Source: a bacterium (GTDB lineage Bacteria; Zhuqueibacterota; QNDG01; JAGLOF01). From it: a DNA stretch of 64,000 nt. The notes beneath the pieces are model-generated. The model was given only the letters and a program-made list of their open reading frames with translations. It was not told the origin of the DNA and ran no database searches. The stretch covers positions 61,503-125,502 of the forward strand of contig JAFGRY010000049.1 of assembly GCA_016934955.1 (NCBI GenBank), given 5' to 3'. Below are positions 1 to 64,000 of this stretch, piece by piece. A program made the translations under genes and the position numbers. Positions within the stretch are counted from its first letter, which is position 1, and each line of letters starts with the position of its first letter.

Positions 1-1622
1 TCCAGACGTACTACGTCGGGGGCATGCAGGACTATCTCTGGAACCGCATGCAGAGGACCAATTTGTCCTATCTGATCTGGACCCATGCGCTCAATCCCAG
101 AACGTACTATGAAATCAGTTTTAACGATTTCTATTCCAATTATCATTACGCTACCCCTGATATGGAGGACCGGGACGGTGACGGCAATACGGAAGAGGAC
201 CTGGTCTGGGACATCAATAAAGACGGTCCCCATCCTATCTACCGCGAACAGGAGAGCAACTACTGGTGGGTGCGCGGCGATGATCCCGGATACCGCGATC
301 AGCAATCGTGGACAAGAAGCCTGCAGGCCGATCTGGTCACCCAGGCCACGGCGAACCATCTTCTCAAGACCGGACTTGAACTGTTTATAAACCGGACCAA
401 AACGGAAAATATCAGCTGGACCCTGAATCTGACATCCCTGCGGAAGGATATCTGGGATCAGCAGAATATGGATCTCGGCATATTCGTACAGGATAAGATC
501 GAGTTCGAGGGCATCAGCGCACTGGTCGGATTGCGATTCGACACCTTCAATCCCAACGGCTTCGATAACGCCGCCTATTTTCCCGGGGATTATCATTATC
601 CGTATGAGCAGGTCGATGAAAACGATGTGCCCGTCCTGCTTCATAAACAGAAGGCGAAGAGCAAGTATCAGCTGAGTCCGCGTCTCGGTATTTCCCATCC
701 CATTACCGACCGTGATATTCTCCATTTCACTTACGGGCACTATTTTCAGCGGCCCGACGCCTACTTCCTCTATCGCAATTACAAGATACAGTCACTCACA
801 AAAGTCGGCAATTTTGTGGGTAATCCAGATTTGAAGCCCGAAAAGACGGTTGCGTACGAAGTGGGGTATGAGCATCTCATCACCGATGATATAAAAGCCA
901 CGGTCACCGGATACTACAAAGACGTCACCAATCTCATGAACTGGCGGAAGTATGTGGCCCGCAGCATTCAGGACCGGGAGCTCAACGTCTACACCAACGC
1001 GGATTATGGCAACATCAAGGGATTGGAGTTTACCCTTACCCGGCGCATCGGCCGATACTGGGGCGCCCAGGCCAATTACACCTTTTCGGTCGCCAAGGGA
1101 AGGAGTTCCAGTTACAACGGCGGTTCCGGCTCTTTCACCGATGCAAAGAGAATGAATATTCTCGATCATGACCAGACACATACGGTGAATGCCAACCTGA
1201 CGCTGCAGACGCCTTCTGATTTCGGTCCGCGGCTGGGAAGCGTCAAACCGCTGGCAGACTGGATCATGAATGTCCAGTTCGAATACGGCAGCGGCCTGCC
1301 CTACTCCTCCTACGGCACCGGTAAAATCAATGACAAACGCATGCCCTGGACAAGCACTACCGATCTGAAGCTGATCAGAAAAATATCGGTGGCCAATTTG
1401 ACGTTTGAACTGTTCTTCGACGTATACAATCTGTTCGACCGGAAGAATGTCTGGTGGATCGGGAATACCCAGTACTACGATCAGGGTGATCCGAACGACC
1501 CGACGATCAAAGGTGATCCCTCTGTTGTGAGAAGGGACAATATCACCGGTGATTACGTCCGTAACCCGACGGTGTTTTCCTATGCCCGCCAGTTCCGTTT
1601 CGGCATGGCAGTGAAGCTGTAG
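1..1622 (+). CDS. TonB-dependent outer-membrane receptor, C-terminal beta-barrel portion (5' end lies outside the window)
   Basis: The in-frame ORF runs from the window edge to a stop at 1620-1622. Beta-barrel strand pattern (NPDLKPEKTVAYEVGYEH, alternating aromatic/hydrophilic residues) and a C-terminal ...FRFGMAVKL typical of TonB-dependent receptors. No start codon inside the window. Confidence 0.75.
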   Translation, partial: QTYYVGGMQDYLWNRMQRTNLSYLIWTHALNPRTYYEISFNDFYSNYHYATPDMEDRDGDGNTEEDLVWDINKDGPHPIYREQESNYWWVRGDDPGYRDQQSWTRSLQADLVTQATANHLLKTGLELFINRTKTENISWTLNLTSLRKDIWDQQNMDLGIFVQDKIEFEGISALVGLRFDTFNPNGFDNAAYFPGDYHYPYEQVDENDVPVLLHKQKAKSKYQLSPRLGISHPITDRDILHFTYGHYFQRPDAYFLYRNYKIQSLTKVGNFVGNPDLKPEKTVAYEVGYEHLITDDIKATVTGYYKDVTNLMNWRKYVARSIQDRELNVYTNADYGNIKGLEFTLTRRIGRYWGAQANYTFSVAKGRSSSYNGGSGSFTDAKRMNILDHDQTHTVNANLTLQTPSDFGPRLGSVKPLADWIMNVQFEYGSGLPYSSYGTGKINDKRMPWTSTTDLKLIRKISVANLTFELFFDVYNLFDRKNVWWIGNTQYYDQGDPNDPTIKGDPSVVRRDNITGDYVRNPTVFSYARQFRFGMAVKL

Positions 1623-1655
1623 TGCTCATCGTTCTTCCCTAGTAGGAGGTTTTAC

Positions 1656-3647
1656 ATGAAATCATTTAGAATAATTACACGCCGGGTATCCATCCTGCTG
1701 ATTGTCAATATGCTTGCCATACCGCTTTACAGTGCGGATCCGCCGGGTAAAAAAGTGAAGCAGGCGAAGGTAAGCCGGCAATCCGACGGTCCGATCGTTG
1801 AGACCAATGTCAAATGGCATAAAATCGGCACTCTCTGGCAGCGGCTCACAAATTACGGAAAACATGGCGACGACGCCTACGAAAACCGTACCCCTTCATG
1901 CGACTGGCCGGGGGGCTCTGGTAATTCCTATCTCTATAGAGGTTCACTGTGGCTCACTGCTGAAGTGGATGGCGAGTACCATTCCTCGATGGTCGAGGAT
2001 GCGGAATTCTCTCCTCTCGATTCAGTGCATGTCATCACCGGAGAAGATGCTGTTTCCGAGGAGGATACCTACACACGCTACTATGACGTCAAGGCTCCGG
2101 AAGCGAATGATCATACACCCCTGGGACTGGAAGTGACCGAGCGTACCTACGCCTGGAGTGAAAGCTTTCGCGATGATTTTATCATCTATGAATACACCAT
2201 CAAGAATGTAGGAATCGATACGGATGACGACGGGTATCCGGACATGCAGCGCGACCTGAATAATTTTTATTTCACGTTCCGTATGGACGGTGATGTGAGC
2301 AAGCTTCCCAACTGGGCCGCCGAGTCCAAGTTCTCCAACCAGGATGATCTCGGCTGCTGCAACGCGAACTGGGACTGGATCGATCTTTTCCCGATTTGGC
2401 AGGGCGTCGATCACGGTCTCTCCGATGCAGACGCCGACAGCTCCATGATGTTCATGTGGGATGGCGATAATCCCTACTATCCGGCCGATAACGGCGAAGA
2501 CGATGATACCGGAAATCCCGGCCCGGACGGCACGCTGCAGACACCCGGGTTCCTCGGGTACAGGATCCTGAAAACAGAACCCGCTTCTTTCAAAGTGAGC
2601 TCGTTTCATCAAAATCATATCTACAATGATCCCGCAACCGACAAGGAAGCGTACGAGCGGATGATGAAACCGGAAGTGTTTGAAGGGCCGGTTCTCCAGG
2701 CGGGCATTCCATTCCCGTACGATTACCGTGCCATTCTCTCCGTGGGGCCCCTGGCGACACTGGCGGCAGGTGATTCAGTCGTCGTTACAGCGGCAATCGG
2801 TGTGGGGTGCGATCCCGTGCATGGAAAGTTGGAGAGCCTCAAGGAACTCGTCCGGATAATGAATGTCGCCAAAACGCTCGTAGATGCCGACTATCAGCTG
2901 GAAAACCTGGCGGCGCCGGCTCCCGGACTCGAAGTTACCGAACACGTTGTCGAGGGAGTAGGGCAGGGAGTGGAAGTGATCTGGGACAATGTGCCGGAAC
3001 AGCACGGCAATTTCCAGGGGTACAGGGTATGGAAGAGCGCTGATAAAACCGCTTCAGGAGCGTTCGACTGGCAGCCGCTGGGCCTGGGTTCCTATTTTGA
3101 CACCACCGGCAGCGTCTCCTGGCCGCCTCCTTCGTCAGGGATTCCCGGGTATTACCGGATTATCGATACCGATGTGATAAACGGATTTGAATATCAATAT
3201 TCAGTGCAAACCGTCAGTTACGACGAGACATTCGGCACCATGGAGAGCAATGTGCTTACAAACCTCGTATCCATTTCTCCCGCGAACCCGGTGGCAACCG
3301 ACCTCGACAATATAAAAGTCGTTCCCAATCCGTATATCGGCAGCGCGGCCTGGAACAATCCGATCCCCAGCGATGCCGATGCCTGGGAACACCGGATCCA
3401 ATTCACCAATCTCCCTGCCGATGCTTCGATTAAAATATTCACGCTGGACGGCGATCTGGTTGATGAAATTGTCTCCGGCGAAATAGCCAAGAAGAGCACT
3501 TCATTCGTCAGCGAAGGCAGTGCCAGTGTCGCCGAGTGGGATCTGATAACGAGAAATGATCAGGATGCGGCACCGGGGATATATATCTATGTCGTTGAAT
3601 CCCCTTCCGCAGGGACCAAGGTCGGTAAATTCGTTATCGTTCGCTAA
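1656..3647 (+). CDS. Secreted protein of unknown function with an FN3-like module and a T9SS C-terminal sorting domain
   Basis: Strong RBS AGGAGG 7 nt upstream of ATG. N-terminal signal peptide (MKSFRIITRRVSILLIVNMLAIPLYSA). C-terminal ~90 aa (VVPNPYIG...IKIFTLDGDLV...GIYIYVVESPSAGTKVGKFVIVR) matches the T9SS type-A CTD pattern. 33-nt gap from the upstream TBDR. Confidence 0.7.
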   Translation: MKSFRIITRRVSILLIVNMLAIPLYSADPPGKKVKQAKVSRQSDGPIVETNVKWHKIGTLWQRLTNYGKHGDDAYENRTPSCDWPGGSGNSYLYRGSLWLTAEVDGEYHSSMVEDAEFSPLDSVHVITGEDAVSEEDTYTRYYDVKAPEANDHTPLGLEVTERTYAWSESFRDDFIIYEYTIKNVGIDTDDDGYPDMQRDLNNFYFTFRMDGDVSKLPNWAAESKFSNQDDLGCCNANWDWIDLFPIWQGVDHGLSDADADSSMMFMWDGDNPYYPADNGEDDDTGNPGPDGTLQTPGFLGYRILKTEPASFKVSSFHQNHIYNDPATDKEAYERMMKPEVFEGPVLQAGIPFPYDYRAILSVGPLATLAAGDSVVVTAAIGVGCDPVHGKLESLKELVRIMNVAKTLVDADYQLENLAAPAPGLEVTEHVVEGVGQGVEVIWDNVPEQHGNFQGYRVWKSADKTASGAFDWQPLGLGSYFDTTGSVSWPPPSSGIPGYYRIIDTDVINGFEYQYSVQTVSYDETFGTMESNVLTNLVSISPANPVATDLDNIKVVPNPYIGSAAWNNPIPSDADAWEHRIQFTNLPADASIKIFTLDGDLVDEIVSGEIAKKSTSFVSEGSASVAEWDLITRNDQDAAPGIYIYVVESPSAGTKVGKFVIVR

Positions 3648-3658
3648 AATCGAGGGAT

Positions 3659-4663
3659 ATGACAATGAATAAATACATACTTTATCTTGCAATTGTCGCT
3701 GCACTGCTGGCCGCCAATCCTCTATATACCCAGGATTTCGCTCCGGTCGGCACTGCCGTTGCCCAGTTTCTTGAAATCGGCACGGGCGCCCGGGGTACGA
3801 GTATGGGAGAGGCGTTCACCGCTATTCCCAGCAATCCCGATGCCGGCTCGGTGTTCTGGAATCCGGCCGGGCTCGCCGATATCCGGAAGCGGAACCTGTA
3901 TACGTCATATACCAAATGGCCGGCGGATATATCCATTGGAAGCATTGCCTTTGCCCTGAACAGCGGCAATACCGGCACCTTTGCCGTCAGCGCCGTCTAT
4001 CTCATGACCGATGACATGGAAATTACCACGCTTCAGCAGCCTGAAGGGACCGGGGAGATGTTCAGCATTTCCAATTATGCGCTGGGATTATCCTATGCCC
4101 GTCGTCTCACCGACAGGTTTTCCTTCGGCATATCCGCCAAACTTGTGCACGAACAGTACCTGTCCTACGGTTACTCGACCTGGGCCATGGATATCGGCAC
4201 CCTCTACAGCACCGGGTTCCATGGACTGAAAATCGGCATGTCCATACTTCACTTTGCGCCGGAAGTGCAATTCAACGGAAAATATATCGATTACAGTGAT
4301 CCCCTTTCGATCGATGCCGATAAACCGAAAACGTTCGAAACCTATTCTCTGCCGATTAATTTCCGTTTCGGCATCAGTCTGGACCTACTGCGCAATGGAT
4401 ACCATTCTCTTGTCCTGGCCGCGGATATGGTTCATCCCAATAACAATCTTGAACAGTACAATACAGGTATGGAATACTGTTTCGACAACCGGTTCTTTCT
4501 GCGGGCCGGATATCAGCTCGATGACAATGAAGGAGGGGTGGCCGTCGGCGCGGGCACTATGCTTGCCGTTCCCGGCAACAGGACACTCGCTCTTGACTAC
4601 GCCTTTGCGGATAAAGGAATCCTGACATCGGCGCACCGGGTTTCATTTTCCTTCTTCTTCTAA
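3659..4663 (+). CDS. PorV/PorQ-family outer-membrane beta-barrel protein (T9SS shuttle-like)
   Basis: Signal peptide. N-terminal motif FAPVGTAVAQFLEIGTGARGTSMGEAFTAIPSNPDAGSVFWNPAGLADI is the hallmark PorV/PorQ (LptO) family signature. C-terminus ends in aromatic FFF as in OM barrels. 11 nt from the upstream gene and 9 nt to the downstream gene. Confidence 0.7.
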   Translation: MTMNKYILYLAIVAALLAANPLYTQDFAPVGTAVAQFLEIGTGARGTSMGEAFTAIPSNPDAGSVFWNPAGLADIRKRNLYTSYTKWPADISIGSIAFALNSGNTGTFAVSAVYLMTDDMEITTLQQPEGTGEMFSISNYALGLSYARRLTDRFSFGISAKLVHEQYLSYGYSTWAMDIGTLYSTGFHGLKIGMSILHFAPEVQFNGKYIDYSDPLSIDADKPKTFETYSLPINFRFGISLDLLRNGYHSLVLAADMVHPNNNLEQYNTGMEYCFDNRFFLRAGYQLDDNEGGVAVGAGTMLAVPGNRTLALDYAFADKGILTSAHRVSFSFFF

Positions 4664-4672
4664 CAGGCGGTC

Positions 4673-5998
4673 ATGGCGGCACAGCTGAAAAAACTTATTC
4701 ACAGAAGTGTTTTCTGTATTCTTTTCTGGGTGAACGGCGGCGGCGCGCAAACCGTCGCTTTGCGGCCGGAAATACAGTCCATGGTCGAGCTGGTCTCGGC
4801 TGACAGTCTGCACCGGCACGTCGAGATTCTCAGCCGGGCCGGAGGCTACGAGAGCCGGATCACGTTCACGAACGGCAACTACGCCGCAGCAGCGTATATC
4901 GCCGGCTGTTTCGAATCGATGCCCGGAATGACCCGGGTGGTGAGAGATACATTTTTTATCAATAGCGCGAACAGTCCCTGGAATGCGTATCCTATCATCA
5001 ATATTATCGGGATTAAAGAAGGTGATAGTGCTTCGGAGCAGATAATTCTCCTGGGCGGGCATTATGACAGCTCCTGCAGCCATGAATCCGATTACGGCAA
5101 TCAATGGAATACACGCAAGGCGCGGGGTGCGGACGACAATGCCTCGGGAGTTGCCGCGACGCTGGAGATTGCCCGGCTGCTCTGCGATCCTTCCAGCGGA
5201 TATCGTAATGAAGCGACACTGAAATTTATCGCGTTCGCCTCGGAGGAGAGTCATCCTGAGATCCCGAATATCAGCCATGCAGGCAGTTTATATGACGCCT
5301 ATCATATGAAAAACGGCAACGAACAGCTTTCCGCCGCTCTTATCCTGGATATGATCGCGTATAATCACGTGACGGATTATATCGAAGTGATCTCCAATGA
5401 CGCCTCCCTCGATCTGGCGAACCGGACACGCCTGGCCCGCGATCTCTATGTACCCGGGCTGACGATGAATAGCGGTCCGATAGACGTGCCGTACAGTGAT
5501 CACGAATCCTATCGGATATACGGCTTTCAATCCGCTCTTTTAATGGAGAACGACAGACCCTGGAACAACGATTCTCCCTGGTATGAGCTGAATCCCTATT
5601 ATCACTCGAGCAGCGACAGCCTCGGCACACTGAATTTTACCCTGATGAAAAAAGTGACCCAGACAGCCCTGGCCACCGTGGCGGAACTCGCGGCGCCGGA
5701 ATCTTCTCCATCCGTCACCGAGATGAATGCTGAGTCTCACGGGGAAGCATATGGTGCTTATCCCAATCCCTTCAATGCCCGGACAACGATCCGGGTTGAT
5801 CTCGAAACAGCCGCTTTTGTGAACGTTGCTATCTTCAATTCACGGGGGCAGGAGGTTGCCGCTGTGTGGGACGGGAGACTCGACAAGGGACCGCACGATC
5901 TGCCCTGGAACGCGGACCGGATGCCTGCGGGTCTGTACTTCTGCAGGATCATCTCAGGGGTCCGGAACGTCGTGTTGAAACTCGCACTTGTAAAGTAA
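4673..5998 (+). CDS. M28-family zinc aminopeptidase with T9SS C-terminal sorting domain
   Basis: Signal peptide. M28 motifs GGHYDS, DDNASGVAATLEIARLL and FIAFASEE (metal ligands). C-terminal GAYPNPFNARTTIRVDL...GLYFCRIISGVRNVVLKLALVK is a T9SS CTD. Confidence 0.85.
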   Translation: MAAQLKKLIHRSVFCILFWVNGGGAQTVALRPEIQSMVELVSADSLHRHVEILSRAGGYESRITFTNGNYAAAAYIAGCFESMPGMTRVVRDTFFINSANSPWNAYPIINIIGIKEGDSASEQIILLGGHYDSSCSHESDYGNQWNTRKARGADDNASGVAATLEIARLLCDPSSGYRNEATLKFIAFASEESHPEIPNISHAGSLYDAYHMKNGNEQLSAALILDMIAYNHVTDYIEVISNDASLDLANRTRLARDLYVPGLTMNSGPIDVPYSDHESYRIYGFQSALLMENDRPWNNDSPWYELNPYYHSSSDSLGTLNFTLMKKVTQTALATVAELAAPESSPSVTEMNAESHGEAYGAYPNPFNARTTIRVDLETAAFVNVAIFNSRGQEVAAVWDGRLDKGPHDLPWNADRMPAGLYFCRIISGVRNVVLKLALVK

Positions 5999-6077
5999 AT
6001 GACTAGATAAAAACAAGGAGGGCGCATACGTTAAAACCGTGGTATCGAAACGACCATCTAACCGAAGGGAGAACAAC

Positions 6078-7751
6078 ATGAAAAGAAACGTTACTATCAT
6101 TGCAGCGGCGATGCTCTGCCTGTTCGTTTTCGCCGGTCTGCAGGCACAGACCTTTACACGTTCACTTGTCATTCCGCCTCCTGAACCAACGCTGAACAAC
6201 GGCGGAATCGGTGATATGATCGCCGGTGTCGATCTGGACAACGACGGTCTGCTCGAGATCTACCTGGTGAACGACAACTGGAACGACACTCCCAGTGAAG
6301 TGATTCCCCGTATCTACAAACTGGAACAGACAGCTGCAGACAACTATACCGACTGGCCCATTGTCTGGCAGGGCGCTCCGCCGGTAGCAATGCAGAACAC
6401 CTGGCCGCCCCTGGCGGTCGCCGACCTCGATGGCGACGGCAAACAGGAGATCGTCTGGGGCATCGTCAATAACACGGGAGTCGAGGCCAATCCCTACCGG
6501 ATCGTTGTCTATGAAGTGGCCGGCGACGGATCCGACAATCTCGGTGTCGATGTGGGCGGCGGTGTCTTCGGCCCCAATGCCAAGTGGACGATCACCGATC
6601 AGGATGGAATGAATATTCGTACATCGGATATCGATATCGCCGATCCGGACGGCGATGGTGTCGCTGAAATTTGTTTTTCCGACCGGACCGGCAACACAGA
6701 CGGTGTTTACTTCGGCGTTATTTCCGTTGACGATATTCCTGACAACGGGGACGGATCCGAAACCTGGACCATGGAGGTCAGCGGCTGGGACTACGGCGAT
6801 CTGGCCTCCGAACCCATCGAAAACAAATGGGATGTGTCAGTGATCGGCCACAATATGTACACCTTTTGTGAGGTCGAAATCTCCAAGCTTGCCTGGGACG
6901 GCGCCGCCTGGTCCTATACCGCCCTGAATCCGCTGGCCGGCGGCAGCACATTTCTCTCTTCCCAGGTGGCCGATCTTGACTTTGACGGCACCGAAGAAAT
7001 TATCGCCGGCGTGTACGACTGGGGTGATGATGCGCAGAAGGGGATCGTTCTTCTTCAGGAAGACGGCGACGACCTGGTGCATACACCGCTGGTAAATGTG
7101 TTGAGTTATTTTCCCGGTGGATCCCGCGGCCTGCTGGGAAGCGCCCAGGGCGATATCGACAATGACGGCTATCTCGATTTTATTTTCGGAGCAAGAGCCG
7201 CGACACCGAACGGCGCTATTTTTATGCTTTCCTATAAAGGGGGAGACATCACCGATCCAGCCAGTTATACATTTGCCGTAATCGACTCGAATTATGCCGA
7301 GGATGGTATCTGGAACGTCGTCCAGGTCGCCAATGTCGATGGTGATGATGAACTGGAAGTGCTCTACACTTCGAGCACCGATGCCGGTGTCTTCCCGAAC
7401 AAAGGCACGCAGGGCGTTATCGTACTTGATTACAATCCCGGTACCGGAGTATTCGACAAGCGTGTCCTTGTCCTCGGATACAGCCTGAACCAGAATTATC
7501 CGAATCCGTTCAACCCGACCACGACCATCTCCTACACGATCCCCGCGAATGAATTCGTCACCCTGAAGATTTATAATATTATGGGTCAGGAGATAAAGAC
7601 GCTGGTGAACGGTATACAGCCCGCAGGTGTCAATGAAGTACAGTGGGACGGAACGAATGATTTGGAACAGCAGGTTGCTTCCGGCACCTATATCACCTGG
7701 ATGAATGCCGGAAACCAGATAAAAACGAGAACCATCACTCTGATGAAGTGA
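6078..7751 (+). CDS. FG-GAP/VCBS repeat protein with T9SS C-terminal sorting domain
   Basis: Start chosen at the ATG after RBS AAGGGAGAA (MKRNVTIIAAAMLCLFVFAGLQAQT signal peptide); the track ORF begins 39 nt earlier without an RBS. Repeated DxDxDGxxE calcium-binding FG-GAP motifs (DLDNDGLLEIY, DLDGDGKQEIVW, DPDGDGVAEICF, DLDFDGTEEII, DIDNDGYLDFIF, NVDGDDELEVLY). C-terminal NQNYPNPFNPTTTISYTIP...TITLMK is a T9SS CTD. Confidence 0.85.
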   Translation: MKRNVTIIAAAMLCLFVFAGLQAQTFTRSLVIPPPEPTLNNGGIGDMIAGVDLDNDGLLEIYLVNDNWNDTPSEVIPRIYKLEQTAADNYTDWPIVWQGAPPVAMQNTWPPLAVADLDGDGKQEIVWGIVNNTGVEANPYRIVVYEVAGDGSDNLGVDVGGGVFGPNAKWTITDQDGMNIRTSDIDIADPDGDGVAEICFSDRTGNTDGVYFGVISVDDIPDNGDGSETWTMEVSGWDYGDLASEPIENKWDVSVIGHNMYTFCEVEISKLAWDGAAWSYTALNPLAGGSTFLSSQVADLDFDGTEEIIAGVYDWGDDAQKGIVLLQEDGDDLVHTPLVNVLSYFPGGSRGLLGSAQGDIDNDGYLDFIFGARAATPNGAIFMLSYKGGDITDPASYTFAVIDSNYAEDGIWNVVQVANVDGDDELEVLYTSSTDAGVFPNKGTQGVIVLDYNPGTGVFDKRVLVLGYSLNQNYPNPFNPTTTISYTIPANEFVTLKIYNIMGQEIKTLVNGIQPAGVNEVQWDGTNDLEQQVASGTYITWMNAGNQIKTRTITLMK

Positions 7752-7783
7752 TCCTCCAGGAATGACCGGAGCTTCCTTCGCAA

Positions 7784-7816
7784 CCCCGGTGGCCGGAGCG
7801 CCACCGGGGTTTTTTC
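7784..7816 (+). terminator. Rho-independent terminator after the T9SS cargo operon
   Basis: CCCCGGTGG-ccggagcg-CCACCGGGG hairpin followed by TTTTTT, immediately after the stop at 7751. Confidence 0.8.
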
Positions 7817-7998
7817 TATGATCATCATCTGTTCAGAGTGGAACGGGATGTAACCGATCTTTCCGGGAAAGTCTTTAGTATCTGCATGACAATTAGTCGA
7901 AAAGATCTTGATCCGCAGTGAGATACGGAATGTGTCTGTTTCTCCGGTAATCCGGCATGTGTAAAACATTCACCAAAGCAGCGTTTGACAGATCCTGC

Positions 7999-8027
7999 TT
8001 GACAAGCGGGAGATATTTTCATACCAT
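7999..8027 (+). promoter_or_regulatory. Sigma70-like promoter (TTGACA-N17-TACCAT) for the Gfo/Idh/MocA-glycan locus
   Basis: TTGACA at 7999-8004, 17-nt spacer, TACCAT at 8022-8027, leaving a ~150-nt 5' leader before the ATG at 8181. The same TTGACx-N17-TAnnnT architecture recurs at 37130, 40150 and 62690 (minus). Confidence 0.45.
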
Positions 8028-8180
8028 ACCATCAGAGGCTTTTACTGCAGTCCGGAAGTGCACTTTATTGAGCAGAGTGCCATATCACTGAACCTACTGA
8101 ATCCGTGAAAACGGCAGCGGTGCAATATCCCGGGGCAGACGCCTGACCAATCCGCAACAGATTACGGGAGTGGAAAGATT

Positions 8181-9473
8181 ATGAACAGAAGAGATTTCTT
8201 AAAGGACACCACTGCGTTCGCTTCGGTGGCCATTCTGCCGTCGTCGGCATGGAAACGGGTGAAACACACCCCCCTCCGGACAGCTCATATCGGTGTGGGG
8301 GGGATGATGGGAGCGGCGGACTTGAAGAGTTTTTCATCTCATCCGCTAGTTCAGGTGACAGCTTTATGTGATGTAGATACGACATTTCTGGCAGCAGCCA
8401 AAGCGTTGTATCCAAAGGCGAACGTGTTCAGGGATTATCGTAAAATGCTCGATTCCATTGGCAAAGAAATCGATGCCGTCTGTGTCTGCACCCCCGACCA
8501 CACCCACGCCCCGGCCTCGCTAATGGCCATGGAGATGGGCAAGCCGGTGTACTGCCAGAAACCCCTGACCCACCATGTCTCTGAAGCACGGGCCATGAAA
8601 AAACTGGCAGCGGATAAAAAGCTGGTTACCCAGATGGGGATTCAGTGCCATTCCAGTGATATGTACCGGCAGGCTGTCACTCTTATTCAGAACGGGCTTA
8701 TCGGCAAAGTGAGCTGCGTGAGAGCGTGGTCGCCGAAGAACTGGGGCTATGACGGTCCGGCACCGACGGGCAGTGATCCTGTCCCGGAAACGCTTGACTG
8801 GAACCTCTGGGTGGGCACTTCCCCTGAACGGCCGTACAAGCAAGGATTCTATCATCCCTATAACTGGAGAAAACTGCTCGATTACGGATGCGGCACTCTG
8901 GGAGACATGGGCGTTCATATTTTCGATACTCCCTATACCGCCTGCGGGCTGACAGTGCCCAATACCGTTAAAACCAGCTGCAGAGAGCCCAATGGATTCA
9001 GCCATCCGGAGCATAATGTCGTTGAATACGAGTTTCCGAAAACCAAATACACCACCGATAATTTTAAATGGATCTGGTATGACGGCGAAGGTGCACCGCC
9101 GGCTCATCCCGATCTGAAACTGCCGGATGATGAGCCCCTTCCCGAGCAGGGAGCCATGTTCGTGGGAGAAAAGGGAAATCTGCTGCTGCCGCACTGGGAT
9201 TTCCCCAGGCTGATTGTTGGGAATACATTCGAACCCATCGATTTCCCGGAGATTGAACCGCAGGATCATTATCACCAGTTTGTCGATGCCTGTATGGGCA
9301 GGGACACATGCAGTGCTTCCTTTGACTATGCAGCCAATCTGACCGAGGCGATTCTGCTGGGCGTGATTGCCAACCGCTTCCCGAATGAAACTCTGCACTG
9401 GGATATCGCTTCAGGCACATTTGTCGAGTCGAAAGCGAATGAACTGCTTGACTTCAGGTACCGGAAATTTTAA
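8181..9473 (+). CDS. Tat-exported Gfo/Idh/MocA-family NAD-binding oxidoreductase (GH109-like fold)
   Basis: Twin-arginine signal MNRRDFLKDTTAFASVAILPSSA. Rossmann N-terminus (RTAHIGVGGMMG) and Gfo/Idh/MocA core (DAVCVCTPDHTHAP, EKPLT). Confidence 0.75.
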   Translation: MNRRDFLKDTTAFASVAILPSSAWKRVKHTPLRTAHIGVGGMMGAADLKSFSSHPLVQVTALCDVDTTFLAAAKALYPKANVFRDYRKMLDSIGKEIDAVCVCTPDHTHAPASLMAMEMGKPVYCQKPLTHHVSEARAMKKLAADKKLVTQMGIQCHSSDMYRQAVTLIQNGLIGKVSCVRAWSPKNWGYDGPAPTGSDPVPETLDWNLWVGTSPERPYKQGFYHPYNWRKLLDYGCGTLGDMGVHIFDTPYTACGLTVPNTVKTSCREPNGFSHPEHNVVEYEFPKTKYTTDNFKWIWYDGEGAPPAHPDLKLPDDEPLPEQGAMFVGEKGNLLLPHWDFPRLIVGNTFEPIDFPEIEPQDHYHQFVDACMGRDTCSASFDYAANLTEAILLGVIANRFPNETLHWDIASGTFVESKANELLDFRYRKF

Positions 9474-9570
9474 CTCCCGACAGCGTGAGAGTGTATAGAA
9501 CACCCTGACCTGGAGGTCCGCAATACTGATACATTCGCTGCTTGAAAACATTCTTTACAGCAGAAGGGGC

Positions 9571-12420
9571 GTGTCCTGTCTGCTGCTGGTCGCCGGTCTG
9601 CTCCTGGGATCCGGGTGCAGTTCCAATACAGCTACGCCTGATTCTCCCGGAATAGCGATGATGTCGAAGGCGTTTAGCAATCCTCATGCAGACACCCGTC
9701 CCGGTGCCTTCTGGTGCTGGCTGAACGGCAATATGACCAGAGAGTCCATTTCCCGGGATCTCCGGGAGATGAGCGAAAAGGGCATGGGCAGAGCGGAGAT
9801 TTGGGATGTGGCGGCAGTGAATAATCCGGACAACTATATTCCAGCCGGTCCCGCTTTTTTGAGCGACAGTTCGGTGGCGCTGATCACATACGCCTTTGAG
9901 CAGGGGAAAAAGTACGGTATCAAAATCGGCATGATCGGCTCCAGCGGCTGGAATGCGGGGGGTACCTGGGTCGAACCTGACTGGGCCTCCAAACAGTTAT
10001 TTGTGTCCGAGCTGCGGGTTTCCGGTCCGCTCAGGGAAAATCTCCAACTGCCGTTCCCGGAAGTACCCCGCCGCTGCCCGAAGGGTGAGGACGGATACCC
10101 GGTCTTTTACAAAGAGGTGGCAGTGCTGGCTGTGCCGTTTTCCGGGGAAAAACGGCTTGATTCGACCGGCAGGATCATCGATCTGTCCGAACGTCTCGCT
10201 GGAAACTGTGTGCATGCTGAACTGCCCGAAGGAGAATGGATCATCCTGCGCTTCATCTGCTCCAACAACGGGCAGCGCCTTATTGTCCCGTCACCCGAAT
10301 CCAGCGGTCTGTTTATCGATTTTTTAGACCCGCAGTCGACCAGAAAACATCTCGGGCACATTATGGAGAGGCTCGGCATTCCCCGCGGAAAAAAGCGTAA
10401 AGGCGGTCTGGCCTATATCGAATTTGACAGTATGGAACTGGCGGCGGGGATCCCGTGGACGGACAGGATGCCGGAAATCTTTAAAAGAATGCGCGGGTAT
10501 GATCTGACCGGGTATCTGCCGGTTCTGGCCGGATGGTCCATTGGCGGCGAATCGGAGCGGTTTCTCTATGACTGGAAGAAGACCATCAGCGATCAGCTCA
10601 TATTCAGCCATTACACGACCGGAAGAGAATTCCTCAAAGCGTACGGGGTGGACCTGGTGGCGGAAGCCGGAGGACCGGGACCTCCCACCTGGGATACCTG
10701 TCCGGTTGATGCTCTGAAAGCGTTGGGAAATGTCACTGTCCCCCGGGGTGAGTTCTGGGTGCAGCACCGGAACATATTCCTGGTGAAGGAGGTGGCCAGC
10801 GCGTCGCATATATACGGTAAAAAGATCGTTGACGCCGAATCATTCACCACCTGGCGGCGGTGGAAGGACAGTCCCTTCGATCTGAAAAAACTGGCGGACA
10901 GGGCCTTCTGTGAAGGATTGAACTGTGTCACCTTCCATACATTTGCCAGCACCGCTCCCGGGGACGGTCTGCCGGGCAGAACCTACCATGCCGGGTCCGA
11001 CATCAATCACGCCAACACCTGGTGGAACAAATCAAAACCGTTCATGGATTATCTGGCCAGATGCAGTTATCTGCTCCAGCAGGGGGTGTTCGTAGCCGAT
11101 GCCTGTTACTATTACGGTGATCAGGCACCGAATTTCTGGCCGGCCTATCACTATGTTCCGAAAAAGATTATACCGGAGGATCTGGGAGAAGGCTATGATT
11201 ACGATGTGGTGAACAGCGATGTGATCCTGAACCGAATGTCGGTAAAAAACGGAAAGATTGTTCTGCCCGACGGGCTGAGCTATTCTCTGCTTGTCCTGCC
11301 GGACCAGGAGGATATCCCGCTGAGGGTGCTGAAAAAACTTGAGCGGATGGTTCAGCAGGGAGCAACAATCATCGGGCATAAACCAACAGAGATTCCCTAC
11401 CTGAATCATTATGCATCTGATCAGAAGGATCTGTCCCGACTGGCGGACACTATGTGGTACGGCGATGACGGAAACAGACAAGCGATTAATCCATTGGGGA
11501 AAGGGAGAATCATTCACGGCATTACACCGCGGGAGGTTCTTCTGTCGGATGGTATTGTCCCGGATTTCAGTTATAATCCTCAGGGAAGTCTGGACTACAT
11601 TCATCGACGGGCCGGTGATACCGACATCTATTTCATCCGCAATAAAAACCCACAGCCCTGGACCGGGGAATGCTCATTCAGGGTGAGTGACAAGTATCCA
11701 GAATTGTGGGACCCTGCCACCGGGGAGCAGGTCAGTGTCACCGCATCCAGCGAAAAGGATGGCCGGGCGCATCTGCAGCTTGAGTTTGATCCCCATGGTT
11801 CTCTGTTTGCCGTTTTTAGCGTGAACAAACGGGCGATTCCGTCCAGCTGTAAAAGTGCCACTGTAACCGAACGGGCAGCATGTACCGGGAGCTGGCAGGT
11901 GACCTTCCCTGCATGCTGGGGGGCGCCTGAAGAAACGACATTCGATACACTGATTTCCTGGACCGACCATGCCGTTCACGGGATCAGGTATTTTTCCGGC
12001 ACGGCAGCCTATCACCAAACAGTCACCATTGGGGAAGAGGAGGTACGTGATGGAACGAGGATCGAATTGGCGCTGGGTGACCTGGCGGATGTTGCGGAGG
12101 TGTTCTTCAACGGGAAATCGGCCGGCATCGTGTGGAAACCTCCATATACAGTCGATATCACGGACCTGGCGCGGGCCGGTGAGAATGAGTTGAACGTAGA
12201 GGTGGTGAATCAGTGGGTGAACCGGCTGACCGGTGATATGCAGTCGAATCCGGAAGATCGCTACTGCCGCACCAATCAGCCCTATATCACCGAAGACGAT
12301 ATGGGATATGACAACTGGGCCGAGGGCGGAGATGAGACCTTCAGGCTGAAAACATCGGGACTGCTGGGACCGGTGGTGATCCGGTTTTTAGAGTTTGATG
12401 CTCCGCGGATTGGCCGCTGA
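9571..12420 (+). CDS. Lipoprotein glycoside hydrolase, GH106-like (putative alpha-L-rhamnosidase family) with C-terminal galactose-binding-like jelly roll
   Basis: GTG start after GAAGGGG. Lipobox LLLGSGC. N-terminal RPGAFWCWLNGNMTRESISRDLREMSEKGMGRAEIWDV resembles the conserved N-terminus of the GH106/BT0986-like family. C-terminal segment (WQVTFPACWGAPEE...FFNGKSAGIVW...NVEVVNQWVNRL) resembles a sugar-binding jelly roll. Family assignment is from memory, not a search. Confidence 0.45.
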   Translation: MSCLLLVAGLLLGSGCSSNTATPDSPGIAMMSKAFSNPHADTRPGAFWCWLNGNMTRESISRDLREMSEKGMGRAEIWDVAAVNNPDNYIPAGPAFLSDSSVALITYAFEQGKKYGIKIGMIGSSGWNAGGTWVEPDWASKQLFVSELRVSGPLRENLQLPFPEVPRRCPKGEDGYPVFYKEVAVLAVPFSGEKRLDSTGRIIDLSERLAGNCVHAELPEGEWIILRFICSNNGQRLIVPSPESSGLFIDFLDPQSTRKHLGHIMERLGIPRGKKRKGGLAYIEFDSMELAAGIPWTDRMPEIFKRMRGYDLTGYLPVLAGWSIGGESERFLYDWKKTISDQLIFSHYTTGREFLKAYGVDLVAEAGGPGPPTWDTCPVDALKALGNVTVPRGEFWVQHRNIFLVKEVASASHIYGKKIVDAESFTTWRRWKDSPFDLKKLADRAFCEGLNCVTFHTFASTAPGDGLPGRTYHAGSDINHANTWWNKSKPFMDYLARCSYLLQQGVFVADACYYYGDQAPNFWPAYHYVPKKIIPEDLGEGYDYDVVNSDVILNRMSVKNGKIVLPDGLSYSLLVLPDQEDIPLRVLKKLERMVQQGATIIGHKPTEIPYLNHYASDQKDLSRLADTMWYGDDGNRQAINPLGKGRIIHGITPREVLLSDGIVPDFSYNPQGSLDYIHRRAGDTDIYFIRNKNPQPWTGECSFRVSDKYPELWDPATGEQVSVTASSEKDGRAHLQLEFDPHGSLFAVFSVNKRAIPSSCKSATVTERAACTGSWQVTFPACWGAPEETTFDTLISWTDHAVHGIRYFSGTAAYHQTVTIGEEEVRDGTRIELALGDLADVAEVFFNGKSAGIVWKPPYTVDITDLARAGENELNVEVVNQWVNRLTGDMQSNPEDRYCRTNQPYITEDDMGYDNWAEGGDETFRLKTSGLLGPVVIRFLEFDAPRIGR

Positions 12421-12453
12421 AACAGGCAGTACCATGAAAGGGTGGGAAGAACC

Positions 12454-14910
12454 ATGAAAAAAAGAGTGCTCACGATCATCTGCGCCGTTGTCGCTGTATC
12501 CGTCGTCTATGCGCAGAAGACGGATGTCTCGAAACTGATAGACGCGCAGGCGTTCAGGCCTGAATCGATTCTCTGGTACGATACGCCCGCAGGGAAGTGG
12601 GAAGAGGCGCTGCCCGTGGGCAACGGCCGCCTGGGGGCCATGGTGTTCGGGAAACACGGTGAAGAGCGGATTCAGCTCAATGAAGAGACCCTCTGGTCAG
12701 GAGGCCCATACTCCACCGTCGTAAAGGGGGGGTACAGCGTCCTGCCGGAAATCCAGCGGCTGATCTTTGCAGGCAAACCCATCGAGGCCCATAAACTGTT
12801 CGGCCGGCATCTCATGGGGAACCCGGTGGAACAGATGAAATACCAGTGCCTGGCCAACCTGCATCTTTTTTTTGAAAACGAAAAAGAGGTGTCCGGCTAT
12901 AAGCGCTGGCTCGATCTGGGGACGGCAACGACCCATGTGGAGTACACGGCCCACGGCGTCCGTTACCGCCGGGAAGTTTTCTCATCCGCTCTCGACCAGG
13001 TGATCGCTGTCCGCCTCACGGCAGATACACCGGGAATGGTCTCCTTCCGGGCCCAGCTGAGGGGCGTACGCAACACCGCCCATTCCAACTACGGCAACGA
13101 CTACTTCCGCATGGACGGCATGGGCGATGACGGCGTCATGGTCAACGGCAAGTCCGCCGACTACCTGGGCGTAGAGGGGAAGCTGCGCTACCGGGCGCAG
13201 CTCAGGGCCGTCCCCGAGGGAGGAAGCATGGAGGTAGTCGGGGATGAACTCTTCATTGAAGGTGCCGATGCCGTCACCCTCTACCTTACGGCGGCCACCA
13301 ATTTTATGAATTATCGGGATGTGAGCGGTGATCAGGTTGCCCGGGTGGAGGAAACATTCGACGCTATCAAGGGGAAATCTTACCAGGAGATCAGAAACGC
13401 CGCCATCGCGGATTATCGATCCTATTATGACCGGGCCTCACTGGAACTGTCAACCAGCGAAAATTCCTTTCTTCCCACGGATAAACGTATGGCGGGGCTT
13501 GAGACCGGCGCCGATCCCAACCTGGCGGCGCTGGCCTATAATTTCGGACGCTATCTGCTGATCAGTTCCTCCCGGCCCGGAACCCAGCCGGCCAACCTGC
13601 AGGGCATCTGGAACGAAAGCCAGAACCCCAGCTGGGATTCCAAGTACACCACCAATATCAACACCGAGATGAACTACTGGCCCGTAGAAACCGCCAACCT
13701 GTCAGACTGTGCTGAACCGCTTATCACCATGGTGAAGGAACTGACCGATCAGGGCCGCGAGGTGGCCAGGGAGCACTACGGAGCCTCCGGCTGGGTGTTT
13801 CATCAGAACACCGATCTCTGGCGGGTCGCTGCCCCCATGGACGGACCCACCTGGGGGACCTTTACCGTGGGCGGTGCCTGGCTCACCACCCATTTATGGG
13901 AACACTATCTTTACACCCTCGATACGGAGTACCTTGAAGAGATCTATCCGGTGATCAAGGGGTGTGTGGATTTCTTCATGGATTTCCTGGTTGAACATCC
14001 AAACGGCACATGGCTGGTGACCAATCCCTCGAATTCACCGGAAAATCCACCCAAAGGCCCCGGCTATCACTATTTCTTCGATGAAGTGCCCGCCTTCTGG
14101 TATTTCACCACCATCTGTTACGGGGCCACCATGGACATGCAGATCCTGACCGATCTTTTCGGTTACTACGCCGAGGCCAGTGCAATTCTCGATCGGGACA
14201 GGGACTATGCGAAACAGGTGCTGGCCGCCCGGGCCCGCCTGGTGCCGCCCCTGATCGGAAAGGACGGCACCCTGCAGGAGTGGACCGAGGATTACGAACA
14301 GCTGGAGGAGAAGCACCGGCACTTCTCCCACATGTATGGTCTCTACCCGGGTAATGTCATTTCCGCCAAACGCACCCCGGAACTGGTTAACGCCTGCAAG
14401 GCGGTGCTGGAGCAGCGGGGAGACGGGGGAACGGGGTTTTCCCGGGGCTGGAAAATGGCGCTCTGGGCCCGTCTCTATGACGGTGAGCGCGCCTGCCGGA
14501 TCTTCAAAGGCTATATCAGGGACCAGGCCTACCCGCAGCTCTTCGCCAAATGCTACACGCCCCTGCAGGTGGACGGCACCTTTGGCGTAACCGCAGGCAT
14601 CACGGAAATGCTGATGCAGTCCCACGAAGGCGTGATCGATCTGCTGCCGGCGCTCCCGGAGAACTGGAGCGACGGACGGTTTGACGGTGTCTGTGCCAGG
14701 GGCGCGTTTGAACTAGATATTGAGTGGAAAGCCGGTGTGGTATCCAGAGTGACTGTCCTCTCGAAAAAGGGGGAGACCTGCCGGATCAATCCGCGGGTGA
14801 CGGTTGAGATAATGTCGGACGGACAGTGGATCAGAAGCAAAAAATATAAAGACGGCTCTGTTGAGTTCAAGACAAAAGCAGGAGCAACATATACACTCGT
14901 ACAGAAATAA
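12454..14910 (+). CDS. Glycoside hydrolase family 95 (alpha-L-fucosidase-like)
   Basis: Start at the ATG giving signal peptide MKKRVLTIICAVVAVSVVYAQ; the track ORF starts at a GTG 12 nt upstream. N-terminal ILWYDTPAGKWEEALPVGNGRLGAMVFG...RIQLNEETLWSGGP is the GH95 N-domain signature. Length ~820 aa fits GH95. Confidence 0.85.
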   Translation: MKKRVLTIICAVVAVSVVYAQKTDVSKLIDAQAFRPESILWYDTPAGKWEEALPVGNGRLGAMVFGKHGEERIQLNEETLWSGGPYSTVVKGGYSVLPEIQRLIFAGKPIEAHKLFGRHLMGNPVEQMKYQCLANLHLFFENEKEVSGYKRWLDLGTATTHVEYTAHGVRYRREVFSSALDQVIAVRLTADTPGMVSFRAQLRGVRNTAHSNYGNDYFRMDGMGDDGVMVNGKSADYLGVEGKLRYRAQLRAVPEGGSMEVVGDELFIEGADAVTLYLTAATNFMNYRDVSGDQVARVEETFDAIKGKSYQEIRNAAIADYRSYYDRASLELSTSENSFLPTDKRMAGLETGADPNLAALAYNFGRYLLISSSRPGTQPANLQGIWNESQNPSWDSKYTTNINTEMNYWPVETANLSDCAEPLITMVKELTDQGREVAREHYGASGWVFHQNTDLWRVAAPMDGPTWGTFTVGGAWLTTHLWEHYLYTLDTEYLEEIYPVIKGCVDFFMDFLVEHPNGTWLVTNPSNSPENPPKGPGYHYFFDEVPAFWYFTTICYGATMDMQILTDLFGYYAEASAILDRDRDYAKQVLAARARLVPPLIGKDGTLQEWTEDYEQLEEKHRHFSHMYGLYPGNVISAKRTPELVNACKAVLEQRGDGGTGFSRGWKMALWARLYDGERACRIFKGYIRDQAYPQLFAKCYTPLQVDGTFGVTAGITEMLMQSHEGVIDLLPALPENWSDGRFDGVCARGAFELDIEWKAGVVSRVTVLSKKGETCRINPRVTVEIMSDGQWIRSKKYKDGSVEFKTKAGATYTLVQK

Positions 14911-14937
14911 CCTGAAGGAGAGTCAGGAGCCGTCCCC

Positions 14938-16467
14938 ATGTATCATTCCCGCAGAGAATTTTTAACATTACTGGCAGCTTCAGGCATAACCGCAGCTGTC
15001 CCGAATTTTCTCTCCTGCAGCGGTCTGCTCTTTGCCGGGAAACGGCCTAATATAATTATCTTCCTTGGTGATGATCTGGGCTACGGAGATCTGGGGTGTT
15101 ATGGAAATCCGATTATCAAAACACCCCATATTGATGCCTTTGCCAAAGAGGGTGTCCGCTTTACTGATTGCCATGCAGCCGGAACGGTCTGTTCGCCGTC
15201 CCGGGCCGGGCTGCTCACCGGCCGTAATCCATACCGGTCGGGATTTTACTATATAGCCGACAGCGGCGCCTGGCTGCGGACCGAAGAAAAAACGATCGCC
15301 TCCCTTCTCAGGGAAAGCGGCTACGACACCTGTTATGCGGGAAAATGGCACCTGAGCCACTTTAACCGGGACGACAGTCAGCCGGATCCCGGAGATCACG
15401 GCTTCGACCACTGGTTCGCCACTCCCGTGAATGCCTTTGAAGGCCCTGACCACCCGACTACCTTTGTCCGCAACGGCGTCAGGGTGCCGGAAGTGGACGG
15501 CTGGTACTGTGATGCCGTTGTAAGGGAGTCGCTGGAGTGGCTGCGGAACCGGCCCGATCCGGAAAAGCCGTTCTTCCTTGTTGTAGCCACTCACGAGCCG
15601 CACACGCCGCTCGCGCCGCCGGAGCACTACGCCGCCATGTACGACAATCAGGAAACCGATGAGCTGGAAAAGCGGATTCGCTACGGGGGAGTGGTGCGTC
15701 CGGACCGGGAGATCGGTCTGAATAAAAAATACTACTACGGCACGGTTTCACAGCTGGACGCGGCTTTCGGTAACCTGATGCGGGGTCTCGATGATCTCCG
15801 GCTCGCCGGTAATTCCCTGGTCTTTTTTACCAGTGATAACGGACCTGAGAGTCCGGTAAATATGCAGGAGTCCAAGGGTGAGTGGGACGATCCCATTCGG
15901 GACAGATGCTTCGGAACACCTGGTCAGCTGCGCGGCATGAAGCGCTTTACCTATGAAGGAGGGCACCGTATCCCCGGCATCCTGCGCTGGCCGGGCCGGG
16001 TCCGGCCGGGTAGTGTATGCGGCACCCTTGTCAATGGCACGGATATTCTGCCGACCGTGTGCGAGGCGGCCTCCATTCAGCCGCCCCGGGACAGGACCAT
16101 TGACGGCACGAGCATTCTCCCTCTCTTCTCCGGAAAACAACTGCAGCGGGACATTCCCCAGTGCTGGTTCTTTCCGGCCTATGAAGATGCCATGGGGTAC
16201 ATCCCCCAGATGGCGATGCGGATCGGCTCCTATACACTGCTGGGATGGTTTGACGGGAAGAGACCGGGTGAGCGCTATATGGACTGGCTGAAGCGGGCGC
16301 AGCTGATCTCCTTTGAGCTGTATAATGTCAATGCGGATGAAGCGCAGCAGAAGGATATATCGGCAGACTGTCCTGAGATCCTGAACAGGCTGATCCCCCG
16401 CATGAGAGAGTTGTGGAAGGATATACAGAAGGAAGGACCCTGTCATAACAAGTGGACGGCACATTAA
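14938..16467 (+). CDS. Tat-exported Cys-type sulfatase (arylsulfatase family)
   Basis: RBS AGGAG. Tat motif SRREFLTLLAAS. Sulfatase signature NIIIFLGDDLGYGDLGCYGN and formylglycine motif CSPSRAGLLTGR. Confidence 0.9.
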   Translation: MYHSRREFLTLLAASGITAAVPNFLSCSGLLFAGKRPNIIIFLGDDLGYGDLGCYGNPIIKTPHIDAFAKEGVRFTDCHAAGTVCSPSRAGLLTGRNPYRSGFYYIADSGAWLRTEEKTIASLLRESGYDTCYAGKWHLSHFNRDDSQPDPGDHGFDHWFATPVNAFEGPDHPTTFVRNGVRVPEVDGWYCDAVVRESLEWLRNRPDPEKPFFLVVATHEPHTPLAPPEHYAAMYDNQETDELEKRIRYGGVVRPDREIGLNKKYYYGTVSQLDAAFGNLMRGLDDLRLAGNSLVFFTSDNGPESPVNMQESKGEWDDPIRDRCFGTPGQLRGMKRFTYEGGHRIPGILRWPGRVRPGSVCGTLVNGTDILPTVCEAASIQPPRDRTIDGTSILPLFSGKQLQRDIPQCWFFPAYEDAMGYIPQMAMRIGSYTLLGWFDGKRPGERYMDWLKRAQLISFELYNVNADEAQQKDISADCPEILNRLIPRMRELWKDIQKEGPCHNKWTAH

Positions 16468-16705
16468 GGTATTTATTTGTGATGTTATTGTAAGGGAGGG
16501 TAATCCATAATTCGATGTTATTCATTCCAGGGCGGGAATTAACTGCCAAACCTTCAGTCCTGCTTGGGACAATTGTTATAACAGAGTGGATTTTAAAACA
16601 TCCCACATAATATAAATTATCTTGCATCATGTATTGAAAATTGATATGTTAAAAATACTATACTAATTTTAACGAGATGTATTCATCACAAAAGGAGTAC
16701 TTCTT

Positions 16706-19111
16706 ATGGTTGCAATGTCTAATAAATCATCGAATTTATATCTGGGTGTTCTGCTTACGAGTGCCTCCACAATCCTATTTGAAGTCGCGCTTACCAAAGT
16801 TTTTTCAGTGACTATGTGGTATCATTTCGGCTATTTCACTCTTTCTCTTGCCTTATTTGGTATGGGGGCAGGTGGCTTGGGAGCGTATTTTAGACAACAT
16901 TACCTGAATCGTCGTTTCCCTGCAATACTGAAACAATTGACAATGCTGCAGGCTGCCAGTTTCGTCGTCTGTATAATTTTCGTTTTATCTGTACCGACAA
17001 TGGATCTTTTGAATTTTACAGGTATCGTGCGTCTAACCTCTATTTTTATATTTTGCGCATTGCCGTTTTTTCTTGCAGGTGTAATCATTTCAACAGCCAT
17101 CCAACATAATGTTAATAATGTTTCACGGATCTATTTTTCAGATCTTATTGGCGCTGCCTTAGGCTGCCTCCTTTTTTATGTAGCAATCACTTTTTTATCC
17201 GGACCAGGTGTTGTGCTATTTGCCTGTATCCTGGCCATCGGTGCCTCTATTGCCTTTGTCGAGAGGAATAAAAAGAATGCAATCAGGACCAGAATTTTCA
17301 TACTGATTATTACTGCAGCCACTCTTTTTACAGTTGATTCATATACCAATATTTTTACTGTCCGCTATACCAAAACGTATAAGGAACGTAAAGATATACT
17401 ATTTGAGAAATGGTCGCCGCTGGCCCGGATTACCGTATATCCGAAAGTCTTCTGGCGGGAAAATGCCGAAAGCCCTTTTGGCTGGGGGATGAGTTCCAAA
17501 TATAAGTCCGATGAAAAACGTGATCAACTTTGGGTTGAACAAGATGCAAATGCCGGGACACCGATCACTCGCTACAGCGGTAACAAAGAGGAACTTGATT
17601 ATCTAAAATATGATGTAACTACATTCGCCTACCATTTATTTCCAAAAATTGAAGATGTTTTTATCATTGGTGCCGGTGGAGGGCGGGATATATTATCAGC
17701 ACTGGCCTTTGATGTAAAACAAATAAAATCTTGTGATATAAATCCCATTACCATACATCTCGTTAAGGATACCTACCGCGAGTTCTGCGGAGATATATAC
17801 CACCTTCCAAATGTTGATGTAGAAGTGGCCGAGGGGAGAAGCTACCTCAGAAGACAAAAGAATGATTATGATATCATTCAAATTTCTCTGATCGACAGCT
17901 GGGTTGCCACTCTTGCAGGTGCTTTCAGTCTGGCTGAGAATAATCTTTACACTGTTGAGGCTTTTCAGGATTATTTCAATCACCTTGATGACGACGGGAT
18001 GTTGTCATTGACACGGTTTTTATTTAAACCGCGCAATCAGACATTGCGTATAGCTATACTCGCCAGAGAGGCTCTGGCTGAATATGGAGTAACCGACCCC
18101 TCGAAAGCAATTGCCGTGGTCGGAACAAAGCGGGGTGACGGCATGGCAACAACCTTGATTGGTAAAAAGCCGTTTTCTCAACACCAGCTTGAAAAAATTC
18201 GTACAAAGGCCGATTCAATTGGATTTGATGTATTATATCTACCCGGTATGGCCGGTTCTGATCAGGATTTTTATAATGCCCTGACCGCTGACGATTTAGA
18301 TGAATATATCGAATCATCCTATTATGATTTCAGGCCACCTACAGATAATTGGCCGTTTTTTTTCCAGATGCTGTACTTCTCTAATGCATTTGATATTATT
18401 TTTAAAAACAAAGAAATTGTTGGTCAGCGTTTCAATTATGTTGCACCATTAGTGTTGACAAATTTAATGATAATTTCAGGGCTTATGGTGGCACTTTTCT
18501 ATTTTTTACCCTTGTCCCTTTCCCGTAAATCGAAGCGGCTTCCGTCTCTTTTCGGTCTTTTCTTCATCTCTATTGGACTTGGTTTTATGCTTGTTGAGGT
18601 GTACCTGATTCAAAAAGGATCGCTATATCTGGGACATCCTACTTTCAGTCTCACGGCTGTCCTGTTTTCGATGTTGACAGCTGCAGGGTTGGGGAGTTTT
18701 TTCAGCGGTCGTTTTAAGGAGAACCAGTTACGGGTAGAGCTGATGCGCACAGGGGCTGTCCTGTTTGGTCTGCTGATCCTGATGGGGCCTGCAATGAAAT
18801 GGGTTTGCACCAACACTATTGAGCTGCCGTTACCGCTTAAATTTACTATTTTTATTGCCCTGGTAGCAGTTGTTGCATTTTTTATGGGTATGATGTTTCC
18901 AACAGGCATTCGGTTGCTCGGACCAAAGCAAACCGATTCTGTGCCGTGGGTGTGGGCATTAAACGGAGGCGCTTCTGTGATGGGTTCAATCTTTGCTATG
19001 AGCGTAGCAATGATGTTTGGCTATCTCCAAATGCTTTATCTGGGATGTCTCTGCTATTTTTTAGCAGTCCTGGCGGTGTACTTTGTCAGGGAGAAAAGAC
19101 AGATTACATAA
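16706..19111 (+). CDS. Polytopic membrane protein with a central spermidine-synthase-like (class I SAM-dependent, SpeE fold) domain, encoded on an AT-rich island
   Basis: RBS AAGGAG. N-terminal ~200 aa and C-terminal ~240 aa are strongly hydrophobic (multiple TM helices). The middle holds the SAM-binding motif VFIIGAGGGRDILSALAF and a SpeE-like block IDSWVATLAGAFSLAENNLYTVEAFQDYFNHLDDDGML. Gene and both flanking intergenic regions are visibly AT-rich relative to neighbours. Confidence 0.6.
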   Translation: MVAMSNKSSNLYLGVLLTSASTILFEVALTKVFSVTMWYHFGYFTLSLALFGMGAGGLGAYFRQHYLNRRFPAILKQLTMLQAASFVVCIIFVLSVPTMDLLNFTGIVRLTSIFIFCALPFFLAGVIISTAIQHNVNNVSRIYFSDLIGAALGCLLFYVAITFLSGPGVVLFACILAIGASIAFVERNKKNAIRTRIFILIITAATLFTVDSYTNIFTVRYTKTYKERKDILFEKWSPLARITVYPKVFWRENAESPFGWGMSSKYKSDEKRDQLWVEQDANAGTPITRYSGNKEELDYLKYDVTTFAYHLFPKIEDVFIIGAGGGRDILSALAFDVKQIKSCDINPITIHLVKDTYREFCGDIYHLPNVDVEVAEGRSYLRRQKNDYDIIQISLIDSWVATLAGAFSLAENNLYTVEAFQDYFNHLDDDGMLSLTRFLFKPRNQTLRIAILAREALAEYGVTDPSKAIAVVGTKRGDGMATTLIGKKPFSQHQLEKIRTKADSIGFDVLYLPGMAGSDQDFYNALTADDLDEYIESSYYDFRPPTDNWPFFFQMLYFSNAFDIIFKNKEIVGQRFNYVAPLVLTNLMIISGLMVALFYFLPLSLSRKSKRLPSLFGLFFISIGLGFMLVEVYLIQKGSLYLGHPTFSLTAVLFSMLTAAGLGSFFSGRFKENQLRVELMRTGAVLFGLLILMGPAMKWVCTNTIELPLPLKFTIFIALVAVVAFFMGMMFPTGIRLLGPKQTDSVPWVWALNGGASVMGSIFAMSVAMMFGYLQMLYLGCLCYFLAVLAVYFVREKRQIT

Positions 19112-19268
19112 TCAACATTTTTCCTCTCTGTCGTAAGGCTGAAGGTTAAAACGGTATATTTCAACCAGGACATACCCGGAAGTATAACCTTACTATGGAA
19201 TTACAGTACCTGACAATAATCAGGCGATCTGCAGGAAAACAGTAATGCATAAAAAAATGGAATAGCCA

Positions 19269-20696
19269 GTGACTCTTTCCCGCGTCAGTCGTAGAGATTT
19301 TTTGCATTATATAGGTCACACAACTGCAGCTTTGGCTTTTGGAGGGATCAAGTGCTCGACTCCTTCACGGAAACCAAATATTCTCTTTTTACTGGCCGAC
19401 GATCAGCGAAACGACATGCTCGGCTGCGCCGGGCATCCCATTCTGAAAACACCGGCCATCGACAGCCTGGCTGCGGGCGGCGCCCGCTTCGTGAACGCGT
19501 TCGTCACCACGGCGATCTGCGCGGCCAGCAGGGCTTCCATTCTCACCGGGCTGTATGAATGCACGCACGGCTATACGTTCGGTACGCCCCCGCTGAGCGC
19601 AGCCCGGATGGCGGTAAGTTATCCGGCTCTCCTGCGGCAGGCGGGATACCGGACCGGTTTCATCGGCAAGTACGGTGTGCAAACACAAGGAGAAGGGGAG
19701 ACGGAGAACGCGATGTTCGATTACTTCTCTCCCCACAGCAGCTATCCCTATCTCAAACCGCAGCCGGACGGCAGCCTGCGTCACGAAACGGAGATCTGCG
19801 GTGACAAGGCCGTGGAATTCCTGAACTCGCTTCCGGGGAAGGAGCCCTTTTGCCTTTTGGTCAGCTTCAACGCTCCCCATGCCGCCGACTGGGACATGGA
19901 GCACCACTATCCCTGGCCGAAAGCGGTGGACGGGATGTATGAGGATGTGGAAATACCGCCGCCCCGGCTTGCCGATCCGGCTATATGTGAGAGTCAGCCC
20001 GATTTTCTCAAAACATCCATGAACCGCATCCGCTGGTACTGGCGCTGGGACACGCCCGAAAAATATCAGAAGAACATGCGCGCCTATTTCCGCATGGTCA
20101 GCGGCATCGACCGGGTTGTCGGCCGCATTCGCGACGAACTGGGGCGGCTGGGCCTGGCCGGCAACACGATCATCATCTACATGGGCGATAACGGCTACTA
20201 CATGGGCGACCGGGGATTCGCCGGTAAATGGTCCCATTACGAAGAGGCGCGGCGGGTGCCGCTGATTATGTATGATCCCCGCCGGCCCGGAAAAGAGCAC
20301 GGCATCCTTCCGCGATGCATGGCGCTGAATGTGGATATCACTCCCACGATTCTGGATCTTGCCGGTGTAAACGTTCCGGCCTCGTGTCAGGGAGTGAGTC
20401 TCGTGTCCCCGACACGGGGAAACCGTCCTCGCGCCTGGCGGGAAGACTTCTTCTGCGAGCACCGCATGGACCATCCGGACATCCCCAAGTGGGAAGGGGT
20501 ACGCGATACCCGCTATGTGTACGCCCGCTACTACGAACAGAATCCGGTCCATGAGTTTCTGCATGATCTCGACACCGATCCGGATGAACTTCGGAACGAG
20601 GCCCATAATCCCGCGTACCGGGACATTCTCACAGGCATGCGCGCCCGCTGCGATGAACTGAAGGCCCGCTATACATCCGCCGCACATGGGGCCTGA
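19269..20696 (+). CDS. Tat-exported sulfatase (C-A-A-S-R formylglycine motif variant)
   Basis: GTG start. Tat motif SRRDFLHYIG. NILFLLADDQRNDMLGCAGHP and CAASRASILTGL sulfatase signatures. Confidence 0.85.
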   Translation: MTLSRVSRRDFLHYIGHTTAALAFGGIKCSTPSRKPNILFLLADDQRNDMLGCAGHPILKTPAIDSLAAGGARFVNAFVTTAICAASRASILTGLYECTHGYTFGTPPLSAARMAVSYPALLRQAGYRTGFIGKYGVQTQGEGETENAMFDYFSPHSSYPYLKPQPDGSLRHETEICGDKAVEFLNSLPGKEPFCLLVSFNAPHAADWDMEHHYPWPKAVDGMYEDVEIPPPRLADPAICESQPDFLKTSMNRIRWYWRWDTPEKYQKNMRAYFRMVSGIDRVVGRIRDELGRLGLAGNTIIIYMGDNGYYMGDRGFAGKWSHYEEARRVPLIMYDPRRPGKEHGILPRCMALNVDITPTILDLAGVNVPASCQGVSLVSPTRGNRPRAWREDFFCEHRMDHPDIPKWEGVRDTRYVYARYYEQNPVHEFLHDLDTDPDELRNEAHNPAYRDILTGMRARCDELKARYTSAAHGA

Positions 20697-20722
20697 GATC
20701 CTAAACAAGGGAGAGTGAGACA

Positions 20723-23158
20723 ATGCAGTGCGCACGACGGATACGATTCGTAAGATCAGCGGCCGCGGCCGGGCTGCTCATAGTGCTTGTTCTCTCCTGC
20801 GGCGGAAACCGGACATCACCATCGGATTTCGGGGCCGCCGCCTGGATAGGAGACGGCAGACCGCTTCCGTCATGTGACGCGGATTTTTATAGGGATCAGC
20901 CCGCACCGCTGTTCCGCCGGGAGTTTACGATATTAGATTCGCTGCGGAGCGCCACCCTTTTCATCACGGCCGCCGGCTACTATCGCGCGTCCCTTAACGG
21001 ATCACGTATCGGAGACCGCCTGCTCGATCCCGCCTGGACCGGTTTCAGCAAACGGATCTATTATGCCGTGTACGATGTCACCGGCGCGCTCAGGCGGGGA
21101 GCGAACTGTCTCGGCGTCACCCTGGGAAACGGCTTCTACAATCCGCTGCCCCTGCGCATGTGGGGCAGCCGTAATCTGCGGAAGGTGCTGCCCGTCGGCC
21201 CTCCCGCCTTCATCGCCCGCCTGCGGATCGAATACAGGGACGGCAGGGTTCAGGAAGTCCGCAGCGACACGACCTGGCGCTGGGCGCCGGGCCCGGTGCT
21301 GAAGAACAGCGTCTACCTGGGGGAGGTGTACGACGGCCGCTGGGAGATCCCCGGCTGGGACCGTCCCGGAATGGACACGACGGGCTGGCGTCCGGTTCTG
21401 CAGTCCGCAGGACCCGGAGGTGTACTGCAGCCGGCCTTCTTTCCCCCGATCCGCACCACGGCAACGATCACGCCTGTATCGGTCTCACCCGCCGCCGGAC
21501 ATGTCTGGATCGCGGACATGGGCGTGAACCACACGGGACTGTACAGGATCCACCTGCGGGGAGAACCGGGCGACACGGTGACCTTTCGTTTCGGTGAACG
21601 GCTCTACGCGGACGGCTCGCTCAATCCCATGACCACGGTGGCCGGGCAGATCAAACGGGCCGGTGTGGGCGGGCCCGGCGCCCCGGACATCGCCTGGCAG
21701 ACCGACACGTATATATTTGGGGAAAATACGAATATATGGTACGCCCCGGAATTCACCTTTCATACCTTCAGGTATTTGGAGATTTCCGGCCTTTCCTGCC
21801 GTCCGGCTCCAGGGGATATTGAGGGGCGGATCATTCACAGCGACGTGGATCAGAAAAACGAATTTTCCTGCTCCGCCGGCCTGATCAACGATATTCAGGA
21901 CGCCTGCAAACGCACCTTTCTGGCCAATTGTATCGGGGTGCAATCCGACTGTCCTGCCCGGGAGAAGTTCGGCTACGGCGGCGACCTCAACGCCACCGGC
22001 GAGGCGTTCATCTGCAGCTTCGATATGCAGTCCTTTTACCGGAAGACCGTGTATGACTGGCTGGATGCGATGAACGATTCGGTCTTCGTGGATACGGCTC
22101 CCTATGTGGGCATTCGCTACTGCGGGGTCAGCTGGGAGTCGGCCTTTCTCATCACCCAGTACTATCTCTGGCTTTACTACAATGACCGGGAGCTCGTGGA
22201 TGAACTCTATGACCGGGACCTGGCCTGGATGGACAAAGCGGCCCGCATCCATCCCCTGGGGCTCGTTGTGGAAGGGCTGAGCGACCATGAGTCGCTGCAG
22301 CCGGTGCCCGTGGAACTGACCGGCACCGCCCACTACCTGCAGTGCGCCGAGATCATGGCCCGTTTCGCCGGATTGCAGGGAGACAGAAAGAACCGTGCAA
22401 GATTCCAGTCCCTCGCTGACACATTACGATCCATTCTGAGGGAGAAGTTCTGGGACACTCCCGTACCCGGTCCAATCAACCGCCAGACGCTGTTCGCAAC
22501 CCTGCTGTACAACGATATCGTCCCTGAACCTGAAAAGGGCATTGCCGTGGATTCGCTCCTGGCCGCGGTGCGGTCGGCTCCCGCGGGGCATTTTATCACC
22601 GGCATTTTCGGCACTAAATACATACTGGAGGCGCTCTCCGCGAACGGCCACGGTGACATGGTGTTCGACATCGTCAACAGCCGTGAGTTCCCCGGCTGGG
22701 GATACATGATCGACCGGGGGGCGACCACCATCTGGGAGACCTGGAAGGAGAGTGACAACACCTACTCCAACTGTCATCCCATGTTCGGGTCCGTTTCGGG
22801 ATGGTTCTATCAGTGGCTGGGAGGGATCCGGCCCGATCCGGACTATCCGGGGTTCACCCGGTTTTTTATCACCCCCGTCATCCCGGATGGTCTGTCGCAC
22901 ATGCGCTGTGTATACCGTTCTCCGCACGGCCCGATCGTCTCCGCCTGGAAAAAGGACGAACAGAACCGTCCGGGGTTCGAGATAGAGGTGCCGCCGGGCA
23001 GCACGGCCATGGTGCGGCTCCCCGTGGGGGAGGGAGAGCGGATGGCCGTCCGCAAACGCGGAAATGACGCCGTCCATCTCTTCCCCGACGCCGTGGACGG
23101 TTCATGCAGGTGCGAACTGGGAGGAGGGGAGTGGGAGATTGTGACTGTTAATAAGTAG
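20723..23158 (+). CDS. Glycoside hydrolase family 78 alpha-L-rhamnosidase
   Basis: RBS AAGGGAGAG. Bac_rhamnosid N-domain pattern (RASLNGSRIGDRLLDPAWTGFSKRIYYAVYDVT...GANCLGVTLGNGFYNP). Catalytic six-hairpin motif DCPAREKFGYGGD (cf. DCPQRERxGWTGD). Confidence 0.85.
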   Translation: MQCARRIRFVRSAAAAGLLIVLVLSCGGNRTSPSDFGAAAWIGDGRPLPSCDADFYRDQPAPLFRREFTILDSLRSATLFITAAGYYRASLNGSRIGDRLLDPAWTGFSKRIYYAVYDVTGALRRGANCLGVTLGNGFYNPLPLRMWGSRNLRKVLPVGPPAFIARLRIEYRDGRVQEVRSDTTWRWAPGPVLKNSVYLGEVYDGRWEIPGWDRPGMDTTGWRPVLQSAGPGGVLQPAFFPPIRTTATITPVSVSPAAGHVWIADMGVNHTGLYRIHLRGEPGDTVTFRFGERLYADGSLNPMTTVAGQIKRAGVGGPGAPDIAWQTDTYIFGENTNIWYAPEFTFHTFRYLEISGLSCRPAPGDIEGRIIHSDVDQKNEFSCSAGLINDIQDACKRTFLANCIGVQSDCPAREKFGYGGDLNATGEAFICSFDMQSFYRKTVYDWLDAMNDSVFVDTAPYVGIRYCGVSWESAFLITQYYLWLYYNDRELVDELYDRDLAWMDKAARIHPLGLVVEGLSDHESLQPVPVELTGTAHYLQCAEIMARFAGLQGDRKNRARFQSLADTLRSILREKFWDTPVPGPINRQTLFATLLYNDIVPEPEKGIAVDSLLAAVRSAPAGHFITGIFGTKYILEALSANGHGDMVFDIVNSREFPGWGYMIDRGATTIWETWKESDNTYSNCHPMFGSVSGWFYQWLGGIRPDPDYPGFTRFFITPVIPDGLSHMRCVYRSPHGPIVSAWKKDEQNRPGFEIEVPPGSTAMVRLPVGEGERMAVRKRGNDAVHLFPDAVDGSCRCELGGGEWEIVTVNK

Positions 23159-23443
23159 TTATCATTGCCAAATTATATCGAGATGGTAATACCGGTACCC
23201 CCGGTCCCTGATTGCTTTTCGATCCTGTTCAACCACCGGCAATCTGCTGAATTTTTTCTGGCATTATCTGAATTTACGTTGTATCTTTCCCTGTATTTCT
23301 GAATGCACATACAATCCGTGATTATCGCCGTTCGTTCGAGCTCGTGTGCTGCCCGGTAGCACCGCAGCTTTTGCACATGGTATTGTGGAAGCGGATCAGA
23401 GATATCCGGATCATGTCCACTGTCGTTTAGGAGGAATCATTCC

Positions 23444-25048
23444 ATGAACACTTTTAAGAAACTGGCAGGAAAACCCCTGCTTGCCATCTTCCTTACACTC
23501 CTTATCGGCTGTTCCGGTGACAAGGGCACCAATCCTCCCTCGGATAATGAAGTGATAGAGGACGTACATGAAGTGACGGCATTTCAGGACTCCCTGGACA
23601 TCGTTCTCGACACCCTTCTCGGTGAGCTGGATCAGGAGACGGCCCTGGATTCCCTTCTCAGGGCTGCCCTACGGGACCCTGCCGTGGAAACGGGCGGGGC
23701 AAGCGCATACGGCCTCTTTATCGAGTATAAAAACGGAGTAATCGGAGGTATCTTCATCGATGATGCAGATGATCCCGCAGGAACTGTTCCGGGCATGGCG
23801 GACGTGCCGGACAGAGACCCGCTGCTGAAACCGATGACCGGAGAGCTGCCCACGTCCTTCAGAACCCTGTTCGTCAATCCCAGTTATTGGGAACGAAAGC
23901 AATATGCCGACGAAATTCTCGCTTTATACAACAGTCGTTTCCCGACACTCGGATTCAGCCGTCCCGATGTGCTTGTCAATGACGAGGGCACGCTGGACCT
24001 GCTTGCTGAACTTGATATCTACGGGATCGTCCATATCTATTCCCACGGGGCTCCCTACAAAAAAGATGGCGAGATTCAGGAGGTCTATCTCCTGACCGGT
24101 GAGAGCGCCAACGATGTAACCACCGCGAAATACAGCGCCGATGTCCATTCAGGAAAAATTCCAGTCGTGCTCTGGCACGGCAAGGACCACCACTATTTCG
24201 TTTCTCCCAGATTTATCGGCAAATATAATGACTTCAGCGGGAGCAATACCATCGTTTACGGCGGATTCTGCTTCAGCAATCTTGGAAGCTGGTCCGCGGA
24301 GATCGTCGGCGGCGCTGGCGCAGCAGCCTACATAGGATTCGACTGGTCGGTTTATACAAACTGGAACGCCTTCTGGGCCCGAAGCCTGTTTTATTATCTG
24401 ACCGATAAGACAGCAGCAGCACCTGTTACCATAAACCAATGGTTCGGCGATGCGACTGTGTCCCATGACTACTGGAATGAAAAAGACAACCGCACCGTGC
24501 ATATACTGCGAACCCAGGCCAAGTCAAAAGATATGGCCCTCTGGAGAGACGTCGAAAAAACCCATGACATCGGTGTTGTCGTGAAAATAGACGGCCACTA
24601 TCTCGCCACCGTGGTCAATCCTGATGAAACATACAGTTATGAATATGATTCCGAAGGAGTCTCCTATTCCACGAACGGTGATTGCCCAGGCGGTTTTAGC
24701 GGCAACACCTTTACCGGGTACGGTTCGCAGCAGGTCGGCACCGGAACCATAAGCAGCACAATCAGTGCCGTGTTCAGCGGCGACAGACAGATGATCGTCA
24801 GTATCAGCTGGATCGAGAACTATAGCTTTCCGACATATACGAAAACCATCACATTCAGCGGACGGAACATCCCCCTGGACTATTCGTACTCCGGCACTTC
24901 CATCTTGCAGATACAGGGTGAGTCGGCGGCGGATGCCATCGTCGCCTTCTCTGTGGAACAGACCGCTGCCGAGGGGCTGAGTTACCGCCTGCAGAGCTGG
25001 AGCACCGATTGGGACAGCAAGGTCTGGGTGGGCCTGTCGGATCTTTAA
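23444..25048 (+). CDS. Lipoprotein of unknown function with a caspase/gingipain-like His...Cys arrangement
   Basis: RBS TAGGAGG. Lipobox LLIGC. Segments DIYGIVHIYSHGAPY and NTIVYGGFCFSNLGSW resemble the beta-strand-HG and beta-strand-small-C catalytic dyad layout of clan CD peptidases. No family identified. Confidence 0.5.
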   Translation: MNTFKKLAGKPLLAIFLTLLIGCSGDKGTNPPSDNEVIEDVHEVTAFQDSLDIVLDTLLGELDQETALDSLLRAALRDPAVETGGASAYGLFIEYKNGVIGGIFIDDADDPAGTVPGMADVPDRDPLLKPMTGELPTSFRTLFVNPSYWERKQYADEILALYNSRFPTLGFSRPDVLVNDEGTLDLLAELDIYGIVHIYSHGAPYKKDGEIQEVYLLTGESANDVTTAKYSADVHSGKIPVVLWHGKDHHYFVSPRFIGKYNDFSGSNTIVYGGFCFSNLGSWSAEIVGGAGAAAYIGFDWSVYTNWNAFWARSLFYYLTDKTAAAPVTINQWFGDATVSHDYWNEKDNRTVHILRTQAKSKDMALWRDVEKTHDIGVVVKIDGHYLATVVNPDETYSYEYDSEGVSYSTNGDCPGGFSGNTFTGYGSQQVGTGTISSTISAVFSGDRQMIVSISWIENYSFPTYTKTITFSGRNIPLDYSYSGTSILQIQGESAADAIVAFSVEQTAAEGLSYRLQSWSTDWDSKVWVGLSDL

Positions 25049-25073
25049 AAACGTCAGGAAGGAGTGAACCGCT

Positions 25074-25334
25074 ATGAGCATGCTTTTTTTCATCATCGCC
25101 ATCGTTTTCGTTATCTGGGGCGTGGTGTCCGCCCTGGTGATGACCGACTATATTTCCAAACGGGGACACAAGATCAATGTATTCCTTTTCCGGCTCTACA
25201 TTTACCGCTACATACACACGTACTGTGAGCTGACGAAGACCGAAAACGGGAAACCGGGGTTCTGGTTCTACTCCTATATCGTCTGCATGAATGTCGCTCT
25301 CATCTGTGTCATTATCGGAGCGGTGCTCAAATAG
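25074..25334 (+). CDS. Small (86 aa) two-transmembrane-helix protein, unknown function
   Basis: Strong RBS AGGAAGGAG 9 nt upstream. GC3-rich codon usage like the neighbours. Two hydrophobic helices flank a basic/aromatic loop (RLYIYRYIHTY). Confidence 0.45.
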   Translation: MSMLFFIIAIVFVIWGVVSALVMTDYISKRGHKINVFLFRLYIYRYIHTYCELTKTENGKPGFWFYSYIVCMNVALICVIIGAVLK

Positions 25335-25351
25335 ATCTGCATGCGCCGGGT

Positions 25352-27007
25352 ATGTACACTATGCTGCACACAATACGGTGTCAACGCTCAGTGATCTGTC
25401 TGATGCTGTGCCTGGGACCGGCCCTGTGCGGGGCATCCGTCCGGCACGTGAATGCCGGTCATCCGCAGGCATCGGACGGGAATCCCGGCACGGCGTCGCT
25501 GCCCTGGCGCACCATTCAGCACGCCGCCGGGACCGCCGCGCCCGGTGATACCGTCTATATCCACACCGGCACCTACCATGAACATGTCTACATGGAACAA
25601 TCCGGTGCGGAAGGCTCCCCGGTCGCCTACCTGGCCTGGCCCGGAGAAACGCCTGTGCTGGACGGGACCGGTGTCACCGCCTCCGGCAACGGTCTTGTCA
25701 TCAGCGCCTCCCGGATAACGATCCGCGGCCTTGAATTCCGCAGCTGGCCCGGGAACGCCGTCTGGATCGAACAGTCGTCCCATCTCGATATCAGCGACTG
25801 CACCGTCCATGGCGCAACCTACGGTGTCGGTGTCGCCGACGGCAGCCATGATATCCGGTTCACCAATGTCACCGCGTTTGATTTCGACCTCTACGGGTTC
25901 GATGTCTCTCCCTCAGGGGGAGCTCCCTGTCACGATATCGAATTCAGCGGCTGCAGCGCCCACAGCGGGCGCGATCCCCAACAGAACGTGGACGGGTTCG
26001 CCCTCGGCCACGGAAGCCAGTACGGTTTCAGCTTTACCCGCTGTACCGTCCATGACGTGTACGACGGGTTCGATATCAGCGCCCGCAGCACCGTCCTGAA
26101 CGGATGCTGCGCCCATGACTGCTGGAACGGCGGCTATAAACTCTGGCAGGACCGGGTGGTGCTCTCCAACTGCATCGGCTACCGCTGCGGCATCTCCGTC
26201 GCGGAGCTCGACTGGGACGGCGATCCCGGACTGACCGCCATGTACAACTGCACTTTTTTCGACTCCGGCGTCTTCACGGTCTGGGTGGAAAACAGCGCGG
26301 ACAGCCTGCGTATGTACAACTGTATTATCTCCGGGGGGGACAATATCGGCCTCGCTTTTGAACAGCGGGATGCGGGCAATTACAGCGGAGATTACAATAT
26401 TTTTCATAATGACAATACGGAGAGGGGTATTACCGCCGGCTACGAGGATGAATTTTCCCTGAGCCGGATCGGGGGGGGTGAGTGGACCGCCTACAGTGGC
26501 CAGGACAGCCATTCTTTCACCGCCGGAGATCCTTCCGCGCTTTTTCAGGACCCGTCCGGCTATGACCTGCGCCTGCACGAGAACAGCATTGCCGTCGATG
26601 CCGGCACATCCGCCCATGCCACTGCCCTCGATTTCGCGGGGAATCCCCGTCCCCGGGGTTCGGGCTATGATATCGGCGCCTATGAGTTTCAGGGAACCTC
26701 AGTTCCCGTATATCGTCGCACACTTCCGGAAAAGGGGCGTCTGGGACGGAACTATCCCAACCCCTTCAATCCCCGTACAACGATCCCTTACACGCTTCCC
26801 CACGACGGGCATGTCACGATCACCATCCATACGCTGCTCGGCCGGCGGGTGACGTCTCTTGTCGATGAGTGGCGGGCCGCAGGTTTCCATGCGGTTTCAT
26901 GGGACGGAAGAGACGATACCGGTATGCCCGCAGCGTCGGGAACCTATATTGTCCTGTATCGATCAGGAACAGCGGTCTTCTCACGAAAACTGATGCTGCT
27001 GCGGTGA
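25352..27007 (+). CDS. Right-handed parallel beta-helix (pectate-lyase-fold) protein with T9SS C-terminal sorting domain
   Basis: Signal peptide. Beta-helix signature (LPWRTIQHAAGTAAPGDTVYIHTGTYHE, repeated NG/GxxV turns). C-terminal RNYPNPFNPRTTIPYTLPHDGHVTITIHTLLGRRV...LMLLR is a T9SS CTD. Confidence 0.8.
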   Translation: MYTMLHTIRCQRSVICLMLCLGPALCGASVRHVNAGHPQASDGNPGTASLPWRTIQHAAGTAAPGDTVYIHTGTYHEHVYMEQSGAEGSPVAYLAWPGETPVLDGTGVTASGNGLVISASRITIRGLEFRSWPGNAVWIEQSSHLDISDCTVHGATYGVGVADGSHDIRFTNVTAFDFDLYGFDVSPSGGAPCHDIEFSGCSAHSGRDPQQNVDGFALGHGSQYGFSFTRCTVHDVYDGFDISARSTVLNGCCAHDCWNGGYKLWQDRVVLSNCIGYRCGISVAELDWDGDPGLTAMYNCTFFDSGVFTVWVENSADSLRMYNCIISGGDNIGLAFEQRDAGNYSGDYNIFHNDNTERGITAGYEDEFSLSRIGGGEWTAYSGQDSHSFTAGDPSALFQDPSGYDLRLHENSIAVDAGTSAHATALDFAGNPRPRGSGYDIGAYEFQGTSVPVYRRTLPEKGRLGRNYPNPFNPRTTIPYTLPHDGHVTITIHTLLGRRVTSLVDEWRAAGFHAVSWDGRDDTGMPAASGTYIVLYRSGTAVFSRKLMLLR

Positions 27008-27158
27008 TCAGCCGGTTCCTTCCCGGCAATTTCGCAGCTGTAGCCGCCTGCATACCCGTGAACCTGCTGCGGTGATCATCAGGCACACAGAAGGGAACAG
27101 GAGTGCCCCCGGCACTCTCCAGTACCATTCATACCAAACGTTCAAGGAGGGAACGCCC

Positions 27159-27701
27159 ATGTCTCGAGACCTGGAAGATCTCACCCCGGTTTTCAGAAGA
27201 ACCATTGAGGAGCTGCTGTATGCCTGTGAGCGGTCGGGCTATCCCATGCAGCCGTTCTGCACCCTGCGGGATCCGTTCGAACAGGCCCGCCTCTGGCGGC
27301 AGTCCCGCACCCGGGAAGAGATAGAGGACCGTATGCAATGGCTGAGAGGGGGAGGAGCCGGCTTTCTTGCCCGCTGCCTCGAAAGCGTCGGGCCGCAGTC
27401 CGGGCGGCACGTTACCAACGCCCTGCCCGGTCTTTCCTGGCACCAGTGGGGAGAGGCGGTCGACTGCTTCTGGCTGGTCGGGCATGAGGCCGAATGGTCC
27501 GTTCGCAAAAAGATCGACGGAGTCAACGGCTATCGTCACTACACCCAGACAGCCGCCGACATGGGACTGAATGCCGGAGGCACCTGGCATTCATTCAAGG
27601 ACTGGCCCCATGTGCAGCTGAGGCGGGAAGCGAGTCCGATGGATGTATTCCCCCTGCCGGAGATCAACGACCTGATGCGTGAACGGTTCGGATACGCGTG
27701 A
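27159..27701 (+). CDS. M15-family (VanY/CwlK-like) zinc D,D- or L,D-peptidase, no signal peptide
   Basis: Start at the ATG with RBS AAGGAGG 8 nt upstream; the track ORF begins 87 nt earlier at GTG. Motifs LSWHQWGEAVD (SxHxxGxAxD) and DWPHVQL (ExxH-like) match M15 zinc ligands. No secretion signal. Confidence 0.55.
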   Translation: MSRDLEDLTPVFRRTIEELLYACERSGYPMQPFCTLRDPFEQARLWRQSRTREEIEDRMQWLRGGGAGFLARCLESVGPQSGRHVTNALPGLSWHQWGEAVDCFWLVGHEAEWSVRKKIDGVNGYRHYTQTAADMGLNAGGTWHSFKDWPHVQLRREASPMDVFPLPEINDLMRERFGYA

Positions 27702-27808
27702 TTACCGCTGGTGATCGGTTTTTTCACTTTTTTCTTTCAGGTCCGGATGCGGATATGTATATTACACCGCACGTTGATTTTCGCCGTTAACCGTTTCCGG
27801 ATCTGACC

Positions 27809-28603
27809 ATGAAAGCAGCCGTTCTGCAGTTTTCTCCGCATTTCGGGGATACCGATGCCAATCTGGCCCGTATGGAAGAGATGCTTGACGGGGTCGAAGC
27901 CGATCTCGCGGTGCTTCCCGAGCTCTGTATCAGCGGGTATCAGTTCCTTTCCAGGGACGAAGCCGCTTCGTTGAGTGAACCCATACCTGACGGCCCCGCT
28001 GTGGAGCGGATGACCGCTCTCGCCCGAAAACGAAACATGTACATCTGCTGGGGCATGGCCGAAAAGGCCGGCGATACCCTTTACAATGCATCGGTGCTCA
28101 CCGGCCCGGAGGGATACATCGGCGTCTACCGCAAGACCCATCTTTTCCTCGACGAAAAAAAGTGGTTCGCCCCGGGTGATCTGGGCTTTCCCGTGTGGCG
28201 GCTGGGAGAAGTACGGGCCGGCATGATGATCTGCTTCGACTGGATTTATCCCGAAGCTGCCCGCAGCCTTGCCCTTCAGGGAGCGGACATCATTCTCCAT
28301 CCCGTTAACCTCGTGCTCCCCTGGTGTCAGCAGGCCATGCTCACCAGGAGCCTGGAGAACCGTGTTTTCAGCATTACCGCAAACCGTGTCGGATCGGAGC
28401 AGAGAGGTGACGCATCGGAACTGGTATTCACCGGTGCCAGCCAGATCGTCGATCCCTCGGGTGGCATACTCTTTCGCATGGGGCGAGACACTGAAGGCGT
28501 GCAGACAGTGGAATTCGACCCGCTGATATCCCGGAACAAGCGGATTACGGTCGGAAACAGCCTTTTCGAGGACAGGAAACCGGACCGGTATACTCTCCGG
28601 TGA
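27809..28603 (+). CDS. Carbon-nitrogen hydrolase (nitrilase superfamily) protein
   Basis: MKAAVLQF...ADLAVLPELCISGY (Glu), YRKTHLF (Lys) and MMICFDWIYPE (Cys) give the E-K-C triad context. Confidence 0.85.
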   Translation: MKAAVLQFSPHFGDTDANLARMEEMLDGVEADLAVLPELCISGYQFLSRDEAASLSEPIPDGPAVERMTALARKRNMYICWGMAEKAGDTLYNASVLTGPEGYIGVYRKTHLFLDEKKWFAPGDLGFPVWRLGEVRAGMMICFDWIYPEAARSLALQGADIILHPVNLVLPWCQQAMLTRSLENRVFSITANRVGSEQRGDASELVFTGASQIVDPSGGILFRMGRDTEGVQTVEFDPLISRNKRITVGNSLFEDRKPDRYTLR

Positions 28604-28613
28604 AGGAAGAGCT

Positions 28614-30071
28614 ATGGCGTCGTCGTGGACAGGAACCCTTGAGAAAATCGCCGAATGCACCTGGCGAATACCGGAAACCTTCATGCCGGGCATGCGGGTG
28701 CCGGGGATCATCTACGCCAGTGATGAGCTGATAGGACAGGTGCGAGCCGATCAGGCGCCGCAGCAGCTCGTCAATGTCGCGCATCTGCCCGGACTCGCCG
28801 GTCCCGTGGTCGCAATGCCCGATATACACTGGGGATACGGATTCCCTATCGGCGGTGTCGCGGCCATGGATCAGGATAACGGCGTTATTTCCCCGGGCGG
28901 CGTCGGGTATGATATAAACTGCGGTGTGCGGCTGGTTCGCACAAACCTGGAGAAAAAGGAACTGCTGCCGCGCATACGCTCCCTGACCGAAGCGCTGTTC
29001 CGTGATATTCCCTGCGGCGTGGGGGAAAAAGGGCGGATCACTCTTACCCGCAAGCAGCTGTTCCGGGTCCTCAGGGAGGGATCCGGCTGGGCTGTCGCCG
29101 AAGGATACGGTCGTGATGATGATCTGCTGCACACTGAAGAAGGCGGCTGCATGGAGGGAGCGGATCCGGCCCTTCTCACGGACCGCGCCCTTCTGCGGGG
29201 GCTGCCCCAGCTGGGAACCCTCGGTTCGGGGAACCATTTCCTGGAGATTCAGGCGGTGTCCCGCGTGTACGATCCGGATATCGCCGCCCTCTGGGGACTG
29301 CGGGAAAACCAGATTGTGGTGATGATCCACAGCGGCTCCCGGGGGCTCGGGTACCAGGTCTGTGACGACAGCCTGGACACGATGGTGAAGGCGATGGATA
29401 CGTACGGCATCTCCGTACCCGACCGGCAGCTCTGCTGCGCACCGGTCCGCTCGCTTGAGGGACGCGCCTATTTCGCGGCCATGGCGGCGGCCGCAAACTA
29501 CGCCTGGGCGAACCGGCAGATTATCATGCACTGGGTGAGAAGGTCCTTTGAGCGGATCCTCGGCGCGTCCCCGGCATCCCTGGACATGACGCTCCTCTAC
29601 GATGTCGCTCATAATATCGCCAAATTCGAGCGATATACCGATGCCGGCAGGGAGCGCGAGCTGCTCGTTCACCGCAAGGGCGCCACCCGGGCCTTTGCGC
29701 CGGAACATCCCGCCCTGCCCGCTCGTTACAGGAGTACCGGACAGCCGGTGCTCATTCCCGGGGATATGGGTACCGCCTCCTACGTGCTGGCCGGGACGGA
29801 AAAGGCCATGACCGCATCCTGGGGTTCCTGCTGTCACGGGGCCGGACGGGTGATGAGCAGAAAGGCAGCCGTCAGGGCCGGGAAAAACCGCGACATCGCT
29901 GCTGAACTCGCACGCAAAGGCGTGCATGTGCAGAGCCGCGGGCACCGCACCCTTCTCGAAGAGGCGCCGGAAGCGTATAAAAATATCCATTCGGTGGTCG
30001 ATGTTGTGGAAAGCGCCGGCCTCGCCCGAAAAATCATTCAGATGATGCCGCTGGGCGTCGTCAAGGGGTAA
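28614..30071 (+). CDS. rtcB: RNA-splicing ligase RtcB
   Basis: RBS GAAGGAAG. RtcB motifs HLPGLAGPVVAMPDIHWGYGFPIGGVAAMD, GGVGYDINCGVRL and CHGAGRVMSR. Confidence 0.9.
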   Translation: MASSWTGTLEKIAECTWRIPETFMPGMRVPGIIYASDELIGQVRADQAPQQLVNVAHLPGLAGPVVAMPDIHWGYGFPIGGVAAMDQDNGVISPGGVGYDINCGVRLVRTNLEKKELLPRIRSLTEALFRDIPCGVGEKGRITLTRKQLFRVLREGSGWAVAEGYGRDDDLLHTEEGGCMEGADPALLTDRALLRGLPQLGTLGSGNHFLEIQAVSRVYDPDIAALWGLRENQIVVMIHSGSRGLGYQVCDDSLDTMVKAMDTYGISVPDRQLCCAPVRSLEGRAYFAAMAAAANYAWANRQIIMHWVRRSFERILGASPASLDMTLLYDVAHNIAKFERYTDAGRERELLVHRKGATRAFAPEHPALPARYRSTGQPVLIPGDMGTASYVLAGTEKAMTASWGSCCHGAGRVMSRKAAVRAGKNRDIAAELARKGVHVQSRGHRTLLEEAPEAYKNIHSVVDVVESAGLARKIIQMMPLGVVKG

Positions 30072-30073
30072 GC

Positions 30074-30484
30074 ATGCAATTCAGTGTCAAACCGAAGAAA
30101 CGAATTTCGATCAATATCACCTCGCTTGTCGATGTGCTTTTCCTGCTGCTCATTTTCTTTATCGTCTCATCCACATTTCTGGAACAGCCGGGCATGAAGC
30201 TCGATCTGCCGGAAAGCAGCGGCGTCGAATCGGTGAAGGTGGAAGGCTTCACCATCTACATCACCGCGGACGGCTCCCTGTTTCTCAACGAGGACCCCCT
30301 CACCATGGATTCGCTTCCGAAAGCGCTTGAAGAGATCGCACCCAGGGTGGACGAGAAGGGACTCGTTCTCAAGGGAGATGAAGGGGTCCGGTATGGTATC
30401 GTTGTCAAGGTCATGGACGCGGCCCGCAACGCCGGTATTGAAAAACTCGTCGTCGCGACCGAACTGACCGGCGAGAGGGAGTAG
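30074..30484 (+). CDS. ExbD/TolR-family biopolymer transport protein
   Basis: Starts 2 nt after the rtcB stop. N-terminal INITSLVDVLFLLLIFFIVSSTF single TM plus periplasmic domain, typical of ExbD/TolR. No exbB or tonB adjacent. Confidence 0.75.
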   Translation: MQFSVKPKKRISINITSLVDVLFLLLIFFIVSSTFLEQPGMKLDLPESSGVESVKVEGFTIYITADGSLFLNEDPLTMDSLPKALEEIAPRVDEKGLVLKGDEGVRYGIVVKVMDAARNAGIEKLVVATELTGERE

Positions 30485-30507
30485 GCAGAGGAAAACGGGC
30501 GATCGCT

Positions 30508-31362
30508 ATGGAAATCATCACCGGAATCACCTCCATGCAGAATCGGACGCGGGAACTCCGCGCCGCCGGCAGACGGATCGGCTTCATACCGACCATGGGA
30601 TACCTGCACGAAGGGCATCTCAGCCTCGTTCGGGAAGCCCGAGGCCGTGCCGATGTCATCATTATGTCCATCTTCGTGAATCCCGCCCAGTTCGGTCCGG
30701 GCGAGGATTTCGAGCGTTACCCCAGGGACATGGAGCGGGACAAAATCCTGGCTGAAGCGGCCGGTACGGATATCATATTCGCCCCTTCCGCCGAGGAGAT
30801 GTATCCCCGCGGGTTTCTCACCACCGTTTCGGTGGACCGGATAACCCGCGTGATGTGCGGGAAAAGCCGTCCGGGCCATTTTGACGGCGTCACCACTGTC
30901 TGCATGAAGCTCTTTCAGATCGTACGGCCCCACATCGCCGTATTCGGGCGGAAAGATTACCAGCAGTCCCTGGTGATTCGCACCATGGTAAAGGATCTCG
31001 ATCTCGATCTGGAAATCATCACCGCACCCATCGTACGGGAAGCGGACGGACTGGCCATGAGTTCCCGGAACAAGTATCTCTCCGCTGACGAACGGGAGCG
31101 CGCTCTCAGGCTTTCTGCCTCACTGCGGGAAGCGGAAGCGGCGATACGACGGGGGGAAAGACGGGGTGAAGCAGTGGTCGCGGCCATACGGAAGCGAATC
31201 GAGGGACACGGGGTGACCATCGATTATATTGCGGTAAGCGACCCTCTGACACTGGAGCCGGTCGCCGTCATCGGCGACCATGTACTCATCGCCGTCGCTG
31301 TATATGTGGGAAAAACCCGGCTCATCGACAACCTGCTCATCGAAACGAACCCGGGGGAGTGA
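30508..31362 (+). CDS. panC: Pantoate--beta-alanine ligase
   Basis: GFIPTMGYLHEGHLSLV (HxGH), IIMSIFVNPAQFGP, GHFDGVTTV motifs. Confidence 0.9.
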   Translation: MEIITGITSMQNRTRELRAAGRRIGFIPTMGYLHEGHLSLVREARGRADVIIMSIFVNPAQFGPGEDFERYPRDMERDKILAEAAGTDIIFAPSAEEMYPRGFLTTVSVDRITRVMCGKSRPGHFDGVTTVCMKLFQIVRPHIAVFGRKDYQQSLVIRTMVKDLDLDLEIITAPIVREADGLAMSSRNKYLSADERERALRLSASLREAEAAIRRGERRGEAVVAAIRKRIEGHGVTIDYIAVSDPLTLEPVAVIGDHVLIAVAVYVGKTRLIDNLLIETNPGE

Positions 31363-31379
31363 CGGCCCCTGCGGTCAGG

Positions 31380-32150
31380 CTATCCGAGCAGCAGGTCGAA
31401 CAGGCCCAGCAGCTTTGCCGCCATGATCAGGATCGCCGCGGCCAGCACCCTCCGTATCGTTTTCTCTCCGGTTTTTACCGCTGCATGTGCGCCCCACCAG
31501 GCGCCGAATCCGTTGCCGGCGGCAAGGCAGAGCCCGTACCCCCAGACGATATTGTTGGTGAGCATGAATACGACCAGTGTCGGCAGGGTATAGACCAGCA
31601 CGATGAAGACCTTGTGCATGTTGACTCTGATCAGGGAAAGGTGCAGCAGATGATAGAGAATCGCCATCATGATGAAACCGACGCCTACCTGAATGAATCC
31701 TCCATACAGCCCGGCAAGAAACAGTGCGGGGTAGACAAACAGCCGTTTACGGCCGGACGGCGACGCGTCTTCCCGGTCGGTCTGGTACCGCGGCTTGAAT
31801 ATCATCGAGACAACGATGCCGATCATCACCACTCCCAGCATCCGTTCGAACCACTGATGCTCGATGCGTACAGCCAGGAGAGAACCGGCGATGGCCCCGG
31901 GAAGGGTGATGAGGGAGAGAGAGAGGCTTTTTTTGAATTCACTGACATTGTTGCGCCTGAAAGACGATACGGCAAAAATGTTCTGAACGACGATGGCGAT
32001 GCGATTCGTGCCGTTGGCCGCTGCCGCATCCAGGCCGAGGAAGAGCAGCACGGGAAGGGTGAGGGTCGACCCGCCGCCTGCGTTGACATTGATAAAGCCG
32101 GCGATGGAACCGACGGTAAAGAGAAGTAATAGCGCGAGTGCCGGGTGCAT
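31380..32150 (-). CDS. TauE/SafE-family sulfite/anion exporter membrane protein
   Basis: Polytopic hydrophobic protein with the duplicated GGGSTLTLPVLLFLG-type motif. Convergent with panC (17-nt gap). An equal-length hydrophilic mirror ORF on the + strand was rejected. Confidence 0.8.
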   Translation of the reverse strand: MHPALALLLLFTVGSIAGFINVNAGGGSTLTLPVLLFLGLDAAAANGTNRIAIVVQNIFAVSSFRRNNVSEFKKSLSLSLITLPGAIAGSLLAVRIEHQWFERMLGVVMIGIVVSMIFKPRYQTDREDASPSGRKRLFVYPALFLAGLYGGFIQVGVGFIMMAILYHLLHLSLIRVNMHKVFIVLVYTLPTLVVFMLTNNIVWGYGLCLAAGNGFGAWWGAHAAVKTGEKTIRRVLAAAILIMAAKLLGLFDLLLG

Positions 32151-32279
32151 AAAACCGCCTATTCAGCTGAGCCTGTCCAAATACCCGCATAACGTACACT
32201 TTTTCAGCCGTTTTTCCAAGCCTTTTCACCCGGAAGAATATTCCTTGTTTTTTTAGTCGTATGTTCCCATATTACCGGG

Positions 32280-32906
32280 GTGAAACGGGATGCAGGCGGT
32301 AAAGTGATTACAACGCTTATTTTTGATCTCGGCGGTGTGCTGATCAACGTGCATCAGCACCGTTTCGAGCAAAAAATCCTTCGAATGTTCCCGGACAGCG
32401 ATCCGGAACGTCTGCGGGGGGCCTTTTTTGATTCTCCTGAAAAAGATCTGCTCGAATCCGGCCGAATTTCCCCCCGGCGGTTTCTCGACGGCGCGGGACG
32501 CCGTCTCGGCCTGCATATCGATCCGGTGCTGTTTGCCGACTTCTGGACCGACATCTTCAGCGAGAACCGGGATATATCCGCGCTCATTCCCGCGCTCAGG
32601 CAGAGATACCGGCTTGCCCTGCTCTCAAATACCAACAAACCGCATATGGATTATATCGGAACCGCCTTCCCCGTCGTTCACCTGTTCCATCACCGTTTCC
32701 TGAGTTACGAAATGCAGTTGCTGAAACCGGACACCGCCATTTTCCGGGAAGCGCTCCGCGCCCTTGGAAGCACTCCGGCGCAGACACTGTTTATCGATGA
32801 CAGTGAAGCAAACACTGCGGCAGCCGCTTCTCTCGGCATGCCCGTTATTCATTTCAGGAACAACGCCGATTTTCTTGAAACGGCGCACACAATGGGTATT
32901 CTCTGA
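32280..32906 (+). CDS. HAD-superfamily hydrolase (subfamily IA)
   Basis: LIFDLGGVL (motif I DxG), LLSNTN (motif II), FIDD (motif IV). The true start may be the in-frame GTG at 32304 (MITTLIFDLGGVL). Confidence 0.75.
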   Translation: MKRDAGGKVITTLIFDLGGVLINVHQHRFEQKILRMFPDSDPERLRGAFFDSPEKDLLESGRISPRRFLDGAGRRLGLHIDPVLFADFWTDIFSENRDISALIPALRQRYRLALLSNTNKPHMDYIGTAFPVVHLFHHRFLSYEMQLLKPDTAIFREALRALGSTPAQTLFIDDSEANTAAAASLGMPVIHFRNNADFLETAHTMGIL

Positions 32907-32943
32907 AACAATACCAGCCGGGGCTCCGTTTTAGTTTTCTGGC

Positions 32944-35745
32944 TTGGATTTTGCAGTAATGGGGCGGAACTGTTTGCTCACCATCAGGGAGAATGGCTAT
33001 CCGCATATGAAAGACAAAGCCACCATACTCATCGTTGAAGATGAGCCGGTCGTCGCTGCCGATATAAAATCCAGTCTTCAGTCGGCGGGATACAAGATCG
33101 TGGGTGTCGTGTCTACCGGTGAAGATGCGGTTCTTCTGGCAAAACAGAAGCGGCCCGATCTCATTCTGATGGATATTCAGCTGAAGGGCCAGCTGTCCGG
33201 TATCGACACCGTCCGCCGGATCAACACGGTGTTGGACGTTCCGGTTATCTATCTGACCGCCCATACCGACGGGCACACCATTACCGAAGCAAAGACAACC
33301 ACGCCGTTCGGTTTTATCGTCAAGCCGTTTCAGGAGATCGAACTGCAGACCTCGATCGAAATGGCCCTGCACAAATTCTCCATTGATAAACAGGTCAGGG
33401 AAAGCGAACATTTCCTTAGTTCAACCTTCCGCAGCCTCGGTGACGGGGTAATCGTTGCCGACAGGGGGTTGAAGGTCACCTATATCAATCCCTATGCGGT
33501 AATGATGACCGGATGGACCGATTCGGAAGCCGTGGGGAATGATCTCGATACCGTCTTCCTCGTGAAGGACGAATCCACCGACAAACCGATCTCCCATGTG
33601 GCGAGGACGGTGCTGAAGAAGGAACAACCCGCCGAATTCGTAAACAGAATGGTACTCGTCTCGCGCGAGGGAGGCAATCTGCCCGTTGACACCAGCATCG
33701 CTCCCGTAAAAGGCGATACCGGCGAAACCACCGGCATTGTGCTCGTGTTTCACGACACCCTTGACCGCAAGCTTACCGAGATCGCTCTCAAGGAGAGTGA
33801 GAACCGGTACCGCTCGCTGTTCGAGGAATCAAACGATGCCATTTTTATCCTCAACCGAAACGGTGATTTTATCACGGCCAATCGTGCCATGCAGCATCTG
33901 TTCGGGTTTGAGGAGAATGAACTGGTCGATTATGCCCTGGGACAGCTCTTTCAGGATGCAGCGGCCTGGCCCGACATGCAGCGGCGAATTGAAAAGAACG
34001 GTTCGGTCAGAGACTACCAGTCAAAAATGGTGACCGGCAGGAGCACTGTTATCGACTGCCTCATTACCGCCAGTCTGCGGCGTTCCGGAACCGGTGAGAT
34101 TCTCGGTTATCAGGGTATTCTTCGCGACATCACCGAGAAAAAACGATCGGAAGAGGCGCTGAAGCAGAGTGAGACCCGCTATCGGCTCCTCGCCGAAAAT
34201 ATCGTGGATATTATCTGGACCATGGATGAAGACCTGAATTTCACCTACGTGACGCCATCGGTCAGCGATATACTCGGGTATAATGCCGCCGAGTTTCTGA
34301 CACTCGATCTCGAACGGCTCTGCACGCACGAATCCTATCCCAGCGCGGCCGAATATTTTTCAACATTCGTTCCGAACAACGACGATGCCGGCGACAAACA
34401 GGTGAACATAGAGCTCGAACTCAAGAAGGCGGACGGAGGAACAGTGTGGGTCAATGTCTCCTCCTCGGTCTTTCGGGCCGAGGACGGCACCCGTGCCGGC
34501 ATTATCGGCGTCGCCCATGATATTACAAAACGGAAGATCGCTGAAAAGGAGAAGGAACTGATGCGGGAACAGTTCCTGCAAGCGCAGAAAATGGAGGCGA
34601 TCGGGATACTCGCAGGAGGAGTGGCGCACGATTTCAACAATCTGCTCACCGTAATCCAGGGTTCGACCGATCTGCTCATGATGCAGGTTCAGGAAGACGA
34701 TCCCGTATACATCGATCTCTATGAAATACATAAAGCCGCGATACGCGCAGCCGAGCTGACCAGCCAGCTGCTGCTATTCAGCCGTAAAAAATCCATGCGG
34801 AGCGTCCCCCTCAATCTCAATCGCATTGTCGAGGATCTCCTGAAGATGCTGCACCGGCTCATCGGGGAAGATGTGGGGATCATCACGCACCTGGCTGACG
34901 ATCTCTGGACCATATCGGCGGACCGCAGCAACATGGAACAGGTGATCATGAATATTGTGGTCAATGCCCGGGATGCCATGCCCGAAGGGGGAGAGGTAAC
35001 CATCACCTCGAAGAATCTCACGCTCACTGAATCGGACACGGCAGCCGCGCCCAAGGGCCCAATCCCCGGAAGTTATGTCTGCCTGACCATCGCTGACGAG
35101 GGAACCGGCATCGATGAAGCGGCCCTGAAGCACATATTTGAACCGTTTTACAGCACAAAAGGCACTGGAAAGGGAACCGGTCTCGGGCTCTCGGTCGTAT
35201 ACGGGATAGTGAAACAGCACCAGGGCTGGCTGGATGTGGAGAGTACGGTGGGAAAGGGAACGACGTTTCGTCTCTATTTTCCCGCGCTTCTGCAGGATCA
35301 GCGGCAGAAAGATGCGGGAATGGCAACGCTGGCCTCTCTTTCGGGTGACAGTGAGAATGTCCTGCTGGTCGAGGATGAGGAGGGGGTGCGTCATTTCGCG
35401 ATGCGGGCGCTCAGGTCCCACGGATACGAGGTCACCGGCGCGGCAACGGCTGAAGAGGCGCTGGATCTCTTTGGCCGTGACCCATCCGGATATCACCTGA
35501 TTATCAGTGATGTGGTGCTGCCCGGTCACAACGGCATCGAACTGGTTGAGCGAGTGTTACGGGTTCGTCCGGAAATCCCCGTACTGCTCTGCAGCGGCTA
35601 TACCGACCAGAAATCCCAGTGGACCGTCATCCAGCAGAAAGGGTATCGGTATCTTCAGAAACCTTACAGTGTGAACGAGCTGCTTCGCACCGTAAAAGAT
35701 ATATTAACGCCGTTTAAGGCATCTTTCAATGTGAAGCAATCATGA
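32944..35745 (+). CDS. Hybrid sensor histidine kinase: REC - PAS x3 - HisKA - HATPase - REC
   Basis: N-terminal receiver (ILIVEDEPVVA...DLILMDIQL). Repeated PAS blocks. H-box GVAHDFNNLLTVI. ATPase N/G boxes (VVNARDAM, GTGLGLSVVYGIV). C-terminal receiver (VLLVEDEEGVR...LIISDVVLPG). The start may be the ATG at 33007 (MKDKATILIVEDE). Confidence 0.85.
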   Translation: MDFAVMGRNCLLTIRENGYPHMKDKATILIVEDEPVVAADIKSSLQSAGYKIVGVVSTGEDAVLLAKQKRPDLILMDIQLKGQLSGIDTVRRINTVLDVPVIYLTAHTDGHTITEAKTTTPFGFIVKPFQEIELQTSIEMALHKFSIDKQVRESEHFLSSTFRSLGDGVIVADRGLKVTYINPYAVMMTGWTDSEAVGNDLDTVFLVKDESTDKPISHVARTVLKKEQPAEFVNRMVLVSREGGNLPVDTSIAPVKGDTGETTGIVLVFHDTLDRKLTEIALKESENRYRSLFEESNDAIFILNRNGDFITANRAMQHLFGFEENELVDYALGQLFQDAAAWPDMQRRIEKNGSVRDYQSKMVTGRSTVIDCLITASLRRSGTGEILGYQGILRDITEKKRSEEALKQSETRYRLLAENIVDIIWTMDEDLNFTYVTPSVSDILGYNAAEFLTLDLERLCTHESYPSAAEYFSTFVPNNDDAGDKQVNIELELKKADGGTVWVNVSSSVFRAEDGTRAGIIGVAHDITKRKIAEKEKELMREQFLQAQKMEAIGILAGGVAHDFNNLLTVIQGSTDLLMMQVQEDDPVYIDLYEIHKAAIRAAELTSQLLLFSRKKSMRSVPLNLNRIVEDLLKMLHRLIGEDVGIITHLADDLWTISADRSNMEQVIMNIVVNARDAMPEGGEVTITSKNLTLTESDTAAAPKGPIPGSYVCLTIADEGTGIDEAALKHIFEPFYSTKGTGKGTGLGLSVVYGIVKQHQGWLDVESTVGKGTTFRLYFPALLQDQRQKDAGMATLASLSGDSENVLLVEDEEGVRHFAMRALRSHGYEVTGAATAEEALDLFGRDPSGYHLIISDVVLPGHNGIELVERVLRVRPEIPVLLCSGYTDQKSQWTVIQQKGYRYLQKPYSVNELLRTVKDILTPFKASFNVKQS

Positions 35746-36581
35746 CACAGGACGGAGAATTCCAGGGACTTGATCCCCGGCGGGACGGCTGTGCCGCTTC
35801 TGAATTCAGCCGCCGTTTCGCCATTCCCGCGAGCAGCCCGGAACTTTCCCTGCTTTGCGCCATACTCGACGCATTTTCCGCATTTCCCTACGAAAATATC
35901 AGTAAAATTATCAAAAACAGCCAGGTAGAGCGTGAGTATGAAAAAATCAGGCTTCCCGGGGAGATCCTTGCCGATCACTTTGAATATGGTCTCGGCGGCA
36001 CCTGTTTTTCTCTCACCTACCTGCTGGATTGCATACTCAAGCACCGCGGATTTAACTGTTATCCGGTTTCCGCGGACATGCGCTACGGCGTCGGGATTCA
36101 TTGCGCTCTTGTGGCGGTGGTGGACCGTCGCCATTATCTCGTCGACCCCGGATACTGTATTACAGCGCCGCTCCCGCTCGACAGAAACGCCCCCGTGTAT
36201 TACCGGACGCCTTCCAGCGGCATCCGGCTGCAGTTCTCCGCCGGTGAGAGCATCGACCTTTTCACCTTCGATCGGCGGGGAGAGAAGTGGCGCTACCGGT
36301 TCAGCGACATTCCCCTGCCCTACGACCGGTTTATGCGCAACTGGCTGCACTCCTTTACCCTCAACTCGATGCATGCGCTCTGCCTCAACAGGATGCACGG
36401 CGGTGTCATGACCTACCTGCACCGGCATACTCTCCGGCGGACCGACGGGGGGACGGTTTCAAAAACGGACGCATCTGTCCGTGTGCATGCGCTGGTTCAG
36501 GAGCATTTCGGCATCGCCCCCCGGTTCGTGGAAGAGGCGGAGGCCGTACTTGCCATGCAGGGGTACGGGAGGAACACGTGA
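35742..36581 (+). CDS. Arylamine N-acetyltransferase (NAT) family protein
   Basis: ATGA overlap with the kinase stop. FPYENISKI, GLGGTCFSLTYLL (catalytic Cys), IHCALVAVVDRRHYLVDPGY (His/Asp) match the NAT Cys-His-Asp triad layout. 279 aa is typical. Confidence 0.65.
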   Translation: MTQDGEFQGLDPRRDGCAASEFSRRFAIPASSPELSLLCAILDAFSAFPYENISKIIKNSQVEREYEKIRLPGEILADHFEYGLGGTCFSLTYLLDCILKHRGFNCYPVSADMRYGVGIHCALVAVVDRRHYLVDPGYCITAPLPLDRNAPVYYRTPSSGIRLQFSAGESIDLFTFDRRGEKWRYRFSDIPLPYDRFMRNWLHSFTLNSMHALCLNRMHGGVMTYLHRHTLRRTDGGTVSKTDASVRVHALVQEHFGIAPRFVEEAEAVLAMQGYGRNT

Positions 36582-37108
36582 AGCCCGCCGAACCTGCTCC
36601 GGTGAAACTGCTCTGCGGTATTCTCTACAGTTCTCCGGAGCGTATGCAGGAAGCCTGCCGGATCATGGAACGGTGCTGGGGGGCGATCGATTTTGTCAGC
36701 GGCGATTTCCTCTTCGATGTGTCCGATTATTATGTACCGGAGATGGGAAAACCGATTTCCCGGCGTTTTATATCCTTCACGCAGCTCATTCAGCCGAACA
36801 TGCTCGCATCGGTCAAGATCTCCTGCAATGAAATCGAAGACTCCCTGGCAGGGGAGGGAAATCGCCTGGTGAATCTCGATCCCGGCTATCTCGATTTTGA
36901 CAAGCTTGTGCTCGCATCGGCGAAATACAACGGACAGAAGATATATCTCGATCACGGTATCTGGGCCGATCTCACCCTGCAGTACCGGAAGGGCCGTTTC
37001 GAGGCCTATCCCTGGACCTTTCCTGACTTTACCTCCGGACGCTATAACGAACCCCTGCTGCGGATACGGACACTCTACAAACGGGCGATCTCCGCATCAT
37101 CACCATAA
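36578..37108 (+). CDS. DUF4416-family protein
   Basis: GTG start after GGGAGG overlapping the NAT stop (GTGA). IDFVSGDFLFDVSDYYVPEMGKPISRRFISFTQLIQP matches the DUF4416 conserved core. The track's longer ORF (36287) is an upstream frame extension inside the NAT gene. Confidence 0.6.
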   Translation: MKPAEPAPVKLLCGILYSSPERMQEACRIMERCWGAIDFVSGDFLFDVSDYYVPEMGKPISRRFISFTQLIQPNMLASVKISCNEIEDSLAGEGNRLVNLDPGYLDFDKLVLASAKYNGQKIYLDHGIWADLTLQYRKGRFEAYPWTFPDFTSGRYNEPLLRIRTLYKRAISASSP

Positions 37109-37129
37109 GAAAAACAGCGTGCAAACTCC

Positions 37130-37158
37130 TTGACAATGGTAAAAATAGTCTGTATACT
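37130..37158 (+). promoter_or_regulatory. Consensus sigma70-type promoter (TTGACA-N17-TATACT) of the pyr operon
   Basis: Exact TTGACA at 37130-37135, 17-nt spacer, TATACT at 37153-37158, ~150 nt upstream of pyrR. Confidence 0.65.
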
Positions 37159-37194
37159 GTAGAAACAGACAGCATCGATGTGCAAACATATTCC

Positions 37195-37290
37195 CATCCC
37201 TTTAATCGAATCCGGCGAGATCCGAAAGGGGCACTTTCAGAGAAGGATTACAGTACCTCTTCGGCAGCAGGCCGGGAGGTTTTTTTTTAT
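37195..37290 (+). promoter_or_regulatory. Putative PyrR-binding attenuator leader with intrinsic terminator
   Basis: UUUAAUCGAAUCCGGCGAGAUCCGAAAGG fits the PyrR binding-loop consensus ARUCCNGNGAGGYU in 12/14 positions. A GC-rich hairpin CCUCUUCGGC-agca-GCCGGGAGG at 37256-37279 is followed by U9 directly upstream of pyrR. Confidence 0.5.
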
Positions 37291-37311
37291 TAACTCAGGG
37301 AGCACAGCCCG

Positions 37312-37851
37312 ATGAAAGTAAAAGCAGAACTGATGAGTGCCGAGGCGATAACCCGGACATTGCTTCGGCTCACCCACGAAATACTCGAGAAAAACCACGG
37401 TATCGAGAATCTCGTGATTATCGGCATCCGCAACCGGGGAGACATCCTGGCACGACGCATTATTCAGGCCATCGCCGAAATTGAGGGGAGAGAGGTGCCG
37501 CTCGGCATTCTTGACATTACCCTCTACCGGGACGATTTTCAGCGTTTCTCGGAAACGGCCGTTGTCCAGGAGACGGAAATTCCCATCGATATCACCGACA
37601 AAAAAATCATTCTCGTTGACGACGTCCTCTATACCGGACGGACAATCCGGGCGGCCCTGGACGCACTGACCGACTTCGGCCGTCCCTCGCTCATTCAGCT
37701 TGCCGTACTCGTTGACCGGGGACACCGGGAGCTGCCCATCAAGGCCGATTACGTAGGCAAGAACGTTCCCACCGCCCCAGGTGAAGAGATTGCCGTTCAG
37801 CTGTTCGAAACCGACAAGGAAGAGGGCGTTGTACTCCTGCAGCCGGAATAG
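37312..37851 (+). CDS. pyrR: Bifunctional pyrimidine operon regulatory protein / uracil phosphoribosyltransferase PyrR
   Basis: LVIIGIRNRGDILARRI and the PRPP-binding motif KIILVDDVLYTGRTIRAALDAL. Confidence 0.9.
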   Translation: MKVKAELMSAEAITRTLLRLTHEILEKNHGIENLVIIGIRNRGDILARRIIQAIAEIEGREVPLGILDITLYRDDFQRFSETAVVQETEIPIDITDKKIILVDDVLYTGRTIRAALDALTDFGRPSLIQLAVLVDRGHRELPIKADYVGKNVPTAPGEEIAVQLFETDKEEGVVLLQPE

Positions 37852-37887
37852 CCGACATATACCGTTTAATTTGAAAGGTGTTCAATT

Positions 37888-38838
37888 ATGAAGATCACTC
37901 TTACCCATTTGCTCGGGCTTGAGGGCGTTTCAAAACAGGATATTACGACGATTCTCGATACCGCGGATACCTTTAAAAACGTTTTGAAACGTCCCATACC
38001 CAAGGTGCCAACCATGAAGGGGAAGACTATCGTCAACCTTTTCTTCGAACCGTCTACGAGAACCCGGTTCTCCTTTGAACTGGCGGAAAAGCGTCTTTCC
38101 GCCGATACGGTAAATTTTTCGGCGTCGAGCTCAAGCGTGCTCAAGGGCGAGACCCTCAAAGATACCATCAAAAACATCGAAGCCATGCGCATTGATTTCG
38201 TCGTTATGCGGCACGGGGCTCCCGGATCCGCGAAATATCTCTCCGAATGTGTCAACGCCTCCGTGATCAACGCGGGTGACGGCGCCCATGAGCATCCAAC
38301 CCAGGGACTGCTGGATATGATGACGATCAGGGAGAAGGTCGGCAGAATCGAAGGGCTGAACGTGACCATTATCGGCGATATCAAGCACAGCCGCGTCGCC
38401 CGTTCAAATATTCACGGCCTCATCTCCATGGGAGCGCATGTGGGGGTCTGCGGCCCGGCAACCCTGCTTCCCCGCGATATCAGGGAACTGGGCGTGACGG
38501 TGTATCCGTCCCTTGAAGACGCGCTGGCCGATTCAGATGTGATCAACGTACTGCGAATACAGCTCGAACGCCAGAAGGGCGGCCAGTTTCCTTCACTGCG
38601 GGAGTACCGCACCCTGTTCGGTATCACCGGCGAACGGTTGCAGCATGCGAAAAAGGGAATCACGGTGCTGCATCCCGGTCCCATGAACCGGGGCGTGGAA
38701 ATCGACAGTGATGTGGCCGACGGTAACGCGTCGGTCATCCTCGATCAGGTGACCAATGGACTGGCGGTCCGTATGGCGGTACTCTACCTGCTGGCGGGCG
38801 GCAGATCAAAAATGGAGGGAGACAGCAATGCCCAGTAA
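37888..38838 (+). CDS. pyrB: Aspartate carbamoyltransferase catalytic subunit
   Basis: STRTR motif ([16 protein letters not shown]), HPTQ and HPGP motifs. Confidence 0.9.
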
Positions 38839-40126
38839 CAAACCCGAATTCTTTGAAACGCTCCTGCTCAAGGGGGGCACCGTTGTCGATCCTTCCTCAA
38901 ACCGGAACGAAAAAGCGGACATCATCGTCGACGGTGATACAATCAGGCAGGTGGGGACCATCGACGCCTCGTCTTTTTCAGGCAAGGTGATCGACTGTAC
39001 GGGAAAGACTATCATTCCAGGGCTCATGGACATGCATGTGCATTTGCGGGAACCGGGTGAGGAGCACAAGGAGACGGTCGAGAGCGGTCTGCGTGCCGCC
39101 ATGAACGGAGGATTCACCGCCGTATGCTCCATGCCGAACACCAAGCCCGCCATCGATTCCCTGAGCCAGATCGAGCTGCTCCGCAAGCTTTCCGGGGGCA
39201 TGCTCACCGATCTTCATCCCATCGCCGCCGTCACCAAGGGCAGAGAAGGGAAGGAGCTTACGGAAATGGGCGAACTGGCCGCGGCCGGCGCGGTCGGATT
39301 TTCCGATGACGGCAGCCCTGTGCTCAACAGCGGACTGATGCGCAATGCCATGGAATACGCGGCCATGGTGGGGCGCTGTGTCATTGACCACTGTGAAGAT
39401 CCCGACCTTGCAGGGGGCGGTCACATGAACGAGAGCCTCCAGTCCACCTATGCAGGGCTGAAAGCCATTCCATCGATCAGTGAAGCAGTGCAGGTCGCCC
39501 GGGATGTGCTGATATCCGAATACACCGGATGTCCGGTTCACATCGCCCATGTATCTACGGAAGAATCGGTGCGGATCATCCGCAATGCCAAGGCCCGCAA
39601 GATCGCGGTCACCGCGGAAACCTGTCCCCACTATCTTGTCCTGACCGATGAAGCGGTACGAACCTATGACACCAACTACAAAATGAACCCCCCGCTCAGG
39701 TCCGCGAAAGATCAGGCCGCCCTCATCGCCGGGCTCAAGGACGGCACCATCGACGTCATCGCCTCCGACCATGCTCCTCATCACGCAGATGACAAGGATC
39801 TCGAGTTCAGCGCGGCAGCCTTCGGCATTGTCGGCCTGGAGACATCCCTGGGCATAGTGCTCACGGAGCTGATGGGCAACCATCAGTTCAGTCTTGTTCA
39901 GATAATCGAGCTGATGTCCGCCAATCCCCGCAGGATTACCCGTGTCCCGGCCATTTCCATTCAGCAGGATCAGACGGCCAGCCTGACGATTCTCGATCTC
40001 GGGATGAAGTGGACCGTCGACAGCGCCGCCTTTATGTCCAGATCGGTGAATACGCCGTTTAACGGCAGGGAACTCAGCGGAGGAGCCTGGGGGGTGGTCA
40101 ACAATCACCAGGTATTTGTAAAATAG
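38828..40126 (+). CDS. pyrC: Dihydroorotase
   Basis: Start at ATG after GGAGGG, overlapping the pyrB end by 11 nt. [10 protein letters not shown] metal-binding motif, IASDHAPH. Confidence 0.85.
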
Positions 40127-40149
40127 TTCGGTTAGAATGAATAAATAAC

Positions 40150-40178
40150 TTGACAAAAAAATACATTTTTATTACCTT
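40150..40178 (+). promoter_or_regulatory. Sigma70-like promoter (TTGACA-N17-TACCTT) for rplM-rpsI
   Basis: TTGACA at 40150-40155, 17-nt AT-rich spacer, TACCTT at 40173-40178, ~40 nt upstream of the rplM GTG. Confidence 0.5.
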
Positions 40179-40217
40179 GTGAGACTTTGGAAGTGTAAGT
40201 TGAAGGAGTAAAGAACC

Positions 40218-40661
40218 GTGAAAACTGTTGTACCCAAAAAAGACAGCGTAGAACGCAGCTGGTACATTCTCGACGGAAACGACCAGGTGCTGGGCCGGCT
40301 GGCGACCCAGGCTGCCGTTCTCCTGCGCGGCAAACATAAACCCGCATATACTCCTCATCTCGACTTAGGCGATCACGTTGTGATCATCAACGCCGAGAAA
40401 GTCAAGGTGACCGGTAACAAGACCGATCAGAAGATCTATACCAGATACAGCGGGTATCCGGGCGGATTGAAGAAGCAGTCGCTCCAGGAGATGCTGAACA
40501 AACACCCGGAGCGGGTCCTGACACATGCGGTCAAGGGAATGCTTCCCAAAAACCGTCTCGGAAGGAAAATGATCAAAAAACTGAAAATCTATACGGGACC
40601 GGAGCATCCGCACCAGGCCCAGAAACCCGTAGAATTACCCGAACACTTGAGGAGAGCATGA
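40218..40661 (+). CDS. rplM: 50S ribosomal protein L13
   Basis: GTG start after [56 protein letters not shown] is the canonical L13 sequence. Confidence 0.95.
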
Positions 40662-41050
40662 AAGGGACACACTATTACGCCACTGGGAGACGCAAGGAAT
40701 CGGTCGCACGGGTCTGGATCGCTCCCGGAACCGGTGCTTTCGAAGTGAATAAAAAGCAATTGCTCGATCATTTCAGGCGCCCCACGCTGGACATGATCAT
40801 CAGGCAGCCTTTCAAAGTCACTGAGACCGAGAACCAGTATGATGTACGAGTGACCGTCAAAGGCGGCGGACTCACCGGTCAGGCGGGTGCCATGCTCCTT
40901 GGCATTTCCCGGGCGCTGGTGAAGGCGAATGAAGATTTCAAGAAACCTCTGAGGGACGCGGGATTTCTCACCCGGGATCCCAGGGAAAAAGAGCGGAAAA
41001 AATACGGACAGCCTGGCGCCAGAAAACGGTTCCAGTTCTCCAAGCGGTAA
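40658..41050 (+). CDS. rpsI: 30S ribosomal protein S9
   Basis: ATGA overlap with rpl[12 protein letters not shown]...[10 protein letters not shown]...[16 protein letters not shown]. Confidence 0.95.
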
Positions 41051-41106
41051 TCGTTACCGTTTGTACCGGTTACAAATTCGCACATTTCCCGATTTTCAGA
41101 AGGGTG

Positions 41107-41134
41107 CCGGTCCCGATAACGGGACCGGTTTTCT
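41107..41134 (+). terminator. Rho-independent terminator after rpsI
   Basis: CCGGTCCCG-ataa-CGGGACCGG hairpin followed by TTTTCT. Confidence 0.75.
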
Positions 41135-41182
41135 GAAAAGAGGACGGAAATGGAAGAATAACCCTTGTTGCAAGGAGACACC

Positions 41183-41971
41183 ATGCCTAAAGTAACACTG
41201 CAGCAGCTGCTGATGTCCGGAGCGCATTTCGGACATATGACCCGCCGATGGAATCCCAAGATGAAGCCCTATATTTTCATGGAGCGCAACGGGATTTACA
41301 TCATCGATCTCAACAAAACAGTACAATGCCTCGAAAAAGCGCTTGATGTGGTCAGAAAAATTGCCGCCGAAGGCGAAAATATCCTCTTCCTGGGTACCAA
41401 GAAACAGGCGAAGGACATCATCAAGATCGAGGCGGAACGGTGCGGTATGCCCTTTGTGTCGGAGCGCTGGCTGGGCGGCATGCTCACCAATTTCGTGACG
41501 ATCCGCAAGAGTATCAAATACCTTAAAAACCTCGAGAAGAAAGCAACAGACGGCACCTATGACCAGATCAGCAAGAAAGAGATTCTGCAGATCGAACGCC
41601 AGAAGGAAAAACTCGAGAAAAACCTCGGCGGTATTCGTGAGATGAACCGTATTCCCGGTGCTCTGTTTGTCGTCGACACCAAAAAAGAGGCCATCGCCAT
41701 CGCCGAGGCCCGGAAGCTTAATATTCCCGTGATCGGCATGATCGATACCAACAGCGATCCTGACAGTATCGATTATCCCATTCCGGCAAACGACGATGCA
41801 TTCAAATCGATCAGTCTCATCGTCCACACGACGGCCGATGCGGTCCTGGAAAGCAGGATGAAGACCGAGCACGCGGTGAAAGACAAAACCGATGAGCCCG
41901 AAGAGGCGGCCGAGAAAACGCCGGTCACCGCCGATGCAGAGAATGAATTCGAAGAAGACGAGAACAATTAA
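41183..41971 (+). CDS. rpsB: 30S ribosomal protein S2
   Basis: Start at ATG after AAGGAG ([27 protein letters not shown]...); the track ORF begins 18 nt earlier. Confidence 0.95.
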
Positions 41972-41990
41972 GCGCATCCGAGGAGTATCC

Positions 41991-42590
41991 ATGAGTATTT
42001 CGGCAGCAGATGTTAAAAAGCTTCGCGACAAAACCGGCGCGGGCATGATGGACTGTAAAAAGGCTCTGGTCGAGACCGACGGAGATGTGGAAAAGGCCAT
42101 TGAATTTTTGCGGAAAAAAGGGATCGCCTCAGCCCAGAAACGGGACAGCAAAGACGCCAACGAAGGGGCGATCATGAGCTACATTCACCCCGGCAACAGA
42201 ATCGGTGTAATGCTTGAATTGAACTGCGAAACAGATTTTGTCGCAAAAACCAATGATTTTCAGCAGCTCGCCCGGGATCTGGCCATGCACATTGCCGCAG
42301 CTAATCCGCTCGCAGTGGAACGGGAGAATATCCCGGCGGAAATTATTGAAAAAGAAAAAGAAATCTATCGTGCCCAGGTGCTCAATGAGGGCAAACCCGA
42401 GAAGATTGTCGACAAGATCGTCGACGGCAAGATAGAAAAATATATTCAGGAGATCGTCCTCTACGAGCAGAATTTTGTGAAAGACACCGATAAAACGGTA
42501 AAAGAGTATCTGCTTGAACAATCCGGAAAACTGGGGGAAAAGCTCTCCGTCCGTCGTTTCGAGCGCTATCAGCTCGGTGAAGAACTGTAG
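41991..42590 (+). CDS. tsf: Elongation factor Ts
   Basis: Start at ATG after AGGAG (MSISAADVKKLRDKTGAGMMDCKKAL...). The longer upstream extension in the track overlaps rpsB in another frame. Confidence 0.95.
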   Translation: MSISAADVKKLRDKTGAGMMDCKKALVETDGDVEKAIEFLRKKGIASAQKRDSKDANEGAIMSYIHPGNRIGVMLELNCETDFVAKTNDFQQLARDLAMHIAAANPLAVERENIPAEIIEKEKEIYRAQVLNEGKPEKIVDKIVDGKIEKYIQEIVLYEQNFVKDTDKTVKEYLLEQSGKLGEKLSVRRFERYQLGEEL

Positions 42591-42635
42591 ACCGCGTCTT
42601 CCGGGCCCACCGTCACCATTCGAGAGACCGCTGTC

Positions 42636-43367
42636 ATGCCGAAAGAACTGCGCTACAAACGGGTGCTGATCAAACTTAGCGGAGAAGCGCTGCGATCCAG
42701 CCGTGAGCTTGAGATCGATCCGGAAGTGGTTCGGCGTATCGCCTCCGAGATTCATGCTTTGACCAGGAGCGGTGTCGAAATCGGCATCGTTATCGGCGGC
42801 GGTAATATTTTCAGAGGTCTCTCGGCCAGCGCCAGGGGAATGGACCGGGTGGCTGCCGATCATATGGGAATGCTCGCCACAATCATCAACTCTCTGGCCA
42901 TGCAGGACTTTCTCGAGAGGGAACAGGTACCGACCCGCGTCATGTCCGCCATCCGTATTGAATCGATGGCCGAACCCTATATCCGCAGACGGGCAATCAG
43001 ACATCTGGAAAAAGGGCGGGTAGTGATCTTCGCCGCCGGCACGGGCAATCCCTATTTCACCACCGATACGGCGGCGGCGCTTCGCGCCATCGAGATCGGA
43101 GCCAATGTCATCATGAAAGGCACCAAGGTCGACGGTGTATACTGTTCCGATCCCGTTACAAATGAGCATGCAGAAAAATACAGTGCCATTACGTACAGCG
43201 AGGTTATTGAAAAAAAGCTGAAAGTCATGGATGCGACCGCAGTGACCCTCTGCCGGGAAAATCGTATTCCGATCGTCGTGTTCAAGCTGCTGGAACCCGG
43301 CAACATGAAACGGATCATTCACGGCGAATCTGTGGGAACAATAGTCAAAGGAGAGACTCATGGTTGA
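42636..43367 (+). CDS. pyrH: UMP kinase
   Basis: [25 protein letters not shown]. Confidence 0.95.
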
Positions 43368-43917
43368 TGATATTCTTCTTGACGCAGAAGAGCGGATGAC
43401 TAAATCAGTCACTACTACGAAATCGGAGCTCGGAAAAATCAGGACCGGCCGGGCGAACCTCTCTTTGCTCGACAGTATCAAAGTCAATTATTACGGAAGC
43501 AGCGTGCCCGTTAATCAGGTGGCGAATCTCGGCATTCCCGAACCCCGCCTGATCGTCATTCAGCCCTGGGAAAAACCGATGCTCGGGGAAATCGAGAAAG
43601 CGATTCTCAAGGCGGATATCGGGATCACTCCCAACAATGACGGCAACGTGATCAGGCTGCCCATTCCGCAGCTGACCGAGGAACGGCGCAAGGATTTTGT
43701 CAAGCTCATTCACCAGCTGGGTGAAGATGGAAAAATCGCGATCAGAAATATTCGGCGGGATGCCATCGACCATCTGAAAAAGCTTGAAAAAGAGAGTAAA
43801 ATTTCCGAAGATGAACAGTACAACGGCGGCATCGATATTCAGGAGCTGACCGACACCTATGTCAAAATCATCGACGAGGCGGTCGCTGCCAAAGAAAAAG
43901 AGCTGATGGAAATTTAG
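43360..43917 (+). CDS. frr: Ribosome recycling factor
   Basis: 8-nt overlap with pyr[35 protein letters not shown]. Confidence 0.95.
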
Positions 43918-43940
43918 CATTTATTCCATCACGTTTTCCG

Positions 43941-43972
43941 GCCGCGATGTCACCTCTCGCGGCTTTTTTTTT
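43941..43972 (+). terminator. Rho-independent terminator after frr
   Basis: GCCGCGA-tgtcacctc-TCGCGGC hairpin followed by T9. Confidence 0.8.
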
Positions 43973-43984
43973 GAGGGAGGGCGT

Positions 43985-44920
43985 ATGGGAGATCATTCCC
44001 GTTCGGTTTCGGCCGTGTTGGTCATAGCATGGTTTTTCTGTGCAGGCGCGCTCTCCGCGCAGGAGAGCAGGGTACCGCTGCAGCTTCGGTATACCGGATC
44101 CTGGGGAGGGACAGGCAGTGAGAAAGGCCGGCTGCATCAGGCCCGCGCAATCGCCGTCGATCCTGCGGGTGACGTCTTTATCTGCGACACCGGAAATCAC
44201 CGTATTCAGAAATTCAGTCTGTACGGCCGGTTCATCGTGCATGCCGGCGGATTCGGATGGGGGGAGGATCAGTTCGACCGTCCCGTTTCCATCACCGCCC
44301 GTAACGGGCTCGATGTCTATGTCGCCGATGTCAATACCAACCGTATTCTTCGCTACGACAAGGATTGTCACTTTATTTCCGTTTTTTCCCCTGCCGATAC
44401 CGACGACGGTGATGCCGGCATCGAATACCCCGAAGCCGTGGATATCAATCCCCTGGGTGAACTCTATATTCTCGATTCGATCAACAAAAAGGCGGTGAAG
44501 TACGACCGTACCGGGATGCCTGTTGTCGTGTTTGGGGATTTCGGAGGGGGAGAGGGGAGATTGAGGGATCCCGCTGATCTCCATGTCGACGGGTCCGGAA
44601 AGGTGCTCATCGCCGACCGCGGGGAGCATTGCCTGAAAGTCTATGATATGTACGGCAATTATCTCCATGATATCGGCAGGGACGCGGATATGGATCCGGG
44701 AACGGTGACCACGATTGCATCCGACTATATCATCTGCGCCGATCATATGGCACCGACGATACGGCTGTTCAGCGGTGCAGGAGTCTACGCAGGAATTCTC
44801 GATACAGGGATCCCCGGTCTCGTCATTGCCGATATTGCCGTGTATCAGCGGTTCCTCGCGGTGCTCGACGCCGGCACCGATACGGTCTACCTGTTTACAA
44901 TTGCGGATGCCGGAGAGTGA
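43985..44920 (+). CDS. Secreted NHL-repeat (six-bladed beta-propeller) protein
   Basis: RBS GAGGGAGGG. Signal peptide. Repeated NHL motifs (AVDPAGDVFICDTGNHRIQKF, VADVNTNRILRY, ILDSINKKAVKY, IADRGEHCLKVY). Confidence 0.8.
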   Translation: MGDHSRSVSAVLVIAWFFCAGALSAQESRVPLQLRYTGSWGGTGSEKGRLHQARAIAVDPAGDVFICDTGNHRIQKFSLYGRFIVHAGGFGWGEDQFDRPVSITARNGLDVYVADVNTNRILRYDKDCHFISVFSPADTDDGDAGIEYPEAVDINPLGELYILDSINKKAVKYDRTGMPVVVFGDFGGGEGRLRDPADLHVDGSGKVLIADRGEHCLKVYDMYGNYLHDIGRDADMDPGTVTTIASDYIICADHMAPTIRLFSGAGVYAGILDTGIPGLVIADIAVYQRFLAVLDAGTDTVYLFTIADAGE

Positions 44921-44926
44921 GCGGCC

Positions 44927-47900
44927 ATGCGCCCTGACCGGATACCGGCGCTGCTGTTCTGCCTGCTCCTTTCTGCGTCTGCGGCGAGAGCGCAGACGCC
45001 GGGGCGAGAAAGCGGGCTCACCTTCCATGTCTCGCAATGGGACAGGACAGAGGCCGCGCACGTCTGGTATCTTCCGCACCGGTTCATCATGAAGGGAACG
45101 GAGCTCCTCTATCGCAACGGGACAAAACTGACGGCCGGTGATTCCTACCGTCTCGATTACGTGAACGGGGTTGTGCTGTTCGATCGTCCGGTCCCTCCTG
45201 CGGATACGGTGACCATTTCCTATCGCTACCTGCCGCTGACCCTTCAGACATATTATCTCCTCTGGAACCGTTCATCGGCACCGGACAGCGCCGGTGTCCC
45301 CTCTCCTGGCTTTCGTGAAGGCGGCCGCGCCGCAGGAACAAACAGATTTCCGGAAACCGGCGCGCTGCAGCGAAGCGGATCGATTTTTCGCGGCATTTCT
45401 CTGGGCAGTGATCAGGGGATGCGTCTCCAGTCCGGCCTGAGGCTTCAGATTTCCGGTTCGATCGCCAGCGGAGTCGATCTCGTCGCTTCCCTCACCGATC
45501 AGAGCACACCCATTCAGCCCGAGGGAAACACCCAGACGCTGCAGGAGATCGATAAAATATTCATCAGCGTCAGTTCTCCTCATTTCAAGGCGACACTGGG
45601 AGATTTTGTGGTTTCCATGCAGAATGACGCGGTGGGATCATATGATCGAAAACTGCAGGGGGCAATGAGTGAGATCAGCGATCGTGGAAAATCACTGAAA
45701 CTGATCGCCGCCGCAAGCAAGGGCACCTATAAAAGCATGTATTTCAGCGGCGTCGAAGGAAAGCAGGGGCCCTACCAGCTGACCGGCACTGCGGGGCAGC
45801 GTGAGATTATAGTTCTCGCCGGCACGGAAAAAGTGTTCATCGACGGACAGCGTCTCGTCCGGGGAGAAGACAACGACTACACTATCGAATACGGAAGCGG
45901 GCAGATCACGTTTACCAGGAAGAAACTGATAACCGCCGACTCCCGAATCACCGTTGATTTCGAGTATTCAGACCAGAAGTTTCAAAAACAGGTCTATGGG
46001 GCCGAGGGATCGGTGCCGCTTTTCGGCGGCCGCCTGAGGGTGGGGGGGAGTCTGCTCTACGAAGCTGATGACCGGGAGAATCCCCTGGATATCGTTCTTT
46101 CCGATACCTACCGGGACGTTCTGAATAACGCAGGAGACGATCCCGACGCGGCAGTCGCCCCCGGTGCCGAGTATGTGGGAGAACGTCAGGGCAGCTATAC
46201 GAAAAAGGACAGCCTGGGCCGGACCATCTACGTCTATTCCGGCGCCGGCAGGGGGGACCACATCGTTCGTTTTTCCTATGTGGGCGAAGGCAAGGGCGAC
46301 TATATCTTTCAGGGGTACGGCATCTACCGCTTTGCCGGTGACGGAGAGGGGAGTTACGCCCCGGTGATCTATCTTCCTGTCGCCCGGTCCCATCAGGTCG
46401 CCGGACTCGTTTCAGAACTGGATCTCTCCAGACACATCAGTCTGACTGGATCCTGGGCGGTGAGCACGCGGGACAATAACACCTATTCAGACATCGGCGA
46501 CGGAGACAACAGCGGCGCTGAGTGGCAGGCCTCGCTGGCGATCGACCGTTCTCCCCTGAGACCATTCGGAAAACAGGCGGGGGTCATCGATGTGAGCGCC
46601 CGCCTCAAGCGGTCCGGCGTACGGTTCGTGCCGCTGGCCAGGGTAACCCCCGTTGAGCACGGCAGAAAATGGGGAAAAGATGAGACCGATTACCAGGGAG
46701 AATCGATTCAGGAGGTTACCGGGGCCTGGGAACCGGTGGAACAGGTGCGACTGGCCGGCGGATGGGGCGGTATGGACCAGGCCGACCGGTTTTCTTCCAG
46801 CCGCTCTTCCCTCAGCATCGATGTGAACAGGCCGCGGCTTCCCCGGATCGAATTTCTCTCCGAATCCATCGGTATGGAAAATTCGGGGACCGGAAAGGGA
46901 TACTGGAACCGGCGCAACGGAGCCATAACCGTCCCGCTATCGATACTTACCGCTTCGGTGCTCTACCAGGGCGAACATCAGCGGCAGGATCTCAGCGATA
47001 CGACCGCAGCTGGATTCAGGTTCGCTGAATACACCGGAAAAATCGCTCTTCGCAGGGGGATGTTTCTGCTCTCGCATGCCCGAACACACCGTGTCAGTGA
47101 CCGCTACGAAAACAGCACGGTTCTCAATAATGAATCGACTGCCGGCACCGGACAGACAAGTCTCACTCTTGCCGTATCGGACGCATTCTCATCATCCCTG
47201 CTGTTTACCAGCAGGACGCGTGCTTACAATGCCCCTGATACGGAAAACAACCGTTCCGCGCTCGCTGACCTCATCCTCCGATACGGGAGTCCGCGCCGGC
47301 CCCTGGGCGTGACCGGTCAGTACGCCTTTTCCAGCACTCAGGCCTCGGAGATGGTTCGCGATACGATACAGGTGGGACAAGGGCTCGGGAATTACCGTTA
47401 TGATGAGGTACTGGGAGAGATCGTGCCCGACAGCGACGGTGATCTGCTCATCCGCAGCATTCAAACCGGTGTTTTTCTCCCGGTAAATCAGCTTAAATTC
47501 AGCCTCGACTGTTCCTTCAGCGGCAGGCGGATCGGCCGGAATGGGGAAACACCGCTGCAGCGGCTGGTTTCCCGTTTGCAGTCCCAGACGGTGTTCAGGA
47601 TCGAACGCCAGGACAAGGAGAACGGATTTGCCGGTGTTAACCGCCATGCGTTTTCCACTTCAGGCGTGCGGGACAGCGCTGTCGTGTCCCAGCTGCTTTC
47701 CCTGCGGCATTACACGGAATACACTCCGGAGAACAGGGATTTTTCCCTGCGGATCGAATACAAGGGAGATCTTTCCGCGAACCATGAACTGCTGTATGCG
47801 GGACTGGTTCGGTCGTACAGCGAAGGCGCGATCCGCTGCAAAACAGCCCTTAACAGCCGTTTCGCGCTGGAGGCGCGGGCCGCCGGCCGGAGCGAAGAGA

Positions 47901-48340
47901 AAGATTACGATGATCAGGGCCGCAGTGACCGCGATATCGATGTGCTTGGAGGAGATCTGCAGGTATCGTACAGGCCCCGGCGAACCCTCGAGCTTACCGC
48001 CCGCACCAGTGTTCAGCGCGGTGCTGACCGGACCCCTGATCCCGATATCGCGGCCACCGCCTTATTTATTCAGAGCGGCATCAGCTATGAAATTCTCGAA
48101 AAAGGCAGACTGCGCGCGGACTATGAATTGGGCAAAATCACATCTGAGGAGACGAAATCGGGCCTGCCGTATGAAATGTTTCGCGGCGATCAGCCCGGGA
48201 CCACCCAGCGATGGAACATCTATCTCAGCTACCGGATAAATACACATGTAATGGCTACACTGTCGTATCGCGGCCGGAATGAACCCTGGAGAAATGCCGT
48301 ATTTCACGCGGGACAGGTGGAAGTGAGAGCCTTCTTTTAG
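44927..48340 (+). CDS. Large (1137 aa) secreted protein, probable outer-membrane beta-barrel, unknown function
   Basis: Starts 6 nt after the NHL gene. Signal peptide MRPDRIPALLFCLLLSASAARAQ. Long stretches of alternating hydrophobic/polar beta-strand pattern. C-terminus ...VEVRAFF ends in Phe-Phe like OMP barrels. Confidence 0.5.
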   Translation: MRPDRIPALLFCLLLSASAARAQTPGRESGLTFHVSQWDRTEAAHVWYLPHRFIMKGTELLYRNGTKLTAGDSYRLDYVNGVVLFDRPVPPADTVTISYRYLPLTLQTYYLLWNRSSAPDSAGVPSPGFREGGRAAGTNRFPETGALQRSGSIFRGISLGSDQGMRLQSGLRLQISGSIASGVDLVASLTDQSTPIQPEGNTQTLQEIDKIFISVSSPHFKATLGDFVVSMQNDAVGSYDRKLQGAMSEISDRGKSLKLIAAASKGTYKSMYFSGVEGKQGPYQLTGTAGQREIIVLAGTEKVFIDGQRLVRGEDNDYTIEYGSGQITFTRKKLITADSRITVDFEYSDQKFQKQVYGAEGSVPLFGGRLRVGGSLLYEADDRENPLDIVLSDTYRDVLNNAGDDPDAAVAPGAEYVGERQGSYTKKDSLGRTIYVYSGAGRGDHIVRFSYVGEGKGDYIFQGYGIYRFAGDGEGSYAPVIYLPVARSHQVAGLVSELDLSRHISLTGSWAVSTRDNNTYSDIGDGDNSGAEWQASLAIDRSPLRPFGKQAGVIDVSARLKRSGVRFVPLARVTPVEHGRKWGKDETDYQGESIQEVTGAWEPVEQVRLAGGWGGMDQADRFSSSRSSLSIDVNRPRLPRIEFLSESIGMENSGTGKGYWNRRNGAITVPLSILTASVLYQGEHQRQDLSDTTAAGFRFAEYTGKIALRRGMFLLSHARTHRVSDRYENSTVLNNESTAGTGQTSLTLAVSDAFSSSLLFTSRTRAYNAPDTENNRSALADLILRYGSPRRPLGVTGQYAFSSTQASEMVRDTIQVGQGLGNYRYDEVLGEIVPDSDGDLLIRSIQTGVFLPVNQLKFSLDCSFSGRRIGRNGETPLQRLVSRLQSQTVFRIERQDKENGFAGVNRHAFSTSGVRDSAVVSQLLSLRHYTEYTPENRDFSLRIEYKGDLSANHELLYAGLVRSYSEGAIRCKTALNSRFALEARAAGRSEEKDYDDQGRSDRDIDVLGGDLQVSYRPRRTLELTARTSVQRGADRTPDPDIAATALFIQSGISYEILEKGRLRADYELGKITSEETKSGLPYEMFRGDQPGTTQRWNIYLSYRINTHVMATLSYRGRNEPWRNAVFHAGQVEVRAFF

Positions 48341-48410
48341 CCTCAGGGTATGGGAATGGTTCTCTGAGCGTCAAGTTAACATAATATATCTTATGCGAAG
48401 TTAAAAAGCC

Positions 48411-49724
48411 CTAGCAGGAGAGCAGGATCTGAATATCCATAACATTGGTTCCGGTAGGTCCTGTAAGCACCAGGCCTCCCGCTTTCCTGAAGAACCCGTT
48501 GGAATTGTTTTCGGAAAGAAACTGCCGCGGATCAAGTCCCGTTTTCAGGGCGTTTGCTTTCACGGATGCATCGATCGACGCGCCGGCGGCGTCACTGTTG
48601 CCGTCGATTCCGTCGGTTCCGGCACTGAGAAAACCGATCCCGTCCAGGGACGGCGCATCAGTGAGAACGCGAAGAGAAAGTTCCTGATTTCGACCGCCGA
48701 TACCGTTTCCGCTCACTCTGACGGTGGTTTCACCGCCGGTAAGCAAACAGATTTTTGTTTGTCTGCCCGCTTGCAATGCGGCGATTTTTCGCACAAAAAA
48801 TGCGGCGGCATGATCCACCCGGCAATTCCAGGGCTTATGGTCATCCGAAACCGTGTACCCAAGATGCGCGGCGGCGATGGCGGCTCCCTGAAGCGCGGTG
48901 CGATTCCCCGCGAGTATATGGTAATAGCGATTTTGAGGGGGTTTTCCGGCACGTTCTTCACGGGCCAGGGCATTGATGCCGGCCCTGTTAAGCATTTCTT
49001 TTGTTAATCTATTGTATAATCGGTATTTATCAAGTATTTTGATTCCCTGTTCATGGTTCCGGGAGTGGACCGTAGGGCCGGATCCGATTACCGCGGGGTC
49101 GTCTCCCGGTACATCGGAGATCGCCAGTGTCAGTACCGGTGCGTCACCCAGCAGATCGGCGAATTTGCCGCCTTTTACCTGTGAAAAAATGGTTCGGACC
49201 GCATTGATCTCCCTGATATTCGCCCCTTTCGCCGAAAGCGCAGCGATGATTCGGTTGTACCGGGAGATCGGGATACCGGGAACAAGAGCGGTAAAGAGTG
49301 AAGATGCGCCGCCTGAGAGAAGGAAGATGACAAAATCGTCAGTCTGCACCCGGGCGGCCTCCTCCAGGAGGACCCTCCCCCCTGCCAGGCTGGAATCGTC
49401 GGGGCAGGGGTGCGCTCCGGGCAGTATGCGTACACCACCGGTGGTTGCTGACCCGGGGAGCGGGGAAATTACGGCGCCCGTGCAGGGGAGTTCCGAAGGG
49501 ATGATGGAGGCAACCCCCGCAGCCATGCCGCGGGCTGCCTTGCCGGCCCCGAGGATAACGATTCTCCGGTACGGGGAAAGATCGTACTGAAAACGGCGTC
49601 CAAGCTGGTCCGTCACGAAAAGCCGTCTCTTGGCCCACGCAAGAGTACGCATACAGACAGCTTCGGGACGCACATAGTCGACGGCAGCGTTAAATATCGT
49701 CAACACGTCGGTTGTGCATCCCAT
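48411..49724 (-). CDS. Glycerate kinase, MOFRL family (GckA/TtuD-like)
   Basis: LLTGGETTVRVSGNGIGGRNQELSLRV and ILGAGKAARGMAAG motifs of DUF4147/MOFRL glycerate 2-kinases. Confidence 0.8.
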   Translation of the reverse strand: MGCTTDVLTIFNAAVDYVRPEAVCMRTLAWAKRRLFVTDQLGRRFQYDLSPYRRIVILGAGKAARGMAAGVASIIPSELPCTGAVISPLPGSATTGGVRILPGAHPCPDDSSLAGGRVLLEEAARVQTDDFVIFLLSGGASSLFTALVPGIPISRYNRIIAALSAKGANIREINAVRTIFSQVKGGKFADLLGDAPVLTLAISDVPGDDPAVIGSGPTVHSRNHEQGIKILDKYRLYNRLTKEMLNRAGINALAREERAGKPPQNRYYHILAGNRTALQGAAIAAAHLGYTVSDDHKPWNCRVDHAAAFFVRKIAALQAGRQTKICLLTGGETTVRVSGNGIGGRNQELSLRVLTDAPSLDGIGFLSAGTDGIDGNSDAAGASIDASVKANALKTGLDPRQFLSENNSNGFFRKAGGLVLTGPTGTNVMDIQILLSC

Positions 49725-49747
49725 GACAAAGCCGCTTTCGGTATCTG

Positions 49748-51145
49748 TCAGGGGGATTGCAGGGTTGCCAGGAGCGTCCCTGCCTGTTCCTTGGCGGGCG
49801 TATAGTAGTCGAAATTCAGGATGCGGTTGAGAAGGGTCTGTGCCTTTTCGGGATCGTGCATTTTTACATGGGCAAGTGCCAGATTGTACATGGCCAGCGG
49901 GTTGTTGGGATTCTTTTTCATCGACATCTGAAGATAGTTCATGCCGTCTTCAGTGGCTTTTTCATACATGAGATTGATGCCGTAGAGCGTCAGACAGAGC
50001 GCATCACGCTTGCCGAGTTCGATCGCTTTTTTCAGTACCTGAATGGTCTCTTTCGGTTTGCCGAGAAAATGAAGAGATATGCCCAGGGTCTTGTAGTAGA
50101 GCCCTCTTTTTCCGTTAATGCGGATGGCGCGTTTCAGGCAATCCGCCGACTCCTCATACTCCCCGGTACGCAGCATGGTCTCACCCAGCAGGTACCAGCC
50201 GTAATCGTCGGATGGATGGGCCTGAAGATAGGCCTTATAGGTTGTCGCCGACTGTCTGTATTTTCCGCTGAGGTACTGCCCCATACCGATTGAGAAGGAG
50301 TCGTCCCGGGCCGCGCTGCCCCCGGCCGTCCCTCCTGCTGCGGAAGCCGGTACAGCGGCATGGTCTGCCGGGGCCGTCTGCTCCACTCTCACGGACCGTT
50401 TCGCATATTCGGCCATGCGGGTCCCGGGAGCCAGTTTAATGACCTTGGTGAAATAGTCGTTTGCTTTGGTGGGATCGTTGAGGACACTATATATACGGGC
50501 AAGTCCGAGATAGGCCCGTGCCTCCCGCGGGGAGAGATCGATACAGCGTTCGTACATCTCGATCGCCCGGGGAAAATCCTTTTTTACGCTGTAAATGGCA
50601 CCAAGATTGAGATAGGTCAGCATGCTTTTCTTGTTGAGAAAGTGGCTTTCCGTGACATAAGTGAGCGCTTTCTCGAATTTTCTCAATTTGATCCAGTTGA
50701 TCCCCAGCAACAGAAGGGCCCGATCGTGGATGGGACAGATTTCCACGGCTTTTTCAAGCTGGAGAATCGATTCAGTGTATTTTTTCCTCTCAAAATAGAG
50801 GATCGCCAGTTTATAGAGGTAATCAACGTCATGCGGCTGCTGATCGAGGGCCTTTTCCCAGGTCCTGATCGCCTTGTCGTAGAGCTTCTGCTTGGTAAAT
50901 TCCAGGGCAGCGTAGTGGTAGGCCTCCCCTTCCTTGCTGACCGTCTCAGGGCTCCATTCGAGAAAAACGGTGTCGGCGCGAAACGCGATACCGAGGGATC
51001 CGTGGCCGGGTTTGTAGCGTGCCAGAAGGGCGCTCTTGAGCTGTTCGGTGTCCTCTGTCTCGTAGATTGAGAAATGCTCCGGATACTCCTGGATGTCCGC
51101 GATTTTTAATGATACGGATATCTTTTTTCGATTGACCGTATTCAT
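49748..51145 (-). CDS. Tetratricopeptide-repeat (TPR) protein
   Basis: Start codon overlaps the proS stop (RBS GGAGAG). Multiple 34-aa TPR units (AYLGLARIYSVLNDPTKANDYFTKVIKLAP etc.). Confidence 0.8.
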   Translation of the reverse strand: MNTVNRKKISVSLKIADIQEYPEHFSIYETEDTEQLKSALLARYKPGHGSLGIAFRADTVFLEWSPETVSKEGEAYHYAALEFTKQKLYDKAIRTWEKALDQQPHDVDYLYKLAILYFERKKYTESILQLEKAVEICPIHDRALLLLGINWIKLRKFEKALTYVTESHFLNKKSMLTYLNLGAIYSVKKDFPRAIEMYERCIDLSPREARAYLGLARIYSVLNDPTKANDYFTKVIKLAPGTRMAEYAKRSVRVEQTAPADHAAVPASAAGGTAGGSAARDDSFSIGMGQYLSGKYRQSATTYKAYLQAHPSDDYGWYLLGETMLRTGEYEESADCLKRAIRINGKRGLYYKTLGISLHFLGKPKETIQVLKKAIELGKRDALCLTLYGINLMYEKATEDGMNYLQMSMKKNPNNPLAMYNLALAHVKMHDPEKAQTLLNRILNFDYYTPAKEQAGTLLATLQSP

Positions 51146-52863
51146 TGGGTGCTCTCCTGCTCTATAATGGCAGTGATTTTTACAACGGCTTCGCCGGCGT
51201 CGATCAGCTCCGAGGTGCAGGTATTCCGATGTTTGAGCTCCACTTTCCCCTGGGCAAGCGATTTTTTACCGATGATCACCTGCAGGGGCAAACCGAGCAG
51301 ATCGGCGTCCTTGAACTTGAATCCCGGCGAAACCTGGCGATCATCCAGCAGTGCGGCCACGGACCGGCCGGCGAAACCGCGGTAGAGCGCGTCCGCGCAT
51401 TCGCGTATATCCTCATCTCCGTAATTGACCGGAATGATGTGGACAGCGTAGGGAGCGAGGGCGTAATTCCAGATAATGCCGTTATCGTCATTGTTCTGCT
51501 CTATAAAAGAGGCAACGATCCGTTCAACACCGATGCCGTAGCTGCCCATGACGATCGAACGGTCCTTGCCGTGCTCATCCAGATAGGTGGCGCCCATGCT
51601 CTCCGAGTATTTGGTGCCCAGTTTGAATATGTGGCCGAGTTCAATGGCGTTGGTCATGATAAGCGGGGCTCCGCACTGTATGCAGGCATCGCCGGAGCTG
51701 GCGTTGCGCAGATCCGCGAAGGTGTCCACGGCCGCATCCCGGCCAATATCGACGCCTGTTACATGATAATCATTTTCATTCGCTCCCGCAACCATATTCT
51801 TCTGGTCCCTGATGGCGTTATCTGCGAGGATGGTCAGTTTCTGTGATACGCCGACCGGACCGACGGATCCCGCGTCGGCTCCGCAGATCTGTTTTATCTC
51901 ATTGGGATGGGCGGGTCTGATGACATGCCCGAGTAGTGTCTGCAATTTATTTTCATTGAGATCATGATCCCCCCGCAGCAGGATCATTACCGGTGTTTCG
52001 GGCTGCCTGATGTACACGAGGGTCTTGATCAGTTCCTTCTTTTCTCTCTGCAGGAATGCCGCTACTTCCTCGATCGTGTAAGCGCCGGGCGTGGCAACCT
52101 TCTCAAGAGCCGCAGATGCCGCAGTCTCCAGTGGTTCGATCGTGGACTCGGCCACTTCCGTATTGGCCGCGTATCCGCACTGTTCACACAGAATAAGGGT
52201 ATCTTCGCCGGCGTCCGATTCAGCCATGAATTCCTGGGAGCCGCTCCCCCCCATCAGCCCCGAAGCGGCACCGACCACTACATAGCGCAGACCGCAGCGT
52301 CTGAAAATAGAGTGATAGGCCTTTGCGTGCAGGTCGTAGCCTGTATTCAGGGCCTCCTGGTCGACATCGAGCGTATACGAGTCTTTCATGATAAACTGCC
52401 GTGTTCGCAGGACGCCTGATCGGGGCCGCGGCTCATCCCGGAATTTGGTTTGAATCTGATACCATATCTGGGGCAGATCCTTGTATGAATTCACGAATTT
52501 TCGCGCCAGGTCGCAGATGACCTCTTCATGGGTCGGAGCGAGATTCAGGGCCCGGTTTTTTCTGTCTTTGAGCCTGAACATCTCGTCGCCGAAATCCCTG
52601 TTTCTGCCGGTTTCATCCCAGATTTCTATAGGATTGAGCATCGGCATGAGCAATTCCTGCCCGCCGATGGCGTCCATCTCTTCTCTGATAATGTCGATAG
52701 CCTTGCGCATGACGCGCCACCCCAGCGGAAGATAGGTGTAGATACCGGCGGCAAGCGGCCTGACCAGGCCGGCCCGGATCATCAGCTGATGACTGGGAAT
52801 AACCGCATCGGAAGGAATCTCTTTTTGCGTGGGAATGTAGGCTTGTGACAATTTCACAGTCAA
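51142..52863 (-). CDS. proS: Proline--tRNA ligase (bacterial type with editing domain)
   Basis: MTVKLSQAYIPTQKEIPSDAVIPSHQLMIRAGLVRPLAAGIYTYLPLGWRV... Class II motifs. 573 aa. Confidence 0.95.
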   Translation of the reverse strand: MTVKLSQAYIPTQKEIPSDAVIPSHQLMIRAGLVRPLAAGIYTYLPLGWRVMRKAIDIIREEMDAIGGQELLMPMLNPIEIWDETGRNRDFGDEMFRLKDRKNRALNLAPTHEEVICDLARKFVNSYKDLPQIWYQIQTKFRDEPRPRSGVLRTRQFIMKDSYTLDVDQEALNTGYDLHAKAYHSIFRRCGLRYVVVGAASGLMGGSGSQEFMAESDAGEDTLILCEQCGYAANTEVAESTIEPLETAASAALEKVATPGAYTIEEVAAFLQREKKELIKTLVYIRQPETPVMILLRGDHDLNENKLQTLLGHVIRPAHPNEIKQICGADAGSVGPVGVSQKLTILADNAIRDQKNMVAGANENDYHVTGVDIGRDAAVDTFADLRNASSGDACIQCGAPLIMTNAIELGHIFKLGTKYSESMGATYLDEHGKDRSIVMGSYGIGVERIVASFIEQNNDDNGIIWNYALAPYAVHIIPVNYGDEDIRECADALYRGFAGRSVAALLDDRQVSPGFKFKDADLLGLPLQVIIGKKSLAQGKVELKHRNTCTSELIDAGEAVVKITAIIEQESTQ

Positions 52864-52908
52864 CGCTCCTTTCTGAATCAGTATTCGCCGCGGCGGCTCA
52901 GAACCGTC

Positions 52909-53703
52909 CTACAGGGGAAGGGAAACACGCCGTATCGAGTTCGCTTTTCCGGTGATCGGATCGATTGAGATGACAACGCCGGAAAAAACGACATCATTGG
53001 CGGCGACCTTGTAATACTGCGGCATCTGGGTGAGAAACCGCTTGATCGCCACCTCCCTGTCCATGCCGATAACCGAATCCATGGGACCGGTCATTCCGGC
53101 ATCGGTGATGAACGCGGTCCCGTTTGGAAGAATGCGTTCATCCGCCGTTTGAACGTGGGTGTGGGTGCCGATAACCGCGCTTGCCCGGCCGTCCAGGTAG
53201 TATCCCAGGGCTATTTTTTCCGCGGTGGCCTCGGCATGAAAATCGGTGACAATGATTCCTGCGCCGGCGTTCCTGAGGGTGTCGATGGCCGCATCGGCGC
53301 ACAGGAAGGGACAGTCGATAGGCTGCAGAAAACTTCTTCCCTGGAGGTTGAGAATCCCGATGGTGACACCGCCGGCCTCCACAAGGCAAAATCCCCGGCC
53401 GGGACAGGAGGCCGGGTAGTTGGCGGGGCGCAGGAGTGCCGGCCGCGATTCAAAGTATTCGAACAGCTTCTGTTTGTTCCAGATATGGTTGCCGCTGGTG
53501 ATGACATCGATCCCCATATCGAAAAGAAAATCTGCGTCCGCGGGCAGAAGTCCCTTGCCCGCGGCTGCATTCTCTCCATTGGCAATCGTGATGTCTATAC
53601 TCTCTTCATCCCGAATGCGGGGATAGACATGTTCCACCGCTTTCAGTCCCGGTCTGCCGACGATATCGGCGATAAAAAGAATATTCAGGGTCTCTGAGGG
53701 CAC
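52909..53703 (-). CDS. YmdB-like TIGR00282 metallophosphoesterase
   Basis: LNILFIADIVGRPG...ANGENAAAGKG metal-binding motifs. Conserved position next to rny. Confidence 0.85.
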   Translation of the reverse strand: MPSETLNILFIADIVGRPGLKAVEHVYPRIRDEESIDITIANGENAAAGKGLLPADADFLFDMGIDVITSGNHIWNKQKLFEYFESRPALLRPANYPASCPGRGFCLVEAGGVTIGILNLQGRSFLQPIDCPFLCADAAIDTLRNAGAGIIVTDFHAEATAEKIALGYYLDGRASAVIGTHTHVQTADERILPNGTAFITDAGMTGPMDSVIGMDREVAIKRFLTQMPQYYKVAANDVVFSGVVISIDPITGKANSIRRVSLPL

Positions 53704-53718
53704 GTTCGGATCCGTCTT

Positions 53719-55278
53719 TTATTTGGCGTAGTCAACGGAACGGTACTCACGGATTACCGTCACTTTGATCTGTCCCGGATATTCCATCTCGGCCATGATC
53801 TTCTCGGCGATGTCCGTGGCCATCTGATCGGATAGCGCGTCATCCACTTTTTCCGGCTGTACCAGCACCCGGATTTCACGGCCGGCCTGAATGGCGTATG
53901 TTTTCGACACTCCCTGGAAGGACTCGGCGATGCCTTCCAGCTTCTCGAGCCGCTTGATGTACCCTTCCAGCGTCTCACGCCGCGCTCCCGGGCGGGAGCC
54001 GGAAATGGCGTCCGCAGACTGTACCAGCGCCGAGATCGGCGAGATCATTTCCACCTCGCCGTGATGGGCGGCGATGGCATTCTGGACAATCGGCCCTTCA
54101 CCGTATTTTTTCGCCAGTTCGGCACCCAGTGCGAAATGAGTGCCTTCGGTTTCCCGGTCGACCGCCTTGCCGATATCGTGGAGCAGACCGGCCCGTTTGG
54201 CGATGACCGCATCCAGCTGAAGCTCTGCAGCCATCAATCCCGCCAGATGTGCGGACTCGATGGAGTGCTGAAGCACGTTCTGGCCGTAACTGGTACGGTA
54301 ATTAAGCTTTCCGAGCAGCTTGAGCAGTTCGGGATGAAGGCCGTGCACTCCTGTCTCCAGCATTGCCTGTTCACCCAGCTCAACGATCACTTCCTGCATT
54401 TCCTTGCGCGATTTATTGACGATTTCCTCGATACGTCCGGGATGAATGCGTCCATCGGTGATAAGCGTCTCGAGCGCACGTCTGGCGATTTCCCTGCGAT
54501 AGGGATCGAATCCGGAAAGAATCACCGCTTCAGGAGTGTCGTCAACGATGACATCAATGCCCGTGGCGTTTTCAAACGATCTGATATTGCGCCCTTCCCT
54601 GCCGATGATACGTCCCTTCATTTCCTCGCTGGGCAGGTGGACGACGGATACGGTGGTCTCCACGGAGTGGTCGGCGGCGGTCCGCTGGATGGCTGAGATC
54701 ACGATCTCCTTCGCTTCCTTGTTGGCGGTGAGCCGTGCCTGGTCCTTGATATCCTTGATGATTTGGGCCGATTCCTGTTTGGCTTTCGAGAGAAGGTTTT
54801 CCTTCAGTTCCTTGAGCGCCTCTTCATTCGACATGCCTGAAATTTTTTCCAGCCGCTGATTCTGTACCTCGATGATTTTTTCCAGCTCTTCCTGCCGGTG
54901 CTTCAGGTGCTCGGACTTGTCCCGAATCGATTGCTCACTGTTCTTTATATCTTTTTCCTTCTGGCTCAGATGCCCGAGCCTGCGGTCTATTTCAAGTTCC
55001 TTGTTCTGCAGTTTGGAGCGCTGTTTATCAATCTCCTGCCGGGTGCGCCTTGTTTCTTTTTCAAAATTCTGTTTCTGATTGTACCACTCCTCCTTGGCTT
55101 CGAGTATTTTCTGATTCTTGATAGCGAGGGACTCTTTCTCCGCTTCCGATACGATTTTTTCAGCGAGTTTCTCGGCGCTGGCGACTTTGCCCTGACCAAT
55201 ACGGGTACTCAATATCCAGCCGACAAAAAACATGATGAGACTCGTAACAATAAGCAGCACAACAGTCATGGTTTCCAT
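53719..55278 (-). CDS. rny: Ribonuclease Y
   Basis: Start at the ATG 6 nt after GGAGG ([24 protein letters not shown]-terminal TM). Coiled-coil, KH domain ([15 protein letters not shown]) and HD domain ([16 protein letters not shown]...LLHDIGK). Confidence 0.9.
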
Positions 55279-55391
55279 GTGTTTCCTCCATATAAAAATC
55301 CCGCACAGATAAAAGATGCACACCGTGAAAACGGGCGCGTCAGGAAGGGATCTTTTACCGGGCGGGAGCAGCTATACTAAATGCAGCGATA

Positions 55392-55760
55392 TTACAGCTG
55401 TCTGTCAATCAACCTGTTTAATTCTTCTACTTTGTCCTCGAGTTTTTGGCGCAATGCGTCGATTTCCTGTCTCAGGGTCTGATTATCCTGTTTCTCGCTG
55501 AACAGTTCATAGGTGATATTCAGGGAAGCGAGAATTGCGATCTTCAAGGATGAGTCGACCCGGACATTTTTATCGACTTCCCGCATCTTGCCGTCGAGAT
55601 ACTCGGCAACGGCTTTGATTTTATCTATATCGGTCTGACCGCGTACAGCGTAATCAGCGCCGTATATACGTACGTTGAGGACATTACTGTCGGACCCTGT
55701 ATGGGAGGTCCTGTTATCTGAATTAATTTTCACGGTTCGGTTTGATCCCTTCAAACCCAT
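55392..55760 (-). CDS. zapA: Cell division protein ZapA
   Basis: VRIYGADYAVRGQTDIDKIKAVAEYLDGKMREV... plus a C-terminal coiled coil, typical of ZapA. The start may be internal. Confidence 0.65.
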   Translation of the reverse strand: MGLKGSNRTVKINSDNRTSHTGSDSNVLNVRIYGADYAVRGQTDIDKIKAVAEYLDGKMREVDKNVRVDSSLKIAILASLNITYELFSEKQDNQTLRQEIDALRQKLEDKVEELNRLIDRQL

Positions 55761-55773
55761 ATGTACGATTATA

Positions 55774-56049
55774 TTATTCTTCGAATTCCTTTAGTTTATG
55801 CAGGAGCACTTCCACTTTTGAACGGATGCGATCCTGGTTTTGCTTGTAGGTTTCAATATCCCCCTGCACCCTGCTTATCTCTTCAGCTTTATTGTGCAAT
55901 TGCTGAATCGTCTGTTCTTTTTCGTTCAAAGCCGTCTGCAGGGTTTTGTTTTCCTGCCGTAATTCCTGATTTTCAACTTTCAGCTTGTTCATTTTGGAAA
56001 TCATTCTGGTGATTTTTTCTTCAAGTGCGTCAAGGCTCTGATGATCCAT
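55774..56049 (-). CDS. ZapB-like coiled-coil cell division protein
   Basis: 91-aa all-coiled-coil protein (LEEKITRMISKMNKLKVENQELRQENKTLQ...) immediately upstream of zapA, resembling ZapB/DUF904. Confidence 0.55.
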   Translation of the reverse strand: MDHQSLDALEEKITRMISKMNKLKVENQELRQENKTLQTALNEKEQTIQQLHNKAEEISRVQGDIETYKQNQDRIRSKVEVLLHKLKEFEE

Positions 56050-56075
56050 GGTTACACCTCTCCTCGACAGTTCAT

Positions 56076-58466
56076 TCAGGAGCGCAGGGTGGCACCGAAT
56101 GTGCCGCCTACTGACTCAATGATCTGTTTGACAGCAGGGTCCACGTCTTGTTCACGCAGTGTCCGTTCCGGGGATATGAACTGCAGGGAAAATGCGAGGC
56201 TCTTTTTCCCGGCGGGAATGGAATCACCGGTGTACTGGTCGAACAGCGCCGCTTCTTTGAGGAATGCACCGCCGGCACGCAGTATGCAGGCCCGGATATC
56301 ACCGGCAGGTATCTCCCCGGGGACGATAAAGGCCACGTCCCTTTTGACTGCCGGGAAACGGGATATCGGCCTGGATACCGGCGGGACTGATGCGGCGAGC
56401 ATGTGTTCCACGGAAAGCTCGAAACAGAACGCCGCTTCGGGAATATCCCACTGCTCGCGAATCGATTGGGCGACCGGGCCGAAGTGCCCCAGCCGCGTGT
56501 CCCCCGCGGTAATAGTGTACCCGTAGGCGAAAAGCGGGTGATCCTCGGCGGTAAACCGGCACTCCCGCAGATAACTGCGGGAAAGCAGTGTCTCGACAAG
56601 GCCTTTCAAATGGAAAAATGTCACCTGTTCTTTTTCGTCACTCCAGAATTCGGACGATCCCGACCGTCCGTAGAGTACGCCCGCAAAGGTGAGTGTCTCA
56701 TCCGGCAGGGAAACGGTGTCGCGGAAAGAGAACACATTTCCCGTTTCAAACAGCCGGCAGGTGTCGTGGGAACGGTTGATGTTCCAGCTCACGGCGGTGA
56801 GCAATCCCGGAATGAGACTGGTGCGCAGAAACGCCGTCTCCGGATTGAGGGGATTTTTCACCCCGGCCGGGACATTGCCTTCCGGAACGTACAGTTCCGT
56901 GTAACGGGAGGGAACGAGACTGCTGTTCACGACTTCGTGAAGTCCGGCACCCGCGGCAGCGTCTTTCAGCGTCTCGGTGTAGTCCCGCAGCGGATTTCGA
57001 GTGTCGCCGAGGGGAAGAAGGATAGTCTCGGCCGCCGGAACCGTATTGTATCCGAAGTGGCGGAGCACTTCTTCGATGAGGTCGATTTCCCGTTTGATAT
57101 CCGGACGGAAGGTGGGCACCGTCACGGTAAGCGGATCGGATCCCGAGGGCGCCAGCTGCAGCCGGGTGAGTATGTCCCGGACTCGATCCGCCGGAATGCT
57201 GATTCCGGTGATCGCTTCCAGCCGCTTCAGGCGCAGGGAGACGGCAAGCGGCTGTACCGGAGCCGGATAGGCGTCCGCCACTCCCCCGGCGATGGTACCG
57301 CCGGCAAGTTCCTGTATCAGCCGGGCCGCCCGGTCCACGGCGTATACCGTGTTGTTCGGATCAGCCCCCCGTTCGAACCGCTGGGAGGCCTCGGTTGAGA
57401 GCCCCAGGCGTTTGGCCGTTTTTCTGATCGTCAGCGGATCGAAAAAGGCGCTTTCCAGAAGCACGGCCGTGGTGTCGTCACCGATTTCAGAGTTTTTACC
57501 TCCCATGATCCCGGCCAGGGCCACCGGGCGTTCGCCGTCACAAATGAGCAGATCGTCGGAAGTGAGTTCCCTGCTGATATCATCGAGCGTGGTGAATATC
57601 TCACCCGGCTTCGCCTTTCGGACGATGATCTGTTTCCCGGCAATCTCGCGGTAATCGAACGCATGGAGGGGATGTCCGGTCTCCATAAGCACGAAATTGG
57701 TGATGTCGACGATATTGTTTATGGGACGAATGCCTACGGAAGAGAGCCGGTTCTGCAGCCACTCCGGTGATTCCGCGACAGTAACCCCGCTGATATAACG
57801 GGCGCTGTAGCGCGGGCAGGCGTCACTGTCTTCGATGCCGATGCTGATATATTCGTCCACGGACCGGTCCGTTTCTCTGCAGCCCGAGGGCGGCAGTGTA
57901 AGCGGATTGCCGGTTATGACGCTCACTTCCCTGGCCACTCCGATATGGCTGAGGCAATCAGGCCTGTTGGGAGTGATATCGATGGAAAGGGTGGTGTCAT
58001 CAGAACCGTTCGCGGCGGTGAAGGGGTCGCCGGCCGCACCGGCGGTTTTCGTATCGAGGATCATGATGCCGGTATGGTCTTTGCTCAGTCCCAGCTCTCT
58101 GGCCGAGCAGATCATGCCCTGGGACTGGACACCCCGCAGTGTGACCGGGCGTATTTCATTGCCGTTGAGCACCGCACCTACCGGGGCGAAGGGAGCCTTG
58201 ACTCCGGCCTGCACATTCGGCGCGCCGCAGACCACCTGGACAACGTCATCGCCGGCTCGTACGCTGCAGACCGAGAGTTTGTCCGCATTCGGATGTCGTT
58301 CCACGCTGAGAATCTCGCCAATGACGACACCCGAGAATGTCGTCTTTGTCCCCTGGCCGATCTCTTCGACTTCCAGGCCGGCCATCGTCAATGCATGGGC
58401 AAGCTCTGCGGCGGTGAGGTCAAAATCGACATATGTTTTGAGCCATGCGAGACTGATATTCATCAT
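56076..58466 (-). CDS. pheT: Phenylalanine--tRNA ligase beta subunit
   Basis: MMNISLAWLKTYVDFDLTAAELAHALTMAGLEVEEI. tRNA-binding, B3/4, B5 and FDX-ACB regions. 796 aa. Confidence 0.95.
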   Translation of the reverse strand: MMNISLAWLKTYVDFDLTAAELAHALTMAGLEVEEIGQGTKTTFSGVVIGEILSVERHPNADKLSVCSVRAGDDVVQVVCGAPNVQAGVKAPFAPVGAVLNGNEIRPVTLRGVQSQGMICSARELGLSKDHTGIMILDTKTAGAAGDPFTAANGSDDTTLSIDITPNRPDCLSHIGVAREVSVITGNPLTLPPSGCRETDRSVDEYISIGIEDSDACPRYSARYISGVTVAESPEWLQNRLSSVGIRPINNIVDITNFVLMETGHPLHAFDYREIAGKQIIVRKAKPGEIFTTLDDISRELTSDDLLICDGERPVALAGIMGGKNSEIGDDTTAVLLESAFFDPLTIRKTAKRLGLSTEASQRFERGADPNNTVYAVDRAARLIQELAGGTIAGGVADAYPAPVQPLAVSLRLKRLEAITGISIPADRVRDILTRLQLAPSGSDPLTVTVPTFRPDIKREIDLIEEVLRHFGYNTVPAAETILLPLGDTRNPLRDYTETLKDAAAGAGLHEVVNSSLVPSRYTELYVPEGNVPAGVKNPLNPETAFLRTSLIPGLLTAVSWNINRSHDTCRLFETGNVFSFRDTVSLPDETLTFAGVLYGRSGSSEFWSDEKEQVTFFHLKGLVETLLSRSYLRECRFTAEDHPLFAYGYTITAGDTRLGHFGPVAQSIREQWDIPEAAFCFELSVEHMLAASVPPVSRPISRFPAVKRDVAFIVPGEIPAGDIRACILRAGGAFLKEAALFDQYTGDSIPAGKKSLAFSLQFISPERTLREQDVDPAVKQIIESVGGTFGATLRS

Positions 58467-58472
58467 CGATTC

Positions 58473-59495
58473 CTAGAATTGCTGCAAAAACCGCAGATCG
58501 TTTTCGAAGAACATGCGGATGTCTTCCACCTGATAGAGCGCCATGGCGATGCGTTCCACGCCCATGCCGAAGGCATACCCGGTGTACCGTTCGCTGTCAT
58601 ACCCGATTGTTTCAAAAACCACCGGGTTGACCATGCCGGCACCGGAAATCTCTATCCATCCCGACCCTTTGCAGACACGGCATCCTCTTCCCATGCAGAT
58701 GAAACAGGTAAAATCGTATTCGGCGCCCGGCTCCACAAAGGGAAAATAACTTGGCCTGAACCGGATTTTCATATCGGGCCCGAACATCTGGCGGGCGAAA
58801 TTGAGAATCACCCCCCGGAGATCGGCGAAGGTGATCCCCTCGTCCACGCACAATCCCTCTATCTGGTGAAACACCGGTGAGTGGGTGGCGTCGGGAGTGT
58901 CCCGTCGAAAACAGCGGCCGGGGGAAATGATCCGAACAGGAGGCCGCTGCCGCTCCATCACCCGTATCTGCACATTGGATGTATGTGTGCGAAGAACGAA
59001 CCCGTTATCAACGAACAGCGTATCCTGCATTTCCCGGGCCGGATGCCCTTTGGGAATGTTCAGCGCTTCAAAATTGTAGTACTCGGTTTCAATTTCCGGA
59101 CCGTCGGCGATCGCGAACCCCATATTCTGAAATATGGTTTTTATCCGGCGCTGCACCAGTGTCAGAGGGTGCAGGCTGCCGGCCTGCGGCCAGTTGCCCG
59201 GAAGGGTGAGGTCCGGCGCGGCTTCCGTCGTGGTGGTTGCCGCATGACGGGAGATCAGTCTGCTGATCTCGTCCTCGCCAAACTGCTTGAGGTCATTGAT
59301 AGCCTGTCCCGCCGCCTTGCGCTGATCCGGAGGCACGGATCCCAACTGTTTGAACAGAGCGCTGACAGCGCCTTTGCGGCCGAGAAAACGGACACGCAGG
59401 GCTTCTATTTCCTGCGTCGAATCAGCGGCAGCAATCGCCGACTCGAGATCCCGCCGGATCGTTCGCACCGATTCCTGTAGGCTGTTCTCAGTCAT
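58473..59495 (-). CDS. pheS: Phenylalanine--tRNA ligase alpha subunit
   Basis: Class II core with FRPSYFPFVEPGAEYD and GAGMVNPVV motifs. Confidence 0.95.
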   Translation of the reverse strand: MTENSLQESVRTIRRDLESAIAAADSTQEIEALRVRFLGRKGAVSALFKQLGSVPPDQRKAAGQAINDLKQFGEDEISRLISRHAATTTTEAAPDLTLPGNWPQAGSLHPLTLVQRRIKTIFQNMGFAIADGPEIETEYYNFEALNIPKGHPAREMQDTLFVDNGFVLRTHTSNVQIRVMERQRPPVRIISPGRCFRRDTPDATHSPVFHQIEGLCVDEGITFADLRGVILNFARQMFGPDMKIRFRPSYFPFVEPGAEYDFTCFICMGRGCRVCKGSGWIEISGAGMVNPVVFETIGYDSERYTGYAFGMGVERIAMALYQVEDIRMFFENDLRFLQQF

Positions 59496-59512
59496 GGGCT
59501 CGGCCGCATTGA

Positions 59513-59857
59513 TTATTTGCAGGCCTTGACAATTTCATCGAAGGCGACCGGATCGGAAACCGCCAGATCCGCAAGCACTTTGCGGTCGAGTCTGATGTTC
59601 TTCTGATCAAGCAGATTGATGAACCGGGAATAGTTGAGGCCGTGTACACGAACGGCCGCGTTTATTCTCGTGATCCAGAGCTTGCGGAACTCACGTTTTT
59701 TAACGCGCCTGTCCCGGTAGGCGTACCGCATCGACCGCTCGACTGTTTCTTTGGCGGTTTTCAGGAGTTTGCTCTTCCCTCCCCGGTATCCTTTTGCTGC
59801 ATGTAATATTTTTTTGCGTCGCTTTCTGGACGCTACGGCATTTTTTGCTCTTGGCAT
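59513..59857 (-). CDS. rplT: 50S ribosomal protein L20
   Basis: [26 protein letters not shown]... Confidence 0.95.
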
Positions 59858-59888
59858 GTATACCCTCTTTTCTTACTCACAGAACCGT

Positions 59889-60086
59889 TCAGCCGATGCC
59901 GAGCATCCGTTTAACACGTCTTTCCTGGGTTTCGGAAACCAGATCGGCTTTTCTCAATTTTCTTTTCCGCTTTGGCGATTTCTTCGTCAGAATGTGGCTC
60001 TTGTAGGCCTTGTTCCGCTTTATCTTTTTCTTGGCGGTCAGCCTGAACCGTTTCGCCGCGCCTCTTTTAGTACGAATTTTAGGCAT
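59889..60086 (-). CDS. rpmI: 50S ribosomal protein L35
   Basis: [31 protein letters not shown]... Confidence 0.95.
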
Positions 60087-60095
60087 AGGTGCTCC

Positions 60096-60605
60096 TTATT
60101 TGGGAACAAAAAAGGCCACCAGACTGCGTCCTTCCCGGGAAGGCATCCCTTCCAGTTTGGCGATCTCTTCAAGTTCCTGCTGTACTCTTTTCAATACTGC
60201 TTCTCCAAGTTCGGGATGCGCTATCTGCCGCCCCCGGAACAGTATACGAATTTTTAAATGATTTCCGGCACTGATGAATTTCTTGGCATGGTTCATCTTG
60301 AACTCGATGTCGTGCTCATCAATGGTCGGACGCAAACGAATCTCTTTTATATGGATAACGTGCTGTTTCTTTTTGCTTTCTTTATCTTTCTTGCTCTGCT
60401 GGTACTTGAATTTGCCGTAATTCATGATCCGGCATACAGGAGGACTGGCATTGGCGGCGATCTCCACAAGGTCAAGATCTTTCTTTTCTGCTTCCTCGAG
60501 TGCCTTGTCGAGACTGACCACCCCTATCTGAGAACCATCGACATCGATCAGCCGCACCTCTTTGGCGACTATTTCTTCGTTGATTCTAACGTCATCCTTT
60601 TTAAT
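60096..60605 (-). CDS. infC: Translation initiation factor IF-3 with non-canonical ATT start codon
   Basis: IKKDDVRINEEIVAKEVRLIDVDGSQIGVVS is in frame upstream of the track's GTG (60557). ATT (minus strand, 60603-60605) lies 7 nt after AAGGAGGG. AUU-initiated infC is the classical autoregulatory arrangement. Confidence 0.85.
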   Translation of the reverse strand: MKKDDVRINEEIVAKEVRLIDVDGSQIGVVSLDKALEEAEKKDLDLVEIAANASPPVCRIMNYGKFKYQQSKKDKESKKKQHVIHIKEIRLRPTIDEHDIEFKMNHAKKFISAGNHLKIRILFRGRQIAHPELGEAVLKRVQQELEEIAKLEGMPSREGRSLVAFFVPK

Positions 60606-62520
60606 TGTTATCCCTCCTTACAATAAGTTCAAGAATCCAGTCCAGGAACGCAGCCGTTTCCATGGACCCGAGATTTCCCTGTTTTCGTCTGCGCACGGAT
60701 ACCGTTCCCCCCTCGACCTCCTCGTCACCTATGACGCAGACAAAGGGTATTTTCTTTTTTTCCGCTTCCCGTATTTTAAAACCAACCTTTTCATTGCGGT
60801 CATCGAGCCGGCAGCGTATTCCCGAGCCGGTCAGCTGCTGCATCACGTTCAGCGCATACTCATGGTGGCGGTCGGTGATCGGCATCAGCAGGCACTGTAC
60901 CGGGGCCAGCCATATCGGAAAGGCGCCGCCGTAATGCTCAACGAGAATGCCGAAAAACCGTTCCACCGATCCGAGAATCGCCCGGTGGATCATCACCGGC
61001 ACATGCCGTTCGCCATCGGCGCCCACGTATTCCAGTTCGAACCGTTCCGGCATGGAGAAATCGACCTGGATCGTGCCGCACTGCCAGGACCTGCCCACGG
61101 AATCCTCGATATGAAAATCGATCTTGGGCCCGTAGAAGGCACCGTCGCCGGCATTGACCTGGAAAGAGACTCCTTTACGGTTGAGGGCGTTTGCCAGAGC
61201 GTTTTCCGCCCGCTCCCACATATCGTCACTGCCGATGGATTTCGCGGGTCTCGTCGACATTTCGAGACTGATAGAGGTGAATCCGAATGTGGCATACACC
61301 TCACTCACAAGATCGATCAGCTTGACTATCTCGTCTTCCATCTGATCGGGCGTGCAGAACACGTGCGCATCATCCTGGGTGAAATAGCGGACACGAAACA
61401 GACCGTGGAGCACTCCGGATTTTTCATGACGGTGAACGCCCCCCATTTCCGAGAGCTTGAGCGGAAGATCCCGGTACGAGTGCAGGGAGTTTTTATAAAT
61501 GAGCAGACTGCCCGGACAGTTCATCGGTTTCACTGCGTAGGTCTGCTCGTCAATAGATGTAAAATACATGTTTTCTTTATAATTATCCCAATGACCGCTT
61601 CGATGCCAGAGACGTTCGTTGAGAATCATCGGAGTCTTCACTTCTCCGTACCCGTGTCTGATCAGAGTGGTCCGCATATAGTCCATGATGCCGTTGTAGA
61701 TGACCATGCCGTCCGGGTGCCAGAAGGGAAATCCCGGGCCTTCCTGCTGAAAACTGAAGAGGTCAAGCTCTTTCCCCAGTTTCCGGTGGTCGCGTTTCTT
61801 CGCCTCTTCCAGTGCGTGCAGATACTGCTTCAGCTGCTTTGCATCGGGGTAGGCGGTGCCGTAGATTCGCTGCATTACCGGATTGTTTTCATTGCCGTGC
61901 CAGTAGGCTCCCGCCACACTGAGCAGGGTGATGTGCTGAACGACTCCGGTGGAAAAAACATGAGGTCCGCGGCAGAGGTCGGTGAACAGACCGTCGTTAC
62001 TGAATGTGGAAATGGTCTCGTCCCCGAGATCCCGAATCAGTTCCAGCTTGAATGATTCATGCAGATTCGTAAAGAGAGCCTCAGCCTCTTCCCTGGGCAG
62101 TACGGTTTTTGTAAAGGGAATATCCCGTTCGATGATCTCCCGCATTTTTTCTTCAATGCGCGGCAGATCATCGTTGGAGAGTTTGTCGGGCATGGAGAAA
62201 TCGTAGTAAAACCCGTTGGAAATGGCGGGACCGATTCCGAGCTGAACATCCCCGTACAGTTCCTTGACAGCGGCTGCCATAATATGAGACGCACTGTGCC
62301 AGAAGACCTCCCTCCCCTCGGGATCATCAAACGTCACGATCTCGAGATCGGTGTCTTCCGACAGCCTTTCATATAAACCAGCCAGCTTTCCGTTGATTTT
62401 TACTGCAACTGCCTTCTTGTGGACTTTGGGAAGTTCGGTTCTCAGTAAATCATGTATAACTATGTTGGAATCAGTGGCTATCTCATTGTTTTTATTTACT
62501 GTAACTTTTATTTTTTTCAC
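60601..62520 (-). CDS. thrS: Threonine--tRNA ligase
   Basis: GTG start. TGS, editing and class II core domains (FWHPDGMVIYN, GFPFW). 639 aa. Confidence 0.95.
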   Translation of the reverse strand: MKKIKVTVNKNNEIATDSNIVIHDLLRTELPKVHKKAVAVKINGKLAGLYERLSEDTDLEIVTFDDPEGREVFWHSASHIMAAAVKELYGDVQLGIGPAISNGFYYDFSMPDKLSNDDLPRIEEKMREIIERDIPFTKTVLPREEAEALFTNLHESFKLELIRDLGDETISTFSNDGLFTDLCRGPHVFSTGVVQHITLLSVAGAYWHGNENNPVMQRIYGTAYPDAKQLKQYLHALEEAKKRDHRKLGKELDLFSFQQEGPGFPFWHPDGMVIYNGIMDYMRTTLIRHGYGEVKTPMILNERLWHRSGHWDNYKENMYFTSIDEQTYAVKPMNCPGSLLIYKNSLHSYRDLPLKLSEMGGVHRHEKSGVLHGLFRVRYFTQDDAHVFCTPDQMEDEIVKLIDLVSEVYATFGFTSISLEMSTRPAKSIGSDDMWERAENALANALNRKGVSFQVNAGDGAFYGPKIDFHIEDSVGRSWQCGTIQVDFSMPERFELEYVGADGERHVPVMIHRAILGSVERFFGILVEHYGGAFPIWLAPVQCLLMPITDRHHEYALNVMQQLTGSGIRCRLDDRNEKVGFKIREAEKKKIPFVCVIGDEEVEGGTVSVRRRKQGNLGSMETAAFLDWILELIVRRDNN

Positions 62521-62572
62521 AACAGCTCGAATTTATTTAAGTGGCCCGAGTACCGAAAAAAAAAAGGATTTG

Positions 62573-62646
62573 TGGGCGATACTGGAATTGAACCAGTGAC
62601 CTCTTGCATGTCAAGCAAGCACTCTAACCATCTGAGCTAATCGCCC
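62573..62646 (-). tRNA. tRNA-Val (anticodon GAC), CCA not encoded
   Basis: Minus-strand sequence GGGCGATTAGCTCAGATGGTTAGAGTGCTTGCTTGACATGCAAGAGGTCACTGGTTCAATTCCAGTATCGCCCA folds as a cloverleaf with a 7-bp acceptor stem GGGCGAT/ATCGCCC, anticodon stem CTTGC/GCAAG and loop TTGACAT, and a T-arm GGTTCAATTCC. It is followed by T10. Confidence 0.85.
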
Positions 62647-62661
62647 CAAATTCACGCTAAA

Positions 62662-62690
62662 AAGGTAAGATGAATTTCGTTAAAAGTCAA
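62662..62690 (-). promoter_or_regulatory. Sigma70-like promoter (TTGACT-N17-TACCTT) for tRNA-Val/thrS
   Basis: On the minus strand, TTGACT (62690-62685), 17-nt spacer, TACCTT (62667-62662), about 15 nt upstream of the tRNA 5' end. Confidence 0.45.
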
Positions 62691-62750
62691 GAAAAATTTG
62701 GAAGATAGGATGCCTTATTACGGGTAAAAACCGGTTTGCCGGCAAGGGCT

Positions 62751-64000
62751 CTAGGCGGTCTGCTCCTTGAGCTCACGCAGCCTGTCGGCGATATATCCTG
62801 TCTCTCCCCGGCCGTCACTCTGGTTGTCGATGAGGTCGATGACCATTTCCATTGCCAGGGTAACCGAATCGAGCACGGTTTTGGAGATTTTTAATTCCCG
62901 CGCCTGTACGGCGGTGATAATGTCGTCGATCGCCTCCAGCAGCGCCTTTATTTCATCGAATCCGAACATCTGGGCCGAAGCCAGCAGGAGCTTGCAGGCC
63001 TGTTTGGCATCGATGAGCGCCTTCCTGTTTTCCCCGTCCTGCCTCAGCACATGCAGCGCCCGATCGAATTTTTTCAGGTCGCCGGCAGCTTCCTCCTTGA
63101 GTATTTTATAGAAAACCGGTGATATCTGATCCTGATATCCCTGTCTCTTCTTGGGGGCGGTAATTTCCGTACCGGTGGCCATGATCGAGTCTTTGATATC
63201 GAAAATACTGTTCCGGGCTGCAGCCGCCTCCTCCGCGGCCGACGTGTCCGCGAATATCACCGCTCCCGCGGATTCCATCTGAACCCGTTTCGGGGTCTCC
63301 GGATCCTTCAGACCGCTGGCGATGATGATGACCTTCAGATGCTGTCGCAGATGTTTTTTAATGTCCACGCCCCAGATGATGCGGGCATGAGGATCGAGCA
63401 TCCGGGCAATACTTGAGATGACGTTACGCGCTTCGCTCAATGTCAGTCCGGCCCCCCCGGTCACATGCACGATGGCGCTTTGAGCGCCCCGTATATTCTG
63501 ATCCATCATGGGGTGGGAAACCGCCCTGCGGACCGCTTCCTCGACCCGGTTCTCCGAATCGCTTTCCCCAATGCCGATCACCGTATTGGGTCCGTCCCTG
63601 AGCACCATGGAAATATCGGCAAAATCGAGGTTGATGACACCGGTTTCCAGAATCAGGCTTGACATACTGACGACGATATTCTGAAGAATTCTGTCTCCCT
63701 CCTGAAACGCATCGCCGAGGGCCAGGTCGGTATACAGCTCTGCCAGCCGGTCGTTTCTGAGAACAACCAGTGTGTCAACTTTCCTGCGGATTTTATCGAG
63801 ACCGATCTGGGCGTTCTCCCAGCGGATCAGCCCCTCTTCTGAAAAAGGCATGGTGACCACCGCGACCGTCAGAATGCCGAGATCTCTGGCAATATGGCTG
63901 ATAACGGGGATGGCGCCGGTTCCGGTGCCGCCGCCGAGTCCGCAGGTCATGATGAGCAGGTCGGTATCGGCAATGAGCGACTTGATCGAATCCCGGTTCT
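62751..64000 (-). CDS. ftsZ: FtsZ/tubulin-family GTPase (5' end outside the window) with atypical ~175-aa structured C-terminal extension
   Basis: GLGGGTGTGAIPVISHIAR (tubulin signature), TMPFSEEG, T7 loop GVINLDFADISMVL, GESDSENRVEEAVRRAVSHPMM...VHVTGGAGLTLSEA all match FtsZ. The C-terminus lacks the usual FtsA-binding peptide and ends ...IADRLRELKEQTA. The reading frame continues past coordinate 64000. Confidence 0.75.
   Translation of the reverse strand, partial: NRDSIKSLIADTDLLIMTCGLGGGTGTGAIPVISHIARDLGILTVAVVTMPFSEEGLIRWENAQIGLDKIRRKVDTLVVLRNDRLAELYTDLALGDAFQEGDRILQNIVVSMSSLILETGVINLDFADISMVLRDGPNTVIGIGESDSENRVEEAVRRAVSHPMMDQNIRGAQSAIVHVTGGAGLTLSEARNVISSIARMLDPHARIIWGVDIKKHLRQHLKVIIIASGLKDPETPKRVQMESAGAVIFADTSAAEEAAAARNSIFDIKDSIMATGTEITAPKKRQGYQDQISPVFYKILKEEAAGDLKKFDRALHVLRQDGENRKALIDAKQACKLLLASAQMFGFDEIKALLEAIDDIITAVQARELKISKTVLDSVTLAMEMVIDLIDNQSDGRGETGYIADRLRELKEQTA

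Follow-up and report, generated by a model that had tools for sequence, protein, structure and literature searches.

What is a PorV/PorQ-family outer-membrane barrel doing in an operon that begins with a TonB-dependent receptor and otherwise encodes putative secreted proteins? The question is raised by a locus at the start of a 64-kb stretch of DNA (hereafter, the window), which the initial annotation had suggested to be a dedicated shuttle or surface-anchoring module for three cargo proteins of type IX secretion. That observation was partly confirmed, since the operon and the barrel stand but the class of one tail and an FN3 domain are not as written, and the interpretation was partly supported.

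The operon, its receptor, and its barrel

The five ORFs (Table 1) are separated by 33, 11, 9, and 40 nt; with the FG-GAP gene beginning at ATG 6078, which is the public gene call and the likely start, the fourth gap would be 79 nt. The operon of five closely packed genes on one strand, with gaps of 9 to 40 nt, is real. The claim of a strong intrinsic terminator at its end (7782-7811) also holds: it folds with -25.8 kcal/mol (z = -3.4), a value reached by none of 200 shuffled sequences. It is the sole strong terminator-like site, all such sites in the region numbering 8 against a shuffle expectation of 7.9.

Table 1. Features of the operon at the start of the window (type-A cut-off of TIGR04183, 23 bits)
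Feature	Position	Strand	Evidence or remark
TonB-dependent receptor, C-terminal 539 codons	1-1622	+	PF00593 barrel, 1.8e-28; start beyond the window edge
P663, 663-aa putative secreted protein	1656-3647	+	Signal peptide (residues 1-27); unassigned in Pfam and NCBIfam
Extended C-terminal tail domain of P663 (residues 554-663)	3315-3644	+	Predicted docking element for the barrel
334-aa PorV/PorQ-family outer-membrane barrel	3659-4663	+	NF033709; predicted cognate anchor for the P663 tail
M28 aminopeptidase	4673-5998	+	PF04389, 77.2 bits; ordinary type-A sorting domain, residues 363-436 (TIGR04183, 31.3 bits)
FG-GAP beta-propeller protein	6039-7751	+	PF13517, PF13860; type-A/FlgD_ig-type sorting domain (TIGR04183, 29.5 bits)
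Intrinsic terminator closing the operon	about 7782-7817	+	12-bp stem with 9 G-C pairs, then a U-run

The first gene encodes a TonB-dependent receptor, as had been annotated. Its full-length orthologues, of ~950-965 aa, are composed of CarboxypepD_reg, Plug, and barrel domains; the first two are seen in these orthologues (e.g., L007:7071-9968), and the copy in the window is the C-terminal part. An assignment to SusC/RagA was rejected, as the same orthologue scored 51.3 bits with TIGR04056 against a cut-off of 368 and matched in its N-terminal domain only.

Profile searches placed the product of the third gene in the PorV/PorQ family, in agreement with the initial annotation. It matched NF033709 with 217.6 bits (cut-off, 90; E = 3.1e-64) over model positions 2-324 of 326, and three paralogous barrels from other loci of the kind described below scored 195-227 bits. 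The AlphaFold2 model (pLDDT 82.9) has 14 long strands and a helical N-terminal hatch at residues 25-77, and its best Foldseek matches were two structures of F. johnsoniae PorV, 8gl6_F (E = 3e-14, TM 0.68) and 6h3i_F. Assignment to any of the narrower equivalogs was rejected: the barrel scored 87.5 bits for PorV proper (NF033710; cut-off, 250), 90.7 bits for PorQ (NF033711; cut-off, 220), and 71.6 bits for PorV2 (NF052325; cut-off, 325). Homologues with 54-69% identity occur in KSB1, Marinimicrobia, and Caldithrix, and the barrel is apparently single-copy as an orthologue. Its predicted outer loops are conserved to at least the degree of the strands (0.75 against 0.68; periplasmic turns, 0.61), the inside and outside of the loops being assigned by the FadL/PorV topology rule.

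P663 and its extended tail

No Pfam or NCBIfam family could be assigned to the whole of P663, and its homologues (53-79% identity) are all annotated as "hypothetical." According to the AlphaFold2 model (pLDDT 83.4), the protein consists of a beta-supersandwich (about residues 50-412), an FN3-like beta-sandwich (about residues 420-532), and the tail. The N-terminal domain resembles the supersandwich at the N terminus of GH94, GH65, and GH116 enzymes, a weak match with a Foldseek E of about 1e-5 and a TM of only 0.28. The FN3 domain claimed previously is seen in the structure model, where Foldseek matched it to cytokine-receptor FN3 domains, but no sequence model detects it. A SusD-like identity of P663 was rejected: there is no match to the SusD/RagB models of Pfam and no lipobox cysteine at the N terminus.

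It had also been claimed that three proteins of the operon bear type-A sorting domains. This is correct for the M28 and FG-GAP proteins but not for P663, whose tail is of a distinct, extended kind. Neither the window protein nor any of 62 orthologues matched the type-A models TIGR04183 and PF18962 at E <= 0.01, and its C terminus matched neither the type-B models TIGR04131 and PF13585 nor CHU_C. The sole NCBIfam match of the tail was to the C terminus of PorZ, which was obtained for 27 of the 62 orthologues and is weak (22 bits). In the model, the tail is a seven-strand sandwich in which the core motifs of type A are joined by a conserved insertion of ~18 residues, GSAxWNNPxPSDxxPWEHR (alignment A2). 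This insertion (residues 561-578) has a pLDDT of <50 yet contains six invariant residues, with two more at 579-580, a combination of conservation and modeled disorder that is typical of a segment folding on a partner. The tail is also the best conserved domain of P663 (0.77, compared with 0.73 and 0.56). The FG-GAP orthologues follow the opposite trend, with an identity of 34-50% in the tail and 52-60% in the body.

A profile of the tail, with which ~1.3 Mb of fetched loci were searched, matched P663 orthologues and larger paralogues only, and none of the ordinary type-A tails. All 13 extended-tail paralogues with readable flanks, one of them from Ignavibacteriota, have a PorV-family barrel directly downstream and a TonB receptor upstream, and the same trio was present in 6 of 6 further tail homologues looked up independently, including one from Melioribacteraceae. 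An exhaustive search, in which clusters of 50% identity were counted by their representatives, returned 2636 hits at E <= 1e-3 and 786 at the stricter E <= 1e-10. Genes for an ABC sugar transporter and GH130 enzymes lie near one paralogous trio (L088), and cellulase and GH16 genes lie near another (L087). SurA-like chaperone genes adjoin two paralogous trios.

These results bear on the proposal of a barrel that serves P663, M28, and FG-GAP alike, as a dedicated shuttle or anchor taking these three tailed proteins from the translocon to their destination. Each of them begins with a signal peptide, ends in a beta-sandwich domain, and shares its transcript with the barrel. Of 44 eligible loci, 36 have an FG-GAP gene downstream in the same orientation, and paralogous trios too are flanked by FG-GAP genes whose products bear sorting domains (L086, L087, L089, and L090). 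However, the tails of M28 and FG-GAP are of the ordinary type A, the kind handled by the general PorV (PMC12618676), and a one-to-one co-occurrence with the barrel is seen only for the extended tail of the P663 type. Among the fetched loci, M28 lies between the barrel and FG-GAP only in L006, L009, L021, L025, L027, L032, L056, and L065, besides the window; these loci are mostly labeled Calditrichota, and the gene is missing from most orthologous loci. FG-GAP is sometimes missing as well, or is on the opposite strand (3 of the 44). We therefore regard a shuttle for three cargoes as unlikely. Within the module, M28 is an optional accessory and FG-GAP a frequent fourth member. The idea of a barrel dedicated to particular cargo survives in part, as the barrel is linked to its neighbors and not to core type IX genes, but the coupling is to P663 specifically, because the extended tail occurs only beside such barrels, whereas the M28 and FG-GAP tails are ordinary and M28 is missing from most loci.

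The same pairing counts against another possibility, that the barrel is an independent channel of the FadL type for small hydrophobic molecules, sharing its substrate with the receptor, and that the P663 tail is an ordinary cleaved signal. The FadL-like fold with its N-terminal hatch and weak Pfam matches to Toluene_X and UPF0164 are compatible with such a channel. However, the best matches in both sequence and structure are to PorV and not to FadL, in line with the earlier view of the barrel as a PorV/PorQ paralogue rather than an unrelated FadL-type transporter. A channel of this kind would also leave the constant pairing of tail and barrel, the high conservation of the tail, and the conserved predicted outer loops unaccounted for, and we consider it very unlikely.

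A fixed trio in several phyla

Without exception, 79 species-level loci of KSB1, Calditrichota, and Marinimicrobia/Fidelibacterota have the order TonB receptor, P663, and barrel, and a genome scan found a relative in at least 229 species genomes, which belong to uncultured sediment and marine bacteria. All eligible species-level loci (71 of 71) have the barrel directly downstream of the P663 gene, the gap between the two (n = 77) ranging from -4 to 93 nt with a median of 18 nt, and the receptor is directly upstream of the P663 gene in 71 of 73, both misses being attributed to alignment overlap at the gene junction. This arrangement is far beyond chance. The flanking genes vary between genomes, and the module is thus self-contained. 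The core of three genes is ancient and fixed, which the initial annotation had missed, and the module is not peculiar to this genome, being conserved across several phyla with many paralogous versions. Our literature search found no paper describing this trio.

PorV proper is genetically linked to the PorU sortase or to core type IX genes in P. gingivalis and F. johnsoniae. In the 64-kb window, profile searches found no PorU, SprA, or other type IX core gene, and the barrel of the operon is the one PorV-family barrel. Such genes are present near related modules: a true SprA (854.8 bits; cut-off, 200) is encoded 2.4 kb from the paralogous trio of L090, and a PorU-like sortase (134.6 bits, for a gene truncated where the locus ends) is encoded near the module in L012, a related KSB1 genome, where it adjoins a separate, divergent PorV-family barrel. 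In L016, from Calditrichia, three PorV-family barrels lie within 22 kb. It is unlikely that the barrel of the operon is the only PorV of its genome, because L012 has a separate barrel by its PorU-like gene and L016 has three. The paper on the genome of Caldithrix abyssi reports that gliding machinery of the Bacteroidetes type is lacking (PMC5317091). This and the lack of type IX core genes in the window count against the type IX route proposed below.

It could be supposed that these phyla have in this barrel no more than their housekeeping PorV (or PorQ), which would serve general type IX secretion and be encoded here by happenstance. Its high conservation, its apparently single-copy orthologue, its family membership, and PorV as its nearest solved structure would all fit. 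However, the barrel is far under the equivalog cut-offs of PorV, PorQ, and PorV2, paralogous barrels each stand beside their own extended-tail protein, as many as three in 22 kb in L016, and the barrel that adjoins the PorU-like sortase in L012 is another one. A housekeeping function would also leave the fixed linkage to the TonB receptor unaccounted for, and we find this explanation quite improbable.

A candidate uptake complex and its known counterparts

The reading that we put forward, with confidence evenly divided for and against, is that the trio encodes a nutrient-uptake complex comparable with SusCD but lacking the lipoprotein. Type IX secretion would bring the surface part of this complex out of the cell, to be held by a cognate barrel in the way that PorQ holds PorZ. 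The TonB-dependent receptor would be the energized import channel of this three-part outer-membrane machine, and P663 its partner at the cell surface. Export of P663 would rely on Sec at the inner membrane and, with its C-terminal domain as the signal, on a pathway of the type IX kind at the outer membrane, a route consistent with the SprA and PorU-like sortase found in organisms with such trios (L090 and L012). The domain would then be kept uncleaved and dock through its insertion of ~18 residues on the outer loops of the barrel, in the manner of PorZ on PorQ and PorU on PorV. The barrel would thereby replace the lipid anchor of the SusD-type partners of Bacteroidota and keep P663 close to the mouth of the receptor, where its supersandwich and FN3 domains might capture the substrate. 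The FG-GAP propeller may be an accessory surface protein which uses the ordinary type-A route, and so may M28 in the lineages that have it.

Docking is suggested by the invariant trio, the high conservation of the tail, its disordered but conserved insertion, its occurrence only beside barrels, and the conserved predicted outer loops. That tail and barrel diverge in parallel adds no independent support, as neighboring genes do so irrespective of any contact between their products. That the tail is retained is inferred from its conservation and from its weak resemblance to PorZ, the only curated family whose C terminus it resembles; the PorZ tail is itself retained and binds PorQ (PMC10202324). 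An uptake role is suggested by the nutrient-utilization contexts of some paralogous trios (L088 and L087); against it, no riboswitch or other cue points to a substrate.

A cognate barrel encoded beside its cargo is in itself an established principle for type-B tails with PorP/SprF barrels (PMC12618676) and has been proposed for PorZ/PorQ (PMC10202324). In the PorZ-PorQ system, as predicted here, the C-terminal domain of the secreted protein is retained and anchors it at the surface through a 14-strand barrel of the PorV family (PMC10202324), and the barrel studied here belongs to the same NCBIfam family as PorQ. However, it does not reach the equivalog cut-offs of PorQ or PorV, P663 has a supersandwich and an FN3-like domain in place of the beta-propellers of PorZ, and the P663-barrel pair is adjacent, co-transcribed, and fixed to a TonB-dependent receptor in phyla outside Bacteroidota. 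The type-B cargoes, such as SprB with SprF in Flavobacterium johnsoniae, likewise have a special class of tail genetically linked to a dedicated barrel, which sets both the secretion and the final location of the cargo (PMC12618676). The barrel here is instead of the PorV/PorQ family, the tail is derived from type A and bears an insertion, and the cargoes of that system are adhesins without a TonB receptor.

The SusC/SusD-type systems of Bacteroidota (RagAB and BtuB-BtuG) share with the trio a large receptor with a CarboxypepD_reg-type domain, encoded just upstream of its surface partner (a predicted one here), and the occurrence of several paralogous versions per genome, some of them in glycan-utilization loci. 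They differ in that the receptor here is not SusC/RagA, P663 is not SusD-like and has a signal of the signal-peptidase-I type without a lipobox, and anchoring is proposed to depend on a third gene, that of the PorV-family barrel.

The BamG-BamH pair of the Bacteroidota BAM, in which a FadL/PorV-like barrel binds a surface protein by its extracellular loops (PMC12578637), as predicted here, is a precedent for a different role. The module might be a structural or envelope-biogenesis complex, concerned with the surface layer or with outer-membrane assembly, in which the barrel holds the surface protein as BamG holds BamH. The identities across phyla (53-79% for P663 and 54-69% for the barrel) are unusually high for nutrient capture and could instead reflect a housekeeping role in the envelope; all three core proteins are very highly conserved, the orthologue is apparently single-copy, BamG (9hiv_F) is among the structural matches at rank 28, and the lack of a substrate cue and the SurA-like genes would also be in keeping with such a role. 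However, the receptor is built of the Plug and 22-strand-type TonB-receptor domains that are standard in importers, some paralogous trios are in glycan-utilization loci, and no BAM or Lpt genes are linked here. We therefore judge an envelope complex to be rather unlikely. The BamG-BamH pair also differs from the trio in working with BamA and BamD in beta-barrel assembly and in its sequence family.

On the reading of the trio as an uptake complex, we tentatively suggest, at somewhat less than even confidence, that KSB1, Calditrichota, Fidelibacterota, and Ignavibacteriota, which are phyla of the FCB group (Fibrobacterota-Chlorobiota-Bacteroidota) outside Bacteroidota, share a general design for nutrient uptake at the cell surface not described before, in which each TonB-dependent receptor is combined with a secreted extended-tail protein and a private PorV-family barrel that tethers it non-covalently. 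If this is true, PorV-like barrels would be widespread anchors of surface proteins and would provide a lipoprotein-free counterpart of SusCD in hundreds of sequence families, and the P663 trio would be the most conserved member of the design and near-universal in three phyla.

Operon layout, the barrel and P663

The left 7.8 kb of the window holds five plus-strand ORFs separated, in gene order, by 33, 11, 9 and 40 nt; taking ATG 6078 as the start of the FG-GAP gene, as the public annotation does, widens the last gap to 79 nt. A terminator lies 31 nt past the last stop codon; its 12-bp stem includes 9 G-C pairs and is followed by a U-run (−25.8 kcal/mol, z = −3.4; none of the shuffles folds equally well). 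Terminator-like sites are not enriched overall (8 versus 7.9 expected), and this is the sole strong one. The five-gene arrangement closed by a strong terminator, as read in the initial annotation, is thus borne out. Of the first gene, a TonB-dependent receptor (PF00593, 1.8e-28), the window contains the C-terminal 539 codons; a SusC-like identity was tested and rejected. The type-A sorting domains initially assigned to the M28 peptidase and the FG-GAP propeller protein were confirmed (TIGR04183, 31.3 and 29.5 bits, respectively; cut-off 23). In the barrel, M28 and FG-GAP proteins alike, the residue at +1 of the predicted signal-peptidase-I site is glutamine (..A|Q..), which resembles the "Q-rule" that was reported by its authors for Bacteroidetes, not for the entire FCB group (PMC5837995).

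Coordinates of the features discussed (window positions unless a fetched locus of another genome, L, is named)
Feature	Position	Strand	Remark
TonB-dependent receptor	(1)-1622	+	start outside window
P663 (663-aa secreted protein)	1656-3647	+	public start 18 codons downstream (1656-1709)
P663 domain 1	residues ~50-412		large beta-supersandwich
P663 domain 2	residues ~420-532		FN3-like sandwich
P663 domain 3	residues 554-661		7-strand C-terminal sandwich
Barrel (334 aa)	3659-4663	+	predicted signal-peptidase-I site within 3659-3740
M28 peptidase	4673-5998	+	predicted signal-peptidase-I site within 4673-4760
FG-GAP protein	6039-7751	+	predicted signal-peptidase-I site within 6078-6150
Glycan-degradation cluster	8181-23158
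G+C dip	16001-20000
801-aa ORF	16706-19111
Beta-helix protein	25352-27007
Housekeeping stretch	41165-63950
Unannotated 268-aa ORF	41165-41971		ahead of tsf, pyrH, frr
1137-aa protein	44927-48340
tRNA-Val	62572-62646	-
L012, PorU-like sortase gene and PorV-family barrel	18610-21960	-	sortase gene cut by locus end
L016, SurA-like gene	14959-16359	-
L081, tail protein, barrel, amidase	570-4278
L085, SurA-like gene	388-2041	+
L088, paralogous trio and following genes	2655-16627
L090, SprA/Sov translocon gene	12132-16622	+	runs off locus

The barrel, whose public gene call begins two codons later (P0001, a 100%-identical protein), scored 217.6 bits on the PorV/PorQ family model NF033709 (cut-off 90). 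Its scores on the equivalog models were 87.5 bits for PorV (cut-off 250), 90.7 bits for PorQ (cut-off 220) and 71.6 bits for PorV2 (cut-off 325). Among solved structures, the PorV of F. johnsoniae is its sole sequence relative (E 7.5e-8). The AlphaFold2 model (55 homologues, pLDDT 82.9) has 14 strands and an N-terminal hatch, and its top structural matches are the PorV structures 8gl6_F (TM 0.68) and 6h3i_F (TM 0.64), followed by FadL and TodX, with BamG lower down. The family first proposed for the barrel was therefore correct: it is a PorV-family member, neither PorV nor PorQ proper, and because it matches that family in both sequence and structure, placement in an unrelated FadL-like family fails.

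The ATG chosen for P663 yields a normal signal sequence, of the signal-peptidase-I type without a lipobox cysteine, and agrees with the orthologues; the later start of the public annotation (P0121, 645 aa, 100% identical) would lose most of the signal peptide. No Pfam family was found for P663, and its only NCBIfam match is a weak one (22 bits), between the final 96 residues and the PorZ C-terminus. Its homologues, 53-79% identical and all named "hypothetical", belong to the same groups as those of the barrel (more than 100, 54-69% identical, carrying the names KSB1, Marinimicrobia or Caldithrix). The AlphaFold2 model of P663 (62 homologues, pLDDT 83.4) comprises three domains. Foldseek links the first, weakly (E ~1e-5, TM 0.28), with the supersandwich found at the N-terminus of GH94, GH65 and GH116 enzymes; the second matches cytokine-receptor FN3 domains, and PorZ stands at rank 8. 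The FN3 domain originally ascribed to P663 thus stands at the level of structure, by Foldseek on the model, and has no sequence-family match. A sequence search of the C-terminal domain against solved structures gave no meaningful match.

A conserved receptor-P663-barrel unit

A scan of one genome per species gave 229 genomes with a P663 relative, and the best 79 loci of these were fetched. Among them, the barrel lies directly downstream of P663 in all 71 eligible loci, with a median gap of 18 nt, and a TonB receptor directly upstream in 71 of 73, the two misses being attributed to alignment overlap at the gene junction. Of 44 loci, 36 have an FG-GAP gene downstream on the same strand, and three have it on the opposite strand. 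M28 occurs between the barrel and FG-GAP in only eight fetched loci besides the window, mostly labelled Calditrichota, and was ruled out by synteny as a core member. Genes outside the module vary among genomes. Since the order of receptor, P663 and barrel is invariant and M28 and FG-GAP are variable, the unit is these three genes, usually with FG-GAP, and not the three cargoes and a barrel of the initial annotation. The very high conservation of the module, together with the precedent of BamG-BamH (PMC12578637), would also favour a housekeeping role in the envelope; this is the main rival to the importer that we propose below, and we consider it unlikely.

In the window, the terminator divides the module from a glycan-degradation cluster, which was not conserved beside the module in other genomes. 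This cluster encodes a GFO/glycoside-3-dehydrogenase-like oxidoreductase, GH106, GH95, two sulfatases and a GH78 rhamnosidase, and the gene content suggests the use of a sulfated fucose/rhamnose polysaccharide. Inside it, G+C falls to 0.43-0.49, compared with 0.53-0.61 around, coinciding with an 801-aa ORF whose sole match is a spermidine-synthase-like domain; the dip may be a foreign insertion. The fourth sorting-type tail in the window, an FlgD_ig-type C-terminal sorting domain, belongs to a pectate-lyase-like protein with a right-handed beta-helix. The housekeeping stretch (tsf, pyrH, frr, glycerate kinase, proS, RNase Y, pheST, thrS, tRNA-Val and ftsZ) helps to place the organism and is unrelated to the module.

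The extended tail and its linkage to the barrel

The tails of P663, M28 and FG-GAP share the core motifs PNPY, I.IF..G, W, G.Y and a terminal K in an alignment. However, a type-A sorting domain, as first claimed for P663, could not be upheld: none of 62 P663 orthologues matched the type-A or type-B models, and the only model matched was the PorZ C-terminus (27 of 62). The P663 tail (~554-663) has a conserved insertion of ~18 residues past the first strand (GSAxWNNPxPSDxxPWEHRLQFxNLPxDA). It is the best-conserved domain of the protein, with a mean top-residue frequency of 0.77 (supersandwich, 0.73; FN3-like domain, 0.56), and 32 of 107 residues at the C-terminal end are invariant. FG-GAP orthologues show the reverse (34-50% identity in the tail versus 52-60% in the body). 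The insertion (561-578) is modelled with pLDDT below 50, yet it has six invariant residues, with two more at 579-580, a pattern typical of a segment that would become ordered on a partner. For the barrel, with loop sides and hence orientation predicted by the FadL/PorV topology rule, the mean top-residue frequency is 0.75 in the outer loops (including 118-136, 200-232 and 261-265), 0.68 in the strands and 0.61 in the periplasmic turns, which would fit a protein-binding role.

Tail and barrel profiles were searched over every ORF of the fetched loci (~1.3 Mb). The tail profile matched only the P663 orthologues and seven larger, otherwise unrelated proteins (L007, L016 twice, L021, L056, L066 and L081), with an eighth, weaker match cut by the locus end in L008; no ordinary type-A tail was matched in these loci. 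Each of the larger proteins is preceded by a TonB receptor and, wherever the locus allows, has a paralogous PorV-family barrel directly downstream on its own strand; the three paralogous barrels scored all pass NF033709 (195-227 bits). A profile of the paralogous tails matched 1366 proteins in a large protein database, including proteins named Ignavibacteriae, Melioribacteraceae, Fidelibacterota and KSB1, and the neighbourhoods of further homologues (L085-L090) have in six of six cases, and in this order, a receptor, a large no-Pfam protein with this tail at its end, and a PorV/UPF0164 barrel. An exhaustive phmmer search of 50%-identity clusters with P663 gave 2636 representatives at E <= 1e-3 (786 at E <= 1e-10 and 34 at E <= 1e-30), and most listed matches are proteins of 600-1100 aa that are similar to P663 at the C-terminus only. 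Parallel divergence of tail and barrel was discarded as evidence of co-evolution because adjacent genes share history regardless of contact.

A shuttle for all three cargoes is less consistent with this exclusive tail-barrel linkage, and we regard it as quite improbable. The linkage also sits less well with the barrel being the general PorV, which we judge slightly less probable again, and with an independent FadL-type channel, the least probable of these alternatives.

Several paralogous trios, in which a receptor accompanies another tail-bearing protein and another PorV-family barrel, have distinctive neighbours. The L088 trio leads into a 506-aa unknown protein, an ABC sugar transporter made up of SBP_bac_1 and two permeases, and a pair of GH130 genes, together forming a polysaccharide-utilisation-like locus without SusD; in L087, it adjoins cellulase and GH16 genes. 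Genes for SurA-like peptidyl-prolyl isomerases/chaperones directly adjoin the trios of two unrelated loci, L016 and L085. In L081, the gene after the extended-tail protein and barrel encodes an N-acetylmuramoyl-L-alanine amidase that bears a type-A sorting domain. A cultured Fidelibacterota isolate needs exogenous muropeptides (PMC11652737), so this trio might import cell-wall fragments; with these two leads, muropeptide uptake as the role of the module is a speculation.

Type IX components and the proposed role of the module

PorV-family barrels have been seen as type IX secretion parts of Bacteroidota, PorV being the general shuttle and PorQ the holder of PorZ. Cognate PorP/SprF barrels encoded beside the cargo are established for type-B tails (PMC12618676), and according to the same paper PorV recognises all type-A tails. 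It has also been hypothesized in a review that cognate PorV-like barrels shield tails from cleavage (PMC10202324).

Type IX machinery was not found within the 64-kb window, and no gliding machinery of the Bacteroidetes type was reported in the genome paper on Caldithrix (PMC5317091). The 1137-aa window protein, which has only weak local matches to SprA (23.5 bits; cut-off 200) and DUF2460 and is preceded by an NHL-repeat protein, was rejected as SprA. The KSB1 locus L012 has, ~5.5 kb away from the module, a gene for a PorU-like sortase (NF033707, 134.6 bits), directly followed by a different, divergent barrel of the PorV family (family model, 71.6 bits; best equivalog PorV2, 61 bits), and the two may be the general attachment pair of the phylum. 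The unclassified metagenome contig L090 has a paralogous trio and, 2.4 kb downstream of it, a true SprA/Sov gene (TIGR04189, 854.8 bits; cut-off 200). Therefore, trio-bearing organisms can have type IX parts, and the module barrel is not the sole PorV-family protein in such organisms.

We suggest, on computational evidence only and with roughly even confidence in the reading as a whole, that the TonB-dependent receptor would act as an importer and P663 as its surface partner, with the P663 tail serving as an export signal and then as an uncleaved docking module on the cognate barrel. FG-GAP and M28 would be accessory type-A cargo. Docking, tail retention, cooperation with the receptor and the uptake role of the trio are what we infer here. 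In PorZ-PorQ and PorU-PorV, a tail-bearing protein is likewise held on a barrel (PMC10202324). SusCD would be the functional counterpart of the trio, but with a lipid anchor where we propose the barrel. A riboswitch or other RNA that might hint at the substrate was sought upstream of the receptor gene; six orthologous loci and the window gave no Rfam match except one tRNA-Val.

Searches of Pfam, NCBIfam (June 2026 release) and the full-text literature yielded no description of the trio or P663, and those of the literature no account of a type IX system in KSB1, Calditrichota or Marinimicrobia. Four features appear to be undescribed: the P663 family, the pairing of PorV/PorQ-family barrels with a distinct extended tail whose private partners they are, the constant association of these barrels with TonB-dependent receptors, and their spread over several phyla outside Bacteroidota. 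P663 and the extended C-terminal domain define two unannotated families that can be converted to profile models, and P663 and its barrel provide a concrete pair for testing the cleavage-protection hypothesis (PMC10202324). If the proposed reading is true, the PorV family has branched out into numerous private anchors, each coupled to a TonB-dependent receptor, which would explain how surface receptor-partner complexes can be built outside Bacteroidota in the absence of SusD-type lipoproteins. Sediments and the dark ocean are rich in KSB1, Calditrichota and Marinimicrobia, most of them uncultured, and this near-universal outer-membrane module would offer a direct handle on their uptake.

Follow-up and report, generated by a model that had tools for sequence, protein, structure and literature searches.

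The window analysed here, a stretch of 64,000 nucleotides, ends inside a gene on the minus strand that we refer to as ftsZ-pseudoHPt, and it contains the 3' part of this gene (1250 nt; 62751..64000). The open reading frame closes with a TAG codon at 62751-62753 and stays open past the window edge at 64000, so that the window share, as judged from the ORF and its translation, covers the last 415 of 510 residues (residues 96-510) and the stop codon, while its first 285 nt fall outside the window. The complete 510-residue tailed FtsZ was available as protein P0091, which is identical to the window part at 415/415 residues, and the upstream sequence was taken from contig L031, which matches the window end at 1378/1378 bases, and from 25 related loci. 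Directly downstream of the gene lie a tRNA-Val(GAC) gene (62572..62646, minus strand; found with ARAGORN and with Rfam RF00005 at 70.9 bits, the tRNA being the only Rfam match) and thrS (60601..62520, minus strand, from the ORF list), as the preliminary description had it. The thrS gene heads a conserved block, thrS-infC-rpmI-rplT-pheS-pheT, whose synteny clusters are common to at least 20 related loci, with Pfam in agreement in the relatives. Looking up rplT led only to a 7-kb contig, from a near-identical strain, which ends short of the tailed ftsZ, and an exact look-up of the thrS product of the window gave no match. Downstream of pheT, zapA (55392-55760) and a ZapB-like gene (55774-56049), both on the minus strand, are conserved neighbours about 5 kb downstream of the tailed ftsZ; they share cluster c9/c6 with orthologues in locus L006, which are matched by the Pfam families ZapA (E 7e-20) and ZapB (E 2e-7). 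These zap genes were set aside as a sign of a division role, because a pheST-zapA linkage is common in bacteria and because the two-component/ftsZ block described below looks, from its arrangement, as if it had been inserted between gcvPB and thrS.

By its sequence, the window gene encodes a true FtsZ, whose core is predicted to be a complete, archaeal FtsZ1-type GTPase module capable of polymerising. The part of the core that lies in the window (residues 96-330; 63294..64000, minus strand) comprises the C-terminal portion of the GTPase domain and the FtsZ_C domain. Its translation contains the G-box GGGTGTG (63915-63935) and the T7 loop NLDFAD (63615-63632), and the window fragment is matched by Pfam Tubulin (PF00091, E 2e-22) and FtsZ_C (PF12327, E 4e-27); on a full-length relative the PF00091 match has an E-value of 6e-46. 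With 354.9 bits the full-length protein passes the equivalog cut-off of TIGR00065 (295.2 bits), the truncated window fragment alone scoring 242.1 bits. The earlier assignment of the gene to the FtsZ family was borne out. Without exception, the 115 sequences of the tailed family keep the T7 residues N218, D220 and D223, and the AlphaFold2 (AF2) model, which was built on 115 homologues, has a pLDDT above 90 over the FtsZ core. The tailed-FtsZ family comprises more than 115 sequence clusters, and all of its labelled relatives belong to KSB1 (Zhuqueibacterota). Contigs JAFGDT010000120.1, JAGLOF010000022.1, DSAB01000119.1 and CAZTZL010000005.1 and scaffold_9 of ENA ERZ28614697 belong to assemblies with the gene.

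In sequence comparisons the core groups with archaeal FtsZ1 and not with bacterial FtsZ. When a family member from L006 was used to search the PDB, Methanocaldococcus jannaschii FtsZ1 scored 345 bits and bacterial FtsZ proteins at most 249, while the CetZ structures 4B45 and 4B46 received 45-47 bits against 210-345 for FtsZ. A BLAST search with the core only gave 293-294 bits for archaeal FtsZ1 and at most 232 for FtsZ proteins that carry the bacterial C-terminal peptide. The first matches outside the family, P0122 and P0125, are encoded among archaeal genes (e.g. secE-spt5, L37ae, Rpb4, aEF1A). A tree separated the family together with archaeal FtsZ1 from 45 bacterial-peptide FtsZ proteins in 100/100 bootstraps; it is a simple neighbour-joining tree on top-hit representatives, and it does not fix how the main family, a divergent subfamily and archaeal FtsZ1 branch from one another. 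The top representatives also include tandem double-FtsZ proteins (e.g. P0128), which are bacterial-type duplications without relation to the tailed family. The window also carries bacterial genes (infC, rplT, zapA, T9SS and sigma-54 activators).

The protein ends in ...ADRLRELKEQTA, as had been stated, and at this end it lacks the FtsA/ZipA-binding C-terminal peptide of bacterial FtsZ, (D/E)-I-P-x-F-L-R; no motif of the DIPxFLR type was found in the family tails listed or inspected either. The preliminary description had proposed a tail of about 175 helical residues without a disordered linker. A structured extension is indeed present, but in the AF2 model only residues 389-509 of the tail are confidently folded. 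The core is followed by a first disordered linker (residues 331-358; 63210..63293, minus strand; pLDDT below 50), which is poorly conserved (0.24; conservation in linkers and tail was calculated by column from 101 family members, and residue frequencies from 115 sequences) and has about 28 residues in the window protein and 25-40 across the 101 homologues. It leads to the near-invariant peptide SIFDIKDSIM (residues 359-368; 63180..63209, minus strand; conservation 0.88), with the family consensus S-I-F-D-I-K-E/D-S-I-L/M in the 101 members and the columns F361 (103/115), D362 (106/115), I363 (109/115) and K364 (106/115). A second linker (residues 369-388; 63120..63179, minus strand; pLDDT below 50, conservation 0.53) connects the peptide to the folded domain. 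Over residues 337-386 the model has a pLDDT below 50 except for a short helix at 363-368, within the peptide. Because a variable linker precedes a near-invariant peptide, the usual FtsZ layout, in which a disordered linker joins the core to a short conserved peptide, is kept, with a folded domain added after it. The peptide occupies the position where FtsZ proteins bear their C-terminal partner-binding peptide. A motif named 'GID' has been described in the C-terminal domain of archaeal FtsZ (PMC8178401). The S-I-F-D-I-K sequence has a hydrophobic-acidic-hydrophobic core in common with the archaeal GID/GIE, the glycine being missing in the family, and the peptide could possibly be a descendant of this motif.

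The tail domain (residues 389-510; 62754..63119, minus strand) is predicted from profile and fold to be a pseudo-HPt, that is, a five-helix bundle of the CheA-P1 type in which a conserved lysine stands for the phospho-accepting histidine. In the AF2 model of the full protein the confident five-helix domain measures about 120 residues, and a model of the tail alone has a pLDDT above 90. The family tail profile matched P1 of Thermotoga maritima CheA in the PDB (2LD6 and 1TQG, E 1e-9). The best 10 Foldseek matches of the tail model were all CheA P1 domains, led by the CheA3-P1:CheY6 complex 3KYI, with target-normalised TM scores of 0.49-0.89; nine of these were at 0.76-0.89, and the value of 0.49 belongs to 2lp4, a longer P1-CheY/P2 chain. 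Pfam Hpt (PF01627) scored below threshold on the window protein (16.5 bits, gathering cut-off 24.6), and a precomputed match to this family is present in a few relatives. Lys431 (codon at 62991..62993, minus strand) aligns with the phospho-accepting His45 of T. maritima CheA P1 in a HMMER alignment that runs through helix B without a gap and takes the (M/F)GF motif as its anchor. Lysine is found at this position in 96 of 115 sequences, and the five residues seen most often there do not include histidine. A canonical phosphate relay by the tail should therefore be impossible, since the accepting histidine is replaced by a conserved lysine. The tail is as much a conserved element as the core (0.67-0.88 versus 0.72), with values of 0.76 for helix A and 0.80 for helix B. 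Between helices D and E lies the family-specific loop DGRGETGY (62793..62816, minus strand; conservation 0.88), which is absent from the divergent subfamily. Two other identities considered for the tail were rejected: a coiled coil is ruled out by the P1 fold, and an active HPt by the lack of a conserved histidine. Word-index searches with the tail alone, as single sequence or as profile, yielded nothing but fragments of this family, and neither another architecture nor a CheA donor was found.

The surroundings of the gene upstream are those of a two-component system. Neither ftsA nor ftsQ was found upstream in L031 or the 25 related loci, and the 64-kb window contains no dcw genes. In the related loci the order is REC-GGDEF, two PAS histidine kinases, an NtrC-like sigma-54 activator, a terminator, a sigma-54 promoter, a receiver gene and the tailed ftsZ, and this order is common to more than 20 genomes. 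Contig L031 shows the C-terminal end of a cut ORF that occupies the place of the NtrC-like gene of the relatives (REC-Sigma54_activat-HTH_8 in its domain structure), followed by a hairpin, the element TGGTATGGTATTTGCT, the REC gene and the tailed ftsZ. The hairpin was recognised as a terminator by folding (-20.9 kcal/mol), scans for sigma-70 promoters and terminators around the gene and in L031 being uninformative. The element is, by its match to the consensus, a candidate -24/-12 sigma-54 promoter located 41 nt before the REC start. The pattern TGGYAY-N5-TTGC has 26 matches in 27 loci, all at the promoter site and none elsewhere in 811 kb of strand sequence, and rpoN was found in 41 of 44 metagenome-assembled genomes (MAGs) of KSB1. 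The REC gene (L031:1057-1476) encodes a phosphorylatable single-domain response regulator that retains the DD, D, T and K residues, and the tailed ftsZ overlaps its end by 14 nt in L031. The receiver and the tailed FtsZ thus form a predicted two-gene unit behind a terminator hairpin and a putative sigma-54 promoter. The view that the gene lies outside a dcw cluster was hereby confirmed, and the gene immediately upstream, for which ftsA had been considered, is the response regulator.

Published KO tables list two copies of ftsZ (K03531) in 27 of 44 KSB1 MAGs, the identity of the second copy being unspecified by the table, and a single copy in 16 of 44; ftsA and ftsQ are mostly single. In the genome GCA_002084535.1, which has two ftsZ copies, a tailed FtsZ belonging to the sister subfamily is encoded; GCA_046758765.1 is another assembly with this subfamily. 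No ftsZ data were contained in the iMeta Zhuqueibacterota supplements. Members of the divergent subfamily keep the P1-like fold and have no conserved histidine, their neighbouring receivers differ, and their extreme C-terminus is an additional, amphipathic peptide resembling those of MinD and FtsA (e.g. AVKYIKQLF). It had been left undecided in the preliminary description whether the gene is a primary FtsZ or a paralogue. The archaeal-type core, the two-component cluster and the presence of two ftsZ genes, along with ftsA and ftsQ, in most KSB1 MAGs favour a paralogue.

The location of the gene in a two-component cluster and not in a cell-division cluster points to a cytoskeletal filament under signal control in the uncultured bacterial phylum KSB1. 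The explanation that we prefer, and to which we assign an even chance, is that the protein is an accessory, signal-controlled FtsZ that is induced through sigma-54 and whose pseudo-HPt tail is docked by the receiver. According to this model, the kinases would phosphorylate the NtrC-like activator, upon which the receiver-FtsZ pair would be transcribed. The receiver, made together with FtsZ, would then dock on the pseudo-HPt tail without phosphotransfer, in the way of CheY on CheA P1 or of Spo0F on Spo0B, and its phosphorylation state would set the assembly, bundling or placement of the filaments. Ordinary division would be left to a bacterial-type housekeeping FtsZ, whose gene would lie elsewhere together with ftsA and ftsQ. 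Judging from the adjacency of the genes and the logic of their domains, the tail probably docks the co-transcribed receiver. The stronger proposition, that bacteria have an archaeal-type FtsZ cytoskeleton gated directly by a phospho-receiver that docks on a degenerate HPt fused to the filament protein, is put forward tentatively, and we regard it as rather less likely to be true than false. It counts against the preferred explanation that the zap genes downstream would also fit a division role, and that other promoters are possible beside the sigma-54 consensus match.

An accessory FtsZ induced by the two-component system might also have a tail that is not bound by the receiver. The tail could serve self-association or bundling, or it could bind another partner, such as a SepF-like anchor, via DGRGETGY or SIFDIKESIL. 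Consistent with this idea, which we consider possible but improbable, the most conserved elements are the DGRGETGY loop and the linker peptide and not the classical HPt residues, the peptide is located at the place of the archaeal SepF-binding 'GID' motif, and the divergent subfamily combines a P1-like fold with different receivers and an extra terminal amphipathic peptide. However, the receiver gene is directly upstream in every main-family locus, overlapping the tailed ftsZ in the window genome, and conservation is strong in helices A and B, which in CheA P1 form the face that touches the receiver. Moreover, no gene for SepF or another partner was found in the examined loci.

It is unlikely that the tailed protein is the sole or primary division FtsZ, a lineage-specific replacement in which the tail and the transcriptional control would tie division to environmental signals. 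This idea draws on the passed equivalog threshold, the intact GTPase and T7 residues, the retention of the tailed FtsZ in every related locus found, the nearby zapA and zapB-like genes, the failure to find a second ftsZ within the window, and the 16 MAGs with one K03531 only. Nonetheless, MAG incompleteness may explain such single-copy counts, and 27 MAGs combine two ftsZ genes with ftsA and ftsQ. FtsA requires a bacterial-type FtsZ C-terminal peptide, which the tailed FtsZ does not have, and the core is of the archaeal type. In addition, the gene is situated behind a terminator and a sigma-54 promoter, and would normally be silent without an activated enhancer-binding protein.

It is very unlikely that the tail works in phosphotransfer through a non-canonical residue (His411, Cys430, or His434 in some members), which would make FtsZ a phosphorelay intermediate. 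Together with the kinases and receivers encoded nearby, the P1 fold does make up the parts list of a phosphorelay, and Cys430 is found in 104/115 sequences and His411 in 80/115. Yet the canonical position is occupied by lysine, His411 and position 434 are variable, the divergent subfamily lacks a conserved histidine too, and Cys430 aligns with a leucine beside the CheA histidine, its burial being assumed from helix periodicity. Least probable of all, and practically dismissed, is the suggestion of the preliminary description that the extension is a distinct membrane tether: a protein without an FtsA/ZipA-binding peptide would need an alternative anchor, and members of the divergent subfamily have the amphipathic ends mentioned above, but the window protein stops right after helix E (...LRELKEQTA) with no terminal amphipathic, hydrophobic or transmembrane segment, and AF2 and Foldseek assign its tail with high confidence to a soluble P1-like fold.

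Among known systems, the core is closest to archaeal FtsZ1 (M. jannaschii, PDB 1FSZ), with 47-50% identity over about 308-330 residues and, in one alignment of about 328 residues, a single one-residue gap; a disordered linker and a short acidic-hydrophobic peptide follow the core in both. In contrast to archaeal FtsZ1, the tailed FtsZ is found in a bacterium (FCB group, KSB1) and away from secE-nusG/spt5, its peptide is internal and reads IFDIK in place of the near-invariant archaeal GID, and it has a CheA-P1-like domain after this peptide and predicted sigma-54/two-component control. With the bacterial FtsZ of the dcw cluster (Escherichia coli, Bacillus subtilis, Staphylococcus aureus) it shares the fold, the G-box, the T7 loop and TIGR00065, but its similarity to these proteins is lower (at most 232-249 bits, versus 293-345 to archaeal FtsZ1), it lacks DIPxFLR and ftsA/ftsQ neighbours, and its upstream neighbours are instead a receiver gene and an NtrC-like gene. 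The tail resembles the CheA P1/HPt domains (1TQG, 2LD6, 3KYI) in its five-helix fold (rmsd 1.3-2.8 Å, TM 0.76-0.89), the P1-type signature of helix A, the (M/F)GF motif of helix B and the genomic association with receiver domains. It differs from them in the lysine that replaces the histidine, the extra conserved DGRGETGY loop, the sub-gathering Pfam Hpt score, and its fusion to a cytoskeletal GTPase instead of a kinase. In Caulobacter, the pseudo-kinase DivL reads the phosphorylation state of the single-domain receiver DivK; DivL is a DHp/CA kinase homologue with a tyrosine in place of the histidine, and is neither an HPt nor fused to a cytoskeletal protein. The likeness, which implies no homology, consists in a degenerate phosphotransfer module with a replaced histidine, a single-domain receiver, and a setting in the cell cycle or morphogenesis; docking in the absence of transfer is the logic proposed for the tailed FtsZ as well. 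Additional members of the tubulin superfamily beside a housekeeping FtsZ, with specialised roles proposed, are also represented by FtsZl1/FtsZl2 (Makarova and Koonin 2010, PMC2875224), archaeal CetZ and magnetotactic FtsZm. The tailed FtsZ is canonical by TIGR00065 (355 bits), the CetZ structures score only 45-47 bits in the PDB search, and literature searches found no HPt fusion or sigma-54/two-component operon for FtsZl1/FtsZl2, CetZ or FtsZm.

Known regulation of FtsZ involves dedicated binding proteins and transcription, and full-text literature searches found no description of a filament protein with a signalling-domain receptor of its own. If the stronger proposition of direct gating is true, two-component signalling would have a post-translational output onto the cytoskeleton, and the organism would possess, apart from the housekeeping divisome, a second FtsZ machine that can be induced to divide the cell or remodel its envelope. 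In sister lineages, on the same reading, a ParA/MinD-like ATPase, a PATAN-receiver and a lytic transglycosylase would come with this machine. Should the receiver bind the tail, the sensing of the environment would be tied simply and directly to the assembly of the cytoskeleton. Nature would then also offer an example of an archaeal FtsZ1-type protein that works alongside the divisome of a bacterium, and of a dead phosphotransfer domain put to new use. The system is a small one, made up of a receiver and an FtsZ, and more than 115 sequence clusters from an uncultured phylum retain it.

The minus-strand open reading frame that extends from its stop codon TAG at 62751-62753 to the window edge at 64000, where it remains open, encodes 415 visible residues of a tailed FtsZ that ends in ...ADRLRELKEQTA. 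As recognised in the preliminary description, this visible part belongs to the FtsZ family of GTPases: it has both a G-box (GGGTGTG) and a T7 loop (NLDFAD), and it is matched by the Pfam families Tubulin (E 2e-22) and FtsZ_C (E 4e-27). The full-length database protein P0091 (510 aa), which is identical to the window protein over all 415 residues, passes the cut-off of the TIGR00065 ftsZ equivalog model (354.9 bits against 295.2). The window protein is a true FtsZ, and the database copies of its family are all annotated just as 'cell division protein FtsZ'. Beyond Tubulin and FtsZ_C, the sole Pfam signal was a sub-threshold Hpt match to the last ~120 residues (E 0.01 with the tail alone), to which the N-terminus of the NCBIfam CheA model was also aligned.

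To describe the tail, we compared its profile with known structures. It matches CheA P1, an HPt domain, from Thermotoga maritima (2LD6 and 1TQG, E 1e-9) in an alignment that runs without gaps through helix B, is anchored by an (M/F)GF motif and places Lys431 of the tailed FtsZ opposite the phospho-accepting His45 of CheA. An AlphaFold2 model of the tail alone reached a pLDDT above 90 across the domain, and its best ten Foldseek hits in the PDB were CheA P1 domains without exception (rmsd 1.3-2.8 Å), the first being the R. sphaeroides CheA3-P1:CheY6 complex; the target-normalised TM was 0.76-0.89 for nine of these, and the other, 2lp4 (a longer P1-CheY/P2 chain), gave 0.49. The position equivalent to the histidine is Lys in 96 of the 115 family members, with His absent from its five commonest residues, and the adjoining Cys430 is conserved in 104 of the 115. 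The conserved His is also missing from the tails of the divergent subfamily. Because profile and modelled fold are both of the P1 type and the histidine is replaced by lysine, the tail is identified as a CheA-P1-type HPt domain that is predicted to be incapable of canonical phosphate acceptance (pseudo-HPt).

In the AlphaFold2 model of the tailed FtsZ (115 homologues in the alignment, mean pLDDT 83.7), the core is modelled confidently up to about residue 330 and a five-helix domain from 389 to 509, and residues 337-386 are of low confidence save for one short helix (363-368). The first linker varies among the 101 main-family sequences (25-40 aa, conservation 0.24), and the peptide S-I-F-D-I-K-E/D-S-I-L/M that follows it is near-invariant (0.88). 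The conservation of the helical tail domain (0.67-0.88) equals that of the core (0.72), which shows that the tail is under strong purifying selection. Its most conserved part is the loop DGRGETGY between helices D and E (62793-62816, minus strand), which has no counterpart in CheA P1. The earlier picture of ~175 helical residues in place of the linker was thus only partly right, since model and conservation reveal a linker, a peptide and then a folded domain: the helical domain exists, and in front of it the protein keeps the usual FtsZ arrangement, a core followed by a disordered linker and a short peptide. The suggested membrane tether is unsupported, as the window protein has no amphipathic or transmembrane terminal segment. 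In contrast, many members of a sister subfamily (among P0109-P0140) carry at their C-terminus a conserved amphipathic peptide (AVKYIKQLF, EVMEYLDDLF, AVKFVNDLL) that resembles the membrane-targeting helices of MinD and FtsA.

The FtsZ core is of the archaeal FtsZ1 type. In a search seeded with the core of the family member at locus L006, the first matches outside the family were P0122 and P0125 (51-53% identity), whose neighbourhoods are unmistakably archaeal (secE-spt5/NGN, L37ae, Rpb4, prefoldin, aEF1A). Compared with PDB sequences, this family member scored 345 bits with M. jannaschii FtsZ1, 249 bits or less with bacterial FtsZ and only 45-47 bits with CetZ. The window core alone gave 293-294 bits and 49-50% identity with archaeal FtsZ1, compared to 232 bits and 40-44% identity with the best FtsZ carrying the bacterial C-terminal peptide. 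In a simple neighbour-joining analysis (313 core columns, top-hit representatives), archaeal FtsZ1 grouped with the main family and its divergent relatives, apart from 45 bacterial-peptide FtsZ proteins, in 100 of 100 bootstraps, with no order set among these three groups. Judged from these sequence comparisons, an archaeal FtsZ1 affinity of the core is supported, and the tree leaves the direction of transfer unfixed. The SIFDIK-type peptide lies where archaeal FtsZ has its SepF-binding C-terminal motif, described as a near-invariant GID (PMC8178401) and reading LGIEF(L/I) in P0122 and P0125. IFDIK shares the hydrophobic-acidic-hydrophobic core of this motif but lacks the Gly, and homology of the two can be offered as a suggestion only.

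The sequence upstream of the window edge was obtained from L031, the contig of P0091, which is identical to the window end over 1378 of 1378 bases and thereby extends the window by 1748 nt. Neither ftsA nor ftsQ, which the preliminary description had considered as possible upstream neighbours, is present in L031 or the related loci. Instead, a cut upstream reading frame stops at 843, at the position of the relatives' NtrC-like gene, and is followed by a hairpin (14 bp and a U-run, −20.9 kcal/mol, z −5.8), a textbook −24/−12 sigma-54 promoter match at position 1000 (TGGTATGGTATTTGCT) and a gene for a single-domain receiver of 140 aa (1057-1479), which overlaps the ftsZ start at 1466. This receiver retains the acidic pocket, phospho-Asp, Thr and Lys, and most closely resembles NtrC-type and Spo0F-type receivers. 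More than 20 related loci share the following gene order: gcvPB, REC-GGDEF, HAMP-PAS-HisKA-HATPase, REC-PAS-PAS-HisKA-HATPase, REC-Sigma54_activat-HTH_8, the sigma-54 promoter, REC, FtsZ-pseudoHPt, a variable FAD oxidase, thrS, infC, rpmI, rplT, pheS, pheT, zapB-like, zapA and rny. The pattern TGGYAY-N5-TTGC was counted 26 times across 27 loci (811,656 strand-bases), never more than once in a locus, always at the promoter site and nowhere else, and rpoN was found in 41 of 44 KSB1 MAGs. These data show that the receiver-FtsZ gene pair is conserved downstream of a predicted terminator and sigma-54 promoter, with the enhancer-binding protein and kinases adjacent. Elsewhere in the window, a 933-aa hybrid sensor (32944-35745, plus strand; REC, three PAS, HisKA, HATPase and a further REC stretch) is unlinked to the ftsZ cluster; by similarity it clusters with the kinases that precede ftsZ in the relatives.

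Downstream, the gene adjoins a lone tRNA-Val(GAC) gene (62572-62646) and thrS (60601-62520), both on the minus strand, as originally described. The tRNA, whose placement was checked in the window alone, was the only tRNA or RNA family detected across the whole 64 kb. A zapB-like gene with zapA (55392-56049) and the RNase Y gene (53719-55323), all on the minus strand, follow pheT in an order that every related locus retains. Since ZapA binds FtsZ, its closeness to the tailed FtsZ may be either coincidental synteny or meaningful. Plus-strand positions 1-27000 hold a polysaccharide-degradation region with a TonB-dependent receptor, a PorV-like protein, proteins with T9SS sorting tails, two sulfatases and rhamnosidase- or fucosidase-type hydrolases (GH106, GH95, GH78), which suggests that sulfated glycans rich in rhamnose or fucose are used. 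A 1137-aa protein (44927-48340, plus strand) adjoining an NHL-repeat protein gave DUF2460 as its sole Pfam signal (E 6e-8, 32.8 bits against a cut-off of 30.4), with no individual stretch significant by itself.

The family is of considerable size. The family-core search returned 120 clusters at 90% identity among the matches listed, and the 115 aligned sequences of 495 aa or more comprise 101 main-family and 14 divergent members. Of 24 confirmed matches in a genome scan, 23 are tailed-FtsZ loci in MAGs, and the remaining one, from a Cyclobacteriaceae MAG, is unrelated (22% identity only). The fusion is a single reading frame in each MAG locus whose contig holds the whole gene. In locus L001 (5047-5085; JGI 3300056973), a lone in-frame TAA lies between the core (352 aa) and the tail, and gene calling treats the tail as a gene of its own (170 aa), annotated by JGI as CheA; the frame is otherwise continuous, and the TAA could reflect an error in sequencing, a recently formed pseudogene or a truly split gene. 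One unusual protein among the top representatives, P0128 (840 aa, outside the window), consists of two complete bacterial-type FtsZ cores in tandem, ends in the canonical NIPEFLRR and is unrelated to the tailed family. All named carriers belong to candidate division KSB1 (Candidatus Zhuqueibacterota, FCB group), and the window has FCB-like content (T9SS sorting domains, PorV, glycoside hydrolases, sulfatases).

The sister subfamily (547-594 aa, 35-41% overall identity) shares the kinase and NtrC-like module, and likewise the single sigma-54 site, with the main family. Here the operon (L032:5141-13017; L033:5281-13280; L038, GCA_002084535.1) is longer and encodes REC-PATAN (PatA_N/DUF4388), a ParA/MinD/MipZ-like ATPase, sometimes REC, an SLT lytic transglycosylase, a ~600-aa protein, the tailed FtsZ and a ~450-aa protein, the ~600-aa and ~450-aa proteins being without a Pfam match. 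It looks like a self-contained, inducible FtsZ machine, of which the window version would be a reduced form.

Across 44 KSB1 MAGs, K03531 (ftsZ) is present in two copies in 27, one in 16 and none in one (PMC9012183), and ftsA and ftsQ are mostly single-copy (supplementary KO table of PMC9012183). This table gives copy numbers and not the identity of the second ftsZ; GCA_002084535.1, one of these MAGs and the source of a sister-subfamily tailed FtsZ, has two. Given these copy numbers, the archaeal-type core, the absence of an FtsA-binding peptide and the predicted sigma-54 control, the tailed FtsZ is very probably an accessory protein rather than the primary FtsZ.

We propose that the kinases would activate the NtrC-like protein, which would switch on the receiver-FtsZ pair. 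The receiver could then dock on the pseudo-HPt, as CheY does on P1 or Spo0F on Spo0B, with the Lys at the former His position possibly contacting the acyl-phosphate, and its phosphorylation state would be passed on to filament assembly or placement. The main rival explanation is that the tail bundles filaments or recruits another partner, the two-component link being transcriptional only. Full-text literature searches for FtsZ fusions to HPt or histidine-phosphotransfer domains, and for FtsZ in KSB1, returned nothing relevant. The combination appears to be new: a bacterial protein that is a true FtsZ, has a core of the archaeal type, is fused to a degenerate signalling domain and comes with its own two-component/sigma-54 circuit.
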